From the NCBI GenBank assembly GCA_963752285.1, contig CAVVXN010000005.1:1664001-1728000 (forward strand): a stretch of DNA of 64,000 nt, written 5' to 3'. The DNA comes from an uncultured Planctomycetota bacterium. GTDB lineage: Bacteria > Planctomycetota > PLA2 > JAEUHO01. How positions within the stretch are numbered: the first letter of the stretch is position 1; the number at the start of each line of letters is the position of its first letter. Below the pieces are notes generated by a model. The model made no database searches, was not told where the DNA came from, and saw nothing but the letters and a program-made list of their open reading frames with translations. Below are positions 1 through 64,000 of the stretch, in pieces. The position numbers and the translations under genes are program-made.

Positions 1-1287
1 TCGACCTGGCTCCTCGGCTCGAACGCCTCCCTCGCCCTCTGGCTGGTCGGCGCGACGCCGGTGGTCTGGGCGCTGACGCGTCTCTTCCACCGGTTCGGCT
101 TCCCGGCGTACCGGCGCATCCGCGAGACGCACGCCGCGATCTCGGCGCAGGTCGCCGAGGCGATCACGGGCGTCCGCGTCGTGCAGGCCTTCGGCCAGGA
201 GGGCCGCGAGCTCGAGGACCTCGGACGCCGGCAGGGCCTCTACCGCGCGGCCGTGATCCGCGGTGCGAAGGTCGCGGGCGCGTACATCCCGAGCCTCTCC
301 CTCGTCTTCCACGGCGTGACGCTCCTGATCCTCGCCCTCGGCGCGGGCGCCGTGACGCGGGGCGAGATGAGCGTGGGGGGCCTGCTCGAGTTCGTGCTCC
401 TCATGGGGTTCGTGCTCGGGCCGGTCGAGGGGCTCGGAGGCCTCTACAACGAGTCGCTCGTGGCCGGCGCCGCGGCCGAGCGGATCTTCCTCCTCCTCGA
501 CACGGAGCCGGAGGTTCGGGACCGCCCCGACGCGATCGACCCGGGACGCCTCCGGGGCCGCGTCCGCTTCGAGGACGTGTGGTTCCGGTACGACGCGTCC
601 GACGAGACCGGCTGGCAGGTCGAGGGCGTGTCCTTCGAGGTGCGGCCCGGCGAGACGGTCGCGCTCGTGGGCCACACCGGCGCCGGCAAGACGTCGGTGA
701 TCAACCTGCTGGGCCGGTTCTACGAGGCGCAGCGGGGCGTGGTCCGCCTCGACGACATGGACATCCGCACGCTCACGCTCGACGCCCTCCACCGCCAGAC
801 GGGCATCGTGCTGCAGTCGAACTTCCTGTTCGACGGCACCGTGCTCGAGAACCTCCGCTTCGTGGAGGAGGGCCTCACGGCCGAGGCGGCCGAGCGGGGC
901 TTCGAGGCGCTCGGCTGCCTGCCCGTGCTCCGCCAGCTCCCGCACGGCCTCGACACCGAGGTCGGCGAGCGGGGCGCGAACCTGTCCGAGGGCGAGCGCC
1001 AGATCGTGTGCTTCGTGCGCGCGCTGCTGGCCCACCCGTCGATCCTGATCCTCGACGAGGCCACGAGCGCGGTGGACACGCGTACCGAGGCGCTGATCCT
1101 CGGCGCGCTTCACCGCCTCGCGTCCCGACAGACGACGGTCGTGATCGCGCACCGTCTCTCCACCATCCGGGGCGCCGACCGGATCCTCGTGATGGACCAC
1201 GGCCGCCTGGTCGAGCAGGGCACGCACGCGTCCCTGCTCGAGGCGGACGGCGTGTACGCCCGCCTCTACGCGGAGTACGCCGCCTGA
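1..1287 (+). CDS. ABC transporter fused permease/ATP-binding protein (MsbA/ABCB-like exporter), 5' truncated by window edge
   Basis: TM helices followed by NBD: Walker A GHTGAGKT, signature-like LSEGERQ, Walker B ILILDEATS, H-loop IAHRLST; frame is open from the window start. Confidence 0.93.
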   Translation, partial: STWLLGSNASLALWLVGATPVVWALTRLFHRFGFPAYRRIRETHAAISAQVAEAITGVRVVQAFGQEGRELEDLGRRQGLYRAAVIRGAKVAGAYIPSLSLVFHGVTLLILALGAGAVTRGEMSVGGLLEFVLLMGFVLGPVEGLGGLYNESLVAGAAAERIFLLLDTEPEVRDRPDAIDPGRLRGRVRFEDVWFRYDASDETGWQVEGVSFEVRPGETVALVGHTGAGKTSVINLLGRFYEAQRGVVRLDDMDIRTLTLDALHRQTGIVLQSNFLFDGTVLENLRFVEEGLTAEAAERGFEALGCLPVLRQLPHGLDTEVGERGANLSEGERQIVCFVRALLAHPSILILDEATSAVDTRTEALILGALHRLASRQTTVVIAHRLSTIRGADRILVMDHGRLVEQGTHASLLEADGVYARLYAEYAA

Positions 1288-1312
1288 CCGACCTTCCGTG
1301 CCGCGCGGGCCC

Positions 1313-4300
1313 TCAGAGACCGGCGCCGGAGCCGATGCCGAGGCGGCGGCCGACCCAGACGCGGCCGGCGAGGACCAGCCGGAAGAGCGTGGGGATCAGG
1401 AGCAGCGTGAAGATCGTCGAGACGAAGAGCCCGCCGATCAAGATGCTGCCGATGCCCCGGTAGAGCTCGCTGCCCGCGCCGGGGAAGAGGACCAGCGGCA
1501 GCAGGCCGAAGACCGTGGTGAAGAGGGTCATGAAGATCGGCCGCATGCGGGTGTGAACGCTGCGGAGGACCGCCGCGGAGGGCGGGAGCTTCTCGACGCG
1601 CATGTAGTTGAGCGACTGGTGCACGATCAGGATCGCGTTGTTCACGACGGTCCCGACGAGGATCACGAAGCCGAGCATGGTGAGCACGTCGAGCGCCTGC
1701 GGCACGAAGCGGTTCAACAGCCAGAGGCCGAACAGCCCGCCCACGGCGCCCAGCGGCACGGAGAGGATCACCACGAAGGGGTAGAACCACGACTCGAAGA
1801 GCGCCGCCATGAGGAGGTAGGTGATCGCGACCGCGAGCAACAGGTTGAACTGGAGCTCTCCCCAGACGGCCGCGAGCTTGTCGGCCGTGCCGCCCAACGT
1901 GACGCGGTAGCCACCCTCGAGACTCCCGTCCCTCTCGAGCGGCTGTACGACCTCGCTGCGCACGCGGTCCACCGCCTCCTGCAGGGGGACCGACTCGGGC
2001 GGGACGAGCTCGATCGTGACCGCCCGCTCGCGCTCGCGCCGGTTGATCTGCTCGGGCCCGGAGCTCAGGACGACGTTGGCGATCGAGCCGAGCGGGACGA
2101 GATTGCCGCTGGGGGTCGCGACCGGGAGGTCCTCCAGGTCCTGGAAGCGGCTCGCGTACTGGTCCTCGCCGACGATCGTGAGGTCCATCTTCTTGCCGCC
2201 GGAGAAGTAGTCCCCCGCGTACGCACCGTCGACGAGCGCGTCGATCGTGTAGCCGAGGTCCACGCCCGACATCCCGACGTCGCCGGTGCGGTTCCAGAGA
2301 GGCAGGATGTGCACCTCGGGGCTCGAGAGGTCGAGGCTCGGGATGGGGCGGATCTGGGCGCCCTTCGGATACATCTGCATCACCTGGCCCATCACGCGGC
2401 CGCCCATGCCGACGAGACGGTGGAGGTCGGGCCCCCGGATCTCGATGTCGATCGTCCGGCCGCCCGTGAGCCCCTGCTCGAAGAGGCTCGTCTGGAACGC
2501 GAATCCGATCGAGCCCGGGATGCCGTAGATCCGGCGGGTCAGCACGGGCCCGAGGTCCTTCGCGAGCATGTCGTCCATGGCGCGAATGCCGATGAAGAGC
2601 TGGCGCCCGCTCGCCACGAAGAAGAACTGGCTGATCGCCGGCTCCCCCGAGACCGTCGTCGTGCCCTCGTCCACGTCCCAGAGCGGACGCATCTGCCCGT
2701 CGAGGTTCTCCCCGATCCGCGTCATCTCCTCGAGGTTGTAGCCGGGGGGAGGCAGGATGATCGCGATGGTCAGGTTCTGGTTTCCGGTCGGCAGGTACTC
2801 GGCCTTGGGGATCAGCAGCCACGTCCCGAGGCCCGCCGCGCCGACGAGGAGGAGGGCGAACACGATCTGGCGGAGGATCCCGCGTTCGAGCCAGCGATGG
2901 ATCCCCAGCACGCCGTTCACGAACCCCCGCCCCAGGAGGTCGAAGGGCAGGACGAGCGGTCGGAAGAACCGCGGGACGCGGGCGTTTACGTCGGGCCCGG
3001 CGTCGGGGTCGCGTCCCGGCTCGGGCTCCTCGTCGGGATCGTGCTCCGGCAGGATCCGGGCCGTCGAGGGCGGGATCACCGTAACGGAGACGAGCAGCGA
3101 GAGGCCGACGGCGCACGAGATCGCCAGCGCGATGTCCGAGAAGAGCTGGCCGACCTCGTCCTTGAGGAAGAGGACCGGGATGAACACGGCGAGGGTCGTG
3201 AGCGTCGAGGCGACGACCGCGCCCCACACCTCGGCCGTCCCGCGGACGGAGGCGTCCACGCGGCTCTCCCCCATCTGGTGGCGGCGGTAGATGTTCTCGA
3301 GGACCACGATCGCGTTGTCCACGAGCATGCCGACGGCGAAGGCCATGCCCGCGAGGCTCACGACGTTCAGCGAGCGCCCCATCAGCCCGAGGAGGAGGAA
3401 CGTGCCGACCACGCTCGTCGGGATTGCCAGGGAGATGATGAGCGTCGAGCGAAGGCTCCTCAGGAAGATGAGCAGGACGAGCACGGTGAGGATGCCGCCC
3501 AGGACGATGTTCGACTGGACCAGGCCGATCGCCGACTCGATGTACTCGGTCTCGTCGTAAGCCTGGTCGAGCTGGACGCCCTTCGACGCGAGGACGCCCG
3601 AGTTGAGCTCCTCGATGGCGGTTCGGATGCCCGCCATCACATCGAGGACGTTCGCGCCGGTCTCGCGAACGCAGTTGATCGCCAGGCAGCGCTGGCCGAA
3701 GTGGAAGACGGCGGCCGAGGGCTTGTGGTAGCCGATCTTCACGTCCGCGACGTCGCGGACGAGGACGGTGACGCCGCCGCGGCGCGCGACGACGCTCTCC
3801 GCGACGTCTTCCGGCGAGTGGAACTGGCCGAGGGTGCGCACGACGTAGCGCCGCTTCCCCTCCCAGTAGTCGCCGGCCGAGACGTCGGTGTTGTGGAGCG
3901 CGAGGGCCGCGCGGAGCTCCGGGATCGTGATCCGCCGCGCGGCGAGACGCTGCGGGTCCACGACGACGAGAAGCTCCTCCTCCTCGCCGCCGAACACGTT
4001 CGCGTTCGACACCCCGGTGACGCGCTCGAGACGCGCCTCGATCTGGTCCTCGGTGAAGCGGAGGAGCTTCGGAATGTCCACAGCGGGCGGCAGGATCGGC
4101 TGGACCCCCGGATTCGCCTTGGCCGCGTCCGCGAGACGCCGGCCCCTCAGGCCCCGGCTCTTCGCGCGGAGCGCGGGCTCGAGGGCGCTCGCGAGCTCCG
4201 GGTGCTCCTGCTGAAACTTCCGGATCTCGGCGTCCGTGGGGACCCGCGGCCTGAGAATCATCCACGCGATCGGCTTGTCCGAGGACGAAGACGTGGCGAT

Positions 4301-4678
4301 GACGGGCTCGTCCGCGTTCTCCGGGTAGCTCTTCACCTGCTGGAGCCGGGTGTTGACCTTGAGGAGCGCGGTCGCGATGTCGGTCCCGACCGAGAACTCG
4401 AGGTTGATCGTGCCGGTGGAGTCCTGGCTCTCCGAGGACATCTTCGTGACGCCCTCGACGCCCTTCAGCTGCTCCTCCTGCGCATCGACGATCTCTCGCT
4501 CGACCTCCTCCGGGCTCGCGCCGGGCCACGCGGTCTTGATCGAGATGACCTGACGCTGCACCTCCGGCACGAGCTGGATCGGCATCCGCGTCAACGCGAT
4601 CAGCCCGAAGAGGACGACCAGCAGCACGCCGACCGCGATCTTGACGGGGTTCTGGACGAAGGCGGTGATCAGGTTCAC
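1313..4678 (-). CDS. RND efflux transporter permease subunit (AcrB/AcrD/AcrF family)
   Basis: 1121 aa; GMLVDNAIVVLENI (TM4), GTVVNNAILIV, RMRPIFMT motifs; two large periplasmic loops. Confidence 0.95.
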   Translation of the reverse strand: MNLITAFVQNPVKIAVGVLLVVLFGLIALTRMPIQLVPEVQRQVISIKTAWPGASPEEVEREIVDAQEEQLKGVEGVTKMSSESQDSTGTINLEFSVGTDIATALLKVNTRLQQVKSYPENADEPVIATSSSSDKPIAWMILRPRVPTDAEIRKFQQEHPELASALEPALRAKSRGLRGRRLADAAKANPGVQPILPPAVDIPKLLRFTEDQIEARLERVTGVSNANVFGGEEEELLVVVDPQRLAARRITIPELRAALALHNTDVSAGDYWEGKRRYVVRTLGQFHSPEDVAESVVARRGGVTVLVRDVADVKIGYHKPSAAVFHFGQRCLAINCVRETGANVLDVMAGIRTAIEELNSGVLASKGVQLDQAYDETEYIESAIGLVQSNIVLGGILTVLVLLIFLRSLRSTLIISLAIPTSVVGTFLLLGLMGRSLNVVSLAGMAFAVGMLVDNAIVVLENIYRRHQMGESRVDASVRGTAEVWGAVVASTLTTLAVFIPVLFLKDEVGQLFSDIALAISCAVGLSLLVSVTVIPPSTARILPEHDPDEEPEPGRDPDAGPDVNARVPRFFRPLVLPFDLLGRGFVNGVLGIHRWLERGILRQIVFALLLVGAAGLGTWLLIPKAEYLPTGNQNLTIAIILPPPGYNLEEMTRIGENLDGQMRPLWDVDEGTTTVSGEPAISQFFFVASGRQLFIGIRAMDDMLAKDLGPVLTRRIYGIPGSIGFAFQTSLFEQGLTGGRTIDIEIRGPDLHRLVGMGGRVMGQVMQMYPKGAQIRPIPSLDLSSPEVHILPLWNRTGDVGMSGVDLGYTIDALVDGAYAGDYFSGGKKMDLTIVGEDQYASRFQDLEDLPVATPSGNLVPLGSIANVVLSSGPEQINRRERERAVTIELVPPESVPLQEAVDRVRSEVVQPLERDGSLEGGYRVTLGGTADKLAAVWGELQFNLLLAVAITYLLMAALFESWFYPFVVILSVPLGAVGGLFGLWLLNRFVPQALDVLTMLGFVILVGTVVNNAILIVHQSLNYMRVEKLPPSAAVLRSVHTRMRPIFMTLFTTVFGLLPLVLFPGAGSELYRGIGSILIGGLFVSTIFTLLLIPTLFRLVLAGRVWVGRRLGIGSGAGL

Positions 4679-4688
4679 GGCGGCCCGA

Positions 4689-5963
4689 TCAGTCCTGGAC
4701 CTGGACCGGAGCCGCCGGCGGGAACAGGCGCTCGTTGCCGCGCGTCACGACCTGGACGCCGGCCTCGAGCTCCCCCTTCACCTCCACGAGGTCGTCCACC
4801 GCCGCGCCGAGCACGACGGCCACGGGGTGCGCGACCGACGTCTTCGGGTCGATGACCCAGACGACCGGCTGCGGTCCGCCCAGCACCACCGCGTCCTTCG
4901 GGACGAAGATTCCCTGGCTCTCCTGCCCCACCGCGAGCGTCGTGCGCGCGAACATGCCCGCCTTGATCAACGGCTCGTCGCCAACGCGCTCGTTGTCGAG
5001 GCGCACGAGGACGGGAAAGGTACGACCGCGTACGTCGGCCTGCGGCACGATGCGGTGGATCTTGCCGGTCAGCATGCGGCGTGCGAGCGCGTCGATCTCG
5101 ACGCGCACCGACGTCTCCTCCACGAGGCCGCCGACGAAGTCCTCGGGCACCTGCACGACGACGTCCACCTGGTCGAGCGCGACGATCTCCACGACGGGCG
5201 CCCCCACGGAGAGGTACTCGCCCTCCTCCGTGCGCTCCGCCACGACCCACCCGCCGAAGGGGGCCTTGATCTCGTATCGACTTCGCTGCTCCTCGAGACG
5301 GTCCACGGTGGCCTGCTCGCCGTCCACCTGGGCCTTCGCCTGGGCGACCTCCTCCTCCCGGGGACCGGCGACGACGAGGGCCAGCGCGGCCTTGGCCGCG
5401 TCCACGAGCAAGCCGGCGTCCTTCTCCTGAAGCCGCGCGTCGCGGAGCTGGTCCTCGCTGATCGTGTGGTCGGAGTAGAGCCGCTCCGCGGCCTCGCGGC
5501 GCCACGTCTTGAGCTCGAGATCCGCCTCCTGCTGGGCCACGCGGGCGCGCGACTGCTGGACCTCCTCGGGACGCGACCCGTTCTGGAGCTCCCGGAGGCG
5601 CTCGGTCCTCAGCGCGAGCTCCGCCCGCGCCGCGGCGAGGTCCAGGTCGAGGATGGCCGTGGAGAGCTTCGCGACCGGCTGCTTCTCCTCGACGCGGTCG
5701 CCCTGGCGCACGAGGAGCGCGGTCACGAGCCCCGCGAACTCGCTCCCCACGACGCTCCGCCGTGTCGGCTCGACGGACCCCACGAACGAACGGCCTTCGC
5801 GCACCGACCGCGCGACCACGGGCGCCGCCTTCACGGGCTGCGGCGGACGCGCGGGCGGCCCGGCCGGGCCCGCGCCCGCCTTCCCGCCTCCGCCCTCGGC
5901 CCACACCACGCCCGCGAGGAGGCCCAGGAGGACCGCCGCCCGCGCCGCCAGACGAACCCTCAT
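4689..5963 (-). CDS. RND efflux periplasmic adaptor (membrane fusion protein)
   Basis: Signal-like N-terminus MRVRLAARAAVLLGLLAG; lipoyl half-motifs (V..GDRV, IKAPFGGWV), coiled coil, VPKDAV; ATG overlaps the MarR stop (ATGA at 5960-5963). Confidence 0.9.
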   Translation of the reverse strand: MRVRLAARAAVLLGLLAGVVWAEGGGGKAGAGPAGPPARPPQPVKAAPVVARSVREGRSFVGSVEPTRRSVVGSEFAGLVTALLVRQGDRVEEKQPVAKLSTAILDLDLAAARAELALRTERLRELQNGSRPEEVQQSRARVAQQEADLELKTWRREAAERLYSDHTISEDQLRDARLQEKDAGLLVDAAKAALALVVAGPREEEVAQAKAQVDGEQATVDRLEEQRSRYEIKAPFGGWVVAERTEEGEYLSVGAPVVEIVALDQVDVVVQVPEDFVGGLVEETSVRVEIDALARRMLTGKIHRIVPQADVRGRTFPVLVRLDNERVGDEPLIKAGMFARTTLAVGQESQGIFVPKDAVVLGGPQPVVWVIDPKTSVAHPVAVVLGAAVDDLVEVKGELEAGVQVVTRGNERLFPPAAPVQVQD

Positions 5964-6430
5964 TCGACCTCCTCGACGCCCAGGTTCTGGCGGATCACGG
6001 CGAGCGCCTCGCGCAACGTGTCGAGCTGCTCCCGCGAGAGGCCGGCGATCGCACGCTCCCGGACACGGTGGGCGCACTCGACGAGCTGCTCCCAGACGGG
6101 CCCGATCCGTGGCTCCAGGCGCACGAGCTTCCGGCGCTTGTCGCTGGGGTTCGGACGGCGCGTGATCCACCCGTCGCGTTCCATGCGGTCGAGGATCCCC
6201 GCCAGCGTCGGCGGCTCGATCGTCATCTCCTTCGCCAGCTCGGCCTGGCAGACGTCCCGTTCGCGCGTGAGGCGGAGGAGGACGCGCCACTGCTGGTGCG
6301 TCACGCCGACGCGGGCGAACTCCTCGTTCAAGGCCCGCTTCATGGCCCGCGCCGTCGGGAGCATCCAGTACGTGATGCTCTCGTGGAAGTCGTACTCGAG
6401 GGGTTTGTGCTCGCTGTCGGTCACGTGCAT
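5960..6430 (-). CDS. MarR family transcriptional regulator
   Basis: QAELAKEMTIEPPTLAGILDRMERDGWITRRPNPSDKRRKLV winged-HTH with DxR motif; heads the efflux operon. Confidence 0.92.
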   Translation of the reverse strand: MHVTDSEHKPLEYDFHESITYWMLPTARAMKRALNEEFARVGVTHQQWRVLLRLTRERDVCQAELAKEMTIEPPTLAGILDRMERDGWITRRPNPSDKRRKLVRLEPRIGPVWEQLVECAHRVRERAIAGLSREQLDTLREALAVIRQNLGVEEVE

Positions 6431-6907
6431 GGAACCTTCCAGGGTAGTGTTGCCGCCCTCCCGGGCCAGCGGGGGAACGAGCGACGCGCGCGCGTCGGCG
6501 CGGGTCTCGGCCTCTGGCTCCGTCCCGACCGGCCTCGCGGGCGAGGCCCTCCTGTGTCGCGCCCCGTGTGCTCGTCCTCTCCGCGTACGCGGCGCACCGG
6601 CCCGCGCCGACCCCGAGCTCGCCGCTCGAGGTGGCCCAGAGCCCGAGGCGGACCGGACCACCCCCCGCGCGCCCGGGGGCCCTGAACGTACCGGCGGACG
6701 GGGGCCGGCCCGTCGGTGGAGTTCATCCCCGACCCCGGCCGTCGCGCACGGGCGAGGCGCCCCCGCCCACCGGCGGGAGGCGAGTCTTTGCCGCGGAGGG
6801 GCCGGGGCGGGTTTGCGTCCCGTTCTCAGCATCGCTACCGGGACCCTCGGCCTCCCCCTAGCATCCCCCCCCGGTTCGATCCCATCGATCCCAGGCAGGA
6901 GCATCCC

Positions 6908-7114
6908 GTGAAGAAGGCTTTCCTGGTTCTCGGTCTCATCGCAGCGGCGGGACTCGCCGGAGCGTGCCATCACTACAGCTACGCGGGCACGCCGGGCGCC
7001 ACGACGTACGCGCAGCCCGCCCCGACGGGCCCGATGCCGGCGCCGATGACCGCGCCCCCGATGTCCGCCCCCGCGGCGGGCACGGGCTGCGGCGGCCCGC
7101 ACGGTTGCGGCTAA
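6908..7114 (+). CDS. Small Pro-rich lipoprotein (68 aa) with C-terminal GCGGPHGCG
   Basis: AGGAG SD then GTG; KK + hydrophobic stretch + lipobox LAGA-C; ends in TAA. Confidence 0.7.
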   Translation: MKKAFLVLGLIAAAGLAGACHHYSYAGTPGATTYAQPAPTGPMPAPMTAPPMSAPAAGTGCGGPHGCG

Positions 7115-7329
7115 ACCCCGCTCGCGCGAACGTCTCCGGTCGTCTCGACCGGCCTGACCCCGCTTGACCGCCGCGCCCCCGTCGGCGCGGGTCGGTTCTG
7201 GTCGTCTGCTCTTCGACAAGGGGGAGCAGACGACCTCGTTCCAGGTGGCGCCGGCCGCGCACGCCCTCTGACGCGACCTGCCTGCGCCCGATTCCGGGCC
7301 CCGTGCGCGCATGGCGCCGGGAGGACCAC

Positions 7330-7791
7330 GTGAGCGGCGAACGCCCCGGGACGCCGGACGAGAGTCGGGAGCGCCTCGTCGCCCGACTCGGAGACGAGGA
7401 CCCCGGCCAGCGGACCGCCGCCGCGAAGGCGCTCGGCCGACTCGGGCCCACGGCGCGCGAATTCGCGCCGGAGCTCCTACCGGTCCTCGGGGACGAGGAC
7501 CCGATGGTTCGGGCGATGGCCGCCGCGGCGCTCGGGAAGATCGGCGCCGACGAGGACCGGGTCGTGCAGGCGCTCGGCCTCCTCCTCGACGACGCGGTGG
7601 TGCCGGTTCGCTTCTGGGCGGCCGACGCGCTCGGACGGCTCGGTGCCTCGGCGGGCCCGCTCCTGGCACGACTCGACCGGCTGGCGGCGAGCGGTCCGCC
7701 TCCGGTCTCGAACGCGGCCCGACTCGCCGCCAGCCGCATTCGATCGGCAAGGGCGGGCGAGGATCAGGGGTCGGACGCGATCGGGCGGTAG
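7330..7791 (+). CDS. HEAT-repeat protein
   Basis: Three repeats of the type LGDEDPxVRxxAAxALGxLG; GGAGG SD before GTG. Confidence 0.8.
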   Translation: MSGERPGTPDESRERLVARLGDEDPGQRTAAAKALGRLGPTAREFAPELLPVLGDEDPMVRAMAAAALGKIGADEDRVVQALGLLLDDAVVPVRFWAADALGRLGASAGPLLARLDRLAASGPPPVSNAARLAASRIRSARAGEDQGSDAIGR

Positions 7792-7802
7792 AATCCCGCG
7801 CG

Positions 7803-8030
7803 ATGCCGAGTCCGCATTCCCTCCGCCGCCTCGCCAACCTCTCGAAGAAGGTCCACGACGACCTCCGGCGCGGCGGGATGGCGATGACGTTCAAGTACCT
7901 CTTCCGCTCCACCGCGATCTTGGCCCGGGTGACGGCGATCCTCGCCGACTACGTGGCGACCGAGGCGGGCGCCCCCGCCCAGGAAGGCGAAGAGCCGCCC
8001 GGGAAGCGGGGCCTTCGCACCGGCCGCTAG
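7803..8030 (+). CDS. Small hypothetical protein (75 aa)
   Basis: ATG just after the HEAT gene; normal amino-acid composition (MPSPHSLRRLANLSKKVHDDLRRGG...) and GC3-biased codons. Confidence 0.6.
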   Translation: MPSPHSLRRLANLSKKVHDDLRRGGMAMTFKYLFRSTAILARVTAILADYVATEAGAPAQEGEEPPGKRGLRTGR

Positions 8031-8053
8031 CCCGCCGGGCCCGCCCCCCTCGA

Positions 8054-9208
8054 TCAGCGCGCGGCGCGCCGCGGCGGTGCGGTCGGGGGCGCGGCGCCTT
8101 CGCGGGCTTCGGCGGAGAGGAGCTCCAACGCGCGCCTGTTCGCGCGGGGGAACGCGTAGCCGTCCAGGTCCGAGAGGCGGACGAAACGCGGCGACTCGCA
8201 CGCGAGCGGGCGCGGACGACCGCGGGCGCACGAGCAGTGGAAGAGGTGGAGCGTGATCTTCATGTGCGTGTAGGCGTGGTCGATCGCCACGAACCGGCGA
8301 CCGACCGCGACCTCGAGACCGGTCTCCTCGCGGACCTCGCGCGCGCAGGCCTCCTCGAGCGTCTCCCCCCGCTCCCGCTTCCCGCCGGGGAACTCCCAGA
8401 GCCCGCCGAGGAGACCTTCGCGGGGCCGGCGCGCGACGAGGAGCCGGTCGCCCCGCCACACGAGACCCGCCGCGATGTCGTGGTGCGGGACCGGCTTCCT
8501 CGCGGGCCTGTGGGGCAGCGCGGCTGCCCGGCCGCGAGCTCGGGCGCGGCACACGTCCGCGAGGGGACACACGTCGCAGCGCGGCGCCCTCGGCACGCAG
8601 ACCGTTGCGCCGAGGTCCATCACGGCCTGGTTCCAGTCGCCCGGCCGGGACGCGGGGAGGAAGGCATCCGCCGCGCGGCGCACGCGTTCTCTCGCCGCGG
8701 ATCGGGTCACGTCGCCGCCCTCGTCGAGGAGTCGCGCCACGACGCGGACCACGTTCCCGTCCACGACGGCCGCCGGGCACCCGAACGCGATGCTCGCCAC
8801 CGCGGCGGCCGTGTACGGCCCGAAACCCGGAAGGGCCACGAGGGCCTCGACCTCGCGCGGGAGGGTCGCCCCGTACCGCGCCACGAGCACCCGGGCCGCG
8901 CGGTAGAGGGACCGCGCCCTCGCGTAGTAGCCGAGCCCCTCCCACGCCTTCAGGACCTGGTCCTCGCGGGCGCCCGCGAGGGACCGGACGTCGGGGAACT
9001 GCGCGAGGAACCGCGGCCAGCGGTCGAGGACCGTGGCCACGCGCGTCTGCTGGAGCATGGTCTCCGAGACCCAGATCTCGTAGGGGTCCCGGGTGCGGCG
9101 CCACGGGAGGTCCCGCGCCGCGCGGTCGTAGTGGGCGAGGAGACGGCGACGGACGCGCCGCACGAAGGACGCGTCCGGGCCCGACGACCCGGTGTCGCGG
9201 GCCCGCAC
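8054..9208 (-). CDS. mutY: A/G-specific adenine glycosylase MutY with C-terminal NUDIX domain (start uncertain; 9265 possible)
   Basis: RDLPWR, IWVSETMLQQT, WEGLGYYARAR, HhH LPGFGPYTA, VDGNVVRV, Fe-S motif CVPRAPRCDVCPLADVC. Confidence 0.95.
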   Translation of the reverse strand: MRARDTGSSGPDASFVRRVRRRLLAHYDRAARDLPWRRTRDPYEIWVSETMLQQTRVATVLDRWPRFLAQFPDVRSLAGAREDQVLKAWEGLGYYARARSLYRAARVLVARYGATLPREVEALVALPGFGPYTAAAVASIAFGCPAAVVDGNVVRVVARLLDEGGDVTRSAARERVRRAADAFLPASRPGDWNQAVMDLGATVCVPRAPRCDVCPLADVCRARARGRAAALPHRPARKPVPHHDIAAGLVWRGDRLLVARRPREGLLGGLWEFPGGKRERGETLEEACAREVREETGLEVAVGRRFVAIDHAYTHMKITLHLFHCSCARGRPRPLACESPRFVRLSDLDGYAFPRANRRALELLSAEAREGAAPPTAPPRRAAR

Positions 9209-9263
9209 GCGGGAAGGGCCGTCTCGGCGTCCGCCTCTGGCGGACGCCCGGGAACGATCGGTC

Positions 9264-9297
9264 ACGGGTCGCGCCGACGGCGCGACTAGGGAGCCGC
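9264..9297 (-). promoter_or_regulatory. Candidate bacterial SECIS element directly 3' of an in-frame UGA
   Basis: mRNA after UGA reads GCGG-CUCCCUA-GUCGCGCC-GUC-GGCGCGAC-CCGU: 8-bp upper stem after an 11-nt spacer, loop starting GU, possible lower stem GCGG/CCGU. Confidence 0.6.
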
Positions 9298-9819
9298 TCA
9301 GGTCCCGCCGACGCAGGGCTCGGGCGCGGCTCTCGGCGCGCCCGCCCCGGCGAAGAGGCCCTTCATCGACCCGCGCGACGCCGCGGGGCGCGGCGTGGCG
9401 ACGGCCTCGCGCGGCGGCATGACCGGCGCGGCGACGGCGGGCTGAACCCGCGCGGTGCGGCTGACCGGCACCACCGGCGTCGGCCCGGCCAGGTCGCGGC
9501 GTACCAGCGGGACCGCGCGATGCCCGCGCATCAGCTCCATCGAGGGCGGCGCCGGCGTCGGGGGCCGCGCGGTGGTCGTCGCGACCACGCGCGGCTCGAT
9601 CACGACCGGCCGCGCCACGGGTCCGGCATGCACCGGTCCGGAGATCACGGGGCTCGGGCTCACGGGCCTCGAGCTCACGGTGCGGCGGATCACGCGCGGC
9701 GGCGGCAGCGCGGCCCGGGAGGCCACGCTCGTCCGACGCTGCGACAGCCCGCCCGAGGCACAGCCGCCGAGGACCACGACGGCCCCCAGCGCGAACGCCA
9801 CGGTTCTCGGCATCCTCAT
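9286..9819 (-). CDS. Pro/Arg-rich lipoprotein, paralog 1; putative selenoprotein ending EPCVGGT-U-AAP (TGA 9298-9300 recoded, TAG stop 9286-9288)
   Basis: GGAGG SD; lipobox-like VLGG-C; TGA aligns with the Cys of both paralogs; ATG at 9813 is an alternative start. Confidence 0.7.
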
Positions 9820-10104
9820 CCTCCCCCTCCGGGGGTCCGGCCGGGGCGACGACCGTCGCCCCTCGGCGTCGGTCGAGCGGGCCTCCTGCCTCCCTCGGAA
9901 TCGGCTCGCACGGGCATGGAATCCACCGCGGGTCACCGGCAGTTCACGAGACGGGGGTCCCATTCGTCCCGGTTCGCTCCTCTGAACGCCCTCTTCACGA
10001 TCTCGAGGGCCAGGGTGTACGGCCTCGTCGGCCGCTCCTTCGACGCGCCGAGACAGCGCGGTCCTCCCTCGGGAGCCCCGGTTTTGGGCGTCCGTCCGCA
10101 CCGG

Positions 10105-10665
10105 TCAGGGGACCAGACACCGGCCGCCGGCACACGGGTCGGCCGCACAGGGGGAAGGCGCGGCCACCGGGGACGCCCGCGGCGACTCGAAGAGGCCGCG
10201 CAACTCCGAGAGCGAGCTCGTCCTCGCCGCGCCGAGCGACCTCGGGGCCCGGGGCGCGGGAGCGGCCCGAGCCGGAAGCGGCGAGGCGACGGAGAGCCGG
10301 AGCGGCGCGGGACGGCTGACGGGGACGACCGGCGTCGGGCTCGAGAGGGCCCGCCGCGCGATGGACGACGTGCCCGGTCTCGCGAGGATCTCCATCGACG
10401 CGGGCCGCGGCGGCCCCGGCGCGCGGACCACCGCCGGCTCGGGCGCTGCCAGGCGCCTTGTCTCGACGACGCGCGGCGCGACGAAGGCCGGCGTGACGGT
10501 CCGGGCCGCGGCGACGGAACGGACCGGGAGGCGATAGGACGCGCTCCGCACGACCGGAGGCGGGAGGGACGCGCGTGAACGCGGCACCCGGACGGGGGCG
10601 CCGGGGGCCGCGCAGGCACCCAGGAGCAAGAGCCCCCCCATCCCGAACGCCAGGATCTTCGACAT
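10105..10665 (-). CDS. Pro/Arg-rich lipoprotein, paralog 2, ending PCAADPCAGGRCLVP
   Basis: GGAGG SD; lipobox LLGA-C; shares RAxLPPP, SME, PTPVVPVSR and GLF blocks with paralog 1. Confidence 0.75.
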   Translation of the reverse strand: MSKILAFGMGGLLLLGACAAPGAPVRVPRSRASLPPPVVRSASYRLPVRSVAAARTVTPAFVAPRVVETRRLAAPEPAVVRAPGPPRPASMEILARPGTSSIARRALSSPTPVVPVSRPAPLRLSVASPLPARAAPAPRAPRSLGAARTSSLSELRGLFESPRASPVAAPSPCAADPCAGGRCLVP

Positions 10666-11323
10666 CGTCGTCCTCCCTGTCGCGACGAGGGACGAGGGGG
10701 TCACGCGCGCCGGCCGGCGCCGGCGGACCCTCTCGTCTTGCCTCCCGTGGACCCGGGACTCCACGCGCTCGCGGAGCCCGCATCGCGGAGGGATCGCTCG
10801 TTCGGGCCCGGACCAAGGACCACGAAGACCGTCTCACCGGCGTCGGGCGCGGCCCCTCGGGGGTGCCGCGTCGGCGCGCCCCCACGGGCGACCAACCGCC
10901 CGCCCGTACGGGCGACCGGTCGATGGGCGCGCGCGAGTCGCGCGCCCGCCGTACGACGACGCATCGGTGTTCGGATGGCCCTGCTTCCCAACGAGCCCGG
11001 GAGGACGAGCACGCCTCGCCCACCACGAATCCCTACCCTGTCGGGCGACCACTCTAGCGGGTCCCTGGGCGCCCCCCAAGAGAGGATTCCTCGCCGCGCG
11101 TTCGGGCCCCCGTCGGACGTGCAGGGCGCGCCGATGGCTCTCCAGGCCCTGAAAACAGGGCGGGAAGGCGCCGGACCGAGCGGGCAAGGGAAAGGGGCCG
11201 CGGGATCTAAGTCCCATGGCGCCCACAGACCCGGGGCTCTCTACGGGGCCCGGAACGGGCCACGACGGGCGTACGAGCTGCCGGCCGGGCGGGGGCGAGC
11301 GGGGCTCGGGTCGAAACGGGCCC

Positions 11324-11698
11324 TCAGGGGACCCGGCAACGGCCGCCGGCGCAGGGGTCGCAGCCGTCGTCGGCCGTCTTCGGGCACGGGCGGAACAGGG
11401 TCCCGAGGCTCCCCGAGTGGACGGTCGCCGAGCGGCGGGCGGCCTGGGCCTCGGACGCGTCGGCCCCCGCACGCACGGCACGACGCGACACGAGCGTCGC
11501 GGCGGACGCCGGCTGCGCCTTCGACGCCGCGGTCGCCGCCACGTGCACGACGGCCGTGGTCGTGGTCGGCCGGGCGTCGCTCACGCGCGGCGCCTCGGGG
11601 CTGGTCACACCGGCGAGCACGCGCTCCCTCGCCAGCGGTCGCGACGCACACGCGGCGAAGAGAAGCGCGACGAGGGGAAGGAACATCGAGGTCTTCAT
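11324..11698 (-). CDS. Ala/Arg-rich lipoprotein, paralog 3, ending CPKTADDGCDPCAGGRCRVP
   Basis: GGAGG SD; lipobox LFAA-C; same C-terminal motif and xxLF block as its neighbours. Confidence 0.75.
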   Translation of the reverse strand: MKTSMFLPLVALLFAACASRPLARERVLAGVTSPEAPRVSDARPTTTTAVVHVAATAASKAQPASAATLVSRRAVRAGADASEAQAARRSATVHSGSLGTLFRPCPKTADDGCDPCAGGRCRVP

Positions 11699-11926
11699 CG
11701 TCTCCTCCGGTCCCGGGGGGCCTCCACCCGGGGCGAGCGCGGGCATGCGCACCCGCTCTTCCGTATTCATGGCCCGCGAAAGCGCGTGTGGCATGGCTTT
11801 CGTGGGCGTCCTGAATGCAGAGGGAACGTGTAAGGAGAAACCTCTTCACGCGCCCCGAGCGCGGTCTTCATGGACCCTGGTACCGTCTCCGCGGACCCGG
11901 CGGTCGGGACCAGCGCGAGGAACGAG

Positions 11927-13393
11927 ATGCCCCGTAGGAACAGGCCGGGACCGGGTGGCGATGCCGCGGCGTCGCGCGCGTCGCGCCCCGTGGCCGGAGC
12001 GGCGCTGCTGGGGCTCCTCGCCGCGTTCCTCGGCGCGTCGGGGCTCGAGGCGGGCGAGTCGGACGGCGTCCGGTGGGAGCCGGACCTCGAGGCGGGGCTG
12101 CTCCGCGCCGCGAAGGAGGGCCGCCCCGTCCTCCTCGCCGTGAACGCGATCGAGACGGAGGCCGCCAACCAGCGTCTGGCGGGCGAGATCTACCCGTCGG
12201 CGGCGTGGGGCGACGCCACGCGCGACTGGGTCGCGTTCGTCGGGAACCCGAACGCGCACGGCGGCGCGGCGTGCTCGCGATACGGCGGCATCCCGTGCGC
12301 GACGCACCAGGCGGTGCTCCGCTACGTCGTGCGGCGCTTCGCGCCCGGCGGCGACCTGATCAGCCCGCAGCACCTCGTCCTCGACCCCGACGGGCGCCTC
12401 GCGTTCCGCAAGGAGTACTTCACGGGCGTGGTGGGCCCGGACTTCTTCGACCGGTGGCTCGCACGGCTCTGCCCCACCATCACGCTCGACCGGGCGGCGC
12501 GCCGGCGCCCCGACACGATCGACGCCCTCGGCGCCGCGCCCGTGGAGAAGGTGACGGACACGGCGCGGGCGTGGCTACGGAGCGGCGACCCTCTCGCGCC
12601 CGCCGGCGTGCTCGACGCGATGGACTACGCCATGGAGGAGCCGCGACGGGTCGCGCTCGCCCTGTCGTTCGACGCGACGCCGAAGGAGCTCCTCGCCGTG
12701 CCGTGGACGGCGGCGTACGACGCCGCCGTCGCGCCCGACGACGCGCCCGAACGGACGCTCGCGTTCGTGACCGCGTTCCTGCTCGCCGATCCGGGCACGG
12801 GCGCCGACCTCGCGGCGCGCGCCGCCGTGCTCACCCGGGACGCCTCCCTGTCGAGCCGGGTCCTCGCCGCGTGGGTCGGCGGGCCGGTACCGGCCTCCGG
12901 CGTCGTGCCGGGCCTGGACGACCGGGCGGCGGCCCGCCTCGCGGAAGTCCTGGCGCTCCTCGGTCGGCCGGACGGCGGGCGGGCGCCGGAGAGGCTCCCG
13001 CCGCCTCTCGCCGCGCGCCTCCAGCGCGCCCGGGAGAAGGCGGGGCGCGCCGCGACGCCCGCGCCGCCGCTCGCGCAGGTCCTCGCCGCGGACCCCGCGC
13101 CGGGCGCGCTCCGCCGGGCGGTCCTCGCCGCCGCGCCGGACGCGGTCCTCGCGTCCGAGGCCGAGGTCCGCGCGCTCCTCGACCGTCCGGAGGAGCGCGT
13201 GCGCGTGGCCGCCGCGCTCGCGCTCCTCTCGACACGGCGCCGGCTCGACGCCGCGGCCGAGGCCGTGCTCCTCGCCGCGGTCTTCGACCCCGTCGAGGGG
13301 CCCGACACGCGCGAGCTCGCCGCGCTGCGTCTCGGGACCGACCCGGGCCGCGACGAGGAGACATGGCGACGCGCGTTCGAGGCCCGCAGGTGA
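11927..13393 (+). CDS. Exported protein with N-terminal thioredoxin-like domain (no CXXC) and helical-repeat C-terminus
   Basis: Signal-like hydrophobic stretch; VRWEPDLEAGLLRAAKEGRPVLL and PQHLVLDPDG typical of thioredoxin-fold N-terminus and cis-Pro strand; HEAT-like LLDRPEERVRVAAALAL. Confidence 0.65.
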   Translation: MPRRNRPGPGGDAAASRASRPVAGAALLGLLAAFLGASGLEAGESDGVRWEPDLEAGLLRAAKEGRPVLLAVNAIETEAANQRLAGEIYPSAAWGDATRDWVAFVGNPNAHGGAACSRYGGIPCATHQAVLRYVVRRFAPGGDLISPQHLVLDPDGRLAFRKEYFTGVVGPDFFDRWLARLCPTITLDRAARRRPDTIDALGAAPVEKVTDTARAWLRSGDPLAPAGVLDAMDYAMEEPRRVALALSFDATPKELLAVPWTAAYDAAVAPDDAPERTLAFVTAFLLADPGTGADLAARAAVLTRDASLSSRVLAAWVGGPVPASGVVPGLDDRAAARLAEVLALLGRPDGGRAPERLPPPLAARLQRAREKAGRAATPAPPLAQVLAADPAPGALRRAVLAAAPDAVLASEAEVRALLDRPEERVRVAAALALLSTRRRLDAAAEAVLLAAVFDPVEGPDTRELAALRLGTDPGRDEETWRRAFEARR

Positions 13394-13398
13394 GCCCG

Positions 13399-14424
13399 AT
13401 GCGCCGCGGCCTCCTCCTCCTCGCCCCGCTCGTGCTCGCCGGGAGCCTCTACGGACGGATCTCGGGCGTCGCGCGCGGCAGCGACGAGCCCACGCTCGAG
13501 CACCTCCTCGGCGCGCTGCTCCGCGCGGACGACGACACGAAGGTCGAGGCCGCGCTCGACGCGATCGCGGCGCGCGTCGGAGCGCCGCAGGGCTTCCGCG
13601 ACCAGGGCGCGCTCGCGGACTGGCTCGGTCGGATCGCCCCCTCCGCGGCGAAGCAACCCCGGGTGCTCCTCCGGCGCGGGTACGCGTACGTCGCCGTCGG
13701 GCGCGGCCAGGACGCGATCGAACCCCTCACGGAGGCCGCCGCGACCGAACGGACGCGAACCGCGGCCACCGCGTACCTCGGCGAGGCCTACCGGCAGTCG
13801 GGGGACCCGGCGCGCGCGCTCGAGGTCCTGGCCGAGGCGGCCCGCCTCGGCTACGAGCCCTCACGCTTCCTCGACGAGGCCGCGCTGAAGGCCGCGTTCT
13901 CGATCCGACAGAACGAGGTGCGCCAGGCCGCGAAGGACCTGCCGCGGTACGCGGCGGCCTCCGCGGTCTATCTCGCGTCGCGCCCGTCGCCCGCGGTCGA
14001 GGCCGCCGTCGCCCGCTGGCTGCTCGACGACGCGGACGCGTACGCCCCGGTGGGCTCCGAGCGTGAGGCGAGGTGGTCCGCCTTCGCCGCGAAGGAGGCG
14101 GTGGCCGCCGTGCGCGCGGACCCGACGATCGCGGGCGGGCCCCGCCTCTGCTACGACGCCGCCCTCGGCCTCGCCGCCGAGGACGCACGGACGGGTGGTC
14201 GGACGCTCTACTTCGACTGCCTCGCCTGCGCCTACCGGCTGGGCCGGGGCCCGGACCGCGATACGCACGAGATCCCCCAGGCGATCGCGCTCCTGGCCGA
14301 GGCGGCGCTCCGCGAGGGCCGCTACAGGCTGGCGCTCCGGCTCGCGCGCGAGCGCCTCGCGGTCTCGGACAGCCCCCTGGCGCGGGAAGTCCTCCGGGAC
14401 CTGCCGCCCGACGTCGCGGACTGA
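13399..14424 (+). CDS. Exported TPR-like helical repeat protein
   Basis: Signal peptide MRRGLLLLAPLVLAG; TPR-like RGYAYVAVGRGQDAIEPL and YLGEAYRQSGDPARALEVL; follows the previous gene directly. Confidence 0.7.
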   Translation: MRRGLLLLAPLVLAGSLYGRISGVARGSDEPTLEHLLGALLRADDDTKVEAALDAIAARVGAPQGFRDQGALADWLGRIAPSAAKQPRVLLRRGYAYVAVGRGQDAIEPLTEAAATERTRTAATAYLGEAYRQSGDPARALEVLAEAARLGYEPSRFLDEAALKAAFSIRQNEVRQAAKDLPRYAAASAVYLASRPSPAVEAAVARWLLDDADAYAPVGSEREARWSAFAAKEAVAAVRADPTIAGGPRLCYDAALGLAAEDARTGGRTLYFDCLACAYRLGRGPDRDTHEIPQAIALLAEAALREGRYRLALRLARERLAVSDSPLAREVLRDLPPDVAD

Positions 14425-14437
14425 CCGCGGGGGCGGC

Positions 14438-16756
14438 TCAGGACGGGACGCGCGCCGGGGCCCCCGCCTTCGGGGTCGCCTCGCGGGCGGCGCCCGCGCG
14501 CCCCCGCTCGCGCTGCGCGAGGGCCACGCAGGCGAGGTTCACGAGCGTATCCACGCTGGCGGACTGGTACGAGACCACCACGGGCTTTCGCATCCCGAGC
14601 AGGATCGGGCCCACGACCTCGCCGCCGGCGAGGTACTCGGCGAACTTGTACGAGATGTTCGCGGACGAGAGGTCCGGGCAGACGAGGACGTTCGCGTCGC
14701 CCTTGATGACGCTGTGCGGGAACAGGCGCTCCGCGACGTCGGGCGAGAGCGCGACGTCCACGTGCATCTCGCCGTCGATCACGAGGTCCGGACGCTCCTT
14801 TCGGACGATCCGGACCGCCTCCTCCGCCTTCGCCGCGTCGGGGTGCGGCACGCTGCCGAACGTGCTGAACGACAGGACCGCCACCCGGGGGTCGATGTCG
14901 AACGAGCGCGCCGTGTCGGCGGCGGTGATGGCGATGTCCGCGATCTCGCGCGCGGTCGGCTGGATGTTGATGGACGTGTCCGCCACGAGGATCGTGCGGC
15001 TCTTGAGCGCGATGAGGTGGAGGGCGGAGGCCTTGCAGCCGCCGGTCCCGATGATCTGCAGCGCGTCCCGGACCGCGTCGGGGTACGGCGTGTTCACGCC
15101 CGTCACCACGCAGTCCACGTCGTCCTGGTCGAGCAGCAGGAACGCGAAACGGCGCGGCCGCAGGACCTCGGTCTCCGCGATGCGGGCGTTCATGCCGCGC
15201 CGGCTGCGCAGCTCGTAGAGGCGGCGCGCGAAGGTGTCGCGGCGCTCGTCGAGCCTCGGGTCCACGATCTCCATGCCGGCGAGGTCGAGACCGTGCTTCT
15301 CGGCGGTGGCCTGGATCCGGAGCGTGTCGCCGACGAGGACGGGGGTGGCGATGCCCTCCTCCTTCAGGTGCAGGGCGGCACGCTGCGCGCGGACCGCCTC
15401 GCCCTCGGCGAACGCCACCCGCGCCCGGGCGCGGCGTGCGCGCTCGGTCACGCCGCCCATGATCTGCCGCGAGCCTCCGAGGTACTGGGCCAGCGAGCGC
15501 CGGTACGCGTCCGCGTCGAACGACGTGACGCGCGCGGCGCCCTCCGCGACCGCCGCGCCGGCGACGGCCGGCGAGACCCAGAGCAGGACGCGGTGGTCGA
15601 ACGGCTTCGGAATCAGGTACCGGGGGCCGAAGCGAAGGTCCTCGCCGCCATAGGCCTCCATCACGCTCTCCGGGACCTCCTCGCGCGCGAGCGCCGCGAG
15701 GGCCCGGGCGGCCGCGAGCTTCATGCCCTCGGTGATGGCGCGCGCGCCGACGTCGAGGGCGCCCCGGAAGATGAAGGGGAAGCCGAGGACGTTGTTGACC
15801 TGGTTCGGGTAGTCCGACCGGCCGGTGGCCATGATCACGTCGTCGCGCGCGGACACGGCGTCGGGATAGGTGATCTCGGGGTCCGGGTTCGCCATCGCGA
15901 AGACGATCGGACGCTCGGCCATCGAACGGACCATGTCCTTCGTGACGAGATCCGGGCCCGACAGGCCGAGGAACAGGTCCGCGCCGCGGATCGCTTCCGC
16001 GAGCGTGCGGTGCGGCGTATCGGCCGCAATCCGCTCCTTCTCGACGTTCATCCCCTCGCGGCGGCCCCTGTAGACCACGCCGCGGCTGTCGCAGAAGATC
16101 ACCTTCGCGCGGTCCGCGCCGAGGGCGACGAACATGTCGATGCACGCGATGCCGGACGCGCCCGCACCCGAGCAGACGATCTTCAGGTCCTCGAGCCGCT
16201 TGCCCGCCACCTCCACCGCGTTCAGGAGCGCCGCGCTCGAGATGATCGCGGTCCCGTGCTGGTCGTCGTGGAAGACGGGGATGTCGAGCTCGGCCCGGAG
16301 CCGGCGCTCCACGTGGAAGCACTCGGGCGCCTTGATGTCCTCGAGGTTGATGCCCCCGAAGGTCGGCGCGAGGCGCCGGATCGTGTCCACCAGGAGGTCG
16401 GGGTCCTTCTCGTCGATCTCGATGTCGAAGACGTCGATGCCGGCGAACTTCTTGAAGAGGACGCTCTTTCCCTCCATCACGGGCTTCCCTGCGAGCGGGC
16501 CGATGTTGCCGAGGCCGAGGACCGCCGTGCCGTTCGTGATGACGGCGACCAGGTTCCCGCGGTTCGTGTAGCGGTACGCGAGGTCGGGGTCCTTCTCGAT
16601 CGCCAGGCAGGGCACCGCGACGCCGGGGGTGTAGGCGAGCGAGAGGTGGTGCTGGGTCGAGAGGCTCTTGCTCGGGACGACCTCGATCTTCCCCGGCCGG
16701 GGAAACTCGTGATACTCGAGGACCTCGCGTTCGAAGGCGGGACGTTGCTCGGCCAT
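14438..16756 (-). CDS. maeB: NADP-dependent malic enzyme with C-terminal phosphotransacetylase-like domain
   Basis: [51 protein letters not shown]-like domain with IDGEMHVD. Confidence 0.96.
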
Positions 16757-16837
16757 GGTGGCGGCTCCCGAAGGGCTCGTGCGTACGCTACCCAGAGGCG
16801 GGAGGACCGCCCCCCCTCTCCCCACCGAGCGTCCGGG

Positions 16838-18703
16838 TCAGTGCCCTGGATCGACCGGGTCCAGGTCCGCTTCGACGTCGATCTCGTCGCTCCCGCGGCG
16901 GACCCTGAGCTTCAGGTGCTCTCCCTCCCAACGCCCGGTCAGCAGCTCCGCACCCGAGCGGGCGTCGGTGATCGGCCTTCCGTCCACGCCGACGATCACG
17001 TCCTGTGCACGAAGGCCCGCGTGCTCCGCCGCCGAGCCCGGCGTGACCTCGTCGATGGCGGGCGGCCCGTCGCCGGCCGCGAGGCGGATGCCGAGGCGCC
17101 CGCGCCGGAGCGAACGTCCCGCCTCGAGGCGCGGGAGGGCCGCCACGACGCTCGGCCAGGGAACGACGAAGCCGATCCCGGAGTTGCGCCCCTGTCGAAG
17201 CGGCATCCAGAGCTGGAGTACGCCGAGGACACGGCCCCGCACGTCCACGAGCGCGCCGCCGACGTTCGCGTCGGTCACCCCGGCGTCCGTCTGCCACTGG
17301 CCCCGCCACGCGCTCGGCACGTCGTCCGCGTGGACCTTCGAGAGGACGCCGAACGTGAGCAGCGGGTCGGGGAGACGGTCTTTTCCGAACGGATTTCCGA
17401 GCGCGAGCACGAAACGGCCGGGCTGGAAGGCGTCGGCGGGCGCGACGTCGGGGACGGAGAGACCGGGCGCGGTCCGCCCGCCGTCGTCCTTCCCGGCGAG
17501 GTCGGCCTGGAGGAGCGCGATCCCGAGGCGTCCGTCGTGCGCGACGAGCTTCGCTGGCACGTCGAGGCCCCCGCCGAGGTGCGCCGTCACCTTCGTGACG
17601 GCCCGCAGCCCCGACTCGACCTGCATCTCGGGCGGGAGCTCGGCGCCGGGCAGCACGAGTTCCGTCACGTTCGTCAGGTTGTAGAGGCTCGTGACGATGA
17701 ACCCGTCGCCGCTCACGAGCACGCCGCTCACGGGACCCTGCCAGCGGGCCGTGTCGGCGAGGCTCCGGTCGCCGGGGCTCTTCGTCGAGAGCGGCGTCGC
17801 GCGCGTGACCTCGAGGCTCACGACCCACGGATAGGCCTTCGCGGCCGCGCTCCGGAGCACGCGCTCGAGCTTGGCCGCGCCCGTCGCGCGCGCGGGCGTA
17901 GCCGCGACGGCCGTGAACGCGATCTTCGTCTCGGGCAGGTCCGAGTAGATCGCGCGGATGCGGTCGATGGGCAGGACCTTGCCCAGGAACTGGTACGGCT
18001 CGGTGGGCGTCGGCAGCATCCACGTGGAGACCGTCCCCACGAGTCGGCCCTCCACGTCCACCACCGGGCCGCCGTTGACGCCCGGGTTCACGGCCGCGCT
18101 CGTGTACACGTACTCGAGGCGGCCGCCGCCGTCGCCCGGCGGGAGGTACGTCAGGGCCGAGACGATGCCCGCGGTCAGCGCGGGCGGGGTCTCCTCGGAC
18201 AGACCGAACGCGTTCCCCGTAACGAAGAGGAAGTCGCCGACCTTCAGGTGGTCGCTCCCCGCCGGCGGCAGCGCGAACGGGAACCCCCCGGGCGGCGGCT
18301 GGGTGACACGGAGGAGGCAGGTGTCCGAGCCCCGCTCGCGCCGCACGACGACCGCGGGGTACGAGCTGAACCCGCCCTTCTCCAGATCGGGCACGCGGAT
18401 CTCGACGTCCTCCGACAGGTGGTCGAGCCCGCGGCCCTTGGGCCCGAGCACCGCGCCGACGTCGCCGTCGGAGAGCACGAGCCCGGAACGGGAGACGATC
18501 ACCCCCGACGACGAGGAGGCGCGTTCACTCTCGACCCCGCGCGGGACGCAGATCACCGTGGCGGGCGTGACCTTCCCGATGGCTTCGCGGAACTCGCGCT
18601 CGACGTCGTCGAGGCTCCCCTTCGCGAAACCCCTCGCGGGAGCGAGGAGCACCACCGCGAGCACGGGCGTCCAGCGGAGGAGGGAGAGCCGGGGGCGGGT
18701 CAT
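16838..18703 (-). CDS. Exported double trypsin-like (S1C) pseudoprotease + PDZ (copy 2)
   Basis: Two S1C folds without the catalytic triad (LSDGD and NPGVNGG; TSLYN and TDANVGG); C-terminal PDZ (GRLGIRL...GSAAEHAGL); ATGA overlap with the upstream protease gene. Confidence 0.85.
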   Translation of the reverse strand: MTRPRLSLLRWTPVLAVVLLAPARGFAKGSLDDVEREFREAIGKVTPATVICVPRGVESERASSSSGVIVSRSGLVLSDGDVGAVLGPKGRGLDHLSEDVEIRVPDLEKGGFSSYPAVVVRRERGSDTCLLRVTQPPPGGFPFALPPAGSDHLKVGDFLFVTGNAFGLSEETPPALTAGIVSALTYLPPGDGGGRLEYVYTSAAVNPGVNGGPVVDVEGRLVGTVSTWMLPTPTEPYQFLGKVLPIDRIRAIYSDLPETKIAFTAVAATPARATGAAKLERVLRSAAAKAYPWVVSLEVTRATPLSTKSPGDRSLADTARWQGPVSGVLVSGDGFIVTSLYNLTNVTELVLPGAELPPEMQVESGLRAVTKVTAHLGGGLDVPAKLVAHDGRLGIALLQADLAGKDDGGRTAPGLSVPDVAPADAFQPGRFVLALGNPFGKDRLPDPLLTFGVLSKVHADDVPSAWRGQWQTDAGVTDANVGGALVDVRGRVLGVLQLWMPLRQGRNSGIGFVVPWPSVVAALPRLEAGRSLRRGRLGIRLAAGDGPPAIDEVTPGSAAEHAGLRAQDVIVGVDGRPITDARSGAELLTGRWEGEHLKLRVRRGSDEIDVEADLDPVDPGH

Positions 18704-19836
18704 CGGCGCGGGATCAGGCCCTTCGGAGCCGCCGGGAGACGACCGCTCCACTCGTAGGAGAGCCTGCCGCGCCGGAACTTGATGCGGAGGAACGTGCCCT
18801 CGCGACAGAGCGAGAGGAGGTTCGTCACGTCGGACGCGGTGCGGATCCGGTGGTCCTCGCCGAACCCCCAGATCGAGACGATCACGTCGCCGACCCGCAG
18901 CGGCCTCTTCGACTTCGGGCCCGCGGGACCGTCCGGTGCGACCGCGGCGACCGCGGCACCCTCGGGGCTCCCGTGCTCGCCGACGGAGGTCTGGAGCTCG
19001 AGACCGAGGTACCCGGCGCTGGCGTCCGTCCGGCTCTCGATCAGGGCCATCAGGAACGCGTTGACCTGATGGATGGGGATCGAGAAGGACGCGCCCGTGT
19101 TCGTGTGCCCCGCGCCCGGCTGCGAGGGCCGCGTCGCGATCATGCCGTTGATGCCGAGGAGGTCGCCCTTGCGGTTCCAGAGCGGACCGCCCGAGTTGCC
19201 GGGGTTCACCTCGGCGTCGTGCTGCAGCGCGTTGCCGTAGAGGAACTCGCCGCCGAGGATCCGGTCGCGCCCCGACAGCACGCCGAGCGTAACGACCGGA
19301 TGGCCGTCGAGGGCGAGGCCGAACGGGTTGCCGGTCGCGAGGACCCAGGCGCCCTCCTCGACGACCTTGCTCGCGCGCACGCGGTTCGGGTTCAGGGTGA
19401 AGGCGTCCAGGTCCTTCGGCCGGCGCGGGAACGCGAGGAGCGCGATGTCGTACTGCGGGATCGTGTCGTGGACCTCGACGGCGCGCTCCTGGCCGTCCGA
19501 GGTCGAGATCGTGACCACGTCCGCGCCGGCGACGACGTGCACGTTCGTGATCACCCAGAGACGGCTCGCCCGCTCCACGATCACGCCCGACCCGAACGCG
19601 TAGGGCCGCACCTGGGCGCCGTCGACCGGCTTCCCGTCGCGACCGCGCGGATAGCGCTTGTTCCACACCGCCACCGTCATCTTCCGGACGGTGGCCGCGG
19701 TGTCCACGAGCTCCTGCTCCATGTCGAGCACGTCGGAGAGGTCCGACGAGAGGCCCCGGTCGGAGTCGTCGTCCGCGCGCGCCGGACCGAGCAGGGTCAG
19801 CGCGAGGACTCCGGCCAGCAGAACGCGTGTGCGCAC
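18700..19836 (-). CDS. HtrA/DegP-like serine protease with PDZ (copy 2)
   Basis: Signal peptide; intact triad TNVHVV, YDIAL, NPGNSGGPL; PDZ (GYLGLEL...GDVIV). Confidence 0.92.
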   Translation of the reverse strand: MRTRVLLAGVLALTLLGPARADDDSDRGLSSDLSDVLDMEQELVDTAATVRKMTVAVWNKRYPRGRDGKPVDGAQVRPYAFGSGVIVERASRLWVITNVHVVAGADVVTISTSDGQERAVEVHDTIPQYDIALLAFPRRPKDLDAFTLNPNRVRASKVVEEGAWVLATGNPFGLALDGHPVVTLGVLSGRDRILGGEFLYGNALQHDAEVNPGNSGGPLWNRKGDLLGINGMIATRPSQPGAGHTNTGASFSIPIHQVNAFLMALIESRTDASAGYLGLELQTSVGEHGSPEGAAVAAVAPDGPAGPKSKRPLRVGDVIVSIWGFGEDHRIRTASDVTNLLSLCREGTFLRIKFRRGRLSYEWSGRLPAAPKGLIPRR

Positions 19837-19893
19837 GAGGAAAGGCTATCGCGCGAAACAGGATCCCGCGTGATCGCTTCCGGCGTCCCCGTC

Positions 19894-21807
19894 TCAGGGG
19901 CGCTGGCCGAGGGTCACCGGGACCGTCAGGAGCGCGCCCCGGCGTCGGACGGTCATCTCGACCGTCTCGCCGGCGTATCGGAAGGCGACCGCGTCCACCG
20001 CGTCTTCGACCGTGGCGACCTCGTCGTCGTCCACGCGGTACACGACGTCCCCCGCGGCGAGGCCCGCGCGGTCCGCGGCGGACGCCGGAACGACGGTCTC
20101 GATCGTCGGCACGTCGCCCGAGGCGAATCGGACGCCGAGGAAGCCGTGCGCGGGCACGCGGCCCCGGCGGATGTCGGCGGCGGACGCGATCAGCCTCTCC
20201 GCGGGCACGACGAACGCGACCCCGCTGCTCCGGCCGTGCCGCCCCGGGTGCCAGAGCTGGAGCATGCCGACGAGGCCCCCGTCGATGTCCACGACCGCGC
20301 CGCCGCAGTTCGAGTCGATGCCCGACGCGTCCGTCTGCCACTCGCCGCGCCAGGCCACCGCGCCGTCGTCGGGGTGCTTCTTCGAGAGGATGCCGAACGA
20401 CACGAGGGGCAGGGGTCGGCGCTCGGGCCCGAACGGGTCGCCGACCGCCACGACGAAGCGTCCGGGCGCCAGCGCGGCCGTGGGCGCGGCCGGGACCACG
20501 TGCGCCCCCGACCGCCGCGCCACGTCCTCTTCCACCTCCAGGAGCGCGACGCCGGTCCGGTCGTCGTGCCCGACGAGGCGCGCCGGACCGTGCGCGCCCG
20601 AGGGGAACCACGCCTCGACGTCGAGCACGTCGTCGAGCCCGTCGGCGACGCTCGCGCCCTCCGGCGGTCGCCAGAGCGGGTACACGAGCTCGGCCACGTC
20701 CGTCAGGTCGTAGAGGCTCGTTGCGATGCCGCCTTGCTCGTCCACGAGGAGGCCGCTCACGGGGCCCCGCCAGCGAGGCAGCGCCTCGCCGGGGGGCAGC
20801 GCGGGCGTGCGCCCCGAGATGGGCCGCCGACGACGGACGACGAGGCTCACGACGCCGGCCCGTGCGGCGCGCGCGGCGACCCCGACGGCGTGCTCGAGCG
20901 CTCGCGCGGTCTCCCCCGCCGGCTCGGGGCTCGCCGGCGCGAGCGCGCGCGACTCCGCTCCCCCGACGGCGGCGCGGATCCGGTCGATGGGGACGACGCG
21001 CCCGAGGAGCTGCTGCGGCTGGTCGGGGCCGGGGTCCACCCAGCTCGAGACGGTGCCCACGAGCTGGCCGTCGAGCGACACGACACCGCCGCCGTTCATG
21101 CCCTGGTTCAACGCGGCGGTCGTGTAGAGGAGGGTCCATGGGCCGACGGGCGCGCCCTTCGGCGCGGGATCGGCCGACGCGACGAGACCCGCGGTGACCG
21201 TCGGGGGCGTTGACCCCACGTCGTCGAACGCGACGCCCGCCGCGATGACGAACCGCCCGGGCTCCAGCTCGGCGCTCCGTCCGACGGGGACGAAGGGGAA
21301 CCCACCCGCGGGGGGCCCGAGCACGCGCACGAGCGCCGTGTCGGCCTCGACGCTCCGCGCGACCACGCGCGCGGGCCACGCGCGGTACCCCCCGTTCCCG
21401 TCCGCCCTTCGGACCTCGACGTCGTCGAGGCGCACCTTCTCGACGCCGTCCCCCGCGCGCCGCCACATCACGCCCGCGTCCCCGTCGGTCAGGACGAGAC
21501 CCTCCGCGGAGACGAGCACGCCCGACGAGAAGCCCCCCTCCGCGCGCGACACGCCGCGCGGCACGACCACCACGGTGGCGCGCCGCGCGCGGTCCGCGAC
21601 AAAGCGGAACGAGTCCTCCACGCGGGAGAGCGCGTCGCTCGCGGGCGCGCGCCCCGCCAGCGCGAGGACGGCGAGAACGGCGAGGGCGCCGAGGCCGAGG
21701 CGGGAGGCCCGGGCCGTCAGCCCGCGAAGCGCCGGCGCCCCCGGCGTCGAGCCGCCGGGGCGGGGCGGCGCGCCGGCCGAGCGCGCGAGGACCGGGAGCG
21801 TCCTCAC
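19894..21807 (-). CDS. Exported double trypsin-like (S1C) pseudoprotease + PDZ (copy 1)
   Basis: Two S1C folds with LTDGD and NQGMNGG; TSLYD and IDSNCGG; PDZ (GFLGVRF...AADRAGL); clear paralog of 16838-18703. Confidence 0.85.
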   Translation of the reverse strand: MRTLPVLARSAGAPPRPGGSTPGAPALRGLTARASRLGLGALAVLAVLALAGRAPASDALSRVEDSFRFVADRARRATVVVVPRGVSRAEGGFSSGVLVSAEGLVLTDGDAGVMWRRAGDGVEKVRLDDVEVRRADGNGGYRAWPARVVARSVEADTALVRVLGPPAGGFPFVPVGRSAELEPGRFVIAAGVAFDDVGSTPPTVTAGLVASADPAPKGAPVGPWTLLYTTAALNQGMNGGGVVSLDGQLVGTVSSWVDPGPDQPQQLLGRVVPIDRIRAAVGGAESRALAPASPEPAGETARALEHAVGVAARAARAGVVSLVVRRRRPISGRTPALPPGEALPRWRGPVSGLLVDEQGGIATSLYDLTDVAELVYPLWRPPEGASVADGLDDVLDVEAWFPSGAHGPARLVGHDDRTGVALLEVEEDVARRSGAHVVPAAPTAALAPGRFVVAVGDPFGPERRPLPLVSFGILSKKHPDDGAVAWRGEWQTDASGIDSNCGGAVVDIDGGLVGMLQLWHPGRHGRSSGVAFVVPAERLIASAADIRRGRVPAHGFLGVRFASGDVPTIETVVPASAADRAGLAAGDVVYRVDDDEVATVEDAVDAVAFRYAGETVEMTVRRRGALLTVPVTLGQRP

Positions 21808-21811
21808 GGCG

Positions 21812-22951
21812 TCAGCGAACGCCCAGACGGCCGGTCCACCGAAGCGTCTGACCGCTCCTCACGAAGCGGAGGGTGACCGTCGTGCCGGGCACGAGGCCGC
21901 GGAGCACGCTGTGCACGTCCTGCGCCGAGCGGATGCGCCACGCGCGGCCTCCCGTGGCGAACCCCGTGATGACGTCGCCCGGGAGGAGCGCGCCGTCGCC
22001 CGACGAGGGCCGGCCGGGCGACGGCCCGAGGACGCTCGTCACGCGGGCCCCGAGCGGCTCCCCGCGTCCGTCCGTCTCGGTCGTGTACCGGATCCCGAGC
22101 AGGCTCGTCGGCCGAACGACCGGCGGCGGGAGCGAGGCCACCACGTCCGGCCTCGGCTCGACCGGACGCGAGGGCTCGGTCACCGACGCGAGGAAGCGCT
22201 GGATCCGCTCCATCGGCACCGCGAACGAGGCGCCGGTGTAGGCGGGGCCCGCGCCCTGCGCGCGGGAACGCGTCGCGATCGTGCCGTTCAAGCCGAGCAG
22301 CTCGCCCCGCGCGGACCAGAGCGGCCCGCCGCTGCTGCCCGGGTTGATCTCGGCGTCGTGCTGCAGCGTCGGCGCGTCCACGTACGTCGTCTCGTCGGGC
22401 GGCCGGAGCCCCGAGACGACGCCGAGCGTCGCGACGGCGCGGCCGTCGAGAGCGAGGAAGAACGGGTTGCCCGTCGCGAGCACCCACGAGCCGTCGTCCG
22501 GGCGAGGCGTCCGCCGCCCCTCGAGCGGCACCGACCGGAGCGAGTCGGGGGCCGTGCGGAAGGAGAGGAGCGCGAGGTCGCCCTGGCGGTCCCGCGCGCG
22601 CACCTGGACGGGGAAGTGCCGGCCGTCCGCGGTCACGACCTCGAACGTCGCGTCGGAGTCCACCACGTGGAGGTTCGTGAGCACGAAGAGCCCGCGGTAG
22701 CGGACGAGGACCCCCGACCCGACGGCCTGGAGGGGCAGCGGTCGTCCCCCCGGGCCGCCCGCGGCCGTCGCGGGCGTCTTCGCGAGCACGCTCACGGTCG
22801 CGCCGCGCACCAGCTCGACGGTGCGGACGATCCTGCGCTCGAGCTCGTGCACCTCCGCGCGCTCGGCCGTGGTCAACTCGTCGGCCCGGAGCCGCGCGGG
22901 GAGGAGGACGGCCGCGGCCAGGGTCGCGGCCAGGATCCCGAGGCGGGGCAT
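21812..22951 (-). CDS. HtrA/DegP-like serine protease with PDZ (copy 1)
   Basis: Signal peptide; triad TNLHVV, GDLAL, NPGSSGGPL; PDZ; paralog of 18700-19836 (shared WVLATGNPF and LQHDAExNPG). Confidence 0.92.
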   Translation of the reverse strand: MPRLGILAATLAAAVLLPARLRADELTTAERAEVHELERRIVRTVELVRGATVSVLAKTPATAAGGPGGRPLPLQAVGSGVLVRYRGLFVLTNLHVVDSDATFEVVTADGRHFPVQVRARDRQGDLALLSFRTAPDSLRSVPLEGRRTPRPDDGSWVLATGNPFFLALDGRAVATLGVVSGLRPPDETTYVDAPTLQHDAEINPGSSGGPLWSARGELLGLNGTIATRSRAQGAGPAYTGASFAVPMERIQRFLASVTEPSRPVEPRPDVVASLPPPVVRPTSLLGIRYTTETDGRGEPLGARVTSVLGPSPGRPSSGDGALLPGDVITGFATGGRAWRIRSAQDVHSVLRGLVPGTTVTLRFVRSGQTLRWTGRLGVR

Positions 22952-23061
22952 GGCGCGAGAGTAGGGATCGGGAGAGGCCCGGTCAACGCGCCGTGTCGCG
23001 ACCCTCCGGGCACCCCCCGGCGCAGGCGGTCGGGACCGGCCCGCGCGGTGGGGTCCCGGGC

Positions 23062-23089
23062 TTGACGCCGCCGGGGCGTCTCCTAACAT
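23062..23089 (+). promoter_or_regulatory. Sigma70-type promoter for the tRNA pair
   Basis: TTGACG-16 nt-TAACAT followed by a GC-rich discriminator, upstream of the tRNAs. Confidence 0.65.
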
Positions 23090-23222
23090 CGCCGATTCCC
23101 CGCCGCCCGCATCCCGCGGGGCCGGCGGGCGTTCTTTCGGAGCTCGACCCCGCGCGACGTGCCTTCGCGGCCGCCCGAGCCGGGCGTTCGCGGGGCCCGT
23201 CGGCGCCGCGCGACGTTCGCGT

Positions 23223-23298
23223 TGAGGAGTAGTTCAGCTGGTAGAACGCCTGACTCTGGATCAGGAAGTCGGAGGTTCGAGTCCTCCCTCCTCAGCCA
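23223..23298 (+). tRNA. tRNA-Gln (anticodon CTG)
   Basis: Acceptor TGAGGAG/CTCCTCA, anticodon arm CCTGA-CTCTGGA-TCAGG, T-loop GTTCGAG, encoded CCA. Confidence 0.97.
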
Positions 23299-23345
23299 CC
23301 CTCGCCGCTCGGCCCGCGCATCGTCGGTCTCTCGCCCGCCACCCC

Positions 23346-23421
23346 GGCCCCATCGTCTAGCGGTCTAGGACACGGCCCTCTCAAGGCTGAAACGGGGGTT
23401 CGAGTCCCCCTGGGGTCACCA
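23346..23421 (+). tRNA. tRNA-Glu (anticodon CTC)
   Basis: Acceptor GGCCCCA/TGGGGTC, anticodon arm CGGCC-CTCTCAA-GGCTG, T-loop GTTCGAG, encoded CCA. Confidence 0.97.
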
Positions 23422-23426
23422 TCCAC

Positions 23427-23458
23427 GGGCCCTCCGGTCTCGTCCGACCGGAGGGCCC
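23427..23458. terminator. Strong hairpin after the tRNA pair (probable terminator between convergent units)
   Basis: Perfect 13-bp inverted repeat GGGCCCTCCGGTC/GACCGGAGGGCCC with a 6-nt loop; no U-tract. Confidence 0.55.
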
Positions 23459-23568
23459 TCGTCGTCGGCGCCCTCGCCGTGCGGACCCGTGTCGTCGGGG
23501 CCCGCGCCGTCGGTCCGGCCTCGGGGCCGCGGGAACGGGAGGCGGACGCGCGGGGTTCTTCGCGCCCG

Positions 23569-24360
23569 CTACCAGTCGGTGCGCTTCTTGTTCTTGTTCC
23601 ACCAGGTCCGCCACTCCTGCGGACGGGTGAGCTGCTGGCCCGTGAGCGACTGGAGCGCGTGGCGGAGCGAGACGTGGTACACGCGCCATCGTTCCTTCAT
23701 CACGGACGCGATGACCTTGTCCTCCTGCTGGACGGACATCATCAGGTTCCACGTCGTCGTGTAGAGGTCCACGAGGCTCTTCACGGCGTCCTTGCGAACC
23801 ACGAGCGGCGCGGCGCCGTACGTGGCGAGGGCTTCGGCGGCCTCGGCCACCACCTCCGCGTCCTCGTCGGAACGGATGAGGGGCTCGAGGAGGGGAACGG
23901 CCGCGGGGTCGGCGATCACCGAGAGGGAACGGGCGATCCGTCGCCTCAAGTCCGCGTCCCGCCGGAAGTCCTTGTCCTCGAGGAGCGCGCCGAGCGGGGC
24001 GAGGAGCGGCGGTCCGTGCTCCTTGTCCACGAAGGCGAACACGCGGTCCCGGAGCTTCGCGTCCGTCAGCACGACGGCCTCGAGCGTGACCTCCGCGGCG
24101 TCGGGACCGCCGAGGACCTCGATCGCATCGAGGAGCCCGGTGACCTCGCCCATCTCCTCCTCGACGTGCGGGTCCCGGACCGCCTTGCGGAGCGCGCGGC
24201 CGAGCTTCTTGAGCTGCGCCTTCCGCACCGCGGGCGGGACGGCCGGGCCCTCCTCGGCGAGCGCCCGCTCCGACGCGGCCGCGACGAGGAGGGCGGCCAG
24301 GAGCGCGGACGCGAGCGCGGCGAGGAGGACGGCGGGGAGACGACGCGAAGGCATGCCCAT
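23569..24360 (-). CDS. Exported HEAT-repeat protein
   Basis: Signal peptide; HEAT-like DEDAEVVAEAAEALATYG; C-terminal LQSLTGQ...WRTWW motif. Confidence 0.75.
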   Translation of the reverse strand: MGMPSRRLPAVLLAALASALLAALLVAAASERALAEEGPAVPPAVRKAQLKKLGRALRKAVRDPHVEEEMGEVTGLLDAIEVLGGPDAAEVTLEAVVLTDAKLRDRVFAFVDKEHGPPLLAPLGALLEDKDFRRDADLRRRIARSLSVIADPAAVPLLEPLIRSDEDAEVVAEAAEALATYGAAPLVVRKDAVKSLVDLYTTTWNLMMSVQQEDKVIASVMKERWRVYHVSLRHALQSLTGQQLTRPQEWRTWWNKNKKRTDW

Positions 24361-24518
24361 GGGGATCCTAACGCCGGCGGGCGCGAGGCCGGGCGCATGG
24401 GAGGATGGGCCCATCCGGACTCCGCCCCGGGAGGGACCTCGATGGACGTTCGCGGTGCGCCCGCGCGGCCCGCCCCCGCGCCGCTTTGCCCGTCTCGCGC
24501 GATCGCCCTGGGGCTCGC

Positions 24519-25763
24519 GTGACCCCGCCTCGGCCCCTGCCCGCGCCGGATGCCGGTCCGACGTCCGACCCCGAGGCCGACCTGCTCCGCCTCCGCACGC
24601 GGTTCCCGACCCTCGAGACGTGCGCGTACCTGATCTCGAACTCGCTCGGCGCGATGCCCGTGGACGCCGCGAACGACCTCGAGGAGTACGCGCGGACGTG
24701 GACCGCGCGCGGCGTACGCGCGTGGGCCGAGACGTGGTGGGCACTGGCCGGCCAGGTCGGCGACGAGATCGGCCGACTCCTTCGCGCCGCGCCGGGCACG
24801 GTCTCGATGCACCAGAACGTGACGCTCGCGTCGGCGGTCGTCATCTCGTGCTTCGACTGGTCCGGCGAGCGGAACCGCGTCGTCCACACCGACATGAACT
24901 TCCCGTCGGTCCGGTACCTCTACGAGCGGTTCGCGGGTGCGCAGGGCGCCGAGATCGTGGAGGTCCGAAGCGAGGACGGCGTCGGCGTGGAGACGGAGCG
25001 GATCCTCGAGGCGATCGACGAGCGGACGCTTCTCGTCCCGGTGAGCCACGTGCTCTTCAAGAGCGCGTGGATCCAGGACGCGGAGGCGATCTGCCGCCGC
25101 GCGCGCGAGGTCGGCGCCCACGTGGTGCTCGACGCGTTCCAGTCCGCCGGGACGATCCCGGTGGACGTCCAGGCGCTCGACTGCTCCTTCCTGGTCGGCG
25201 GGGTGCTGAAGTGGCTCTGCGGCGGTCCGGGCGGCGCGTTCCTCTACGTGCGGCCGGACCTGCTCCCGACCCTCGAGCCGCGCCTGACGGGCTGGCTGGC
25301 GCATCCGCGGCCGTTCGCGTTCGAGGGGCCGCCCATGACGTACACGGAGGGCGCGTACCGCTTCCAGAACGGCACGCCGAACGTGCCGGCCCTCTACGCG
25401 GCCCGCGCGGGGCCCCGCATCGTGCGCGAGGCGGGGATCGAGCGGATCCGGTCGAAGAGTCGCCGGCAGACGGGGCGGCTGGTCCACGCCGCCGACGAGC
25501 GGGGCTGGCGCGTCACCGCCCCGCGCGACCCCGACCGCCGCGGCGGGACCGTGGCGATCGACGTCGAGCACGCGTACGAGGTCGCCCAGGAGCTCCTCCG
25601 CCGCGAGGTGATCGTCGACTACCGGCCCGGCGCGGGGATCCGCATCTCGCCGCACTTCTACACCACCGACGACGAGGTCGACCGGGCCGTGGACGAGATC
25701 GGCGCGATCCTCGTGTCGGGCGCGTGGCGCCGTCACGAGGGCGCGCACCGCACCGTGACGTGA
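24519..25763 (+). CDS. kynU: Kynureninase-like PLP-dependent class V enzyme
   Basis: YLISNSLGAMP, DAFQSAG, PLP lysine in GGVLKWLCGGPG, GW...F and GTP motifs; adjacent to a cyclase gene. Confidence 0.75.
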   Translation: MTPPRPLPAPDAGPTSDPEADLLRLRTRFPTLETCAYLISNSLGAMPVDAANDLEEYARTWTARGVRAWAETWWALAGQVGDEIGRLLRAAPGTVSMHQNVTLASAVVISCFDWSGERNRVVHTDMNFPSVRYLYERFAGAQGAEIVEVRSEDGVGVETERILEAIDERTLLVPVSHVLFKSAWIQDAEAICRRAREVGAHVVLDAFQSAGTIPVDVQALDCSFLVGGVLKWLCGGPGGAFLYVRPDLLPTLEPRLTGWLAHPRPFAFEGPPMTYTEGAYRFQNGTPNVPALYAARAGPRIVREAGIERIRSKSRRQTGRLVHAADERGWRVTAPRDPDRRGGTVAIDVEHAYEVAQELLRREVIVDYRPGAGIRISPHFYTTDDEVDRAVDEIGAILVSGAWRRHEGAHRTVT

Positions 25764-25775
25764 GCGGGGAGCACG

Positions 25776-26405
25776 ATGAGGATCCACGACATCAGCCGCC
25801 CCGTCTCCGAGACGATCGCCGTCTGGCCCGGCGACACGCGCTACCGCTTCCGCCTCGTGCAGCGCATCGCCGATGGCGCGAGCGTGAACGTCGGCGCGCT
25901 CGAGATGAGCGCGCACACCGGCGCGCACGTGGACGCGCCCCTCCACTTCGAGGACGACGCCCGAGACGTCGCCTCGCTCGACCTCGACCCCTACCTCGGC
26001 CCGTGCGTGGTCGCCGACGTGAGGCCCTCGGGCCGGGGGATCCGCCCCTCGGACCTGCCGCCGGGGCTCCTCGCCCTGCTCGAGACGGCCCCCCGGTGCC
26101 TGCTCCGGTCGTACGGCCGGCGTCCCGAGGGCTTCGACGAGGGCATGGCGCACGCGACGCCCGAGCTGGCCGACGCCCTCTCGGGGGCCGGCGTGCGCCT
26201 CCTGGGGATCGACACCGACTCGATGGACGCCTTCGAGTCGAAGGACCTGCCCTCGCACCGGCGGCTCCTGGCGCGCGGCATCGCCATCCTGGAGGGGATC
26301 GACCTCTCCTCGGTCGCGCCGGGGCGGTACGAGCTGGTGGCGCTCCCCCTCCGGCTGGTCGGCGCGGACGCGAGCCCGGTCCGGGCCGTCCTCGTCGAGC
26401 GGTGA
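25776..26405 (+). CDS. kynB: Cyclase family / kynurenine formamidase
   Basis: Metal motif HTGAHVDAPLH, GIDTDSMD, ILEGIDL, DASPVRAVL. Confidence 0.8.
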   Translation: MRIHDISRPVSETIAVWPGDTRYRFRLVQRIADGASVNVGALEMSAHTGAHVDAPLHFEDDARDVASLDLDPYLGPCVVADVRPSGRGIRPSDLPPGLLALLETAPRCLLRSYGRRPEGFDEGMAHATPELADALSGAGVRLLGIDTDSMDAFESKDLPSHRRLLARGIAILEGIDLSSVAPGRYELVALPLRLVGADASPVRAVLVER

Positions 26406-26505
26406 CGCGCCGGGGGGAGGGCCGGCGCGATAGGCAATCGTCGGGCTTGCGCCGCGGGGGCCCGTGGGTCTCCAATTGGGACCGGGGTGGTTCCAGGAGA
26501 TGCCG

Positions 26506-26988
26506 ATGGCCGAAGGCGAGCCCGACGCGAAGGCGGAGCTGATCGAGATCCTGTCCGAGATCACCCCCACGATCGACGGGGTGGACCTCGCGAGCGACGA
26601 CGCCGCGGAACGTCTGGAGGCCACCCACCCGTTCGGGAGCCCGGGCATGACCCGGATCCGCGACCTCTGCCGCGCGGGGGTCGAGGAGGGCTGGCTCGTC
26701 CCGCGCGAGGCGGGCCCGCACGTGCGCTTCGGCCGGCTCGCGAAGGAGGTGAACGGCTACGCCGTGGACGTCGTGCTCATGGAGGGGAAGGCGCTCGGCC
26801 ACACGCATCCGAGGGGGGAGGTGAACATCGGGTTCGCGTGGGAGGGCGACCCGCGGTTCGACGGGAAGCCCGAAGGCTGGGTCGTCTACCCGCCGAACAG
26901 CCACCACGTCCCGACCGTCACCGGGGGAAAGATGCTCTTCGTCTACTTCCTCCCGGGCGGCGAGGTCCTCTGGGACCCGCCGCGGTAG
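26506..26988 (+). CDS. DUF4863 family cupin-like protein (PnbB 4-hydroxylaminobenzoate lyase-like)
   Basis: GVEEGWL...RFGR, VDVVLM, HTHPRGEV, FDG...GWVVYPPNSHHVPTVTGG, YFLPGG. Confidence 0.75.
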   Translation: MAEGEPDAKAELIEILSEITPTIDGVDLASDDAAERLEATHPFGSPGMTRIRDLCRAGVEEGWLVPREAGPHVRFGRLAKEVNGYAVDVVLMEGKALGHTHPRGEVNIGFAWEGDPRFDGKPEGWVVYPPNSHHVPTVTGGKMLFVYFLPGGEVLWDPPR

Positions 26989-27000
26989 GATCGGCGCCGC

Positions 27001-27402
27001 GCGAGCGGGCCGGGCGACCGCGAGGCCGCAAGGCCCCGAGGAAAGTCCGGGCTCCACAGGGCGAGGTGGTGGGTAACGCCCACCGGGCGCGAGCCCGGGG
27101 AAAGGCAACAGAGAGCAGACCGCCGATGGCCCCGAGGCGCCCCCGTGGCGCCCGCGGGGATCAGGCAAGGGTGAAACGGTGGGGTAAGAGCCCACCGCGG
27201 CGGCGGCGACGCCGTCGGCGAGGCACGCCTCACCCGGAGAAAGGCCAAATAGAGGAGGAGCGGGTCGGCGGCGACCCCACGGTGCGGCCCGCACCGTCCA
27301 ACTCCCGGGTAGGCCGTTCGAGACCGCCGGCGACGGCGGTCCCAGATCGATGGTCGCCCCGGTCTTCGGACCGGACAGGACCCGGCTTACAGGCCCGCTC
27401 GC
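27001..27402 (+). ncRNA. rnpB: RNase P RNA, bacterial type A
   Basis: GAGGAAAGTCCGGGCTCC, GGGTGAAACGGTGGGGTAAGAGCCCACC, 3' ACCCGGCTTAC; P1 GCGAGCGGGCC pairs with GGCCCGCTCGC. Confidence 0.96.
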
Positions 27403-27431
27403 GCGTCTTCGCCCCCGGTCGGGCCGAACCC

Positions 27432-28148
27432 TCAGACGGGACGGAGCACGACGACGCGGTTGCAGCCCCGGCACACGACGAGCCGGGTCTGGTTCTGCAC
27501 CGCGAAGACGTCGTTCTTCGTCAGGCGCTCCATGCAGGCCCCGCAGTACTCGCCCTCGAGGTACGAGAGACCGCTCCCGCGGCTCCGGAGGACCCGCTCG
27601 TAGACCGCGAGGGCCTCGGCCGGGATGCCGGCCTGGAGCGCGCCGCGCGCCTGCACCAGGTCGTCCCGCGCCTTCTTCACGCCGCCGAGGCTCGCTTCCA
27701 TCGCCTCGCGGGCCGTGTCCACGCGGGCCGTCGCCTCGGCCTTGTCCTTCGAGAGCGTGTCCACCCGCGCCGCGGCCTGCTCGACGACGTCCAGGATCTT
27801 CAGGATCTCGCTCTGGAGGCGGTCGGCGTCGGCCTGGTAGTTCGCGAGCTCCGCCTTGAAGGCCACGAACTCCTTGTTCGTTCGCACCTCGGAGGACTGC
27901 GCGCGGAGCCGCTCGATCTTCTGTTCGGCCGCCTTGAGATCGTTCTCGCGAAGCTTGATCTGCGCCTTCAGGATGCGGGCGCGCTCGTCCACCGCAGAGA
28001 TCTTCTGGTCGATCTCCTGGACGCGGCCCTGCGAGGTGTCGAGGCGTCGGGGACCCGCCGCGAGATCCTGCTCGAGCTCGGCGATCCGCTGGTCGTGCTC
28101 GTGGAGGGCCAGGAGCCGGTCCACCACCTCCGAGTAGTCGCTCGCCAT
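27432..28148 (-). CDS. Coiled-coil protein with C4-type zinc ribbon (DUF164 / CT398-HP0958-like)
   Basis: Long coiled coil, then CGAC...CRGCNR; located after rpoD. Confidence 0.88.
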   Translation of the reverse strand: MASDYSEVVDRLLALHEHDQRIAELEQDLAAGPRRLDTSQGRVQEIDQKISAVDERARILKAQIKLRENDLKAAEQKIERLRAQSSEVRTNKEFVAFKAELANYQADADRLQSEILKILDVVEQAAARVDTLSKDKAEATARVDTAREAMEASLGGVKKARDDLVQARGALQAGIPAEALAVYERVLRSRGSGLSYLEGEYCGACMERLTKNDVFAVQNQTRLVVCRGCNRVVVLRPV

Positions 28149-28288
28149 GTGCAAGGGGGCCCCGCCGGGTGACGGGGCAAGGTATCGAATGGCGGAGCCG
28201 CGGGGAAGGGATCTCCGGGGTCCTTCGGCGCGCGGGGAGGCCGCCTTCCGGTGCGAGGCGCCGCGCCGGGCCGCGCGCGCCGGACGGC

Positions 28289-30022
28289 TCAGGTCTCGAG
28301 GAAGCCCTCGAGCTTGCGCGCGCGGACCGGGTGCTGGAGCTTGCGGACGGCCTTCGCCTCGATCTGGCGCACCCGCTCCCGGGTCACCTTGAAGATCTTC
28401 CCGACCTCCTCCAAGGTGTACGTGTAGCCGTCGCCGATCCCGTAGCGGAGCTTGATGATCTCGCGCTCGCGGAACGTCAGGGTCTGGAGGACCTGGTCGA
28501 TCTTGTCCTTCAGCATCTCGTGCGTGGCGGCATTGACCGGGCTCTCGGCCTGCTCGTCCTCGATGAAGTCGCCGAAGTACGAGTCCTCCGAGTCGCCGAT
28601 CGGGCGGTCGAGGCTGATCGGGTGCTTGCTGATCTTCATCACCCGCTTCGTCTCTTCGACGCTGATGCCGCTCGCGCGCGCGATCTCGTCGATGGTGGGC
28701 TCGCGGCCCATCTTCTGGACGAGGCGCTTCGTGACGTTTCGGATCTTCGACATCGTCTCGATCATGTGGACCGGGATGCGGATCGTCCGCGCCTGGTCCG
28801 CGATCGAGCGAGTGATCGCCTGGCGGATCCACCACGTGGCGTACGTGCTGAACTTGTAGCCCCGGCGGTACTCGTACTTCTCCACCGCCTTCATGAGGCC
28901 CGTGTTGCCCTCCTGGATGAGGTCCAGGAAGGTCAGGCCGCGGTTGCGGTACTTCTTCGCGATCGAGACCACGAGCCGCAGATTGCCGGAAGACAGCTTG
29001 CGCTTCGCCTCTTCGTACTCGGCGAAGCGGTGCTGGATCTCCTTCACGCGCAGCAGGAAGTCGTCGAGGGGTTCGAGACACTGGATCCCGATCTCCTCGA
29101 GACGCTCCTCGGCGTCCTGGATCTCCTCGGCGTCGCCGCCGCGCCGCCGGAGCTCCTTCGCGCGAAGGCGCAGCTCCTCGATCTCCTCCGCGATCTCGTA
29201 GCACTCTTCGTGGATCGGCCGGATCTTCTTCGTCTGGATCGCCACCTCCTCGAGGAGGTAGAGCGCCTTCAGGCGCCGGCTCTGGAGCGAGGGCACGTAC
29301 ACGCCCTTCTCGGTCCGCGGCTTCTCGATCAGGGCGCGGAGCTGCTTCGCCTCCTTCGCCCGGCGGACGTACCGCTCCATGTCCACGCGCATCTCGGTCA
29401 CGAGCTTCTCGAGCGTGCGCAGGTTGACCGGCATGCGCTTCTGGAGGTCGTCCTTGCCGACGGGATCCGCGGTACCGATCCGAAGGGTGCGGTCGAACGC
29501 GAGGTCCCCGCGCGCGACCTCCTGCAGGATCCGGATCGCGGCCGCGATGCCGATGCCGCTCTCGAGGACGCGGTGGCGGTACCGCTTCCTCGTGATCTCG
29601 ATCTTCTTGGAGAGGCTGATCTCCTCGTCGCGCGTGAGCAGCGGGATCTCGCCCATCTGCGTGAGGTACATGCGGACGGGGTCGTCGATCTTCTCGGTCG
29701 TGATCGGGAGGTCGAGGCTGCTCGCCGTCTCCTCGCGCGCGACCTCCTGCACGAGGGCCTCGTCCACCTGCACACGCGAGGTGCGCTGCTGGCGGCGGGC
29801 CGCCTCGCCCCCGTCCACGACCTCGATGCCCGCCAGGTCGAGGGACTGGAGGATGCGGTCCATCATCGCGGGGCAGGGCGCCAGCTCGGGCTCCGCGGTG
29901 TTGAGCTCCTCGTAGGTGAGGAACCCCCGCGTCCGCCCGGTCTGGATGAGCTCCTGGATCTCCCCCTCGGTCTCGTCGAGGGGACTCGGGGGGACGTAGG
30001 GATCGACGCGACGCTTGCTCAT
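28289..30022 (-). CDS. rpoD: RNA polymerase primary sigma factor
   Basis: [64 protein letters not shown] overlap with dnaG. Confidence 0.98.
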
Positions 30023-31911
30023 CCGACGTGCTTCCGAGACGGGGCCGGCGATGAAGAGTCTGCCGTACCCCGGGTGGGGGGCCCCGGTTCGCCCGGGTCT
30101 TCGTCCAGAACCCCAGGCGGCCTGCCTCCGCCGAGACCCCGAACGAGCTCTTCCTGACGACGCCGCTCCCGACGGCGACGTTCCAGGAACTCGAGGTGCA
30201 AGGGTATTCGTTCGGCCAGGGTCGGATCCTCGGGGAGACCGGCGAGCACCCCCTGGGCCTCGGCGTCCTCGGCGAGGCGCGCCACGAGCGTCCTCGCGGA
30301 CCAGGCCGGGGCGAGGGGGGCCGTGGCGGCGGGGCCGGCGGCCGGCGGCGAAGGGGTCTCTTCCAGGTCCAATACGGCTCGGTAGATCCTCCGGTTGACC
30401 TCGAATCGGAAGTCTTCCGGCCCCACGGCGGTCAGGATCCGATCGCGGAGGGCGGGGAAGAAGACGAGGCCCGAGAGGAGGAACGCCTCGCTCTCCCTCC
30501 GGTTTCGGTCGCGGGCCCGCGCCGCCGGGTCGGCGTCCTCTGACGCCGCGGGCCCGCCGGGGCCGGCCTCGCGCGAGGCCTCCCGGTGCCGGGTCCGGAC
30601 AACTTCGTCCCGTCCGGCGCGGCGCACCTGGCGGCCGGCCTCCTGGCGGAGTGCCGCCTCGACGCCGGTCCCGCCCAGCCGCTCGGCGGCCAGCCGGAGC
30701 CACTGGTCCCGCTCCACCGGGCTCGGCACGCGAACCAGGGTGCTCACCAGCTCCTCCGCCGCGCGCGCGCGCCCCGCCGGACCGCCGAGGTCGTGGCGCC
30801 TCGCGAGCGCCCACCACTTGAAGTCGAGGAGGTCGAGCGCGCCGCCGAGGATCTCTTCGACGGCCTGCGGCCCCTCCTCGAGCAGCACCTCGTCCACGTC
30901 GCGCCCCGTCGGGAGCCGCGCGACGCGTACCTCCAGGCGCTCCCCCACGAGCACGTCCAGGGTCCGCTCGGCAGCGAGGCACCCCGCCTCGTCGGAGTCG
31001 TAGACGAGCACGACGCGCCGGGCGAACCGCTTGAGGAGGCCCGCCTGCCGCGAGGTGAACGCCGTCCCCATGCCGGCGACCGCCCGGTCGAAGCCGTGGA
31101 GGTGGCACATGAGCACGTCGGTGTAGCCCTCCATCAGGAGGGCCTCGCCGCTGCGGCGGATCGGCTCCTTCGCACGGTCCAGGTGGAAGAGGGTGTTCGC
31201 CTTCTTGAAGACGAGGGTCTCGGGCCCGTTCAGGTACTTGGGCTGGTCCTCGGGCGAGAGGGCCCGGGCGCCGAAGGTGACGACCCGACCCTGGAGGTCC
31301 GCGATGGGGAACACGACCCGGTTCCGGAAGCGGTCGTAGGGCCGCCCGTCCTCGGCGCGGAGCACGAGCCCCGCCTCGTCGAGCGCCTCGACCGGGATCT
31401 TCCGCTCGCGCGCGGCCGCGAGGAGCCGATCCCATCCGGGCGGAGCGCAGCCGAGCCCGAAGCGGCGCCGGGCCTCCTCGTCGTAGCCGCGGTGCTCCAG
31501 GTAGGCGCGGGCCTCGGCCCCCGCCGGCGAGGCGAGCGCCCGGGCGAAGTGCTCGCGCGCGAACGAGAGGGCCGAGAGCGCGCGCTCGTACCGACGCGGC
31601 TCGACCCGCTCGCCGCCCCCGCGCTCGGGCACCTCGATCCCGCGCTCGCGCGCGAGCATCCGGACCGCCTCCGGGAACGTCATCCCCTCGTGCTCCATCA
31701 GGAAGCGGAACACGTCGCCGCCGACCCCGCACCCGAAGCACTTGAACGTCTGGCGGTCCGGGTTGACCGTGAACGACGGCGTCTTCTCGTCGTGGAAGGG
31801 ACAGAGCGCCTTTTGGGACCGGCCCGCGGGCTTCAGCGAGAGGTAGCGCCCGACCACGTCCACGATGTCGTGGGCGGCGAGCACCCGGTCGAGGACGTCC
31901 TGGGAGATCAC
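30019..31911 (-). CDS. dnaG: DNA primase
   Basis: [11 protein letters not shown]...CFGC zinc finger, [20 protein letters not shown] and YDSDEAG. Confidence 0.97.
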
Positions 31912-32005
31912 GAGGGAGGCGGGCGCGACGCGGCGGGCGGAGTATAGAGGCCCCGGCCCCCACCGCGGCGGTCCGTCGCGGCGCGGGCGCCGGGCGCGGA
32001 CTTCC

Positions 32006-32893
32006 CTACCCGGCCCGTGTCCGCCGCCAGAGATCGAGGAGGGTCCTCGGCGGGGCCGTCTCCACCCGCTGGCGCGGGTCGAGCCCGACCGAGGAGAGGA
32101 GCGCCTCCGCCCCGGTGCGGTCGAGGCCCTCGGAGGCCAGCTCGAGCGCGGCCCGGAGCATCTTCCTGCGGTGCGCGAAGAGCCGGGTCACGAGCTCGCC
32201 GAAGGGCCGCTGCTCGTCGGGGCGAAGGGGCGCGTCCTCGAGCGGCGCGAGGCGGAGGACCGCCGAGCGCACGCGCGGCGGCGGCCAGAAGACGTCGGGA
32301 CCGAAACGGCGGACCACCTTCCCCCCGGCGACCAGGCCCACGACGACCGACGGCGCGCCGTATTCCGGCTCGCCGGCCCGCGCGAGGAGCTTGGCGGCGA
32401 CCTCGGCCTGGAGCATCACGACGAGCTCGTCGGGCGGCGCGGGGACGGCCAGCATCCCGAGGAGGATCGGCGTCCCCGCGCCGTAGGGCAGGTTGCTCAC
32501 GACGAGGAGACGCCCCGGCGGGGCCGGCCGGTCCCGGAGCGCCGTGACGAGCCGCGGCGAGAGATCGCGCTTCGAGGCGAGCGCGTCCCCCTCGACGAAC
32601 GTGACCCGCGCGGGCCACGTCGCGAGCGAGCGGGTGAGCGCGAGGATCTCCGCGTCGATCTCGAAGCTCGTGACCCGCGCGCCCGTCTCGGCGAGCGCGT
32701 GGGTCAGGAGACCCGGCCCCGTCCCGACCTCGACCACGTGGTCCGAGGGGACTACGCCCGCGTCGCGGACGATCGCGTCCACCGCCTGGGGGTCGGTCAG
32801 GAAGTGCTGACCGTGGCGGCGCCGCGGCACGAGCCCCGCGGACTCCAGGGCCGCGCGGAGCGCCGTTCGCGTCCGCGGGTACCCGCCGCTCAC
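32006..32893 (-). CDS. rsmA: 16S rRNA adenine dimethyltransferase KsgA/RsmA
   Basis: GQHFL, VEVGTGPGLLT, SNLPY, FWPPPRVRSAV, RRKMLR; GTGA overlap with the upstream gene. Confidence 0.95.
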   Translation of the reverse strand: MSGGYPRTRTALRAALESAGLVPRRRHGQHFLTDPQAVDAIVRDAGVVPSDHVVEVGTGPGLLTHALAETGARVTSFEIDAEILALTRSLATWPARVTFVEGDALASKRDLSPRLVTALRDRPAPPGRLLVVSNLPYGAGTPILLGMLAVPAPPDELVVMLQAEVAAKLLARAGEPEYGAPSVVVGLVAGGKVVRRFGPDVFWPPPRVRSAVLRLAPLEDAPLRPDEQRPFGELVTRLFAHRRKMLRAALELASEGLDRTGAEALLSSVGLDPRQRVETAPPRTLLDLWRRTRAG

Positions 32894-33984
32894 CGCCCGG
32901 CCCGCCAGCGCCGGAGCGCCGCCCGCCACGCGTCGGGGTCGCGGCCGTGCCGCTCTCCGGTGCGCTCCACCAGGCGCGCGACGGCCTCCGTCCAGACCGC
33001 GGGCTCGCGCGCGCCGAGCGCTTCGAGGACCAGCCGGTCGCCCTCGGGGTCCTCCAGCCGGAAGAGCGCGAGCGCCGCGGCCCAGCGCACCTCGCGCGCC
33101 GGGTCGAGGTGCGCGAGGAGCCGGAGCCGCGGCGCCGCGGCCGCGACCGCCGCCTGGCCGGCGCCGCCCGCGGCCGCGACCCGGACGGAAGGCGTCCCGC
33201 TCCGCAGCAGGCCGAGCAGGACGTCCGCGTGCCCCGAGCGCGCGAGCCCCGTCGTGGCCGTGACGGCCACGCGCGGGTCCTCGTCCGCGGCGAGCCTCGT
33301 CAGGACGGGCACCGGGTGCCGGTCGAGGGCCGCGACGAGCCGCGCGATCGCGGACCGCGCGAACCACGACCGCTCGCCCCCGCCCGCCTCGAACGTGCGC
33401 AGGACCGCCGGGACGTCGTCCGGCTGACCGACCCGGGCGAGCGCGAGCGTGGCGGCCGCGCGGAGCGACCAGTCCGGATCGGGCGCGCCGGGCGTCTCGA
33501 CGAGCCGGAGGAGCACCTCGCGCGCCCGCGCGCCGCCGAGACGCCCGAGCGCGGTGGCGCCCGCGGCGCGCACGGACGCGAGCGCGGAGGTCTCGACGCG
33601 GTCCACGACCACCGGGACGTGGCGCCGGTCGCCGAGGTCCCCCACGGCGAGGAGGAGCGCCGCGAGCGCGCGCGGGTCGTCCTCCGTCTCGAGCCGCAGG
33701 GAGAGGGCCCCCACCGCCCGCCGGTCCCCGCGCGCCGCGAGGGCGAGCGCGGCCGCGCGGCGGACCACGACGACCGGGTCCTCGAGAGCCGTCGCGAGGG
33801 CCACGAGGATCCGGTCGCTCCGCGAGGGCGCGTCGATCCTCGCGAGCGACGCCGCGGCCTCGGCGCGCCCGAGCGGCGCGGGCCCCGCCAGGGCCCGTAG
33901 CGCCTGGTCCACGTCGTCCGCCCGCGCGGGCCGGGCGGCGAGGACGAGGAGGGCGAGCAGGGCGAGCGAGGAGAGGGCCCGCAT
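32890..33984 (-). CDS. Exported HEAT-repeat protein
   Basis: Signal peptide (ARA-D) followed by many VRxxAAxALG repeats. Confidence 0.82.
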   Translation of the reverse strand: MRALSSLALLALLVLAARPARADDVDQALRALAGPAPLGRAEAAASLARIDAPSRSDRILVALATALEDPVVVVRRAAALALAARGDRRAVGALSLRLETEDDPRALAALLLAVGDLGDRRHVPVVVDRVETSALASVRAAGATALGRLGGARAREVLLRLVETPGAPDPDWSLRAAATLALARVGQPDDVPAVLRTFEAGGGERSWFARSAIARLVAALDRHPVPVLTRLAADEDPRVAVTATTGLARSGHADVLLGLLRSGTPSVRVAAAGGAGQAAVAAAAPRLRLLAHLDPAREVRWAAALALFRLEDPEGDRLVLEALGAREPAVWTEAVARLVERTGERHGRDPDAWRAALRRWRAGR

Positions 33985-34021
33985 GGGGAGAGCGTACTCC
34001 TCCCCGCCGCGGACCCCGTCC

Positions 34022-36319
34022 TCAGGGAACGACCTCGTACGCCTGGCCGCCGAGCACGAACACCACGCGGTCGCCCAGGGCGACGTACTTCAGCACCTTC
34101 TCGCCGTACTGCTTCTCCAGGCTCGCGAGGAGCGCGGTCCACGCGTCGGAGAACGCCTCGACCTTCCGGGTCTCGGCCCGGTGGTCGTACGCCGTGTCCA
34201 CCCAGCGGCCGTCGGCGTCGAGGAGGAAGGTCTTGTCCGCCACGGTCTCGACCCGGGCGCGGACCTCGTCCAGTCCGTCCTCCTTCGACTCGGGCTCCTT
34301 CGCCCCGTCCTTGAGCTTCTGGAGCGCCTTCGAGTCGCGCGCCTCGCGCTCGGCGGGCGCCGCCGGCCGCGGAAGCGCGTCCGTCGGCGCGGCCGAGCCG
34401 CCGGGAGCGGGCGCCCCGGCCGCCCCTCCGAGGAGCCCGAGGTGGAGCCGCTCGAGCACGTCGCCGCCCCGGTCCCGGCCGCCGGTGCCGCCCGCGAGTC
34501 CGAAGCGGGGGATCGCCTCGCCCTCCTCGAGCACGAGACCCGCGGTGTACGGCGTCACGATGCCGTAACGCGTCGCGAGGCGCACGATCTCCGCCACGAG
34601 CTCCTTGTCCTCGCCGTGGAGGCGGATCTCGTCGAGGAGGTAGCCGACCTTGCGGTGCGCCCAGAGCCGCGGCAGGTACGCGGCGCGCTCGCCGCCGGCG
34701 AACGTGCCCTCGTACTCGTGGCGGACCTCCCGGTCCCCGACGCGCCCGCGGAGCGTCACGACGCGGTCGCCGGCGTCGTGGTAGCGACCGAGGACGACGA
34801 CCTGCTCGCCGGCGAAGAGGTCGGGCAGCCGCGAGGGGTACACGTCGTACACGCCCGAGCCGAGGTCGAGCTCGACGTCCGTCAGCACGGGCTCGCTCAC
34901 CTTTCGGAAGAACCGGCTCGTCGCGAGCTCCAGGTCCTCGCCCGGCGTCACGTAGTCGCGGGCCGCGTGCGTGGCCTCGGCGATGCGGTCGAGGAGGCGC
35001 ACGTCCAGGTCGTAGCCGACGCCGAACGTGAACACGCGCACCGGCTGGTCGCCCTTCGTCTCGGCCAGGCGGGCGATGGCGTCCGGGTCGCGCGATCCGA
35101 TGGTCGGCCGGCCGTCGGTCAGGAACACCACGAGGCGGAGCCGGTCGCCCCGGCCCGCGGCCAGGGCGGCCTGGAGGGCACCCTCGATGTTCGTCCCGCC
35201 CGCGGGCTCGAGCTCGTCGATCCAGCGGATCGCCGCCGCCCGGACCTCGGGCGTGGCGTCCACGACGCCGTCGCGGAACGGTCGGACCTGGGTGGCGAAC
35301 GCGATGACGTTCAGGCGGTCCCCGGGGCGGAGCGTGCGGATCCCGTACGCGAGCGCGCGGCGCGCCTGGTCGAGCTTACCGTCCTGAGCCATCGACCCCG
35401 AGGTGTCGAGCACGTACACGACGTCCTTCGGCGCGCGCTCCGCGTCCGTGACGCTCGTCTTGGGCGCGAACACGGCGAGGAACGTGCCGTCCTCGCCGGC
35501 CCCGCGGTTCGAGACGAGCGAGAAGCCGACGTCCTCGGGACTTCGACCGACGTAGAGGAGGAAGTCCTGCTCCTGGCGCCGCCCCGACCGCTCGTAGGAG
35601 ACCTCGGCCTTCCGGTTCCCGTCGCGCACCACGGCGACGTCGTGCGAGGGGGAGTAGATGGCCTTCAAGTCCACGTCGCTCCGTATCTTCACGTCGACGA
35701 GCACGTTGGCGACGGGCTCGGCGTGGAAGCGGTCCGTCGCGAGGGGATAGCGGAACTCGAGCGTGCCCGCGTCCTCCGGCAGGATCTGCTGGAACGAGAG
35801 ACGGATCGTCAGGTCCTGGCGCGGCTCGATCGGGAAGACCCGCGCGCGGAAGAGCCCGCGCCCGACGTACTCGAGGAGACCCGGGTCCCGCCGGCGGTTG
35901 ACGATCTCCTGGTAGATGCGCCGCGCCTCGTCGGCCTCGACGACCTCGCCGGCGACCATCTTCCCGCCCATCGTCATCTGGAACTTCTGGACGGCCGCGC
36001 CCTCGGGCAGCGGGAAGAGGTAGCTCCCCTCGAGTACGCGGTCCGCGTGGCTCCTGAACGTCTGCTCCACCGTCACGTCCGCGACGCGGCCGTCGATGGT
36101 GGCGTGGACGCGGTGGCCTTCGAGCGACACGAGGGGCGTCGCCACCGGCTCGCGGCGCGGCTCGGGCGGGCGCAGGGGCCGCCGGGGCTCGGGCGGGGTC
36201 GGCCCGGGACCGGCATCCGTGACGACGAGCATGCCGCCGGCGCGGGCGGGAGGCGCCGCGACGAGGGCGAGCGACGCGAAAAGGACGAGGACGAGCGAGA
36301 CCTTCGGCGCGGACGGCAT
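34022..36319 (-). CDS. Exported VIT + von Willebrand factor A domain protein (inter-alpha-trypsin-inhibitor-like)
   Basis: VIT ([17 protein letters not shown]), MIDAS DTSGSM, GGTNI, LTDG, C-terminal VTPYTA. Confidence 0.92.
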
Positions 36320-36540
36320 GTCGGACCTCCCGGGACCCGTCATTGGACGCTCCGGACGCGGGGCGGTTCCGCGGCCGTCCTACGTCCCCGCCGCGCCCGC
36401 GGCGCCCGCGGCCCCGCGCCGGCCGGGCCTCGCGTCCCGCGGTGCGGGCCGGCGAGCGCTCGGGGTCGGGCTTGGCCGGCAGAGGGAGCGGGATACGCTG
36501 CCGGACCCGCCCCGAACCTGGCGCGGCCTGGAGATCCGGC

Positions 36541-38280
36541 ATGTCCCGTTCCGACGTCACGTACCCCGAGCCTCGGACCCCGGTGCCCTCGGACCTGGAG
36601 ATCGCCCAGGAGGCGACCGTCCTCCCGATCCTCGACATCGCCAGGAAGGTGGGCCTCACCGCGGACGACCTGGAGCTCTACGGGCGCACGAAGGCGAAGG
36701 TGCACCTCGACGTCGCGGACCGCCTCGCCGACCGGCCCCTCGGCCGGTACGTGGACGTGACCGCGATCACCCCGACCCCCCTCGGGGAGGGGAAGACCAC
36801 GGTGACGGTGGGCCTCTCGCAGGGACTCGGCCGCATCGGCAAGAAGGTCGTGACGTGCATCCGTCAGCCCAGCATGGGCCCCACGTTCGGCATCAAGGGA
36901 GGCGCGGCCGGGGGCGGGTACAGCCAGGTGATCCCGATGGAGGACTTCAACCTCCACCTGACCGGCGACATCCACGCCGTGTCGCTCGCGCACAACCTCC
37001 TCTCGGCGGCGATCGACAACCACATCCACCACGGGAACGCGCTGGGGATCGACCCGTTCTCGATCACGTGGCCCCGCGTCGTGGACCTGAACGACCGCGC
37101 GCTCCGCTCCGTGGTCCTCGGGCTCGGCGGGAAGGCCAACGGACGGCCCCGCGAGAGCGGCTTCGACATCGCGGTCGCCTCCGAGGTGATGGCGATCCTG
37201 GCCCTCTCGACGGACCTCGCGGACCTGAGGGGCCGCCTCGCGCGAATCGTGATCGGCACGACGGGCGACGGCCGACCCGTCACCGCCGAGGACCTGGAGG
37301 TCGCGGGCGCCATGACGGTCCTCCTGAAGGACGCGCTCATGCCGAACCTGCTCCAGACGCTGGAGCACACGCCCGCGTTCGTCCACGCGGGACCGTTCGC
37401 GAACATCGCCCACGGCAACTCGAGCGTGCTGGCCGACCGGATCGCGCTCCGCGTCGGCGAGTTCGTCGTGACGGAGTCGGGCTTCGGGTCCGACATCGGC
37501 ATGGAGAAGTTCATGGACATCAAGTGCCGCGTGAGCGGGCTCGTGCCCGACTGCGTGGTGCTGGTGGCCACGGTGCGCGCGCTCAAGATGCACGGGGGTC
37601 TCGGCAAGGTGGTCGCCGGGAAGCCGCTGCCGCCCGAGCTCCAGTCGGAGAACCTCGAGGCGCTCCAGAAGGGCTCCGTGAACCTCGTGGCCCACATCGA
37701 GAACGCCCGGCTCTTCGGCGTCCCGGTGGTGGTCGCCCTGAACCGGTTCGGGACCGACACGGACGCGGAGCTCGCGCTGCTCGCGAAGATCGCGCGTGAC
37801 GCCGGCGCGGACGACGCCGTCGCGTGCGACGTCTGGGCCCAGGGGGGCGGCGGCGCCGTGGACCTCGCCGAGGCCGTGGACCGGGCGTCGGCGAAGGAGA
37901 AGTCGTTCCGCTTCCTGTACCCGCTCGACGTGAGCATCGAGGAGAAGATCGAGACCATCGCGCGCCGCGTGTACGGCGCGGACGGCATCGACCTCCTGCC
38001 CGAGGCGAAGAAGAAAATCAAGCGCTACACGGACCTCGGCTACGCGAACCTGCCGATCTGCATGGCGAAGACGCACCTGAGCCTCAGCCACGACCCGAAG
38101 CTCAAGGGCCGTCCGAAGGGCTTCGTGCTCCCCATCCGCGACGTGCGCGCGAGCGTCGGCGCGGGATTCCTGTACCCGCTCTGCGGCGACATGATGACGA
38201 TGCCGGGGCTCCCGTCGAAGCCGGCGTTCTCCGGCGTGGACGTGGACCTCGCGACGGGCCGCATCGTCGGTCTCTTCTGA
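36541..38280 (+). CDS. fhs: Formate-tetrahydrofolate ligase
   Basis: [53 protein letters not shown]. Confidence 0.98.
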
Positions 38281-38422
38281 TCGCGGGCCGGCGCGGCCCG
38301 TCACCGCGACCGTGTCCGACCGCTCCGACCGAACGAGGAGCCACGGCGCCCGGCACGTAGCATCGGGCGATCCGACGGATCCGCCCGCGCCCGGTCGGCG
38401 CGAGCGCACGAGGGAGGTCCAC

Positions 38423-39292
38423 ATGAGCGCGCGCATCATCGACGGCACGGCGATCGGGGCCGCGGTCCGCGCCGAGGTCAAGACGGCCGCCGAGAAGCTC
38501 CGTGCGCGCGGCGTCGTTCCGGGGCTCGCGACGGTCCTCGTCGGCGACAACCCCGCCTCGCACAAGTACGTCTCGATGAAGCGAAAGGCCTGCGCGGAGG
38601 CGGGGATCGAGAGCTTCCACAACGAGCTCCCGGCGGACGCCACCGAGGCCTCGGTCCTCGCGCTCGTGCGGCGCCTGGGCGCGGACTCGCGCGTCCACGG
38701 GATCCTGGTGCAGCTCCCCCTCCCGAAGCAGGTGGACGAGGAGACGATCCTCGACGCGGTGCCCCTCGCGAAGGACGTGGACGGCTTCCACCCCCTCAAC
38801 ATCGGGGCCCTCGCGATGAAGGGCCGCGAGCCCGCGTTCGTCCCGTGCACGCCGCACGGCGTGCTGGAGCTGCTCGACCGGAGCGGCACGGAGCTCGAGG
38901 GCGCGAACGCCGTCGTGCTCGGCCGGTCGAACATCGTCGGGATGCCCGTCGCGCTGCTCCTCGTGAAGCGGAACGCCACCGTCACCGTCTGCCACTCGCG
39001 GACGAAGGACCTCGCGGCGGTCGTCCGGAGCGCCGACGTGTTGATCGCCGCGATCGGACGGGCGCACTTCGTGAAGGCCGACTGGGTGAAGCCCGGCGCC
39101 ACCGTGATCGACGTCGGGACGAACGTCGTCCCCGACGCGACCCGAAAGAGCGGCTCGCGACTGGTCGGCGACGTGGACTTCGAGGCCGTGAAGGAGGTCG
39201 CGGGCGCCATCACGCCGGTCCCGGGTGGCGTCGGCCCGATGACGATCGCGATGCTGCTCAAGAACACGATCCGCGCCGCCGAGCGCGCCTGA
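38423..39292 (+). CDS. folD: Methylene-THF dehydrogenase / methenyl-THF cyclohydrolase
   Basis: YxxxK (YVSMK), GILVQLPLP, KDVDGFHP, PCTP, GRSNIVG, TPVPGGVGPMT; GGAGG SD. Confidence 0.98.
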   Translation: MSARIIDGTAIGAAVRAEVKTAAEKLRARGVVPGLATVLVGDNPASHKYVSMKRKACAEAGIESFHNELPADATEASVLALVRRLGADSRVHGILVQLPLPKQVDEETILDAVPLAKDVDGFHPLNIGALAMKGREPAFVPCTPHGVLELLDRSGTELEGANAVVLGRSNIVGMPVALLLVKRNATVTVCHSRTKDLAAVVRSADVLIAAIGRAHFVKADWVKPGATVIDVGTNVVPDATRKSGSRLVGDVDFEAVKEVAGAITPVPGGVGPMTIAMLLKNTIRAAERA

Positions 39293-39333
39293 CCCGGCGC
39301 GGACGCGCGTCCCGGTCGCCGCTCTCCACGCGC

Positions 39334-40305
39334 TCAGGTGGACGGCGCGGCCGGGCGGCGCTCGGCCGCCCACTGGACGACGTCCCGATACGCGTACGGG
39401 ATCCGGTGGCGATCGTGGATCGCCTTCAGGCGGGCGAGGTAGCGCTCGTACACGTCGTCCGGGGGGCGGACCGGGTACGGCCCGCAGTGGTACGTCCGGC
39501 AGCCGAGCATGCGGGCGTCGCGCGCGTGGCACAGGCGGTCCTTTCCGAACGCCGGGCAGAGACGCGGGTCCTCGTTCGCACGCGCCTCGGGAGCCCGCCG
39601 GAAGAAGCGCTCGGCCTCGAGGGTGGTCACGTAGAGCCGGTGGCCGTACGCGTCGAAGTCGCAACACCGTCCACTCGCCGCGCACGTGAACCCGTAGCGC
39701 GGGAGCTCCGCCTCGAGCTCGCGGTAGAGTCGGTCGAGGTCCTCGAGGGCCGCGTCCCAGTCGGGGCCCGACGTCTCGTCGGCCGCGGTCGCCTGGCGGC
39801 GAAGCAGCGGCTCGGGGTCGCCCGCGGCGAGACGGAGGATTTCGTCCGGCCCGTAGAGATCGCCCCGGTCCACACCCTCGCACCGCTCTCTCGTCTCCTG
39901 CCACGCCTCCGGCCCCCCCAGCGACTCGGGCCAGAAGGGGAACGTCGAGCACCGCACCGGCTTCGCCTCGTACACCGTGCACCGCCGGTCCGCGCCGAGC
40001 ATCACGCAGTCGCCGTTCTCGCCCTCCACCAGGGAGAGACGGCGCCCGACGCGACGGACGTAACGGCGCTCGAAGCGACGTCGCGAGAGCCCCTTCGCCT
40101 CCGCCATCCGCTCGATCTCCGCGGGCTCGACCCACACGTAGCCGGGCGCGCCGGTGCAGCAGGCGCCGCACGCCGTGCAGCGGAAGCGGAGCCCGTTCGC
40201 GAACCACGGCGTGGGCCGCGCGGGGTCCCCGCCGGACCGGGCCCCGGCCGGGGCCGCCGCCGGACCCTCCGTGGATGCCTCGTCCCGGGGCGCGTCGTCG
40301 GCCAT
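39334..40305 (-). CDS. Tandem YkgJ-type (CxxCxxCC) cysteine-cluster protein
   Basis: CTACGACC...C...CTVYEAKPVRCSTFPFW, then a second domain CAASGRCC...CP...C...RMLGCRTYHC. Confidence 0.85.
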   Translation of the reverse strand: MADDAPRDEASTEGPAAAPAGARSGGDPARPTPWFANGLRFRCTACGACCTGAPGYVWVEPAEIERMAEAKGLSRRRFERRYVRRVGRRLSLVEGENGDCVMLGADRRCTVYEAKPVRCSTFPFWPESLGGPEAWQETRERCEGVDRGDLYGPDEILRLAAGDPEPLLRRQATAADETSGPDWDAALEDLDRLYRELEAELPRYGFTCAASGRCCDFDAYGHRLYVTTLEAERFFRRAPEARANEDPRLCPAFGKDRLCHARDARMLGCRTYHCGPYPVRPPDDVYERYLARLKAIHDRHRIPYAYRDVVQWAAERRPAAPST

Positions 40306-40314
40306 CTCGGTGGC

Positions 40315-41502
40315 TCAACGCCAGCGCTTGCGCGTCCGACGGGGCGCGCCGCTCGACGGCGGACGGCGTTCCCCGCCGGCCACGGGCCGGACCGGCTGGA
40401 CGGACGGCGGCGACGGATGGTGCGGCTGCGTGCCCGCGATCGGCGACGAGGGCGGCGTGCCGAGGTCCAGGGGCACGATGCCGTCGGGGAGGTAGCCCTC
40501 CATGGTCCGGATCGCCTCGTCCGCGTTCAAGTAGCGCTCTTCGCGCACCTTCGCGGAGAGCTTCGCGATCAGGAAGTACACCTCCGGCGTGACGCGCCGC
40601 TGCTTGATCTTCTGCGCGTCCACGTTCGACAGGATCTGCTTCGCCATCACCTCGTAGTCGGTCTCGCCGTGGAACGGAACCTCGCCGACCACCATGTGGT
40701 AGAGCGTGATCCCGAGGCTGTAGAGGTCGCTCCGCGCGTCGAGGTCGGCACGACCCCGCGCCTGCTCGGGGGAGAGGTACTCGACCGTGCCCACCGTCGT
40801 GCGGCTCTCCTCGCCGCCCTCGCCGCCCACGCCCTGCTTCCCCACGAGACCGAGGTCGATCAGGCGCGCGAGCCCGGACGCCTCGACCATGATGTTCCCC
40901 GGCTTGATGTCGCGGTGCAGCATGCCGAGCCCGTGGAGGTAGGAGAGCGCGCGCGCCGCCTGGAGCGCGACGGACAGCGCCTCGTCGCTGCGAAGGAACC
41001 CCCGGCGCTCGATCACCTCGAGCACCGTCACGCCGTCCACGAGGTCCATCGAGTAGAAGTGCCATCCGCCCTGGCAGCCCACCTCGTAGCCCGCCACCAC
41101 GTTCTCGTGGTCGAGGGCGGCGTGCAGGTTGGCCTCGCGGTAGAAGCGGTCGCGGTAGTCGGGACGGAGCGCCTGGACCGGGTCGAGCACCTTCACGGCG
41201 ACCGGCGTCCCGTTGGGGAGGTACGTCGCGGCGTAGACGTTCGCCATGCCGCCCTCGCCCACCCACGACTCGAGGCGGTAGTCCGCGAACGGCTGGGCAT
41301 CGAGGGGCGGCGGCGCGTGGAGCGGGGCGAGCGCGCCGGCCGGCAGGTCGCCGCGCTGGTAGAGAACCTCCTCGAGCGTGTGGATCCGGCCCGCCTCGAG
41401 CTGGCGCCCCTGGTCCTCCAGGGCGGCCCGGAGCGTCGTCTCGTCGAGGACGCCGACCCGGAGCAGGCGACGGGCGAGCTCGAGGTCCTGCCGCGTCGCC
41501 AC
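40315..41502 (-). CDS. Hanks-type Ser/Thr protein kinase, cytoplasmic
   Basis: GEGGMANV, VAVKVL, HRDIKPGN, DLG, GTVEYLSPEQ, DLYSLG; no TM segment. Confidence 0.95.
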   Translation of the reverse strand: MATRQDLELARRLLRVGVLDETTLRAALEDQGRQLEAGRIHTLEEVLYQRGDLPAGALAPLHAPPPLDAQPFADYRLESWVGEGGMANVYAATYLPNGTPVAVKVLDPVQALRPDYRDRFYREANLHAALDHENVVAGYEVGCQGGWHFYSMDLVDGVTVLEVIERRGFLRSDEALSVALQAARALSYLHGLGMLHRDIKPGNIMVEASGLARLIDLGLVGKQGVGGEGGEESRTTVGTVEYLSPEQARGRADLDARSDLYSLGITLYHMVVGEVPFHGETDYEVMAKQILSNVDAQKIKQRRVTPEVYFLIAKLSAKVREERYLNADEAIRTMEGYLPDGIVPLDLGTPPSSPIAGTQPHHPSPPSVQPVRPVAGGERRPPSSGAPRRTRKRWR

Positions 41503-41505
41503 GCG

Positions 41506-42942
41506 TCACATCGTCCTGAGCGACGAGAGCAGACGCTCGATCGACGTGCCGGCCTCGCCCCACGCGCTGTCGGGGCACGCCGCGAGGAGCACCACGCGGC
41601 CCTCGCCGCGGTCCACCACCACCGCGACGGTGCGCACCTTCTCGCCGTGGAGGGTGCCGCGGAGCACCATCTTCCAGCCCACCGGGAGCCCCTCCCCGAG
41701 GTCGGCGCGGGCCGAGAGCACCTCGAGATCGGGACAGACGAGCCGAAGCCGCGAGAGGAGGCGGGCCTCCGCCTCGTCGGCGCCGGGCGCCGCGCGCGCG
41801 CCCGACGGGTCCCACTCGACGCGCACGTCGGCCACGAAGAACCGGCTCTCGAGCGACGCGACGCGACGCGAGCCCGTCTGGCCGGGGACGCCCTCGACCC
41901 GCTGGACCTTCCAGGTGTCGCCCGGGAGGCGGAGCGTCAGACCGATCTCGGGGATCCGCACGAGGTCCGCGCCGCCCGCCTGCTCGTCGCGGCGCGCCTC
42001 CTCCGACGCCGCCTTCGCCTGCGCCGCCGTGGCGGGCACGGCCACGACGCCCTCGGTGATCCACTCCTCGAGCACCTCGGCCTCGCGGAACCGCGAGACG
42101 AGCCGGACGCCGTCCTCCTCCCACACGAACTCGTCCCAGGCGTCGCCGTCGGGGCCCTTCACGCCGAGCGACGAGAACCCCGCGCGCGCGGTGGCGAGCC
42201 GGGCGTGCTCCTCGTCCACGAACGCGACGTCCCGGACGCCCGCCTCGCGGGAGCGGAGGAGGTGCTCGCGCGTCCCGAGCCGACCGCGGACGCCGGACGG
42301 CACGTCGAGCTTCTTCTGGGTGCCCTGGTCGCCGTCGCGGACGAGCACGGTCCAGACCGCGTCCTTCACCGGCCCCGTCGCGACGCGCTCGTACCGGGGC
42401 GGGCCGTCGGTGCCGGGCGCCGCCTCGTCCACCTCGCGGAACCGGAGCGCGCGCGGGAAGAACGCGAGGTCCACGTCCTCCGACCGGAGTCGCCGGATCT
42501 CGGGGACGTGGGGCCCGCGACCGAACGTCACGACCTCCTCCTCGAGGTGCCACCCGGGCTGGCCCTCGCCGAGGACCCGTCGGAGCACGAGGTGGCGCGT
42601 GCCCACCGTGCGCCCGTCGGAGCGGAGCAGGTACCACGCGTCGCGCACCGTCTCGGGGGAGGGCGGGGGGCCGCACTCCGAGCCGCGCACGACCTCGGTG
42701 ATCATGTCGCGCGGGAGGCGCATGCGGCCCTCGCCGCCGGTCTCGGACGGGAGCGCGAGGACGATCGCGTCGTGGCCCTCCTCGACGATGCGCCCCTCGA
42801 ACACGCTCCCGTTCCTCAGCGTGACGCGGTCGAGCCGGGCGGGCGCGTCGTCCCCCGCGCGCACCGCTCCCACGAACGCGAGCACGCCGACGAGACCGAC
42901 GGCGAGGAGGAGGAGCAGACGGAGCGGCCCGATCCGGCCCAT
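41506..42942 (-). CDS. Exported hypothetical protein
   Basis: Signal peptide; N-terminal DRVTLRNGSVFEGRI motif; coding-like codon bias; PsbP-like character at the C-terminus. Confidence 0.7.
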   Translation of the reverse strand: MGRIGPLRLLLLLAVGLVGVLAFVGAVRAGDDAPARLDRVTLRNGSVFEGRIVEEGHDAIVLALPSETGGEGRMRLPRDMITEVVRGSECGPPPSPETVRDAWYLLRSDGRTVGTRHLVLRRVLGEGQPGWHLEEEVVTFGRGPHVPEIRRLRSEDVDLAFFPRALRFREVDEAAPGTDGPPRYERVATGPVKDAVWTVLVRDGDQGTQKKLDVPSGVRGRLGTREHLLRSREAGVRDVAFVDEEHARLATARAGFSSLGVKGPDGDAWDEFVWEEDGVRLVSRFREAEVLEEWITEGVVAVPATAAQAKAASEEARRDEQAGGADLVRIPEIGLTLRLPGDTWKVQRVEGVPGQTGSRRVASLESRFFVADVRVEWDPSGARAAPGADEAEARLLSRLRLVCPDLEVLSARADLGEGLPVGWKMVLRGTLHGEKVRTVAVVVDRGEGRVVLLAACPDSAWGEAGTSIERLLSSLRTM

Positions 42943-43034
42943 CCGGAAGATCCTACCCTCAGCCTGCACAGCCCACGCACTGTCGTGAATCGCACGGCCC
43001 CGCGGCCGCCCGGCCGGGCGCGGCGAGGACGCGT

Positions 43035-44969
43035 TCAGGACGACGCGCGGATCTGGCGCCGGTCCCCGGATCGGCGCGTGAAGCCCGATCGGTCGAACGC
43101 CTCGAGCAGCGGGATCACCCACTTCCGGGTCGAGCCGAGCAGCGTGCGCGCGTCGGACGGCGTGAACCCGCCCCGTTCCCGGGCGAGGCGGGCGAGGCGC
43201 TCCTTGGCCGACTCGACCCACGCCCCGTCGAACCACAGGTCGCCCGCCTGGAAGGCCTCGCCCCGCGTCTTGAGGATCTTGAGCGCCCGGAGCACGCGCG
43301 GGCGCGAGAGCCCGAGGTCGGCCTCCAGGTCCTCCACGAGGGGCGGCTGGGCGCCGCCGCGCCGGAGCGCGGCCCGGAGCTGGTCCACCTCGCGCTGGTC
43401 CTCCGGCGACAAGGACGCCTCGTGCGACGCGAGGCGCAGCGCGTCCTTCCCCTCGCGCACGAGCCGGCCCCGGGCGACGAGGTCGTCGAGCGCGGCGTCG
43501 AGGACCGCCGGAGAGACCCGGCCGGCCGCGGTCCTGACCAGGGAGACCGGGAGGTGCCGGAGGGCCTCGTCCTTCGCGTGGAGCTTCGCCGCGCCCGCTT
43601 CCAGGCGCCGCCGCACCTCGTCGAACGCGGAGCGGAGGATCCACAGGTCCCGCGCGTGACCGAGCCGGAGCGCCTCGTCCGCGAGGACCATCGCCTCGAC
43701 GGCCGCCTCGAGGGCCCGCGGGAGGAGCCCCGTGGCGCGCGCGATCTCGGCCGGACGCGCGCCCGCCTCGCCCGCGCGCCGGAGCTCGGTCATGAGGAGC
43801 GCGCGCGGGTCGTCGAGGTGCTCCGACTGCTCGAGGAACGCCGCGACGAGGCCCGTACGCCGACGGGGAAGGCGGGCGGGCAGCACCGCGACCACGACGC
43901 CGCCCCCGAGCGTCGCCGAGGCGTTCTCCGCGCGCACGACGAAGCGGTCGCCGGGCAGCGCCACGACGTCCTCGAACGTCTCGAGCTCGCCGATCGTCGT
44001 GCCCCCGGGCTCGAGCGCACGCGCCTCGAGGAGGTGGAGGCGAGCCTCCCACTGCCCGGCGCCCACGTGGAAACGGACGCGGGACCGGGCCTCGAGCGGG
44101 CCCTGCTCGGCGAGGAGGCGCAGACGCACCGCGAACCGCCGGGCGGGCAGGACGGCGCCGGCCTGGCAGACGACCATCCCGCGCCGGATCTTCCCGGCCG
44201 CGACGTCGGAGAGGGCCAGCGCCGTGCGGCGGTGCGGCCGCGCCTCGACCGCACCGCGCTTGTGGACCTCGATCCCGCGCACGCGCCCGGTCCAGCCCGG
44301 GGGCAGGATCTCGACCCCGTCGCCCTCGCGGACCCGCCCCGCGAGCGGGATCCCGGTCACGACCGCGCCCCGGCCCTCCGCGACGAACGCGCGCAGGATC
44401 GGCATGCGGAACGCACGAAGATCGTCGGCCTCGGTGTCCCGGGCCGGAGGGAGCGCGTCCGCGATGGACCGCCGCAGGAGGTCGAGGCCCTCGCCCGTCG
44501 CGCTCGAGACCCTCACCATCGGCGCGGCGGGGATGCCCGTCCGCTGGAGGAGGTCCCGGGTCTCCTCCTCCACGATCTCGATCGTCTCCTCGTCCGCGAG
44601 GTCGATCTTCGTGATCGCGACGACGACGCGCGTGACGCCGAGCAGGTCCAGGATCTGGACGTGCTCGCGCGTCTGCGGCATCGGGCCGTCGTCGGCCGCG
44701 ACGACGAGCAGGACCAGGTCCACGGCGGTCGCGGCGGCCACCATCGTGCGGACGAGCCGCTCGTGGCCGGGCACGTCGAGGAGGCCGACCTCGGTCCCGT
44801 CGTCGAGCGCGAACGCCGCGTACCCGACGTCGATCGTCATCCCCCGTTCGCGCTCCTCCTTCAGGCGGTCCGTGCGCTCGCCGGTCAGGCGCTCGACGAG
44901 GGAGCTCTTGCCGTGGTCGATGTGACCCGCGGTGCCGAGGATGACGCGACGGACGGCGGTGGCGGTCAT
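43035..44969 (-). CDS. selB: Selenocysteine-specific translation elongation factor
   Basis: GTAGHIDHGKSSLV..LTG..TDRLKEE.ERGMTID, DVPGHER, TKID; C-terminal winged helix STRKWVIPLLEAFD...TRR.GD.R. Confidence 0.96.
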   Translation of the reverse strand: MTATAVRRVILGTAGHIDHGKSSLVERLTGERTDRLKEERERGMTIDVGYAAFALDDGTEVGLLDVPGHERLVRTMVAAATAVDLVLLVVAADDGPMPQTREHVQILDLLGVTRVVVAITKIDLADEETIEIVEEETRDLLQRTGIPAAPMVRVSSATGEGLDLLRRSIADALPPARDTEADDLRAFRMPILRAFVAEGRGAVVTGIPLAGRVREGDGVEILPPGWTGRVRGIEVHKRGAVEARPHRRTALALSDVAAGKIRRGMVVCQAGAVLPARRFAVRLRLLAEQGPLEARSRVRFHVGAGQWEARLHLLEARALEPGGTTIGELETFEDVVALPGDRFVVRAENASATLGGGVVVAVLPARLPRRRTGLVAAFLEQSEHLDDPRALLMTELRRAGEAGARPAEIARATGLLPRALEAAVEAMVLADEALRLGHARDLWILRSAFDEVRRRLEAGAAKLHAKDEALRHLPVSLVRTAAGRVSPAVLDAALDDLVARGRLVREGKDALRLASHEASLSPEDQREVDQLRAALRRGGAQPPLVEDLEADLGLSRPRVLRALKILKTRGEAFQAGDLWFDGAWVESAKERLARLARERGGFTPSDARTLLGSTRKWVIPLLEAFDRSGFTRRSGDRRQIRASS

Positions 44970-45073
44970 GGTCGGAGGGGGTGGGTAGCCTTCCCGGGTT
45001 CGAGCGGGGCCATGCTACCCACGGTCCTCGTCGATCGACGTCGGCGGCGCGCGATTCGCGTCGAGGAGGGTCC

Positions 45074-46851
45074 GTGCGCCCGGTCGAGACCCGTTGGTCC
45101 CTCGCGAGGATCCCGCCCGAGGCCGAGGCGCGGGAGATCCCGGCGCTGACGCGGACCCTCGGCGTGTCCCCGCTCGTCGGCCGGCTCCTGTGGCTCCGCG
45201 GCGTTTGCGACGAGGCGCGCGGGCGCGCCTTCCTCCTCCCGCGGCTCAAGGATCTCGCGCCGCCGTCCGCCCTGGTGGACGCCGACCGGGCCGCCGCCCG
45301 GGTCGCGGACGCCGTGCGGGGGGAGAGCGCGTCGCGGTCTTCGGCGACTACGACGTGGACGGCATGACGGGAACCGCGCTCCTCGTCCGGTTCCTCGCGC
45401 TCGCGGGCGCCGACGTCGTGTGGAGCCTGCCCGACCGGCAGGGCGACGGCTACGGCCTCTCCGTGGCCGCGGTGGACCGCCTCGCCGACCGGGGCGCCCG
45501 GGTCGTGATCACGGTGGACAACGGGGTCAGCGCCCACGAGGCGATCGGCCACGCCGTCGCGCGAGGGCTGGACGTCGTCGTGACCGACCACCACCTGCCC
45601 GGCGCCGCGCTCCCCCCCGCCTACGCGGTCCTCGACCCGCAGCGCGCGGACGCGAACGGCCAGGGCCGGGACCTCTGCGGATGCGCGCTCGCGTTCAAGC
45701 TCGCGTGGGCGGTCGCGGAGCGCCTCCGCGCGGCGGCGAGGCCCGACGGGGTCGAGCGGCTCCGCGCGTTCCTCCGCGACGCCGTCGGGCTCGTCGCGCT
45801 CGCGACGATCTCCGACGTCGTCTCGCTCCGCGACGAGAACCGCATCCTCGTGACGGCGGGGCTCGCCGCGCTGCGGGGCTCCGAGCACCCGGGGATCCGC
45901 GCGCTGCTCGAGTCGGCGCGACTCGGAGCGCTCCCGCTCACGACGGAGGACGTGGCGTTCAAGATCGCGCCGCGCCTGAACGCGGCGGGTCGCGTCGCGC
46001 GGCCCGACCTGGTCGTGGACCTCCTGACCGCGTCGGACGACGCGACTGCGCGGGGAATCGCGCGGCGCCTCTCGGACGCCAACGCCGAACGGCGGCGCGT
46101 CGAGAAGACGGTGCTCGGACCGGCCCTCGAGCAGGCGGGCCGTCTCCTCGAGGGCGACGAGCGGAGGAGCCTCGTCGTCCACGGCGAGGGCTGGCACCGT
46201 GGCGTCATCGGGATCGTCGCCGCGCGGCTCGTGGACGCGCACCAGCGCCCGACGGTCGTGATCGGCTTCGACGGACGCGAGGGCCGCGGGTCGTGCCGCA
46301 CGCCGTCGCACGTGAACCTGCACGATGCGCTCGTGCGCTGCGACGCGCACCTCTCGCGCTACGGCGGGCACGCCGCCGCGGCGGGCCTCGAGATCGACCG
46401 GCGCGAGGTCGAGCGCTTCGCGGACGCCTTCGAGGAAGCGGTGCGGGAGCAGACGGGCGCGCGCGTGCCCGCCCGCACGCTCGAGATCGACGCGGTCGCC
46501 GGCGCCGACGACTGGTCGCTCGACGTGGTGGAGTCGATCGGTCGCCTCGCGCCGTTCGGTCAGGGGAACCCGGAGCCCCTCTTCCTCGTCCGGGGCGCGG
46601 CCGTGGCCGGCCGCCCGCGCCTCCTGGGAAGCGACGGCGTGCACCTCTCCTTCGCGCTCAAGCAGACCGGGGGCGCGATCCGGGTGGTCGGCTTCCGGAA
46701 GTCCGAGCACCTGGAGCTCGCCGCCTCGGGGGGCGCGCTGGACCTCGTGGTGACCCCCATGACGAACGAGTGGCGAGGCACCCGGACGGCCGAGCTCTCG
46801 CTGGTCGATGCACGCCCGGCGGGCGAGGGTCCCCCGCTCGACGGCGCGTAG
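45074..46851 (+). pseudogene. recJ: ssDNA exonuclease RecJ with one frameshift in a G6 run (45318-45323); possibly a sequencing error
   Basis: N-terminus (GAGGAGG SD, GTG 45074) is in one frame; GDYDVDG, TVDNG, TDHH, APRLNAAGR, GGHAAAAG, PFGQGNPEP are in another; one extra G restores AVRGGERVAVFGDYDVDG. Confidence 0.88.
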
Positions 46852-46866
46852 GCCCCGCGGCGGGTC

Positions 46867-47235
46867 CTACTCCTCCTCGTCGGCCCGGGCGTGGAGCGAG
46901 CCGGGGCAGCCGGCGGGCGGCGGGCCGTCGTCGAAGAAGACCGCGACGTGGCGGGAAACGCCCTCGGTGGCGAAGTCGAGCTCGACCCTGAGGATCACCC
47001 CCGCCGTGCGCCCGAGCTCCGCCAGCGTGGCCCCGTCGGAGACGAGCGGGTGGACCAGGACCGCGCGCTCCCCCTCGAGCACGGCCTCCTCCAGGTCGCC
47101 GATCTGGACGAGGGCGCCGAGCCGACCCAGGTTCACGATGCGGACCGAGATGCGCCGTCCGCCGGAGAGACAGAGCTCCCCGGCGACGTTGACGGCGTGT
47201 CGCTCGGCCCGACGTCGATCGCCTTCCCTCGCCAT
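46867..47235 (-). CDS. Stand-alone PilZ domain protein
   Basis: RxxxR (RRAER) and an NxxxxG variant (NLGRLG) of the D/NxSxxG motif; about 120 aa. Confidence 0.75.
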   Translation of the reverse strand: MAREGDRRRAERHAVNVAGELCLSGGRRISVRIVNLGRLGALVQIGDLEEAVLEGERAVLVHPLVSDGATLAELGRTAGVILRVELDFATEGVSRHVAVFFDDGPPPAGCPGSLHARADEEE

Positions 47236-47335
47236 GGCGACCGATGCTACGGGCGTCCCCACCGAAGCGGTAGGTCCTTCGGGCGATCGAGGCGGCCCCG
47301 CCGGGCGGGTCGAACGGCGTGGTAGAGAGACGCGG

Positions 47336-48379
47336 GTGACCGCCCCGACGCCCGACGAACCGGACCCGCTGTGCCCGCGCCTCCCGGCCCCCCTCGCGGC
47401 GCTCGCCGGGTTCCTGATGGGCGCGGCCGACGCGGTGCCCGGCGTCTCGGGGGGCACGATCGCGCTGGTGGTCGGCGTGTACGACCGGCTGATCGCAGCG
47501 CTCTCGCGCGTCGTGAGACTGCCCTCGCTCTCTCGCGACGCCGAGGGGCGCCGGCGGCTCGGCTCCGCCCTCGCCTTCCTCGTCCCGCTGCTGGTCGGCC
47601 TCCTCGCCGCGTACTACATCGGCACGCGCCTCCTCGTGGGGCCGGAGGACCACCCGGGCTGGCTCCGGCGCGCGTCCACCGCGCCGCTCTGCTACGCCTT
47701 CTTCTTCGGGCTCGTGGTCGCGAGCTTGCGAGAGCCGTGGCGACGCATCGGCCGACGGCGCCTGGGGCACGTGGCCCTCGCGCTCCTCGGCGCGGCGCTC
47801 GCCGCGCTCTTCGCGGGACTCCCCCACACGGCCGGCGAGGTCCCGACGTGGACGCTGCTCTACGGCGGCGCGGGCGCCGTCGCGGTGATGCTCCTGCCCG
47901 GCGTCAGCGGATCGCTCCTCCTCGTCGTGCTCGGCCAGTACACGACCGTCGCCGGCGCGGTCCACGACCGCCACGTGGGAACGCTCCTCGTGTTCGTCGT
48001 GGGCGTGGTCGTCGGGGTCGCGCTCTTCGTGCCGTTCCTGCGCCACCTCCTCCGGCGACACCACGACGCGACGCTCGCGGTGCTTACCGGGCTCATGGCC
48101 GGCTCGCTCCGCGCGCTCTGGCCGTGGAAGTCGGGATACGACCCGAAGGCCGGGTCGTTCGAGAACGTCTCCGTCGGCGACGGTGTGCCGGCGGTGGTCG
48201 GGTTCCTCCTCCTCGGGCTCGTCGCCGCGTGGGGGCTCTCCCTGCTCGAGCGCCGGCTCGCCCCGGGCCCGTCGAGCGACCCGGGCACGTCGGGCCCGCA
48301 CGGCCCGCCGACGGCTACGCCCGGCGCCCGCCCGGCGGACGCGGGCGTCGAGCCGGAGGTCGCCTCCCCCGACGCGTGA
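47336..48379 (+). CDS. DUF368 membrane protein (undecaprenyl-phosphate translocase family)
   Basis: GFLMGAADAVPGVSGGTIA and the repeat MLLPGVSGS; GSL..LWPW. Confidence 0.92.
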   Translation: MTAPTPDEPDPLCPRLPAPLAALAGFLMGAADAVPGVSGGTIALVVGVYDRLIAALSRVVRLPSLSRDAEGRRRLGSALAFLVPLLVGLLAAYYIGTRLLVGPEDHPGWLRRASTAPLCYAFFFGLVVASLREPWRRIGRRRLGHVALALLGAALAALFAGLPHTAGEVPTWTLLYGGAGAVAVMLLPGVSGSLLLVVLGQYTTVAGAVHDRHVGTLLVFVVGVVVGVALFVPFLRHLLRRHHDATLAVLTGLMAGSLRALWPWKSGYDPKAGSFENVSVGDGVPAVVGFLLLGLVAAWGLSLLERRLAPGPSSDPGTSGPHGPPTATPGARPADAGVEPEVASPDA

Positions 48380-48513
48380 CGGCCGACGGAGTGGGCCCCA
48401 CGACGGGGCTCGGACGCCGCGCGGCGCGCCCCGTGGGCCCCCCTACGCTGGGGGCGTTGGGCCAACGCCGGCGCCCCTTCGCGAGCGCGCCCCGGCCCGG
48501 ATGGGAGGCTCCG

Positions 48514-51435
48514 ATGCCCGACGCCCCCTCGACCGAGCCGCGCCGGGTCAGGACGTCGCGGTTCCGCCGCGTGGTCCGCTGGCTCCTCGTCCTGGCCGGC
48601 GTCTTCGTCGTGCTGCTCGTCCTCTCGCCGTTCGCGCTCGCGCTGCCCTTCGTGCGGAACCTCGTGGCGAGTCGCGCGTCGGCGGCGCTCGGCCGCGAGG
48701 TCCACCTGGAGAAGGCCTCGGGGTTCTGGACCTCGGGCCTCGAGCTTCAGGGGATCCGGGTCGCGAGCCCCGAGGGCTTCGACGAACCGCTCGCGACGGT
48801 CCGCCGGGTCCACCTCGACGTGAACCTCCTGGGCCTCCTGTCCGGCGACGTCTCCGTCCACGTGAAGGTGGTCTCGCCGTGGGTCACGTTGCTGCAGGAC
48901 GGCCGGGGACGCCGCAACACGGAGGGCCTCCTTCCGCGCCAGGACGCGGACGCGCCGTCGTCGGCCTCGAAGCCGCTCCACCTGGTCCTCGAGGTGGAGG
49001 ACGGCCGCGTGCGCGCGCGCGGCCCGGAGGGGGCCGAGGAGGTCCGGGACCTCGCCGCGCGCCTGGAGCTCTCGCCGAAGGGCGACCTCGCGGCGCGCTT
49101 CTCGGGCGTCGCCGTCGGGGCGGGACGCGGGGGCCAGGACGCCAAGATCGAGGTCGATGCGCGCCTCCCCGCACAGGGCCCGGGGCCCGTCGTGGTCCGC
49201 GTCCCGCCGCTGGACCTCGCGCGCCTGCGGGGTCTCGTCGGCGCGGCGACCGGCGTCGAGGACCTCGCGGGAGACCTCGCGGCGACGGCCGACCTCCGGG
49301 CGACCGCCGACGGCCGGGTCTCGGGCCAGGCCACGGTGGACGGCAACGGGCTCCGTCTCACGACTCCGGGCGGCCAACCCGTCGAGGTCGGTCGCCTCTC
49401 CCTCGCCCTCGACCTCCTCGAGGGCGGCGCCGCGAACGCGGGCGACGCGTCGCTCTCGCTCGCCGACGTCGTTCTCCCGAAGGGCCCGATCTCGCCGAAC
49501 GGCCACCGCGAGAAGGAGATCGTGCTCCAGGTCTCGGCCCGCCGTGCCGCGGGTCCGGGCGCGGACGGCAGCGCGAAGGCCGGCGCGGACGACGCGGGTG
49601 GCGCGACCGTGTTGCGTCTCGGTCGCGCGAGCGCGTCGTTCTTCACGCTCTCGAACGTCGCGAACGAGGCGCCCCTCGAGATGACCGTGGACGACGCGCA
49701 CGTCCACCTGGCGGGCGTCGCCGCGGCGCGCCTCGACCTCGCGGGCCTCGCGTCGGCGGCCGGCGGCCTCCTCGGGCTCGGTCCAGACGACCGGCTCGCG
49801 GGGACGCTGACGCTCCAGGCGAGGGCGGACCTCCGGGACGGCGCGGGCGGCGTGAACCTGGGCCTCCTCGGCGACCAACTCGTCCTGCCCGCCTCGCTCG
49901 GAGGCGCGGGCCTCGCGCCCGCCTCGCTCACCGGCAAGGCGAACCTCACGATGAAGGACGACGCCGTGGACGTCGTCGTGCCGAGCCTCTCCGGACTGGG
50001 TCTCGACCTGGACGGCGAGGCCCACGCGAAGGGCTCCGCGCTCCTCGGCGCGCACGTGCGGGCGCGGGGCGACCTCGAGCGGGCGCGGTCGCTCGTGGGC
50101 CCGCTCCTGGGGCTCGAGGCCCGGCAGCGCCTCGCGGGGCGCGTCACCCTCGACGCGGACGTGGTGCCGAAGGGCGGCACGCGCGCCGCGACGTTCGACC
50201 TGGCGATCGAGGATCTCTCGCTGACCGACGCGAGCGGTCGCGAGATCCTTCGGGAAGCGCACGCCGCCGCGAAGGGCGCGATCGACCTCGCGGACGGCGG
50301 CGGCGCGAGGGTCACGGGGCTGCACGCGGAGGCGCTCGGCGTCCTCCTCGACGCGAAGGGCGGGCTGGAGGAGACCGGCGGCGCGCGGTCGGTGGACGCG
50401 ACGCTGACGCTCGGGGGGGACGCCGGGCGGCTGGGGACCGCGCTCGCGCGTCTCCTCGGGCCGGACTACGCCGACCTCCGGGGCCGCGGGACGATCGACG
50501 GCTCGCTCGCCGTACAGGGCCCGCTCGCCGCGGGCGGCGCGTCCCTCCTCGTGAACGGGAAGCTGCGCCCCGGCTCGTACTCGACCGGCGGCCTCTCGCT
50601 CGACACGCCGACCCTGGAGATCGCTCGGAAGGGTGCGTCCGACCCGCTCGCGGTCGCCGTGCGAACCGGCGTGAACGGCGGGACCCTCTCGCTCGACCTC
50701 GGGCTCCGACCCGGGAGCGACAAGACGCCGTGGACCGCGCACCTCGTGGCGCGGTCGATCGACACGTCGTCTCTCGTCACGGGACGAGGCCCCGGCCGTT
50801 CGCTCCTCTATCTCGTGCCGACGATCCTCCCCGCGGGCGCCTCCGCGCGCGTCCTGTCGGGCCGGCTCGACGCGAACGCCGACCTCGCCGCCTCGGATCT
50901 CGGGGGCGACGCGCTCACGAGGACGGTCGCCGGCAAGGGCGAGCTCCACATGACGGACGGCGCGATCGCCGAGTCGACGCTCTTCCGCGCCGCCGCGGGC
51001 GGCCTCGGCGACGTCGGGCGGGCGCTGGAGCGCGCGGTCCCCGAGGTCGGGAAGGAGCTCGACGGGCTCGCGCACGCGGTCGCGTTCCAGAAGCTCGACT
51101 CCTGGTTCGAGGTGAGAGACCAGGTCGTGTACGTCTCGAACGGGCGCCTCACGGGCGACCAGGTCGTGGTCGGCTTCTCGGGGCGGGTCGCCTTCGCGGA
51201 GCAGGTCGCGCTCGAGGTCCCGGTCACGCTCCTCGGCACGCCCGGCGAGCGACTGCGTCGCGTGCTCCCCTCCGCGACGATCCCGCTCGGCGTCCAGGGC
51301 ACGCTCTCGTCGCCGCGCGTCGTGCCCGGCCTCAAGGCCGAGGATCTAGCGAAGGGGGCGCTCGAAGGGCTCCTCGGCGGAGGGAAGGGCGACAAGAGCC
51401 CCCTCGACCGCCTCAAGGGACTCCTGCCGAAGTGA
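48514..51435 (+). CDS. AsmA-like (repeating beta-groove) envelope protein
   Basis: GGAGG SD; N-terminal TM anchor, LGREV, long beta-rich body, C-terminal IPLGVQGTLSSPRV. Confidence 0.75.
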   Translation: MPDAPSTEPRRVRTSRFRRVVRWLLVLAGVFVVLLVLSPFALALPFVRNLVASRASAALGREVHLEKASGFWTSGLELQGIRVASPEGFDEPLATVRRVHLDVNLLGLLSGDVSVHVKVVSPWVTLLQDGRGRRNTEGLLPRQDADAPSSASKPLHLVLEVEDGRVRARGPEGAEEVRDLAARLELSPKGDLAARFSGVAVGAGRGGQDAKIEVDARLPAQGPGPVVVRVPPLDLARLRGLVGAATGVEDLAGDLAATADLRATADGRVSGQATVDGNGLRLTTPGGQPVEVGRLSLALDLLEGGAANAGDASLSLADVVLPKGPISPNGHREKEIVLQVSARRAAGPGADGSAKAGADDAGGATVLRLGRASASFFTLSNVANEAPLEMTVDDAHVHLAGVAAARLDLAGLASAAGGLLGLGPDDRLAGTLTLQARADLRDGAGGVNLGLLGDQLVLPASLGGAGLAPASLTGKANLTMKDDAVDVVVPSLSGLGLDLDGEAHAKGSALLGAHVRARGDLERARSLVGPLLGLEARQRLAGRVTLDADVVPKGGTRAATFDLAIEDLSLTDASGREILREAHAAAKGAIDLADGGGARVTGLHAEALGVLLDAKGGLEETGGARSVDATLTLGGDAGRLGTALARLLGPDYADLRGRGTIDGSLAVQGPLAAGGASLLVNGKLRPGSYSTGGLSLDTPTLEIARKGASDPLAVAVRTGVNGGTLSLDLGLRPGSDKTPWTAHLVARSIDTSSLVTGRGPGRSLLYLVPTILPAGASARVLSGRLDANADLAASDLGGDALTRTVAGKGELHMTDGAIAESTLFRAAAGGLGDVGRALERAVPEVGKELDGLAHAVAFQKLDSWFEVRDQVVYVSNGRLTGDQVVVGFSGRVAFAEQVALEVPVTLLGTPGERLRRVLPSATIPLGVQGTLSSPRVVPGLKAEDLAKGALEGLLGGGKGDKSPLDRLKGLLPK

Positions 51436-51460
51436 TCGCCCTGTCCGCGGCCCGCCCCGC

Positions 51461-52591
51461 TCAGGCGCGCGTGACGCGCGGTGCACGGGCGCCGAGGGCG
51501 CGGAGCAGGCCGGACAGGCGAAGGTGCGTGTCGTGGGTCTCGAGCGCGACCCGGACCTCGTCGCCGACCGCGCGCGCGCGCGGTCCGATCTGCCAGTCCA
51601 CGTCGTCCTCGAGCGACCACGCCCAATCGGCGGAGGCAACCCCCATGGGCTCGAAGAAGAGGGGGACGGGCGCAGGGGAGCCATCGAGGATCCACCGGAA
51701 CCAGCGATTCAGCGCGTCGGCGGCCTCGCCGGCGACGACCTCGTCGGCGAATCTCGCGCTCACCTCGATGACGGGTGCCTCTTCGTTCACGAGGAGAGCA
51801 TGCCTCGGGGCGAGCCCCTTCCAAGCCGGGACCCCGGCGGGACCCGGGACGCGTGCCCCGGCCGCCCCCCCGCCCTCGGTGCGCGCGGCGACCGCGGCGA
51901 CGACGCTTTGCGCCCCCGCGCGCCGGAGCGCCACGGCCGCGGCGCGGGCGGTGGCGCCCGTCGTCAGGACGTCGTCCACGAGGAGAACGGACCGGGAGCG
52001 GACGCGCGCCCGGTCCGCGCGGAAGGCCCCACGGGGAGATCGCCGCCGGCGCCCGCCTGCGAGGGAGGTCTGCGGCGGAACGTCCCGCACGCGGAGGAGC
52101 GCGTGGGGATCCCACGGCAGGTCGAGCTCCTTCGCCACGACGCTCGCCACGAGGAGCGCCTGATCGAAGCCGCGACGCCGGTGGCGGCGGCGCGACAGGG
52201 GGACCGGGACGACGAGGTCGCCGGGCACGTCGCGCGACTCGGCGGCGTCCGCGATCCCGCGGCCGAGCACCTCCGCGGCGCCGAGGCGACCCTTGAACTT
52301 CAACGCGAGCACGAGCTCGCGCGCCGCCGCCTCGTAGGGCCAGGCGGCGACCACGCCGTCGAGACGCAGGTCCTCGGCCCGGCAACGGCCGCAGGGCGCG
52401 CGCGCGGCGTAGGGCCCCGTCTGGCGACCGCACGCGGGGCAGCGCACCGACGCGGGGGGCAGCCGGGCCGCGCACGGGGGACAGAGGGAGGTCGGGTCCC
52501 AGTGGACGGCGCGGCAGAGCGCGCAGCGCGGCGGCAGGAAGGCGTCGAGGAGGGCCTCGGCGAGCGCGAGGGGGGCGCGGACCGCGATCAC
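51461..52591 (-). CDS. comF: ComF family (double zinc ribbon + phosphoribosyltransferase) with an extra C-terminal domain
   Basis: Four CxxC pairs, VPVPL...RRGFDQ, LLVDDVLTTGAT. Confidence 0.88.
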   Translation of the reverse strand: MIAVRAPLALAEALLDAFLPPRCALCRAVHWDPTSLCPPCAARLPPASVRCPACGRQTGPYAARAPCGRCRAEDLRLDGVVAAWPYEAAARELVLALKFKGRLGAAEVLGRGIADAAESRDVPGDLVVPVPLSRRRHRRRGFDQALLVASVVAKELDLPWDPHALLRVRDVPPQTSLAGGRRRRSPRGAFRADRARVRSRSVLLVDDVLTTGATARAAAVALRRAGAQSVVAAVAARTEGGGAAGARVPGPAGVPAWKGLAPRHALLVNEEAPVIEVSARFADEVVAGEAADALNRWFRWILDGSPAPVPLFFEPMGVASADWAWSLEDDVDWQIGPRARAVGDEVRVALETHDTHLRLSGLLRALGARAPRVTRA

Positions 52592-52663
52592 GACACGACA
52601 TCGCGCGGCCGGCCCCGCCGGTTACACGGGTCGCACCGACCGGTCGCGGGTGTCCCGCGGCGC

Positions 52664-52852
52664 CTACCGCCCCAACAGGTCCAGCGTGTGGGCGACGGTG
52701 GGGCCCGCGAGGTACACGGCGACCGCCGAGGCGGCGACCACGAGGAGCCACGCGATGCCGATCCAGGCCGCGGTCTCGGCTCCGGCCGTCGAGGCGGGCG
52801 CCCCCGGGGGCGCGGGCGCGGGCTCGGGGTTCGTGGCGGCGTTCCCGTCCAT
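52664..52852 (-). CDS. Small single-TM membrane protein (62 aa)
   Basis: GAAGGA upstream of ATG; hydrophobic WIGIAWLLVVAASAVAVYLAG; fills the gap before comF. Confidence 0.55.
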   Translation of the reverse strand: MDGNAATNPEPAPAPPGAPASTAGAETAAWIGIAWLLVVAASAVAVYLAGPTVAHTLDLLGR

Positions 52853-52908
52853 CGTTTCGTCGTCCTTCGACGGCCCGTAGGATGCCTCGGTTCCCACGGG
52901 AAGCGTAC

Positions 52909-55038
52909 ATGTCGAAGCGGCGCCGCGCCGAGATCCTGCTGCCGTCGCCGCTCGGTCTCGTCGCGTACGACGTCCTCGAGGACACGACGTACGTGGGCCC
53001 CGGACCGCGCGGCGGCCTGACGGCGGCCCCGAACCCGTTCCCGCGGGCCGTCGTCGTGCTCTCGGCCACCGAGCGCGGCCTCGTCGCGCGGCCGCTCCCG
53101 GGCGAGGCGGAGCCCCGGGTGAACGGCGAGCCCGCGGGTGACCGCGTGCTCGAGGACGGCGACCGGGTGGAGATCGGCGCGGAGGTCCTCCAGGTCCGGG
53201 GCCTCGCGCCCGCCGCCCCGGCCCGGACCGACGTGACGGCCCCGCCGGACGAGGGCCAGCGCCCGCGCGGCCGAGGCCCGCTCTTCCGGCGCCCGTGGTG
53301 GGTCCACGCAATCGGGCTGGCCGGCGGACTGGCCCTCCTCGCGGCGGTCGCCCTGGCCGTGAACCTCCTCTCGCAGCTGAAGGAGGGGGAGAAGGTCGTG
53401 GTGTCCATCCCGCCCCCGCCCGAGCCCCTCCCCGGGCCGGCGCACGACAAGGACGCGGCGGGCAAGGCGTACGACCAGGTCCTCCAGTGGGAGAACGAAC
53501 ACCCCGACGACCCCGACCGGCTGATCGCCCGCTGGCACGACTTCGTGCGGGCGTGGCCCGACCGTCCCGAGGCGGGCCGGGCGCAGGCGCACATCCGCGA
53601 GATCGTGGAACGCGCCGCTCAGGCCCGGCTCGACCAGCTCGAGAAGGACGTCGGCGCGCTCGTCCCACAGAATCGCTTCAACACGGCGCTCGCGAAGATC
53701 CGCGAGTACGAGCGGATCTACGGGGCGACCGAGTCGGGGCGCCGAATCGAGCAGGTCAAGAAGGGCGTGCGCGACGCCGCCCGGCGCGCGCTGGACGACC
53801 TCCTGAGGCGGGTCGGCCCGCGTGTCGCGTCGGACCCGCGCGGGGTCCACCGCGAGCTCCTCGCGGCGGGGCCGGAGTTCCCGCCCGACCTCGCCGCGGA
53901 GATCACCGACCTGATGGAGCGCGCGCTCGACCTGATGCAGAGCCAGGGCCACGCGCCGCTCTCGAACCCCCCGGGCTCCGGCGGCCCGGGCCCGTCGCCG
54001 GGGCCGGTGCCCGGTCCCCCGCCCGCCCCCGGCCCGGGCCCCGGTCCCACCGGCCCCGGCACGACGCCCCCGACGCCGAGCGCCGCCCCACCGGACGGGG
54101 CCGCGCCCACGCCCCCCGCGCCGGCAACCGAGCCCGAGGAGGCCCAGACCGTGGCGGCGTGGAAGGCCGCGCACGACGCCCTCGTCGCCGGGCGCTACGC
54201 CGACGCGTTCCAGGCCTACACGGTTCTCATCATGACGCACGGGAACACCGACGCGTACCGGCACAACAAGCGCGCGATCTCCGCGGGACGCTACGCAGCG
54301 AAGGTCGGTGCGGAGGGCGCGGCGGCGCTCCTCTCGGTCCCCGCGCATACCAAGCACGGGAAGATCGAGGTCGAGTACGGGTTCGACGACCCCCGCGTCG
54401 TAGAGCAGGACTTCTCGATCGAGCAGCCCTTCCCGAGCGAGCAGCCGATGGGCGGAACGCTCGACCACGGGACCGTACGGCTCACCGGGACGAGCGGCCT
54501 CTTCCACCTCTTCGTGTGGTCTCCGGACGTCCACCTCGAGGCGGACGTCGACGTCGAGGTGGCGCACGACGTCGGCGCGCTCGCGGTGGAGAACGCCGAC
54601 GAGCTCCGGGCGATCGTGCTGAGCCTCGCGAACCGGCGTTTCGGGCTCAAGAAGACCGCGAACCGCATCGAGAACCCCGGCCACGTGCTCTGGTTCATGG
54701 GCCAGGGCGCGTGGTCCACGGCCGACCCGGACGCGGTCGGCTACATCAAGATCGCCGAGCGCGGGACCGTGAAGCTCGAGAACGGTCAGTCCGGCACGAT
54801 CGAGCTCACACGCACCGGGGATCGCGCGGAGGCCGGTTTCCACGGCAAGAGCGAGAACGTGAGCCTCAAGGGCACGGTGCGAGGGGACGACGGCAAGGGC
54901 ATGGGTGCGGCGCGGGTCGGGCTGTTCGCGAACACGGGCGTGCTCGTGGTGCGGCGCGTGCGGATCTCCGGCACCGTGGACGAGGCGTGGTTCAAGGAGC
55001 GCCTGAAGCACCTGGTCGAGGACGACCCGGGGCCGTAG
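52909..55038 (+). CDS. Membrane protein: degenerate FHA-like domain, TM, helical region, Pro/Gly linker and beta-rich C-terminal domain
   Basis: RVNGEP...LEDGDRVEIG FHA C-terminal signature; TM WWVHAIGLAGGLALLAAVALAV. Confidence 0.75.
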   Translation: MSKRRRAEILLPSPLGLVAYDVLEDTTYVGPGPRGGLTAAPNPFPRAVVVLSATERGLVARPLPGEAEPRVNGEPAGDRVLEDGDRVEIGAEVLQVRGLAPAAPARTDVTAPPDEGQRPRGRGPLFRRPWWVHAIGLAGGLALLAAVALAVNLLSQLKEGEKVVVSIPPPPEPLPGPAHDKDAAGKAYDQVLQWENEHPDDPDRLIARWHDFVRAWPDRPEAGRAQAHIREIVERAAQARLDQLEKDVGALVPQNRFNTALAKIREYERIYGATESGRRIEQVKKGVRDAARRALDDLLRRVGPRVASDPRGVHRELLAAGPEFPPDLAAEITDLMERALDLMQSQGHAPLSNPPGSGGPGPSPGPVPGPPPAPGPGPGPTGPGTTPPTPSAAPPDGAAPTPPAPATEPEEAQTVAAWKAAHDALVAGRYADAFQAYTVLIMTHGNTDAYRHNKRAISAGRYAAKVGAEGAAALLSVPAHTKHGKIEVEYGFDDPRVVEQDFSIEQPFPSEQPMGGTLDHGTVRLTGTSGLFHLFVWSPDVHLEADVDVEVAHDVGALAVENADELRAIVLSLANRRFGLKKTANRIENPGHVLWFMGQGAWSTADPDAVGYIKIAERGTVKLENGQSGTIELTRTGDRAEAGFHGKSENVSLKGTVRGDDGKGMGAARVGLFANTGVLVVRRVRISGTVDEAWFKERLKHLVEDDPGP

Positions 55039-55059
55039 CGGCCCGGGGGAGGCGAGTCG

Positions 55060-56631
55060 ATGGCGGGCCCCGCGATCACGCTCGGTGGTCACCTGGCGGT
55101 CGAGGAAGCGCTCTCTGCGGCGCGGGGGCCCCGCCGCGTCCACCTCGCCCCGGGGGCGAAGCGCGCGGTGCGCGCGTCCGCGGCCCGGATCCGCCAGGCC
55201 GTCCGCGAGGGCGCGTGGATCTACGGCGTCACGACCGGTTTCGGGAGCAACGCGGTCGCGCCGATCCGTCCCGACGACGCGCAGGCCCTCCAGGAGAACC
55301 TGCTCCGGAGCCACGCGTTCGGCGCGGGTCCGCTCCTCGACGACGAGACCGTGCGCCTCGCCTTGCTGCTCCGCGTGCACGCGCTCGCACACGGCCGCTC
55401 GGGGCTGCGCCTCTCGACACTCGAGGCGCTGGCCCGCCTCTACGAGGAGGACGTCCTCGCCGAGGTGCCGAGCCGGGGGAGCGTCGGCGCGAGCGGCGAC
55501 CTGGCCCCCCTCGCGTACCTGGCGCTGCCGCTGATCGGCGAGGGCCGCGTGCGGCACCGCGGCCGGTCCACGACGGCGAAGCGCGCGCTCGCGCGCGCGG
55601 GCCTCGAGCCGGTGGCCCTCTCGTACAAGGAGGGGCTCGCCCTCGTGAACGGGATGCAGATCACGCTCGCGATCGCGCTCCTCGCGCTCGAGTCGGCGGA
55701 GGCGCTGCTCCTCGTGGCGGACGTCGCGGCGGCGCTCACCACAGAGGCCCTCGCGGGCCGCTCCGCCGCCCTCGACGCGCGCATCCAGACCGCACGCGGG
55801 CATCCCGGCCAGATCGCGAGCGCAGCGCGTATCCGCGCGGTCCTCGAGGGGAGCCGGCTCGTGGACGTCGCGCACGAGGCGATCCCGGGCAAGCGCCGCG
55901 CGCCCCAGGACGCGTACGGCATCCGCTGCGCCCCCCAGGTGCACGGCGCGGCGGCCGACGGCATCCGCTACGCGCGGGAGGTCTTCACGCGCGAGATCGA
56001 CGCCGTCACGGACAACCCGCTCGTGTTCGACCAGGACGTCCTCTCCGGCGGGAACTTCCACGGAGAGCCCCTGGGCCTCGCCGCCGACCACCTGCGCCTG
56101 TGCGTCCACGAGCTGGGGAGCATCGCCGAGCGCCGCGTCGCCACGCTCGTGGACCCCCTCCTGAACGAGGGTCTCCCCCCCTACCTCGCCCCGAAGCGCG
56201 GGCTCCACAGCGGGTTCATGATCCCGCAGTACGTCGCGGCCGCGCTCGTCAGCGAGACGAAGACGCTCTCGTTCCCTGCGAGCGCGGACTCGATCCCCAC
56301 CGGCGCGAACATCGAGGACCACGTGAGCATGGCGACCATCGCCGCGCGGCGTGCGCGCGAGACGGCCGACCTCGTGGCCACCGTGCTCACCATCGAGATC
56401 ATGGCGGCGTGCCAGGCGATCGACCTCCGGCGCCTCGCCCCCGCGCCCGCCTCCCGTCGGGTGATGGAGGTCGTGCGCGAGGCCGTGCCCTTCCGGGCCC
56501 GGGACGGTCTGTGGGGCGACGCGCTCGAGAAGGTGAAGGCCCGCGTCCTCGACGGCCGGGTCGCCCGGGCGGCGGGCCTGGGCGGGTCCGGCGATCCGTC
56601 CCGCGGCCGGAAGGGACGGCGCCGCCGATGA
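55060..56631 (+). CDS. hutH: Histidine ammonia-lyase
   Basis: YGVTTGFG, LLRSH (His-type SH pair), MIO motif GSVGASGDLAPL, KEGLALVNG, SGGNFHG, EDHVSM. Confidence 0.92.
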   Translation: MAGPAITLGGHLAVEEALSAARGPRRVHLAPGAKRAVRASAARIRQAVREGAWIYGVTTGFGSNAVAPIRPDDAQALQENLLRSHAFGAGPLLDDETVRLALLLRVHALAHGRSGLRLSTLEALARLYEEDVLAEVPSRGSVGASGDLAPLAYLALPLIGEGRVRHRGRSTTAKRALARAGLEPVALSYKEGLALVNGMQITLAIALLALESAEALLLVADVAAALTTEALAGRSAALDARIQTARGHPGQIASAARIRAVLEGSRLVDVAHEAIPGKRRAPQDAYGIRCAPQVHGAAADGIRYAREVFTREIDAVTDNPLVFDQDVLSGGNFHGEPLGLAADHLRLCVHELGSIAERRVATLVDPLLNEGLPPYLAPKRGLHSGFMIPQYVAAALVSETKTLSFPASADSIPTGANIEDHVSMATIAARRARETADLVATVLTIEIMAACQAIDLRRLAPAPASRRVMEVVREAVPFRARDGLWGDALEKVKARVLDGRVARAAGLGGSGDPSRGRKGRRRR

Positions 56632-57950
56632 GCCGCATCGAGCCCCGCACGCTGAAGGGCTTCCGCGACCTCTTCTTCGGCCCCGCGCGGCGTCGCGAGT
56701 CGATGGTCGCTCGCGCGACCGCGGCGTTCCGCCGCTTCGGGTACCTCCCCATCGAGACGCCCGCGCTCGAGTACGCGGAGATCCTCGAGGGGAAGGGCGG
56801 CGAGGAGAGCGACAAGCAGCTCTACGCCTTCGACGACGCGGGCGGGCGCCGGGTCGCGCTCCGCTTCGACCTCACCGTCCCGCTCGCGCGGTTCGTGGCC
56901 GAGCACCACGGCCGGCTCGCCTTCCCCTTCCGGCGCTACCACGTCGCGCCCGTGTGGCGCGGCGAGCGGCCGCAGAAGGGTCGCTTCCGCGAGTTCGTGC
57001 AGTGCGACGCGGACCTCGTGGGCGCCACGGGAGAGGCGGCCGACGCCGAGATGCTCGTGGTGCTCGACGCGGCATACCGCGAGATCGACGAGGGGGCGGT
57101 GCACCTCCGCGTGAACGACCGGCGCGTGCTCGAGGGGCTCCTCGATCGGCTCGGGGCCTCGGAGATCGCGGTGCCCGTGCTCCGCGCGCTCGACAAGCTC
57201 GACAAGCGGGGCGCCGACGCGGTCCTCGCCGAGATGTCGGCGGCGGGGCTTCCGAGCGCGGATGCGCGACGCCTGCTCGACCTCGCGGTGCCGGGCACGA
57301 GCGACGACGAGACGCTCCTCGCGCTCGGCCGGGCGGTCGAGGGGAGCCTGCGCGGCGAGGCCGGCGTCGAGTCGCTCCGACGCGTACGGGTGCTGGCGGT
57401 TGCTGGGGGCGTCGAGCCCGGGACACTCACCATCGACCCGCGCATCGCGCGTGGCCTGGACTACTACACGGGCATCGTCTTCGAGGCGACGCTCGCCGAC
57501 CGCTCCGACTTCGGGAGCGTCGGCGGCGGCGGTCGCTACGACGACCTCGCCGGCCTCTACACGAAGGAGCGCCTCCCGGGCGTCGGGGGATCCGTGGGGA
57601 TCGACCGCCTCCTCGCCGCGATCGAGGACCGCGAGGGCGATTCGTCGGAGCCCGCGCCCTGCGACGTGATGGTCGCGCACCCGGGCGCGGAGCGACTTCC
57701 GCGAGCGTTCGCTCTGGCCGCGGCGCTCCGCGGGGCGTCCTACGCGGTCGAGGTCTTCCCCGAGGAGCGGAAGCACGCGGCGCAGATGCGGTACGCCGAC
57801 CGGCGGAGGATCCGCTTCGTCCTTACCCTCGACGACGACGGCACCGTCCACGGGAAAGACCTCGTGGAAGGCGGCACGTTCGACGCGGCCGACGCGCCCG
57901 GCGTCGCGCACGCGCTCGCGAGCCGACACGAGGTCCCGCCGCCCGGCTGA
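56628..57950 (+). CDS. hisS: Histidine--tRNA ligase
   Basis: LRFDLTVP, RGERPQKGRFREFVQCD, RGLDYYTG, GGGRYD; anticodon-binding domain present. Confidence 0.96.
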   Translation: MSRIEPRTLKGFRDLFFGPARRRESMVARATAAFRRFGYLPIETPALEYAEILEGKGGEESDKQLYAFDDAGGRRVALRFDLTVPLARFVAEHHGRLAFPFRRYHVAPVWRGERPQKGRFREFVQCDADLVGATGEAADAEMLVVLDAAYREIDEGAVHLRVNDRRVLEGLLDRLGASEIAVPVLRALDKLDKRGADAVLAEMSAAGLPSADARRLLDLAVPGTSDDETLLALGRAVEGSLRGEAGVESLRRVRVLAVAGGVEPGTLTIDPRIARGLDYYTGIVFEATLADRSDFGSVGGGGRYDDLAGLYTKERLPGVGGSVGIDRLLAAIEDREGDSSEPAPCDVMVAHPGAERLPRAFALAAALRGASYAVEVFPEERKHAAQMRYADRRRIRFVLTLDDDGTVHGKDLVEGGTFDAADAPGVAHALASRHEVPPPG

Positions 57951-58013
57951 GCCGCCGGCCCGCGGCGTCCCGGCCCCCCACGCGCCCTCCGGGCGCTCCC
58001 CCTCGACACCCGG

Positions 58014-59708
58014 CTACCGCCAGTAGTAGCTCCACGCGTACTGGAGGTCGATCGACGTCCCGGGCTCCAAGTCGAGCTCCCAGCGTACCTGGCTCACGCT
58101 GTTGAAGTGGTACCACCAGTAGGGCCACGCGTACCAACCCCACCAGGTCGGCGGGTGCCAGCGCGCCCAGCTCGCCTCCTCCATCGCGTTCACGCCCTCG
58201 ATCGTCGCGTCGGGGGTCGCCTTCGTCGCGCGCCCGAGGAGGGAGCGGGTGACCTCGAGGTGGACGGCCTCCTTCTTGTAGCTCGTGAGCGTGAGCTTCC
58301 CCTCCATGTCCACGCGCGCGTACGTGTCGCCCTGCCAGCGGACCGCATCGACCTTGCGCTCGGCCTCGCGATCGCTCTTCTTCACGTGGACGTCCACGGC
58401 CGTCGTGATCGGGAGGTCCACCGAGCCCCCGGCGCTCGTGTAGGTCATCAGGCCCTGCGCGAGGACCTTCCCGTTCCGAAACAGGAGCGCCGGCGCGGTG
58501 GTGAGCGGGTGCGGACCGTCGTTCTGGATCCGGGCCTGGTGCACCACCTTCGGCGCGGCCTCGAGCCGGAGCAGCTCGAGCTGCTCCTGGTTCCGGTAGA
58601 CCTGCTGCGCGATCTGGGGCCAGACCTCGGGCGGCGGCGAGAAGGGCGCGTCGAGCGTGTAGACGTCCGAGTACGAGAGCGTCACGTCGGACACGGGGAC
58701 GACGAGGCGCTCGCCCTTGCCTACCGTCACGTGCGCGACGTGGAACACGTACAGGTCCTCGTTCTGCGCGGATCCGAGTACCTCGGGCGGCGTGGGGGCC
58801 TCCGCGGCGCCCTCGTCTCGCCGCCGCTCGACCTGCGTTTGGATGGCGTTCGAGAGCATCTGGCCCGCGTAGGAGCCCCGCGGCATGCGCTGCGCCACCT
58901 GGGCCACCGCGGCCCCCAGGGCGATGGGGTCGAGCGTGTCGGAGAACGCGAAGGTCGGGACGCCGATCACGAGGTCCACGTCCACGTCGTCGAGGTCCGT
59001 CAGGTCGTCGACGATCGTGGCCTGGAGTCGGACGTGGGCCTTCCCCCCGTCGAGCAGGTCCACCTTGTAGGAGGGGATCCAGCGGAGCCCGCTCTCCAGC
59101 GCGAGGTAGCCGACGGTCGCGGCGTCCTTCCGCGGCCCCGACCAGGAGAGCCCGAGCGTGAGCCGGTCCTGGGTCACCTCGCCCGGGAGGCTCGACTTCG
59201 GCTCTTCGCGGAAGACGACCTCGCGGATGCGCGCGACGGGCATCACGCGGACGCCTTCGTCGTCCTGGAGGAGGATCGTGTTGCCCCGGACGGAGAGGAC
59301 CTTCGCGTGGAACGAGTGCCCGTCCACGTCCGTGGGGATGACCTGGGCACCGACGTTCAGACGGAGGAGGTCCACGATCTCGGTCGCCGTGTGCGCCACC
59401 TGCACCGTCGTCTGGCCCGCGCGGGCCGACGTGAGCTTCGCGCCCGCCTCGTCGGCGAAGGGCCAGAAGGTGCCGAGCACGGGCGCGGGGAGGCGTTGGA
59501 GCACGACGTTGCCGTCCTTCTCGACCGGGAGCGTTCCGGCGCGCAGCAGGAGCGCGTGGCCGTCCTTGAAGACGGTCACCTCCTTCACGGGCAGCGACAC
59601 CGCCTTCGCAGGCGTCTCGGCGTCGTCGGCGCGCGCGGCGGGCGCGAGCGTCGGCAGCAACGCGAGCAAGACGAGCGCGGCGACACGAAGGAGAACGGGG
59701 TTCCTCAT
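58014..59708 (-). CDS. Exported DUF4139/DUF4140-like protein
   Basis: Signal peptide; VTVFKDGHALL, LRW.PSY, DLYVF, WELDLEPG...LQYAW. Confidence 0.7.
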   Translation of the reverse strand: MRNPVLLRVAALVLLALLPTLAPAARADDAETPAKAVSLPVKEVTVFKDGHALLLRAGTLPVEKDGNVVLQRLPAPVLGTFWPFADEAGAKLTSARAGQTTVQVAHTATEIVDLLRLNVGAQVIPTDVDGHSFHAKVLSVRGNTILLQDDEGVRVMPVARIREVVFREEPKSSLPGEVTQDRLTLGLSWSGPRKDAATVGYLALESGLRWIPSYKVDLLDGGKAHVRLQATIVDDLTDLDDVDVDLVIGVPTFAFSDTLDPIALGAAVAQVAQRMPRGSYAGQMLSNAIQTQVERRRDEGAAEAPTPPEVLGSAQNEDLYVFHVAHVTVGKGERLVVPVSDVTLSYSDVYTLDAPFSPPPEVWPQIAQQVYRNQEQLELLRLEAAPKVVHQARIQNDGPHPLTTAPALLFRNGKVLAQGLMTYTSAGGSVDLPITTAVDVHVKKSDREAERKVDAVRWQGDTYARVDMEGKLTLTSYKKEAVHLEVTRSLLGRATKATPDATIEGVNAMEEASWARWHPPTWWGWYAWPYWWYHFNSVSQVRWELDLEPGTSIDLQYAWSYYWR

Positions 59709-59830
59709 CACGACTTCCTCCGCGAGGCGACGAAGGCGACGATATCGCCGAGCCGTCGCCGCGGACGCAAAGGCTCTGCAAGTTCCAGAGCGGCTCGCTC
59801 GCGTTGACGAGGGGGAGGAGGAAGACCCTC

Positions 59831-61549
59831 ATGACGGCTCGGTGGGCGCTGCTCTGGGTCGCGTCGGTCGCGTGCGCCTTCGTCCTGGGGTGGGCCGTCG
59901 CCCGCGAACGGCCCGGGGGGGCCCTCGCGCCCGGGTCGGGTCCGAGGGCCGCGACGGGCGCCGGGATCCCGAAGGCCTCGCGAGCGCGCGCGGGCCCCAC
60001 CGTGCCCCCGGCCACGCTCGCGCCGGCGCCTCCCGCGCCGGCTCCGGCCGCGTCCGAGGGGCGCGCGGCCGAGGCGGGCGTCGCCGGGCTCCCGGACGGC
60101 GCGCCGACGCCACGGGGCCGCCCCCTCCTCGGCGCCCCGTCGGCCTGGGTGGTCGTCTCGCTCGGGTACCCGGGCGGGTGGCGCGCGCGGGGCGGACGGG
60201 TGTACGCGCTGCCGGCGGGAGCCCGGGGCGCTCGGGGCTTCGAGGCGGCGCCGACGGTGGACGCCGAGGGTGACGGCCCGTGGCGTCTCCCGCTCCCCGC
60301 CGCGGGTCGCTGGGACGTGGGCTTCGTGTGCGACCTCGGTGCCGTGCTCCTGGAGGACGTGGTCGTGGACGAGGGCGGCGAGGCGCACGTCCGGCTGTCC
60401 GCGCCCGGCGCGGCGCCCGTGCACGTCGAGATCGTGGGCGCCCCCGCTCGGCTCCCGTCCGTCCACGTCCGGATCGCCGGACAGGGGGAGCCCGTGTCGC
60501 TTCCCGGGCGCGGCCAGCGCGCGCCGGTCGCGTGGTCGACCGAGCTCGGCGAGACCGCCGGGGCCTCGCCCCCGATCGAGGGCGGGCGGCCGCTCCGCGC
60601 CCAGGCCTGGCTCGATCCCAAGTCCGGCGAGGCCCCGTGGTGGAGACTCGTCGCGGAGTCGAAGGATGTCGAGGCCGGCGAGACGGTGCGGTTGTGTCTC
60701 GTGCACCTCGGTCACGTCCGCGTGCGCTTCCGGGTCGGATCCGAGGGAGGGCCCCACGGCGTCGCACCGTCCCTCCGTTCCCTGACGGCGCCCGACGGGC
60801 CGCTCGTCTGGTGCGCGGTGATTCCGGACGCGGCCGGGTCCGTCGTCCTCGCCGCGGACCCGGGAACGTACCGGCTCGCGTGGACGGGACAGTTCGTCGC
60901 CGACGGCCACGTGGACGGCGTACGCATCGCGCCCGGAGAGACCACGGACCTCGCGGTCGACCTCGTCGCGATCCCCGACCGCTACGCCCCATACGCGAAC
61001 GTCCCCGACTTCCCGCTCCGCGTTCGGGGAACCGTGGAGAGCCGAGGCCAGCCTGGACGGGAGGTGGTGGTCGCGGCGCTCGTGACGGAGGAGGTGGGCG
61101 CCGAGACGACGGTCGAGAGCACCGGCTTCGACCCGGCCCCGGACGCGTCGCCCGAGGTCGAGTGGAGGGACGCCCGCCTCGTGGTCGCCCGACAGGGACC
61201 GTGGCGCGCGGGGGGGCCCTTCGCGGGACCGTTCTCGCACGGGATCGACGTGTCGGTCGAGCCGGGGGGCCTCCTCCTCGTCGCGCCCGAGACGGTGACG
61301 TCGGCGCACCTCGGCCGGCTCCGCGTCCGCCGCGTCGACGGCGCGCCGTTCTTCGCGTGGCGTCAGGAGGACGGGGAGCTCCAGCCCCTCGAGCCGGGCG
61401 TGGAGATGGAGGTGGACGCGGGGACGATCCTCGGCCCCTTCCCGGCGGGCCGCGTCTCCTTCGAGGTGCGCCTCGGCGGCGCGCGGTTCGCCGACGCGAG
61501 GGCCACGGTCCTTCCGGACCGGCTCGAGGTGCTCCGCCTCACGCGGTGA
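59831..61549 (+). CDS. Membrane-anchored hypothetical protein with beta-sandwich (carboxypeptidase-regulatory-like) repeats
   Basis: GGAGGAGG SD; N-terminal TM, Pro/Ala linker, repeats such as PGTYRL, AGRWDV, GPFPAGRV. Confidence 0.65.
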   Translation: MTARWALLWVASVACAFVLGWAVARERPGGALAPGSGPRAATGAGIPKASRARAGPTVPPATLAPAPPAPAPAASEGRAAEAGVAGLPDGAPTPRGRPLLGAPSAWVVVSLGYPGGWRARGGRVYALPAGARGARGFEAAPTVDAEGDGPWRLPLPAAGRWDVGFVCDLGAVLLEDVVVDEGGEAHVRLSAPGAAPVHVEIVGAPARLPSVHVRIAGQGEPVSLPGRGQRAPVAWSTELGETAGASPPIEGGRPLRAQAWLDPKSGEAPWWRLVAESKDVEAGETVRLCLVHLGHVRVRFRVGSEGGPHGVAPSLRSLTAPDGPLVWCAVIPDAAGSVVLAADPGTYRLAWTGQFVADGHVDGVRIAPGETTDLAVDLVAIPDRYAPYANVPDFPLRVRGTVESRGQPGREVVVAALVTEEVGAETTVESTGFDPAPDASPEVEWRDARLVVARQGPWRAGGPFAGPFSHGIDVSVEPGGLLLVAPETVTSAHLGRLRVRRVDGAPFFAWRQEDGELQPLEPGVEMEVDAGTILGPFPAGRVSFEVRLGGARFADARATVLPDRLEVLRLTR

Positions 61550-61610
61550 CCCGCGCGTGGGGGGCGCCGCGCCCCGCGTGCGCGGCGGCGGCGCGGCATG
61601 CGGCCATGCC

Positions 61611-61650
61611 GGGCCCGGGTCGGCCCGGGTCGGCCCGGGTCGGCCCGGGA
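61611..61650. repeat. Short tandem repeat, about 4 x 10 bp (CGGCCCGGGT)
   Basis: gggcccgggt cggcccgggt cggcccgggt cggcccggga read directly. Confidence 0.85.
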
Positions 61651-61772
61651 TGCTGCCCCCGGCGTGGTGGCGGGGACGGGGGGGCACCGCGAGGCGGGAG
61701 CGGGTGGCGCTCCGGGCGCGAGAATCCGGGCTCGTGGGGCTGTCCCCCCTTCGTGTTCTCTTCTTGTTCGTC

Positions 61773-63272
61773 ATGCGTCGTCCGTCCCACTGGTCCAACC
61801 CGCTCGAAGGCGCGCGACGGGACGAGGAAGCCGCCGCGGCGCTGCCGCGTGCGATCCGCGGCGGCCGGCGGTTCCAGATGCGGCAAGCGCGCCTCCTGGC
61901 CCGGCTGGATGCGGTCCGGCACCACCGGACGGCCGGCGCGGCCGGGCTCGAGGAGTACGCGCTGCGCTGCGGTCTCGGCCCGCGCGAGACGCACGACCTG
62001 GTCCGTCTCGGCCACCTCGTGAGAACGCTCCCCGCGGCGGAGGCGGCCTTCCTCGAGGGGAGGCTCCCGCTCGAGTCGGCTTCGTCGCTCCATCTCGCGC
62101 TGAGCCCGGTCGGAGAGCTCCCTCCGGACGCGTCGCGACCGGCCGAGGGTTGGCTCGAGCTGGCCTGCCAGACCGCGCCACGCGACTTCGCCGACCTCGT
62201 CCGTCAGGTCCGGGCGGAGCTCCAGTCGGGCACCACGATGGTGCGGATCTCGGTGCTCCTCTCGGAGAAGACCCTCGAGACGTTCCACCGCGCGAAACGC
62301 GTGCTTCGCCATATGCGGAAGCGCGCGATCACGGAGGACGAGCTCGTGCAGACTCTGTGCCGGGAGTTTCTCGATCGTCACGATCCGGCGCGTCCGCCGT
62401 TGCGCGAGAGGAAGGTCGTTGCGACGGGCACGCACAGCCGGCACGTCACCGCGAGGGACAAGCGCGAGGTGATCGAACGCGACGGCTACCGCTGCATCCA
62501 CCCGGGGTGCACTTGCCCCGGTCCGTTCCACCTCGGGCACATCCGCCGCTACAGCGAGGGCGGCGGGAACACGGCCGACGAGCTCGTCTTGCAGTGCTGG
62601 ATCCACAACGAGCTCGAGGCCATGGGCATGGTGCAGATCCTGGGGCCGGCGTACGACCCGGGCTTCCAGTACCGCTTGGGTGGGCCCACCGCCCAATGGA
62701 GCGAGGTCGAGCGACCGTACGCGGGAGACGCGGAGGCTCGGCGCGAACGCGCGGACCGGGCGAGGAAGCGGTCGGCGGAGGAAGTGGCCGGGTCGAGCGC
62801 GGCCGGGCCGGCAGCGGGGTCGTTGGCAGGTCCGGGTGGAGATGCGATGAGCCCGGTTCAGGACGCGTCCGTGGACGACGTCGCCCCCGGGCCCGCGTCG
62901 GGTCCGGGCTCGCGACCGGACTCGTCGGCCGCCGCCGGAGGGCGCGTCGGACCGACCGCCTTGCCGAGGGCCGCCCGCCCGCCGACGAGCGAGCGCGCCC
63001 GAGGACCGATCTCGGCCCGCTTCGAACGATGCGACGGCGGGACGTTCGTGACCGAGCACCGGATCCGCATTCCCCATCTCGAGGCGCGCGACCCGACGCG
63101 TCTCGCGGCCTGGCTCCAGAGCTGGTTCGCCCTTCGAGCCGAGCGCGCGCGCATGCGGGACGAGGAGCCTTCGCGTTCCCAGGGTTCGCGGACCGCGCCG
63201 CATGTCCCCGACGCGTCGGGCGCGGGCGGGGGCTCCGGGAGAGACCCCGACGTGCCGCGCCGCCCGCCGTGA
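61773..63272 (+). CDS. HNH endonuclease-domain protein with DUF222-like helical N-terminus
   Basis: LPAAEAAFLEGRL; V..RDGYRC..PGC...GHI....GG.....L...C..HN; low-complexity C-terminal tail. Confidence 0.8.
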   Translation: MRRPSHWSNPLEGARRDEEAAAALPRAIRGGRRFQMRQARLLARLDAVRHHRTAGAAGLEEYALRCGLGPRETHDLVRLGHLVRTLPAAEAAFLEGRLPLESASSLHLALSPVGELPPDASRPAEGWLELACQTAPRDFADLVRQVRAELQSGTTMVRISVLLSEKTLETFHRAKRVLRHMRKRAITEDELVQTLCREFLDRHDPARPPLRERKVVATGTHSRHVTARDKREVIERDGYRCIHPGCTCPGPFHLGHIRRYSEGGGNTADELVLQCWIHNELEAMGMVQILGPAYDPGFQYRLGGPTAQWSEVERPYAGDAEARRERADRARKRSAEEVAGSSAAGPAAGSLAGPGGDAMSPVQDASVDDVAPGPASGPGSRPDSSAAAGGRVGPTALPRAARPPTSERARGPISARFERCDGGTFVTEHRIRIPHLEARDPTRLAAWLQSWFALRAERARMRDEEPSRSQGSRTAPHVPDASGAGGGSGRDPDVPRRPP

Positions 63273-63388
63273 GGCAGGGGTGGGCCGGGGGGATCTCGGT
63301 CTCCCCGACCTGCCCGGTACCCATGGACCCGCGGAATGGACAGCACGGACCTGGGTGGCTACCTTCGGCGCCGCCAGGGAGGGTTCCA

Positions 63389-63562
63389 ATGCGTCGCATG
63401 CTCCTCGCGCTCCTCGTCGCGGCGGCCGCCGCCTCGGCGGGGTGCCAGACCTCCTCCAACCGGTTCAAGCCGTGCTGGAGGACCTACGTGGTGAGCCAGC
63501 GCTGCGTGCCCGTCTCCCCGGCGACCCGGGTTCCGGCCGTCGTTCGGCCCGCGGACCGATGA
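63389..63562 (+). CDS. Small lipoprotein (57 aa)
   Basis: [26 protein letters not shown] lipobox; two further Cys. Confidence 0.6.
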
Positions 63563-63644
63563 CGCGGCCCTGATCCGGACCGAGAATCCCGGGCCTCATG
63601 TGTTCCGCCGCGACCATCGCGCGCGGACTACGAGAGGACTCCCC

Positions 63645-64000
63645 ATGCCGAGACCGTTCAGGCTCCTCGCCGCCGTCATTCTGCTCGCCCTCCCGCTGGC
63701 CGCTCGGGCCGACGAAGGAGTCCCCTCCGCCGAGACGCCCGGCGATCCGATGCTGACGATCGAGACGACGAAGGGCAAGATCGTCGTGGAACTGTTTCAA
63801 AAGGAGGCCCCGAAGACGGTCGAGAACTTCATGGGTCTGGCGCTCGGCACGAAGGAGTTCACCGACCCTGCCACGAGCGAGAAGGCGAAGCGCGCCTTCT
63901 ACGACGGACTCGCGTTCCACCGCGTGATCAAGGGGTTCATGATCCAGGGTGGAGATCCGCTCGGTACCGGTATGGGCGGCCCCGGGTACGAGTTCGAGGA
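63645..64000 (+). CDS. Cyclophilin-type peptidyl-prolyl isomerase, exported, 3' truncated (absent from the ORF track)
   Basis: Manual translation: signal peptide, [52 protein letters not shown]. Confidence 0.95.

Follow-up and report, generated by a model that had tools for sequence, protein, structure and literature searches.

Three paralogous lipoprotein genes with a C-x-G-G-x-(C/U) tail in a Planctomycetota bacterium, one of them very probably a selenoprotein gene

Three neighbouring genes of an uncultured Planctomycetota bacterium raise two questions: whether the TGA near the end of one of them is read as selenocysteine (Sec), and what small exported proteins tipped by a Cys pair or a Cys/Sec pair might do in the cell envelope. 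In the window, by which we mean the whole stretch of 64,000 nucleotides that was analysed, the genes span 9286..11698, exactly from the TAG stop of g1 (9286) to the ATG of g3 (11698). They are co-oriented on the minus strand, with products of about 177, 186 and 124 residues, as a first-pass annotation of this DNA had described.

9286..9819, minus strand: g1, Sec-type lipoprotein gene, 177 codons including the putatively recoded TGA; tail EPCVGGT-U-AAP when translated with TGA as U
9286-9288, minus strand: TAG stop codon of g1
9298..9300, minus strand: in-frame TGA of g1, read as selenocysteine; aligned to the second Cys of CAGGRC in g2 and g3
10105..10665, minus strand: g2, Cys-type paralog, 186 aa; C-terminus SPCAADPCAGGRCLVP, stop TGA
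11324..11698, minus strand: g3, Cys-type paralog, 124 aa; C-terminus RPCPKTADDGCDPCAGGRCRVP, stop TGA

The C-termini read PCAGGRCLVP in g2, PCAGGRCRVP in g3 and PCVGGT-TGA-AAP-TAG in g1. They align column for column, as do the SMKGLF, ELRGLF and SLGTLF blocks, in agreement with the earlier description of a conserved block and a P-C-x-G-G-x-(C/U)-x-x-P end. The GGAGG SD sequence and the lipobox claimed for each gene are both found, the former 0-6 nt 5' of the ATG; a second ATG at 9813 gives g1 an alternative start and 175 codons. GC3 of 0.90-0.93 versus GC2 of 0.68-0.72 indicates coding-like frames, and GC3, SD sites, lipoboxes and cross-genus conservation together argue against GC-rich noise as the source of these ORFs.

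As a lipoprotein criterion, we used a signal peptide ending in [LVI][ASTVIG][GAS]C together with Lgt and LspA in the genome. The lipoboxes are VLGGC in g1, LLGAC in g2 and LFAAC in g3 (LGGC, LGAC and FAAC at the criterion positions), and lgt (198 bits) and lspA (88 bits) both exceed their cut-offs, so that the three products are predicted to be lipidated. The mature parts, of 158, 169 and 108 residues, contain 2, 4 and 5 Cys, 1-3 aromatic residues and 70-79% Pro/Ala/Arg/Val/Ser/Thr, matching the low-complexity linker noted previously. The extra upstream Cys reported for the paralogs are also present, one in g2 and two in g3: the spacing is C-x4-U in g1, C-x4-C-x4-C in g2 and C-x2-C-x4-C plus one more Cys upstream in g3, with no CC doublet in any of them.

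The disorder assumed at first sight was examined by prediction. AlphaFold2, run on a 12-row alignment, returned a mean pLDDT of 57.5 and a pTM of 0.15, the only secondary structure being the signal helix and, at the MKGLF block, a turn of five residues, and Pfam and NCBIfam gave zero matches for any of the 12 family members. These models support the view that the g1, g2 and g3 proteins are disordered and lack a folded domain. The proposal of a stand-alone tethered tip thus fits the anatomy as far as folded domains, family matches and predicted confidence are concerned.

For the TGA of g1, the genome provides the required Sec machinery: tRNA-Sec (70 bits, cut-off 47; anticodon tca by ARAGORN), selA, selB and selD all score above curated cut-offs. 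The selD gene itself carries an in-frame TGA, and among 40 genomes of the order, 38 have selA. Within the window, selB is distant from the lipoprotein genes rather than adjoining them:

43047..44945, minus strand: selB, Sec-specific elongation factor (TIGR00475, 317.4 bits versus a cut-off of 242.25; C5:1707047-1708945)

Among the 12 HMMER matches, the column of the g1 UGA is Cys in g2, in g3 and in three further Cys-type homologs (P0007, P0008, P0014), while seven proteins are cut exactly at CxGG[T/G], including P0005, the gene caller's shortened g1 product ending in CVGGT. All six Sec-type genes for which DNA was available have TGA at the module position, namely g1, its four orthologs G001, G009, G011 and the metagenome locus L028, and G018. 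Since G018 belongs to a different, CKPxC-rich subfamily, we read it as an independent Cys/Sec switch. In each of the six, a TAG or TAA follows 2-4 codons past the UGA; in the genome background, 111 of 14,991 TGA-ended frames of at least 100 codons (0.74%) show this arrangement. The residues in between are AAP, MPPQ, TPP, SPW, VPP and GI. Five of these retain a Pro (at +3 in four, at +2 in SPW), comparable to C-x-V-P, and the sixth keeps the G-I of CGIP, a similarity that covers only 2-4 codons and appears weak when taken alone.

Two hairpins follow the coding region of g1, together with an element upstream of the gene that is considered further below:

9268..9286, minus strand: candidate SECIS hairpin in the g1 3' UTR, GUCGCGCC-GUC-GGCGCGAC, with six-gene covariation
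9226..9248, minus strand: second, longer GC-rich hairpin, GGCGUCCGCC-AGAG-GCGGACGCC
9915..9947, minus strand: promoter-like element upstream of g1, GTGAAC-N-TGAC...GGATTCCAT

The candidate SECIS of g1 has 8 bp, a GUC loop starting 19 nt past the UGA and a dG of -14.1 kcal/mol; as the UGA is followed by no more than three sense codons, the hairpin lies wholly in the 3' UTR. Published bSECIS rules call for a loop of 3-9 nt with a G among its first two positions and a stem of 4-16 bp, placed 16-37 nt from the UGA with an MFE of at most -7.5 (PMC13188914). Hairpins within these rules occur in all six Sec-type genes, with a spacing of 19-22 nt, stems of 6-10 bp, dG values from -9.5 to -14.1 and loops of GUC, GUU or CGUG; the same scan found no SECIS-like hairpin in g2 or g3. 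In the six-gene alignment, of which four rows are close orthologs and whose hairpin-centred segments were cut by hand in a way that favours pairing, 97.6% of cells pair, four of seven pairs show a compensatory change, and none of 500 shuffles reached the covariation score. Hairpin-centred segments were chosen because a MAFFT alignment of the entire 3' region placed the G018 hairpin wrongly. In G001 and L028, the homologous hairpin differs from the minimum-free-energy fold of the 60-nt stretch.

Two genes elsewhere in the genome, one PrxQ-like (TPG-U-T) and one ResA/Prx-like (HW-U-PWC), serve as internal controls with the same architecture: in both, a stem of 7 bp carries a triloop that starts with G, at a spacing of 23 nt in the former and 21 nt in the latter. 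At the same time, qualifying hairpins are not rare per se in this 73% GC genome, where 5.8% of 58,960 TGA triplets have one of at least 6 bp and 2.5% one of at least 7 bp; the weight therefore falls on conservation across just six genes.

The frequency of such GC-rich hairpins, as well as the fact that gene callers end at the TGA and that P0005 and six relatives are recorded in truncated form, would suit an ordinary stop codon, with g1 as a tail-less variant ending in CVGGT and the hairpin as a terminator, attenuator or repeat element. We consider this very improbable. The TGA recurs exactly at the Cys position of one invariant module in six genes and two subfamilies, the second non-TGA stop follows at the same short distance each time, the codons beyond it retain the Pro or Gly-Ile of the module, and the hairpin covaries at a constrained distance from the UGA. 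Furthermore, the separate hairpin at 9226..9248, which has similar counterparts after the small hairpin in the orthologs, is the better terminator candidate and probably acts as one; Rfam over 8000-13000 gave just two chance-level matches, both on this terminator-like hairpin. The combination of Sec machinery, conserved UGA, covarying SECIS-like hairpin and conserved codons beyond it strongly supports the initial Cys/Sec reading, and g1 is very probably a selenoprotein gene in which Sec would be inserted at the UGA itself. If this UGA (9300-9298) is decoded as Sec, with the small 3' UTR hairpin as the signal, g1 and its orthologs form an uncatalogued selenoprotein family with Cys-type paralogs.

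To place the tail in a wider context, relatives were collected. A six-frame regex for the tail in the 4.64 Mb genome gave 13 matches, with family context in g1, g2 and g3 only, and together with the conservation in relatives this argues against a chance tail. The tail had been viewed as a strictly C-terminal device, which no longer holds: it represents a single copy of C(C)PGGxCG(I/V)P, a wider module that in relatives also lies internally. In one Planctomycetota family, 11 of 27 related genomes encode Cys-rich lipoproteins at this locus with one to three such modules. Among these 11 the locus is fixed, while the sequence between the short motifs evolves fast. Equally, Cys and Sec forms side by side are not a conserved design, as the loci of the four orthologs hold the Sec form only; a Sec gene beside Cys genes is specific to the window genome. 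The Cys-type tail DPCAGGRCxVP is also found in the metagenomic proteins P0007, P0008 and P0014 and represents an older separate subfamily. A role of the Cys paralogs as a backup for selenium supply in the window genome is possible.

Beyond the family, the searches returned little. A word-indexed search with g2 (P0002) recovered only itself among 7022 candidates, a failure due to the low-complexity sequence that made a full HMMER scan necessary, and a locus search with a 5-row alignment found just two genome loci and two identical metagenome loci. An HMM search of a 401-genome phylum sample, with eight candidates per genome scored, gave no member outside the genus. The DNA pattern CPGGxCG[IVM]P matched twice outside the family; both matches were judged to be chance. 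L081 lies in a 31-codon open frame without gene context, and L082 has a Ser/Arg/Ala-rich translation. The ESM Atlas, queried with a Cys-rich relative, returned Planctomycetota clusters at 0.87, which we treat as a lead only. Literature searches on the motif strings yielded just antibody CDR H3 papers and primer sequences, a search combining selenoprotein, lipoprotein, Planctomycetes and SECIS yielded none, and neither Planctomycetes nor lipoproteins come up in the main text of the papers on deep-Sep and BSepDB.

Taken together, the protein plan would run from a signal peptide with lipobox through some 100-150 residues of Pro/Ala/Arg/Val-rich tether, which include a few conserved short motifs, to C-x-G-G-x-(C/U)-x-x-P. 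In the mechanism we propose, the Gly-Gly turn would fold the module into a hairpin and so place its first Cys beside the Cys/Sec, and the tip would switch back and forth between a reduced state, dithiol or thiol/selenol, and a loop of six residues closed by a disulfide or selenenylsulfide, with the Cys/Sec position as the attacking nucleophile. The long tether would let the tip reach partners in the envelope for thiol-disulfide exchange, whereby reducing equivalents may be passed on or reversible covalent links formed. Published work offers parallels: in solved antibody structures, CxGGxC staples a beta-hairpin of the CDR H3 loop through a disulfide (PMC6542541), a CX4C pair is a redox centre in P. 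falciparum thioredoxin reductase (Cys535/Cys540; PMC8395237), and most selenoproteins carry redox motifs that pair Sec with a nearby Cys (PMC13188914). The FrnE tail invoked from the outset is likewise confirmed in print: this C-terminal segment carries a CX4C pair, and the pair docks at a CXXC site (PMC8945050). We see the chances as evenly balanced that the full account, paralogous genes for lipid-anchored, disordered envelope proteins with a thiol/selenol exchange tip, is correct. Tethered thiol/selenol-disulfide exchange as the function of the tip, rather than metal binding, is a tentative choice that falls just short of even.

Most relatives carry the module as CCPGGxC (CC-x4-C), which has the spacing of the As(III) site of ArsD, Cys12/Cys13/Cys18 (PMC12415280), and the module occurs in up to three copies amid CKPxC runs and Cys clusters directly after the lipid anchor. 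These features would suit a soft-metal(loid) trap or hand-off arm, in which the module's thiolates and selenolate would bind envelope As(III), Hg(II), Cu(I), Cd(II) or comparable ions, either to keep them sequestered or to hand them to a transporter, with Sec as a softer, always-deprotonated ligand. The only other protein of the genome that ends in the module is secreted, has a CCPGGSC tail, and is directly followed by genes for an FtsX/MacB-type permease, an ABC ATPase and an ACR3 arsenite pump. Its family keeps a Cys-rich C-terminal tail in 22 of 22 loci read, and CC-x4-C in 17, but ACR3 adjoins the family gene in just three (G000, G009, G011) of the nine genomes that have both. Predicted metal-binding selenoproteins with CU, UxxU and GxUC motifs are already catalogued (PMC13188914), among them the lipoprotein-like SaoC with its CC/CU C-terminus (bioRxiv 10.1101/2022.07.06.499078).

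The genes of the window themselves speak against metal binding. A metallothionein-like Cys content, very high and arranged in CxC, CC or CxxC clusters, is reached by some relatives, for instance the 125-aa G005 protein, in which about 19 Cys were counted manually, and not by g1, g2 and g3, which are Cys-poor and lack the doublet; g1 and its G001 ortholog keep just one Cys and Sec. A shuttle accounts for module repeats, CC doublets and very Cys-rich relatives no better than metal-thiolate binding or structural disulfides would, and one Cys with one Sec, enough for a redox pair, equally suits two-coordinate Hg(II) or Cu(I). The surroundings of the locus add further evidence:

11870..13393, plus strand: divergent conserved neighbour, a 507-aa exported protein that marks the locus in relatives
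8054..9265, minus strand: downstream MutY-type adenine glycosylase with NUDIX (Pfam HhH-GPD, NUDIX_4, EndIII_4Fe-2S)

No metal-resistance gene is conserved at the locus, ars genes and a metal-sensing regulator were not seen there, and the nearby RND pump, considered as a possible heavy-metal context in the window, scores as the multidrug type. The promoter-like element, present in 12 of 14 aligned upstream regions and not clear for g2 or g3, resembles in our reading an ECF-sigma -35/-10 pair, unlike a MerR or ArsR operator. Exchange chemistry is favoured over a metal arm, which we regard as possible yet less probable; the chemistry is in either case inferred.

The mutY gene adjoins the family gene in relatives as well (L022, L023, L031). 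The 507-aa neighbour, which recurs in 38 of 40 genomes from the order and gave no Pfam or NCBIfam match, has a thioredoxin-like-looking N-terminal region without CxxC. It was considered as a redox partner and rejected, given the lack of CxxC and a Cys pair that is not invariant (alignment A7).

A static role has also to be weighed, in which largely static disulfides would join the Cys/Pro-rich lipoproteins into a proteinaceous layer of the envelope, or the lipoproteins would tether a membrane to such a layer, and the module would act as a disulfide knot and not as a site of catalysis or binding. Planctomycete envelopes are reportedly rich in cystine and proline, and in Chlamydia, of the same superphylum, the small Cys-rich lipoprotein OmcA belongs to a disulfide-cross-linked outer-membrane complex. 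The Pro-rich composition with Cys clusters, the lipid anchor, and the fixed locus with fast evolution between short motifs would all agree with such a role, as does the antibody CxGGxC, which is a structural disulfide hairpin (PMC6542541). However, g1, g2 and g3 have too few Cys for a network, Sec is costly, and a purely structural Sec is without precedent in the 119 families tabulated in PMC13188914. Sec moreover arose or was kept at the identical module position in two subfamilies, which argues for reactivity of that residue. A structural protein thus appears improbable.

Returning to the exchange tip, its boldest form is a domain-less selenoprotein, a lipid-anchored disordered tether whose sole functional part is a Sec-tipped C-x-G-G-x-U hairpin. 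Such a protein might form fast, reversible Se-S links to partners in the envelope and thereby span the wide planctomycetal periplasm as a redox-switchable tether, or it might be a minimal peroxide- or disulfide-reactive selenol patrolling the membrane surface. C(C)PGGxCG(I/V)P would then be a new portable chalcogen-reactive unit that evolution has multiplied, trimmed and switched between Cys and Sec. We rate this version as unlikely.

Almost all bacterial selenoproteins known so far are folded redox enzymes or domain proteins. Because gene callers cut at the UGA, the g1 family is recorded only as truncated 'hypothetical proteins', which flags a systematic annotation error in Planctomycetota genomes. 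If confirmed, a selenoprotein family would be added that is absent from NCBIfam and from the 119 families of the 2026 review table (PMC13188914); neither Pfam nor NCBIfam holds a model that matches, and none of the selenoprotein families listed so far fits. It would also be the second clear case, after SaoC-like tails, of a Sec-tipped exported lipoprotein with a 3' UTR SECIS. Confirmation would further define a short portable C-x-G-G-x-(C/U) module, whose redox potential and affinity for As, Hg and Cu can be measured directly on a peptide, and provide a natural one-locus Sec/Cys paralog set for asking what Sec brings to the cell envelope.

Among known systems, SaoC, the CD2366-family CysCys-COOH (seleno)protein (NF040734), shares several traits with the g1 family. 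As described in 10.1101/2022.07.06.499078, it is small, exported, mostly a lipoprotein and without a known domain, and it is defined by a C-terminal Cys pair whose last Cys is sometimes UGA/Sec. With Sec at its C-terminal end, its SECIS must follow the coding end, as in the g1 family, and SaoC was likewise 'dark matter' until described. The two share no sequence similarity (0 of 12 members match in NCBIfam). SaoC ends in adjacent CC/CU and belongs to an ABC/organometallic locus of nine genes found in anaerobic Firmicutes, among others, whereas the g1 family has C-x4-(C/U) followed by 2-4 residues, with the module sometimes in internal repeats, and lies beside mutY and an exported protein in Planctomycetota. 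UXX-star (NF041114, NF041211) and KCU-star (NF033934) resemble g1 in having Sec 2-3 residues from the C-terminus and the hairpin in the 3' UTR (PMC13188914). By their table names, UXX-star family 1 is Grx-like and KCU-star is DUF466, in contrast to the lipid-anchored disordered tether predicted here (PMC13188914). In NCBIfam release 20.0, none of the 12 members matched SaoC, UXX-star or KCU-star at E up to 10.

The metallochaperone ArsD binds As(III) through Cys12-Cys13-x4-Cys18, the spacing of CCPGGxC in the relatives and of the CCPGGSC protein; it is cytoplasmic and folded and works with ArsA, whereas g1, g2 and g3 have neither a CC doublet nor ars genes at their locus (PMC12415280). The ArsD-type spacing is thus confined to relatives, and no ArsD domain match was found for g1, g2 or g3 in NCBIfam.

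Like the redox arms of thioredoxin reductase (TrxR) and FrnE, the g1 family has a flexible terminal segment with a chalcogen pair, and both Cys and Sec arms are natural. Mammalian TrxR ends in Gly-Cys-Sec-Gly, and class II ribonucleotide reductase reportedly carries CEGGAC (Cys731/Cys736). The CX4C spacing of the g1 family is that of Cys535/Cys540 in P. falciparum TrxR (PMC8395237) and of 239-CXXXXC-244 in D. radiodurans FrnE (PMC8945050). Pfam, NCBIfam and AlphaFold2 found no flavoprotein or DsbA-type catalytic domain on g1, g2 or g3. The arms of TrxR and FrnE are appendages of the enzyme that recharges them, whereas the g1 family carries its pair without a catalytic domain, on exported proteins that are predicted to be lipid-anchored.

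Three paralogous lipoprotein genes lie on the minus strand of the window, in surroundings of 72-78% GC:

9286-9819, minus strand: g1, Sec type, lipobox LGGC
10105-10665, minus strand: g2, Cys type, lipobox LGAC
11324-11698, minus strand: g3, Cys type, lipobox FAAC

In each, a GGAGG Shine-Dalgarno sequence closely precedes the ATG, the product begins with a signal peptide ending in the lipobox, and Pro, Ala, Arg, Val, Ser and Thr make up 70-79% of the mature protein. GC3 exceeding GC2 is the usual coding signature in high-GC genomes, and the annotated frames look coding because their GC3 is 0.90-0.93 against a GC2 of 0.68-0.72. Alignment of the three proteins gives 44% and 39% identity of the two other paralogs to g1, with LPPP, a PTPVVPVSR..A block, a ..GLF block and the end P-C-x-G-G-x-C-x-x-P as common elements. 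The TGA of g1 (9300-9298) sits at the second-Cys column of this alignment and is followed by GCG GCT CCC TAG, i.e., Ala-Ala-Pro-stop. The first-pass annotation had described the array correctly in every detail. Neither a convincing ORF nor an Rfam match is present in the 658-bp gap between g3 and g2 (10666-11323).

Both lgt and lspA are encoded in the genome. AlphaFold2, run on a shallow alignment of 12 rows, returned a mean pLDDT of 57.5 and a pTM of 0.15, and the only secondary structure predicted on this alignment was the signal helix plus a turn of 5 residues at the GLF block. The low-confidence fold and the composition agree with a disordered tether, in line with the disorder suspected from the first reading.

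The genome (4.64 Mb, 5 contigs, 89% complete) carries the full Sec-decoding machinery. Its tRNA-Sec, with anticodon tca, scores 70 bits (cut-off 47); selA, which 38 of 40 genomes in the order possess, is adjoined by selD, which has an in-frame TGA of its own; and selB lies within the window:

43047-44945: selB

An HMMER scan of a three-gene profile against 1.84 billion representatives (E <= 0.001) yielded 12 proteins. The proposed tail Cys pair is retained in the five full-length Cys forms, which end in DPCAGGRC-x-VP (g2, g3, P0007, P0008 and P0014), and the seven remaining records stop exactly at C-x-G-G-(T/G) (P0005, which is g1, P0006, P0009, P0010, P0011, P0012 and P0013). Where the DNA is readable, the truncation corresponds to a TGA, after which a short run of sense codons leads to a stop other than TGA, as in these relatives:

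G001, related genome: ECAGGT-U-MPPQ-TAG
G011, related genome: NCPGGT-U-TPP-TAG
G009, related genome: PCAGGT-U-SPW-TAG
L028, metagenome locus (L029 is identical): NCPGGT-U-VPP-TAA
G018, related genome, different, CKPxC-rich subfamily: ...CNPFCIGGG-U-GI-TAG

Among the 14,991 TGA-ended open frames of at least 100 codons in this genome, only 111 run into a TAA or TAG within four further codons; such a second stop is equally close in all six Sec-type genes.

All six have a small GC-rich hairpin immediately after the true stop or at most 6 bases beyond it. The one after g1 is:

9268-9286: candidate SECIS hairpin, GUCGCGCC-GUC-GGCGCGAC

All six hairpins satisfy the consensus bacterial SECIS rules as given in the available part of the 2026 review PMC13188914, with spacings of 19-22 nt, stems of 6-10 bp, loops of GUC, GUU or CGUG and dG of -9.5 to -14.1. 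A second, longer hairpin farther downstream is the better candidate for a terminator. The same hairpin test found no SECIS-like hairpin after g2 or g3, and the background of qualifying hairpins over all 58,960 TGA triplets of the genome is 5.8% (at least 6 bp) or 2.5% (at least 7 bp). For two of the six genes, the MFE structure of the 60-nt stretch is a fold other than the homologous hairpin. Five orthologs aligned with plain MAFFT have 97% of cells pairing and two of seven pairs covarying. With G018 added, in hairpin-centred segments chosen by hand, 97.6% of cells pair and four of seven pairs are changed on both sides, in a set of six sequences of which four are close kin. The G018 stem (ACCGACC/GGUCGGU) differs from the others at three of seven pairs, on both sides each, but keeps a GUU loop. 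In 500 shuffles the covariation score was never as high as observed, and slid controls collapsed. The same architecture recurs in two bona fide selenoprotein families of this genome, each with a 7-bp stem and a G-first triloop; they are the first two of the following genes, all of which lie outside the window in frames that look coding:

C4:141218-141823, minus strand: PrxQ-like peroxiredoxin, TPG-U-T, NCBIfam-confirmed, hairpin at 23 nt
C5:1051088-1051660, minus strand: ResA/Prx-like protein, HW-U-PWC, NCBIfam-confirmed, hairpin at 21 nt
C5:65360, plus strand: PNV-U-GSC protein, in-frame TGA and SECIS-like hairpin, no family match
C3:93900, minus strand: small membrane protein, IFFS-U-AVT, in-frame TGA and SECIS-like hairpin
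C5:358694, minus strand: large exported protein, GFG-U-VGAG, in-frame TGA and SECIS-like hairpin

Judging from these sequence features, g1 very probably encodes a selenoprotein. At locus L048 (genome G014), a Cys-type gene ends in ...CDPCAGGRCCVPPAAP-TAG, and the bases beyond, starting GCCGCGCGCCGTCGG..., repeat the g1 hairpin's loop and 5' arm, with a degenerate 3' arm; this stretch may be left over from an ancestor of Sec type.

The distribution of the family was read from a positional anchor divergent from g3:

11870-13393, plus strand: gene of a 507-aa exported protein, the marker neighbour

Of 40 genomes in the order, 38 encode it, and the region upstream of it was read in 29 relatives. 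The module recurs there: lipoproteins bearing one or more C-x-G-G-x-(C/U) modules are encoded at 11 of 27 loci of the same family-level group and at neither of two loci in the sister family; several loci end at contig edges, so that a miss there does not mean absence. The majority of the locus lipoproteins are Cys-rich and contain one to three copies of the module in the form C(C)PGG(V/N)CG(I/V)P, for example in G002 (three copies), G004, G005, G014, G022, G043 and G044. P0024, a protein from a public Planctomycetota MAG, joins the window-type and Cys-rich forms: it combines the window-type body (PPPRVISRR, PPSLQLLRAQRP, VQPAAAAP and ALF) with three CCPGGNC(G/A)IP modules. When 401 genomes sampled from the phylum were searched with a DNA pattern for the module, matches lay in 5 of the family's 16 genomes; the reversed control pattern had no matches in this sample, and two matches outside the family were judged to be chance. 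HMM search (E <= 1e-4) recovered the window-type body itself from 4 of 40 genomes in the order and, among the 8 candidates scored per genome of the phylum sample, from none beyond this genome and G001. At the same locus, the lipoproteins of L052 (G019) and L060 (G023) have other Cys-bearing ends, e.g., CEPNPCIGGDPCIHREPALPGC, and stop at a TGA past which the frame stays open.

The module is the only invariant chemistry of the family, and its second Cys/Sec position would be the reactive residue because Sec stands there in two subfamilies. In the available parts of the respective papers, CxGGxC makes a beta-hairpin stapled by a disulfide in antibody CDR H3 loops of solved structure (PMC6542541), CX4C pairs serve P. 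falciparum thioredoxin reductase as redox centres (PMC8395237), and the C-terminal tail of FrnE carries a CX4C pair docking on a CXXC site (PMC8945050). The lipid-tethered tip would cycle between a thiol/selenol and a (selenenyl)sulfide loop and exchange with envelope partners, and we prefer such a redox-exchange tip as the function of the module lipoproteins.

The main rival is binding of soft metals or metalloids by the module. The CC-x4-C spacing of CCPGGxC is that of the ArsD As(III) site, as described in the accessible part of PMC12415280, and relatives multiply the module amid further Cys clusters; the CC doublet is, however, absent from the g1, g2 and g3 proteins. The single other module-ended protein of the genome also speaks for this reading:

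C1:568739-569551 (L075:3740-4552), plus strand: secreted protein ending CCPGGSC-stop, no family match, outside the window

It precedes genes for an FtsX/MacB-type permease, an ABC ATPase and an ACR3 arsenite pump, and its family has a Cys-rich C-terminal tail in 22 of 22 loci read, with CC-x4-C in 17 of them. Yet ACR3 adjoins the family's gene in just 3 of the 9 genomes holding both (G000, the genome of the window, G009 and G011), no metal gene is conserved at the lipoprotein locus, and the RND pump nearby is of the multidrug type. Twenty-two of 40 genomes in the order have homologs of the CCPGGSC protein, and none of these homologs uses TGA. A static structural role, like that of Cys/Pro-rich envelope proteins such as chlamydial OmcA, is possible for the module lipoproteins, but the conserved Sec fits it badly, and redox exchange remains our preferred reading.

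The N-terminal region of the marker neighbour looks thioredoxin-like, with the CxxC replaced (..NAL.E..AN..) and SPQH conserved; no CxxC is present in the ortholog alignment, and its Cys pair is not invariant. Its C-terminal half has the appearance of helical repeats, and the protein has no Pfam or NCBIfam match. In the C-terminal ~60 codons of 7311-8030 (plus strand), a small ORF ending in ...MPSPHSLRRLANLSKKVHDDLRRGGMAMTFKYLFRSTAILARVTAILADYVATEAG looks like a short tail-anchored membrane protein; it lacks a Pfam match and is kept beside mutY in G001 (L022:13-315).

About 100 nt before the start codon, 12 of 14 syntenic genes including g1 share the element GTGAAC-N16/17-(C)GTCCAAT or GGATTCCAT, which is not clear before g2 or g3; upstream of g2 lies a degenerate copy of the g1 element. 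Because it looks like an ECF-sigma promoter, the element would suggest envelope-stress control of g1-type genes. Cys paralogs stand beside the Sec gene in this genome only. Cys and Sec forms side by side had been proposed to cover Se-poor and Se-rich conditions; since the Sec form is the only one at the four other orthologous loci with DNA, this is not a conserved design, and it may apply in this genome.

None of the 12 members matches a Pfam or NCBIfam (release 20.0) model. The accessible part of Table 1 of PMC13188914 lists no comparable family among its 119 selenoprotein families, and literature searches on the module motif and on planctomycete Sec-lipoproteins found no bacterial reports. 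The closest known systems are SaoC, described in the available part of a preprint (10.1101/2022.07.06.499078) as lipoprotein-like with CC/CU-COOH, the UXX-star and KCU-star families in the accessible portion of PMC13188914, and enzyme-borne CX4C or Cys-Sec arms; neither sequence nor domain content matches the window family to any of them. By its sequence, we file it as a probable bacterial selenoprotein that has Cys homologs and a putative 3'-UTR SECIS, a kind already known, while its own traits in comparison with those systems are a domain-less, lipid-anchored tether and a repeatable C-x4-(C/U) module.

Follow-up and report, generated by a model that had tools for sequence, protein, structure and literature searches.

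A predicted selenocysteine tail with a 3′ hairpin on exported proteins of one Planctomycetota family

The locus and its genes

The window, by which we mean the whole stretch of 64,000 nucleotides analyzed, belongs to a genome of 4.64 Mb and 73% GC (labelled G000 in our genome comparisons) and holds, upstream of a mutY-type gene, three tandem minus-strand genes, here called P1, P2, and P3 (Table 1). The product of P1 is laid out as a signal peptide, followed by a disordered linker rich in Pro, Ala, Val, and Arg and then by a CxGGxU tail; its frame has a GC3 of 0.94 and the best coding score among the + reading frames. The preliminary description of this DNA had placed the three tails, the in-frame TGA, and the hairpin behind it at positions that all proved exact, on the minus strand. 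It had also put the TGA of P1 on a conserved Cys column, where the TGT of P2 and the TGC of P3 do align, and the sequence bears out its contrast of a true TAG stop in P1 with TGA stops in both paralogues. Gene callers were expected to cut P1 short, and the database gene call (P0004, 171 aa) indeed stops at the TGA. The terminal Pro and three-residue tail are present in P1 to P3 but do not hold generally, in that Sec-form tails elsewhere have 1 to 4 residues (16 at two loci) and several lack the Pro.

Table 1. Features of the locus and selenocysteine-related sites elsewhere in the genome.
Feature	Position	Strand	Remarks
mutY-type adenine glycosylase	8054..9208	-	HhH-GPD, 4Fe-4S, NUDIX; syntenic marker; start codon uncertain
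Predicted bacterial SECIS hairpin of P1	9268..9286	-	8 bp, GUC loop; equivalently 7 bp with CGUCG loop
P1, predicted lipoprotein gene	9286..9819	-	177 aa, predicted Sec174; a start at the second ATG (9813) would give 175 aa; end reads EPCVGGT-TGA(9300-9298)-AAP-TAG(9288-9286)
True stop TAG of P1	9286..9288	-	From the sequence
C-terminal tail of P1, C-V-G-G-T-U-A-A-P	9289..9315	-	CxxxxU pair; from alignments
In-frame UGA of P1, predicted selenocysteine codon	9298..9300	-	Column alignment with Cys of paralogues and orthologues
Lipobox LGGC of P1	9760..9771	-	Cys20 is the predicted lipid-attachment site; read by eye, conserved
P2, Cys paralogue lipoprotein	10105..10665	-	186 aa; tail CAGGRCLVP; without hairpin; end DPCAGGR-C-LVP-TGA; Cys codon TGT at 10119-10117
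P3, Cys paralogue lipoprotein	11324..11698	-	124 aa; tail CAGGRCRVP; without hairpin; end DPCAGGR-C-RVP-TGA; Cys codon TGC at 11338-11336
Divergent exported protein conserved beside the locus	11990..13393	+	No Pfam or NCBIfam match; Cys pair not invariant
selB	43035..44969	-	TIGR00475, 317 bits, over cut-off
Known-type TGA sites, active-site Cys column (G000)	C5:252206, C5:1051408, C4:141550, C2:357831	-
Known-type TGA sites, active-site Cys column (G000)	C5:1821586, C4:48192, C4:45701, C1:736103	+

Two divergent exported proteins lie beside the lipoprotein genes (11990-14424, plus strand), one without a family match and one with TPRs; they recur at the locus in most of the family genomes examined, adjoining a malic enzyme gene. 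The one at 11990..13393 was considered as an obligate partner and rejected, given that its Cys motif is unmatched in 5 of 17 orthologues. The window further contains genes for tRNA-Gln and tRNA-Glu (23223-23421, plus strand).

The in-frame UGA and its hairpin

An unbiased syntenic set was formed from the DNA around mutY in 24 family relatives and the own genome (25 genomes in all). At the mutY-linked locus, the second Cys column of the tail is TGA in 7 of the 25 genomes and TGC or TGT in 15, and the remaining 3 (genus g6) keep the lipoprotein but have lost the tail motif. The hairpin accompanies all seven TGA loci of this set, versus none of 17 Cys tails (those of the 15 genomes, plus P2 and P3). 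A metagenome search contributed two sequences, one with TGA and the hairpin, found on a pair of identical contigs, and one with Cys that lacks the hairpin, so that the hairpin is found in 0 of 18 Cys tails overall. Alternation of TGA with TGC or TGT at a single column, which the preliminary description had proposed as a check, is thus seen across the family, with the hairpin only where TGA occurs; the prospect it had raised, that the orthologues would all carry TGC or TGT, is contradicted by TGA in six other mutY-linked orthologues. The UGA aligns with a Cys conserved in homologues, and the C, G, and C/U columns of the tail, invariant across the family alignments, are the sole invariant elements. 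Among database relatives (representative proteins), 10 of 16 have CxGG[T/G] as their very last residues, and 6 read on through a Cys; for four of the ten, the TGA was confirmed at the DNA level. On a MutY tree, the Sec label needs four to five changes in bootstrap trees, two of them forced by well-supported branches, although loss of paralogues could mimic this apparent switching between Cys and Sec.

These orthologues bear on the suggestion that the TGA of P1 is a private nonsense mutation or a sequencing error of the assembly. Reads from four sequencing runs gave no coverage of positions 9252-9339, which leaves room for such an error at P1 itself; the same TGA, however, recurs in one metagenome sequence and, across 7 genera, in at least 11 further MAGs, by which comparison this suggestion is effectively refuted.

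The hairpin was described beforehand as an 8-bp stem with a loop starting GU, set off from the UGA by an 11-nt spacer, and this is exactly what is found (stem 9286-9279/9275-9268), with the loop G 19 nt from the UGA. The first base of the stem is the G of TAG, and because the stem begins on this last base of the stop codon, the hairpin of P1 is untranslated. The published bSECIS model (PMC13188914) has a loop of 3-9 nt, a stem of 4-16 bp, a G in the first two loop positions, a spacing of 16-37 nt, and an MFE of at most -7.5 kcal/mol. The P1 hairpin, with its 3-nt GUC loop, 8 bp, and 19 nt, fits that model as given there, and the 45-nt region containing it reaches -20.1 kcal/mol. Behind the Cys codon of P2 and that of P3, the detector returned no equivalent hairpin, as had been claimed; the stem that starts 3 nt after the Cys codon of P3 is unrelated.

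Taken singly, the P1 hairpin is only modestly unusual (z -2.12; 5 of 200 shuffles equally stable). Hairpins of its type arise in 5.7% of base shuffles, and in its own 73% GC genome, a relaxed detector places a hairpin after 18 of 167 CxxGx-TGA matches, P1 included; with strict geometry (at least 7 bp, GU at 19-22 nt), one follows 7 of 2239 predicted TGA stops. The strong evidence for a SECIS element in P1 is instead its conservation across genomes. Specifically, the loop G is invariant across the Sec-form hairpins and lies 19-23 nt from the UGA (sd 1.28, n=19 listed loci), and its position spreads twice as widely when measured from the true stop as from the UGA (sd 2.56 vs 1.35, n=17). The stems, moreover, covary across loci, as the proposed check for a covarying hairpin had called for: among the first 13 hairpins, of which three with tetraloops were set aside and 10 used, seven of seven pairs changed on both sides, pairing holds in 92.9% of cells, and the covariation score was 0.949 versus 0.182 for shuffled and at most 0.237 for slid windows, figures that lean upward through the hand-centring of the windows on the loop and the derivation of the structure from the same hairpins.

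Two other explanations of the hairpin were rejected. First, a transcription terminator is disfavored, given that no terminator site was found and no U-tract follows any of the 13 Sec-form hairpins examined; the earlier worry that the structure might prove unconserved or a mere terminator is likewise at odds with its presence at seven of seven TGA loci. Second, a tie to mutY translation does not fit the gene order: in G001, mutY lies convergent and not downstream, and at five further Sec loci the gene that comes next is a different one. On these grounds, mutY is probably not functionally linked to P1.

Beyond the syntenic set, DNA pattern searches over the family and order, in which TGA was required and a stem never was (some patterns also demanded a stop codon or two to three loop bases), added at least 11 loci, for at least 19 loci with TGA plus hairpin; 12 of the 19 Sec-form loci came from homology or patterns, outside the unbiased syntenic set. 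At least 18 of them lie in at least 12 MAGs of at least 7 of 16 genera, and one is the metagenome sequence. By class, across all fetched loci, the hairpin is found with 16 of 18 coding-like TGA matches versus 1 of 34 coding-like Cys matches, and with 8 of 153 off-frame decoys (two contig-edge members having first been moved out of the decoy class), related genomes being non-independent samples in all such counts. Among individual candidates, L144 and L185, coding-like TGA matches without the hairpin, were rejected as not being family members, as was a second own-genome candidate (C5:339038), which is an off-frame chance match (GC3 0.49). A likely Sec-form member at a contig end (G042 L250) was left out of the counts. 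Outside the family, matches among 401 phylum genomes ran at the control level, the hairpin was found in 0 of 22 fetched loci (of 48) from that sample, and no tail was seen near mutY in 11 sister-family genomes examined.

The ends of these genes are informative as to whether the TGA is simply a real stop, in which case the protein would end CxGGT with a single Cys and the hairpin would be an mRNA stability or termination element. Gene callers do read the TGA in this way, the residues past it are few and variable (1-4 in the 19 loci listed, save for 16 in two), and hairpins after stops are common in GC-rich DNA. However, an in-frame TAG or TAA stands 1-4 codons past the UGA in 16 of the 19 listed loci; the true stop is TAG in 16, TAA in 2, and TGA in only 1 (two codons past the UGA), so that 18 of 19 are non-TGA, versus 11 of 18 Cys tails that end in TGA. 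Further, in a tandem pair of G013, the coding sequence runs on for 16 similar residues past the UGA and takes in the hairpin, and this conserved extension begins GVP, as in Cys forms. The hairpin itself, missing from 18 of 18 Cys tails, follows the UGA and not the stop or the next gene, and it has an invariant loop G and no U-tract. We therefore regard a real stop as very improbable. Viewed against the criteria of Haft and Gwadz, the 19 loci provide, at the DNA level, at least 10 examples (criterion 1), all with TGA at the truncation site (criterion 2), and similarity past the U (criterion 3) has 1-4 residues to act on in 17 of the 19 listed.

The genome has the corresponding machinery. selB lies in the same window, as had been noted, and the selA, selC, and selD genes that remained to be confirmed are all present: selA, selB, selD (with one in-frame TGA), and tRNA-Sec (selC) score over cut-off. 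Of 40 genomes of the order, 37 have selA over cut-off, and 28 of 29 in the family have selB over cut-off; G044 (88% complete) holds two Sec-form loci and no selB match. A codon-model scan of the own genome gave 46 TGA sites with coding-like flanks, of which 8 are known selenoprotein types, namely SelD, a SelW-like protein, a TUGYCR redoxin, two ResA/TlpA-like and two peroxiredoxin-like proteins, and one HMA protein. In seven of these eight genes, the loop G of the best stem falls 21-23 nt past the UGA, and two share the GUC loop with P1. Six of the eight start with signal-peptide-like sequence, as judged by eye, and the organism therefore appears to export selenoproteins. Two more TGA sites in long coding-like frames with a hairpin near, C4:42005 (+), which has no family match, and C5:358694 (-), are possible further selenoproteins or broken genes.

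Comparison of these loci establishes that P1 ends in C-x-G-G-T-TGA-x(1-4)-stop, with a predicted bacterial SECIS element in the 3′ UTR. Its TGA is, with high confidence, predicted to be decoded as selenocysteine via SelB and the hairpin, giving a protein that ends CVGGTUAAP.

Exported proteins that carry the tail

P1 has what characterizes a bacterial lipoprotein, a signal peptide with a lipobox Cys (by eye) and an Lgt enzyme, for which its genome has two genes. The lipobox Cys is nearly invariant in 17 aligned orthologues, in keeping with the lipid anchor claimed previously, and the weak NCBIfam matches of P1-type proteins are mostly to lipoprotein families. From the lipobox, we infer export of P1, with lipid attachment at Cys20 and retention in the cell envelope. 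An AlphaFold model of P1 (pTM 0.17) contains the signal helix and one short helix and otherwise no fold; composition and model together suggest that the roughly 150 disordered residues act as a tether.

Besides the lipoproteins, some proteins with ordinary signal peptides end in the Sec tail, CxGG[T/G]U-x(1-16)-stop, and a CAP-domain protein carries it in G006 and G023, which are among the three genomes in which the mutY-linked lipoprotein has lost its tail. In the family, the Cys form of the motif is enriched (54 matches vs 17 controls). The 20 Cys-motif regions fetched comprise three secretins, four exported proteins in which the motif directly follows the signal peptide, three other lipoprotein-like proteins, two larger ones with internal motifs, one uncertain case, and seven chance matches. 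Several orthologues are rich in Cys and Pro, and some repeat the Cys motif two to three times. Given that the tail occurs on lipoproteins, signal-peptide proteins, a CAP-domain protein, and, in its Cys form, secretins, the unit is a portable envelope module. The initial reading of P1 as a selenoprotein lipoprotein is favored by the sequence checks, but its scope was understated.

Several other proteins with related motifs were observed. In L212, L214, L218, and L219, exported proteins that are porin-like by eye (partial sequences, no Pfam match), the mature chain begins CxGGxCxxP. Exported-looking proteins with Cys-rich tails containing CxGGxC lie at C1:569534 (+) and C4:36978 (-) of G000, one of them thioredoxin-like by eye. 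Six Cys-form orthologues (L046, L048, L056, L057, L062, and L076) share a conserved insert holding a single Cys pair region, which is YHS-like by eye and without a Pfam match for the one scanned.

Possible roles and relation to known systems

What the tail might do can be approached by analogy. Given selenocysteine, we lean slightly towards the CxxxxU tip being a swinging redox arm that acts in trans. First, SelB bound to the 3′ hairpin would insert Sec at the UGA. The tip would then close into a selenenyl-sulfide loop, be re-reduced by one of the organism's exported TlpA/redoxin proteins, of which the exported TlpA selenoproteins are plausible reductants, and pass electrons to envelope proteins or reshuffle their disulfides; the tail and its non-coding SECIS would make up a module portable among several exported proteins of the family. 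Disordered two-Cys tails carry electrons to the active site in ribonucleotide reductases (PMC9669993), and in FrnE a CxxxxC tail restores the active site of another subunit (PMC8945050). This C-terminal FrnE tail was also the only match in a tail-profile search of the PDB, at a non-significant E of 0.4. Against such an arm, P1 has no catalytic domain in cis, and the presence of the Cys motif inside proteins, as repeats, and on secretins would suit a structural or metal role just as well. Taken as one whole statement, that Sec is inserted at the tip of P1 and that this tip is an envelope-tethered CxxxxU redox arm, the proposal has in our judgment an even chance.

Were Sec inserted, the tip could alternatively offer two tethered ligands to soft metals or metalloids (Cu, Hg, Zn), either to capture them or to pass them along in the envelope. 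The exported HMA-domain protein of the genome has its TGA at the metal site, many predicted selenoproteins bind metals (PMC13188914), and the repeated Cys motifs and YHS-like insert (by eye; no Pfam match) of some orthologues point the same way. Yet the surroundings of the loci show no conserved genes for metal resistance or transport, and a flexible loop with two ligands would hold a metal poorly unless the protein formed dimers. The sole structural look-alike, FrnE (E 0.4), is a redox tail. We consider a metal site unlikely, though worth weighing.

The spread of the motif invites a third possibility, in which the tails cross-link envelope proteins into a disulfide and selenenyl-sulfide network, with Sec speeding the formation or exchange of cross-links, much like OmcA, a Cys-rich chlamydial envelope lipoprotein. 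Enrichment of the Cys motif in the family, its presence on 3 secretins among 20 regions, directly behind the signal peptide of four exported proteins, and on other lipoproteins, and the Cys/Pro-rich character of several orthologues would suit this. Most Sec-form proteins, however, have few other Cys, a single terminal pair favors an intramolecular loop, and literature searches on the idea gave no relevant paper. Cross-linking seems to us unlikely, slightly more so than a metal site.

Returning to the redox arm, we tentatively propose, as a broader hypothesis held at somewhat less than even confidence, that CxGG[T/G]U and its non-coding 3′ SECIS together form a selenopeptide tag, portable and about 45 nt long, which one Planctomycetota family has placed on several unrelated disordered envelope proteins (lipoproteins, signal-peptide proteins, and a CAP-domain protein), that it has switched between Cys and Sec more than once, and that the arms would be the moving component of a selenium redox network outside the cytoplasm, in which the organism's exported TlpA, peroxiredoxin, and HMA selenoproteins also take part. 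The nine-residue tail can be synthesised, so that the question of Sec versus Cys is directly testable.

The mechanism of Sec decoding is known; the novelty is an uncatalogued, domain-less, lineage-restricted selenopeptide tail. Table 1 of PMC13188914 (119 families, 2026) has no CxxxxU motif or such family, the comparison by sequence covering the entries given with a motif or model, and CxxxxU on a protein without a folded domain would thus be a selenoprotein type not seen in the 2026 catalogue. NCBIfam (June 2026) and Pfam gave no match near cut-off for tail-bearing proteins other than the CAP-domain one. An ESM Atlas search with P2 returned unnamed matches only (<0.9). The literature searched, including published passages on BSepDB and SelCysML, showed nothing on a CxGGxU tail, although a member could stand in the BSepDB database itself or in supplementary data. 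The tail exposes a blind spot: where Sec lies 1-4 residues from the C-terminal end of a low-complexity protein, homology searches fail, and the loss goes unnoticed because gene callers drop only a few residues.

Among described systems, SaoC (NF040734) resembles the P1 family, as predicted here, in being exported, mostly a lipoprotein, with Sec at the C-terminus, and its SECIS, a 7-bp stem with a G-containing triloop past the stop, is comparable to that of P1; SECIS use beyond the stop codon has been proposed for it (bioRxiv 2022.07.06.499078). SaoC differs in ending with adjacent CU (a Cys-Cys-COOH (seleno)lipoprotein), as opposed to CxxxxU, and in belonging to the SAO neighbourhood, a set of nine genes in C. 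difficile and further anaerobes; P1 has no CC/CU dipeptide, NF040734 match, or SAO neighbourhood. TsoB (NF045694, UxxxxU) has the only four-residue spacing in Table 1 of PMC13188914, comparable to that of P1, but is a rhodanese/DsbD fusion-like protein to which no P1-family protein matched.

FrnE of Deinococcus radiodurans (PDB 5cnw) ends in 239-CxxxxC-244, a spacing that P1 reproduces with U as the second C (profile E 0.4 only), and its flexible tail acts on the active site of another subunit, as proposed for P1 (PMC8945050). Unlike P1, which is exported, with predicted Sec and no folded domain, FrnE is cytoplasmic and Cys-only and has its own DsbA-like CxxC domain; such a domain is absent from P1 by Pfam, NCBIfam, and the disordered model. 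Class I/II ribonucleotide reductases likewise end in a disordered Cys pair, CxxxxC in E. coli class Ia (PMC9669993), but this tail is on a cytoplasmic enzyme, and no sequence match to it was found.

One parallel in layout is engineered. In rat TrxR1 expressed in E. coli, a construct with a penultimate Sec and a bacterial SECIS in the 3′ UTR, SelB decodes a near-terminal UGA via a SECIS past the stop (PMC3834832), and a near-terminal UGA with the hairpin past the stop is likewise the layout in 17 of the 19 listed loci, although that construct is artificial and concerns a eukaryotic flavoenzyme with adjacent Cys-Sec. The family would thus be a natural counterpart of the engineered 3′-UTR SECIS used for recombinant selenoproteins, and given that the SECIS is non-coding in those 17 loci, it offers a natural set for SelB recognition rules free of protein constraints.

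Follow-up and report, generated by a model that had tools for sequence, protein, structure and literature searches.

In the 64 kb stretch of DNA analyzed here (hereafter the window), a lipoprotein gene on the minus strand (9286..9819) carries an in-frame TGA close to its 3' end, where its codons read GAG CCC TGC GTC GGC GGG ACC TGA (9300-9298) GCG GCT CCC TAG (9288-9286). When translated with this TGA as selenocysteine (Sec, U), the gene encodes a protein of 177 residues, MRMPRT...EPCVGGT-U-AAP, with the proposed Sec codon at residue 174 (9298..9300), followed by three further codons, Ala-Ala-Pro (9289..9297), and a TAG stop at 9286-9288. A GGAGG-rich stretch lies immediately 5' of the ATG at 9819. 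The gene-caller version of the same protein ends at the TGA, giving a 171-173 aa form (P0006). Upstream on the same strand lie two tandem paralogs: paralog 2 (P0004, 186 aa, 10105..10665) ends DPCAGGRCLVP-TGA, its Cys encoded by TGT at 10117-10119, and paralog 3 (P0003, 124 aa, 11324..11698) ends DPCAGGRCRVP-TGA, with TGC at 11336-11338. We refer to the TGA-containing gene as Sec-type and to the other two as Cys-type.

Two hairpins follow the Sec-type gene. The first (9268..9286, minus strand), which is SECIS-like, has a perfect 8-bp stem (5' arm 9286-9279, 3' arm 9275-9268) and a 3-nt loop, GTC (9278-9276). It starts 11 nt past the TGA, its first base being the G of the TAG stop, and the G and U of its loop are nucleotides 23-24 counting from the U of UGA. 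The second (9226..9248, minus strand) is a 10-bp, terminator-like hairpin. Further along the window, an intact selB (43035..44969, minus strand) encodes a Sec-specific elongation factor of 644 aa, the expected trans-acting binder of the first hairpin.

An earlier note on this DNA had claimed that the TGA sits on the conserved Cys of the paralogs, that the Sec-type gene ends in TAG while both paralogs end in TGA, that a perfect 8-bp stem with a loop opening GU follows the TGA after an 11-nt spacer, and that selB lies in the same window. All of this was borne out upon re-reading the sequence, as were the coordinates of the TGA, the TAG, the paralog ends and the hairpin. In a MAFFT alignment with paralogs 2 and 3, and again in wider alignments that included 8 further Cys-type homologs, the TGA fell on an invariant Cys column. 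Since TGA acts as a stop elsewhere in this genome, ending 24 of the 29 window ORFs (the other 5 end in TAG), we rejected a reassigned genetic code. A scan of the window for other internal Sec genes, i.e., two codon-biased ORFs bridged by a TGA, gave only two matches, both of them adjacent genes.

The lipoprotein and its family

The Sec-type protein of the window begins with MR(M/I), as do the other Sec-type members in the alignment, and a 19-residue predicted signal peptide leads to the lipobox L-G-G-C-A, whose Cys20 (9760..9762, minus strand) is the predicted lipidation site. Cys20 and Ala21 are invariant in the family alignment (18/18), and Leu17 is nearly so. By motif inspection, L-[GTAC]-[GA]-C-A follows MRM... 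and a hydrophobic stretch in 17 of the 18 members (P0003 has F-A-A-C), and the Sec-type protein has a predicted basic and hydrophobic signal peptide ending L-x-[GA]-C, the pattern of bacterial lipoproteins. From the conserved signal peptide and lipobox by themselves, we infer that the Sec-type product is exported and lipid-anchored. The protein is long, rich in Pro, Arg and Val, and predicted to be disordered, with two conserved short motifs, PPSMEL and RVVPVSRxARVQPAVAAP. An AF2 model formed a helix at residues 5-18, with an overall pLDDT of 58.8, a pTM of 0.14 and no recognizable fold, so the Sec would lie outside any known redox domain and any function proposed for it is a guess.

An exhaustive HMMER search over 1.84 billion protein representatives gave 12 matches at E <= 1e-3, and a second, profile search gave 14; combined, they define a family of 19 members, one of which (P0022) is a fragment that was dropped, such that the alignment counts rest on 18. 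A word-indexed homolog search with paralog P0004 recovered only the query itself, the family being visible only by exhaustive HMMER. No Pfam family matched the three window paralogs at 1e-5, nor P0001 and P0015 at E <= 5. Similarly, when seven proteins were scanned with NCBIfam (six family members, P0001, P0003, P0004, P0007, P0008 and P0015, and the unrelated P0005), the best matches scored 8.4-16.4 bits, all far under the cut-offs of 50-650. The family, which the earlier note had not recognized, thus matches no Pfam or NCBIfam model. An ESM Atlas search with P0004 was uninformative (best score 0.85, unnamed clusters). Moreover, none of the 119 prokaryotic selenoprotein families in the available part of a 2026 review table (PMC13188914) fits by family name or Sec motif.

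The members divide at the Cys column. All CAGGR members (10/10, the 2 window paralogs and 8 other homologs) have a Cys there, and all CxGG[T/G] members (8/8: P0006, P0007, P0010-P0014 and P0016) end exactly one residue ahead of it. Four of the latter (P0010, P0012, P0013 and P0016) are further metagenomic clusters with the same end residue, known from their protein ends alone. As the earlier note had anticipated for gene callers, every public call seen for Sec-type members stops at the TGA. The residue preceding the column is always Arg in Cys-type members and Thr or Gly in Sec-type members, possibly because a thiol needs activation and a selenol does not. The Cys-type tails read x-V-P, some with one extra residue (D, R or K). 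On the family tree, the Sec/Cys division has weak support (71/83).

The available text of PMC13188914 and PMC1088965 gives a Cys-aligned TGA as the usual hallmark of Sec genes; there, a Sec/Cys pair calls for a TGA aligned to a Cys that is conserved in at least two homologs, together with a stable stem-loop right after the TGA that has a small, G-containing apical loop. In this family, the Cys is found in 10/10 Cys-type members, the TGA occupies the column in 3/3 orthologous loci with DNA, and such a stem-loop follows it.

Orthologous loci and the hairpin downstream of the TGA

A pattern scan of genome contigs with a 6-sequence Sec-type alignment gave 158 matches, of which 3 were confirmed (L001, L002 and L003). 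All three lie in Planctomycetota MAGs and are syntenic orthologs of the window locus, with identities across loci of 78% for maeB, 66-80% for mutY, 71-76% for marR and 45-52% for a 507-aa neighbor; the lipoprotein itself is merely 36-44% identical (tblastn). In L001, mutY is inverted and the hairpin is still at the 3' end of the lipoprotein gene. The order is the same in 3/3 of these loci: ACC-TGA, 3-4 codons, TAG, hairpin. The ortholog tails after the TGA all contain Pro (MPPQ, TPP and SPW), and TAG comes next in 4/4 loci including the window, kept in frame while the nucleotides between TGA and TAG diverge.

The orthologs thus carry TGA at the Cys column; TGC or TGT there, which the earlier note had named as pointing to a private nonsense mutation or read error, is not seen. 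This TGA in three related loci, together with the 8/8 matching protein ends, excludes a private nonsense mutation or read error. More broadly, we assign a negligible probability to an error of sequencing or assembly at the TGA, and to a nonsense mutation that recently turned one of the three paralogs into a pseudogene. Two intact Cys paralogs might make a third copy dispensable, but the orthologous loci were assembled independently, the identical truncation point recurs in the four further metagenomic clusters, and in the DNA examined from L001-L003 no family copy other than the Sec-type gene was detected, as queries with the Cys paralogs gave no separate tblastn match there.

We also weighed whether the TGA is a true stop, in which case the CxGG[T/G] subfamily would be 4-5 residues shorter and without the second Cys, and the hairpin would be an mRNA-stability, terminator or other 3' element. 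TGA being the commonest stop in the window and the public calls of all eight members ending there agree with this account, which we nonetheless judge very unlikely: it leaves unexplained the in-frame TAG 3-4 codons on in 4/4 loci despite the diverging intervening nucleotides, the Pro kept in the tail as in Cys-type tails, and the 8/8 ends exactly at an otherwise invariant Cys column.

The hairpin itself was found at the same position in 4/4 loci, as a stem of 7-8 bp with the loop GTC, GTT or CGTG, 11-15 nt after the TGA. The ortholog spacers are 12, 14 and 15 nt, displacing the loop GU by 1-3 nt. In the window and L001 the hairpin shares its first base with the end of TAG, and in L002 and L003 it begins 0-3 nt past TAG. 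Its apex, CGCC-GTN-GGCG, is shared across the 4 loci save one loop base absent in L001, whose hairpin has a 4-nt loop and one G-U pair, and whose minimum-energy fold favors another pairing. Compensatory changes occur in 3/8 stem pairs, at the base of the stem, and the five inner pairs are invariant. Across the 4 loci, 96.9% of the cells are paired, vs. 21.9-59.4% with the partners slid; with 4 DNA sequences from a single clade, the numbers of covarying pairs are small.

The rarity of the hairpin was rejected as evidence, as hairpins of such quality occur at chance frequency in the 74% GC DNA of the window: the window has 47 perfect 8-bp stems whose loops span 3-8 nt, while 20 simulations under a first-order Markov model averaged 39.4, and the apex motif CGCCGTNGGCG is seen 3 times vs. 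3.0 expected. Moreover, the 71-nt hairpin region folds no better than its shuffles (z = +0.44), an unremarkable folding energy within the window that agrees with a true stop. The significance of the hairpin therefore stems from its conservation in other genomes only. A covariance model of the TGA, spacer and hairpin scored its four training sites at 57.6-62.6 bits, by construction; over 91,725 bases, the next best full-length match reached 12.3 bits (E 0.22), revealing no further copy, and none of the matches listed up to E 10 lay at the 3' ends of the paralogs. The earlier note's statement that no equivalent stem follows the paralogs' Cys codons needs a minor qualification: a 7-bp stem is present in paralog 3, starting right after the Cys codon and enclosing that gene's own stop, with spacing and sequence unlike those of the Sec-type hairpin.

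At the gathering threshold, Rfam found nothing close to the TGA site in the window. On L002, at E <= 10, it gave only two weak sub-threshold matches, none to a SECIS family; the one that overlaps the hairpin is rsmX, which lies on the opposite strand and reached 17.9 bits where the gathering score is 56. To our knowledge, Rfam holds no general bacterial SECIS model.

The second hairpin has a counterpart in all four loci, unrelated in sequence, and in each it is larger and stronger than the first, lies further downstream and could serve as the terminator. Although TTTT follows the first hairpin in L002, as a true stop with a terminator would have it, the presence of a separate, variable terminator-like hairpin downstream indicates that the first is not simply a terminator, which favors the earlier note's reading. 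A true stop also leaves unexplained why an apex of invariant sequence is kept beside this variable hairpin.

Decoding of the TGA

The product of the window's selB matches GTP_EFTU (1.1e-36), SelB-wing_3 (6.5e-16) and Beta-barrel_SelB (2.5e-11) in Pfam, retaining the SECIS-binding winged-helix domain. An intact selB in the genome is yet another observation that a true stop at the TGA does not explain. selA, selD and tRNA-Sec were not found within the 64 kb window. This is in line with a further alternative, that the TGA is read through without Sec, whether through a Trp or Cys tRNA that is near-cognate or through tRNA-Sec charged with Cys, with the hairpin as a stimulator, which predicts the same conserved tail and hairpin. 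We regard such decoding as very unlikely in view of the intact selB, the SelB-type geometry of the hairpin (a stem 11-15 nt after the UGA and GU in the loop; cf. the available part of PMC8659212), and the TGA/Cys alignment, which the accessible text of PMC13188914 and PMC1088965 treats as the standard mark of Sec genes.

Taken together, the conserved TGA, tail, TAG and hairpin in four genomes, the Sec/Cys alignment and selB support the selenoprotein reading advanced in the earlier note, and we consider it likely that the gene at 9286..9819 (minus strand) encodes a selenoprotein, with UGA-174 read as Sec through recruitment of SelB by the hairpin. Insertion of Sec at UGA-174 is itself what we infer from the sequence. 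In the mechanism we propose, the small hairpin 11 nt downstream would recruit SelB with Sec-tRNA(Sec), and UGA-174 would be decoded as selenocysteine, with TGA being an ordinary stop elsewhere in the genome. The ribosome would then add Ala-Ala-Pro and terminate at the UAG, the G of which opens the hairpin, yielding a lipobox protein with a long disordered tether and a C-terminal C-x-G-G-x-U-x-x-P. Such genes probably represent an uncatalogued selenoprotein family in Planctomycetota that uses a known recoding mechanism. This mechanism is textbook, and the finding is thus one more case of an established kind.

What the protein might do is a more tentative matter. At the tip of a flexible arm, the C-x4-U pair could conceivably be redox-active, as a selenenylsulfide, or bind soft metals. 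We also entertain, speculatively, a joint reading of these features, in which the family would comprise disordered, lipid-anchored envelope selenoproteins with a 'fishing-line' selenol, a minimal SECIS outside the CDS and Sec/Cys switching. The sole universal chemistry would then be the C-x-G-G-x-Sec-x-x-P tip on a tether of ~150 residues, and the selenol would shuttle electrons to a partner, or capture soft metals or metalloids for it. A candidate partner is the 507-aa neighbor, which is conserved and divergently transcribed; it had no Pfam or PDB match, and its Atlas look-alikes, HEAT and thioredoxin-HEAT proteins, provide a lead only. The SECIS would be minimal and bulge-less, lying wholly outside the CDS and overlapping the conserved UAG, and the adjacent Sec and Cys paralogs would permit switching with selenium supply.

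If the selenoprotein reading is true, it adds a selenoprotein family that is absent from Pfam, NCBIfam and, judged by name and Sec motif, from the 119-family table, and corrects a systematic mis-annotation, in that the public Sec-type calls are clipped at the TGA. With so small a hairpin, free of bulges and located at the genuine stop codon or beyond it, the family would provide a compact natural system in which to examine what SelB recruitment minimally requires outside Proteobacteria and Firmicutes. Likewise, a Sec copy in tandem with two Cys copies, with a covarying preceding residue, would allow Sec and Cys chemistry to be compared cleanly in a natural setting. Most selenoproteins have thioredoxin-like folds, according to the available part of PMC13188914, and this family would be unusual in having no predicted fold and in placing its Sec among the last residues of a disordered predicted lipoprotein.

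Comparison with known systems

The E. coli fdhF SECIS, as described in the available part of PMC8659212, has an upper stem-loop 11 nt from the UGA, with G23 and U24 in the loop. The likeness to this element that the earlier note had drawn (a spacing of ~11 nt and a loop GU) is evident in the window, where the stem-loop likewise comes right after the UGA, at a distance of 11 nt, and has G and U at 23-24; in the orthologs this distance is 12-15 nt. Judged against the same description, the family's element differs in three respects. The bulged U17 is absent from all 4 family hairpins, whose 7-8 bp stems are perfect; the loop has 3 nt, or 4 nt in L001, whereas that of E. coli is larger; and the family element lies outside the CDS, overlapping or following the stop, whereas the E. 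coli element lies inside it.

Closer in their placement of Sec are the known C-terminal-Sec families UXX-star 1 and 2, KCU-star and SaoC, listed in the accessible part of Table 1 of PMC13188914, which also relays the family lists of Haft and Gwadz 2023 and Haft and Tolstoy 2025. In these, as here, Sec is a few residues from the stop and, going by that table, was predicted by the same logic, namely C-terminal truncation at a Cys-aligned TGA. If their names, from which we judge, describe the gene ends, their insertion element would also lie at or beyond the stop. They differ in having no sequence relationship to the present family, in which C-x-G-G-x-U-x-x-P ends a disordered Planctomycetota lipoprotein; NF041114, NF041211, NF033934 and NF040734 gave no match at E <= 1 among the seven proteins scanned, six of which are family members.

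A lipid-anchored selenoprotein has a precedent in the Rcas_1661 family thioredoxin-like (seleno)lipoprotein (NF041057), which, judged from the model name, is likewise a lipoprotein family with Sec members. It combines a thioredoxin-like fold with a UxxC motif (Table 1 of PMC13188914, in its available part), whereas the protein described here is predicted to be disordered. The only match to NF041057 scored 12.8 bits vs. a cut-off of 190 and covered residues 8-81 of P0003, near its N-terminus.

Lastly, mammalian thioredoxin reductase ends in a flexible Gly-Cys-Sec-Gly tail that is thought to act as a mobile redox arm. As in our proposed product, a Cys/Sec pair lies at the end of a flexible C-terminal extension, a likeness that is a functional analogy only: the reductase is eukaryotic, its SECIS is located in the 3' UTR at a long distance from the UGA, and its Cys and Sec are adjacent on a folded flavoenzyme, whereas here a C-x4-U would terminate a disordered lipoprotein.

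A TGA at the conserved cysteine column

In this window of 74% G+C, the lipoprotein gene at 9286..9819 (minus strand) begins with an ATG at 9819, just 3' of a GGAGG-rich stretch, and ends GAG CCC TGC GTC GGC GGG ACC TGA GCG GCT CCC TAG, with an in-frame TGA at 9298-9300 and the TAG at 9286-9288. Reading the TGA as selenocysteine (Sec, U) gives a 177-residue product, MRMPRTVAFALGAVVVLGGCASGG...EPCVGGT-U-AAP. Two paralogs lie upstream in tandem on the same strand, at 10105..10665 (paralog 2, ending ...DPCAGGRCLVP-TGA) and 11324..11698 (paralog 3, ending ...DPCAGGRCRVP-TGA), and share 44% and 39% identity, respectively, with the Sec-type protein in a three-protein alignment. The TGA aligns with the column at which both paralogs have an invariant Cys; all three proteins keep the terminal Pro. 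On re-reading, the positions that an earlier note had given, among them those of the TGA and of the paralogs' Cys codons (TGT at 10117-10119, TGC at 11336-11338), all proved correct.

The lipoproteins searched matched no family in Pfam or NCBIfam, and a word-indexed search with paralog 2 returned only paralog 2 itself. An exhaustive HMMER search of 1.84 billion representatives with a three-paralog profile yielded 12 proteins at E<=1e-3, and a profile search of a 5.8-billion-cluster set yielded 14, seven of them new, for a combined 19 sequences. Eighteen were kept; P0022, a fragment that diverges ahead of the C-terminus, was left out. An N-terminal signal peptide is present in all 18 members, and its lipobox Cys-Ala is invariant. 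Ten (Cys-type) end in C-A-G-G-R-C-x-V-P, in some cases followed by a single extra D, R or K, while the other eight (Sec-type, called only up to the TGA) end in C-(A, V or P)-G-G-(T in seven, G in one), exactly one residue short of the Cys column. The residue preceding the site in the family alignment (window residue 173, codon 9301-9303) is accordingly Thr or Gly in 8/8 Sec-type and Arg in 10/10 Cys-type members; none of the ten has Thr before the Cys, and none of the eight truncated members ends in Arg. A single branch of the maximum-likelihood tree splits the two types, with weak support (71/83), and the eight Sec-type clusters represent five to six lineages. Eight clusters that all end at one column, immediately ahead of an invariant Cys, form the classic footprint that a Sec-decoded TGA would leave. 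Among the Cys-type proteins, P0021 has no stop after ...CAVP and its reading frame extends ~80 residues further, an extension that loss of the stop codon, a fusion or misassembly may explain.

GTDB species genomes were then scanned with the Sec-type alignment, and three of the 158 matching stretches were confirmed as relatives, all from Planctomycetota metagenome-assembled genomes (loci L001, L002 and L003). Their genes end ...ECAGGT TGA ATG CCG CCG CAG TAG (L001), ...NCPGGT TGA ACG CCT CCG TAG (L002) and ...PCAGGT TGA AGC CCC TGG TAG (L003). In all four loci, the window included, the codon preceding the TGA is ACC and the tail comprises 3-4 codons, a Pro among them, before TAG as the true stop, a codon that closes only 5 of 29 window ORFs (TGA closes the other 24). 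The TGA and TAG are kept across the four loci, and the tail nucleotides between them differ.

The window and the three loci share the gene order malic enzyme, TPR-like, 507-aa gene, lipoprotein, mutY, HEAT-repeat and marR, with identities of 78% for malic enzyme, 45-52% for the 507-aa protein, 66-80% for MutY, 71-76% for MarR and 36-44% (tblastn) for the lipoprotein. Judged by these sequences, the four loci are orthologous, and the window probably derives from an organism of the same Planctomycetota clade. No second family copy was detected in the DNA fetched for the three loci, where the Sec-type gene stands alone, arguing that it is not a decaying spare.

The hairpin downstream of the TGA

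The TGA in the window is followed by a perfect 8-bp stem (9286-9279 paired with 9275-9268, minus strand) with the 3-nt loop GTC, which starts 11 nt past the TGA with the G of the TAG as its first base. By itself, this hairpin is not more than chance: the window holds 47 perfectly paired 8-bp stems with loops of 3-8 nt, where 20 first-order Markov simulations averaged 39.4, the 71-nt hairpin region folds no better than its own shuffles (z = +0.44), and the apex motif occurs three times against 3.0 expected. The case therefore had to rest on other genomes. The earlier note had also seen no equivalent stem after the paralogs' Cys codons. This stands for the position, but paralog 3 does have a 7-bp stem on the minus strand (11316..11338), located directly 3' of its Cys codon and enclosing its TGA stop, and its spacing and sequence are unlike those of the conserved element.

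We aligned the hairpins of the four loci, which begin at the G of TAG in L001, directly 3' of TAG in L002 and 3 nt past it in L003. Five inner pairs are invariant, with the apex CGCC-GT(C or T)-GGCG (one loop base is missing in L001), and the three outer pairs vary on both sides yet stay paired (G-C to A-T; T-A to A-T or G-C; G-C to A-T or G-T). Sliding the partners lowers the proportion of paired cells from 96.9% to 21.9-59.4%. For L001, the minimum-energy fold favours another pairing, and the conserved hairpin has 7 pairs including one G-U. A covariance model of TGA, spacer and hairpin gave 57.6-62.6 bits for the four sites on which it was trained, as is expected by construction; over 91,725 bases it gave no other full-length match above 12.3 bits, and none at the 3' ends of the Cys paralogs.

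A terminator could also place a hairpin here. Past the hairpin the four loci cease to align, and each has, ~15-25 nt further downstream, a second hairpin of 10-15 bp whose sequence is unrelated between loci and which looks like the terminator. Given this separate, variable element, the first hairpin is conserved for its sequence and position, and not merely as a terminator. Nor is it part of a mutY leader: mutY follows the lipoprotein gene on the same strand in the window, L002 and L003, and is inverted and convergent with it in L001 alone (6633..7910), where the hairpin nonetheless stays at the lipoprotein 3' end and so belongs to the lipoprotein gene. The longest mutY ORF in the window opens with a GTG at 9265 (minus strand), just past the conserved hairpin; an ORF of this length would take in the terminator-like hairpin at 9226-9248, and comparison with L003 makes a GTG near 9208 the more likely start.

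The protein and its surroundings

AlphaFold2, run on the 18-sequence alignment (pLDDT 58.8, pTM 0.14), modelled just two helices, one in the signal peptide and a short one at the SMEL motif; once mature, the protein is probably a disordered tether. Conserved among the 18 members are the lipobox, PPSMEL, RVVPVSRxARVQPAVAAP, L-F and the terminal C-x-G-G-x-(C or U)-x-x-P. Within their final 35 residues many members have 2-4 additional Cys; the window Sec protein has Cys169 and Sec174 only. It is a tentative guess that the C-x4-U forms a redox-active or soft-metal-binding tip on a flexible arm, and the Arg found before Cys, where Sec has Thr or Gly, may point to activation of the thiol, which would be unnecessary for a selenol.

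Divergent from the lipoprotein cluster is the gene for the 507-aa protein (11870..13393, plus strand; 3908-5599 in L001 and 3988-5532 in L003, both minus strand). This protein had no Pfam or PDB match and in the ESM Atlas resembles Planctomycetota HEAT and thioredoxin-HEAT proteins (scores 0.90-0.95); as a lead only, it is a possible functional partner of the lipoprotein. Elsewhere in the window, a small ORF at 6716..7114 (plus strand) encodes a lipoprotein-like signal (..LAGAC..), a Pro/Ala-rich body and the C-terminus GCGGPHGCG, and ends in TAA, a stop that does not close any of the 29 other ORFs checked in the window. With tblastn it matched nothing in L001-L003, and Pfam gave no hit; it resembles a second Cys-tailed lipoprotein, from a different family. 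Trypsin-like proteases of the HtrA/DegP type, two of them with PDZ domains, are encoded by three genes in a row at 18700..23233 (minus strand).

Probable selenocysteine decoding and known systems

The selB gene that the earlier note placed in the window is indeed there and intact (43035..44969, minus strand), encoding an EF-Tu GTPase domain, a SelB beta-barrel and a C-terminal winged helix. Within the window selA does not adjoin it, and the region 41506..45014 (minus strand) has neither selA nor selC beside selB; downstream, the gene at 41506..43035 (minus strand), whose unannotated product looks exported, is followed by one for a Ser/Thr kinase. The window contains no tRNA-Sec: ARAGORN found only tRNA-Gln(CTG) and tRNA-Glu(CTC), in tandem (23223..23421, plus strand), and Rfam those two plus a bacterial class A RNase P RNA of 219.9 bits (27002..27405, plus strand). 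The Sec trait is documented for some Planctomycetes (PMC4807772).

The TGA, tail, TAG and hairpin are conserved in 4/4 loci, which supports the Sec interpretation, and the search of relatives for TGA/Cys alternation with a covarying hairpin returned TGA in 3/3 loci and compensatory changes in 3/8 pairs. From these comparisons we consider it highly likely that the TGA at 9298-9300 is decoded as Sec. The proteins probably constitute a new, predicted selenoprotein family, which is absent from Pfam and NCBIfam. Sec near the C-terminus has precedents in Table 1 of PMC13188914, the 'UXX-star', 'KCU-star' and SaoC families, none of whose models matches the proteins here; compared by name and motif only, no family name or Sec motif in that source's 119-family table fits.

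As described in PMC8659212, the upper stem-loop of the E. coli element is 11 nt away from the UGA (nucleotides 15-31), with a bulged U17 and with G23 and U24 in the loop, U17 and G23 contacting SelB. Counted from the U of the UGA, the window stem comprises nucleotides 15-22 and 26-33, and its loop G and U fall at 23 and 24, identical to that account; in the orthologs they are displaced by 1-3 nt. Because of this E. coli-like position and loop GU, standard SelB- and SECIS-dependent Sec insertion at the UGA is the most likely reading. Unlike the E. coli element so described, the hairpin here is missing the bulged U and is positioned outside the coding sequence, where it overlaps the stop codon or comes after it. 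The family thus probably relies on bacterial recoding of the known kind, its minimal element lying downstream of the coding sequence.
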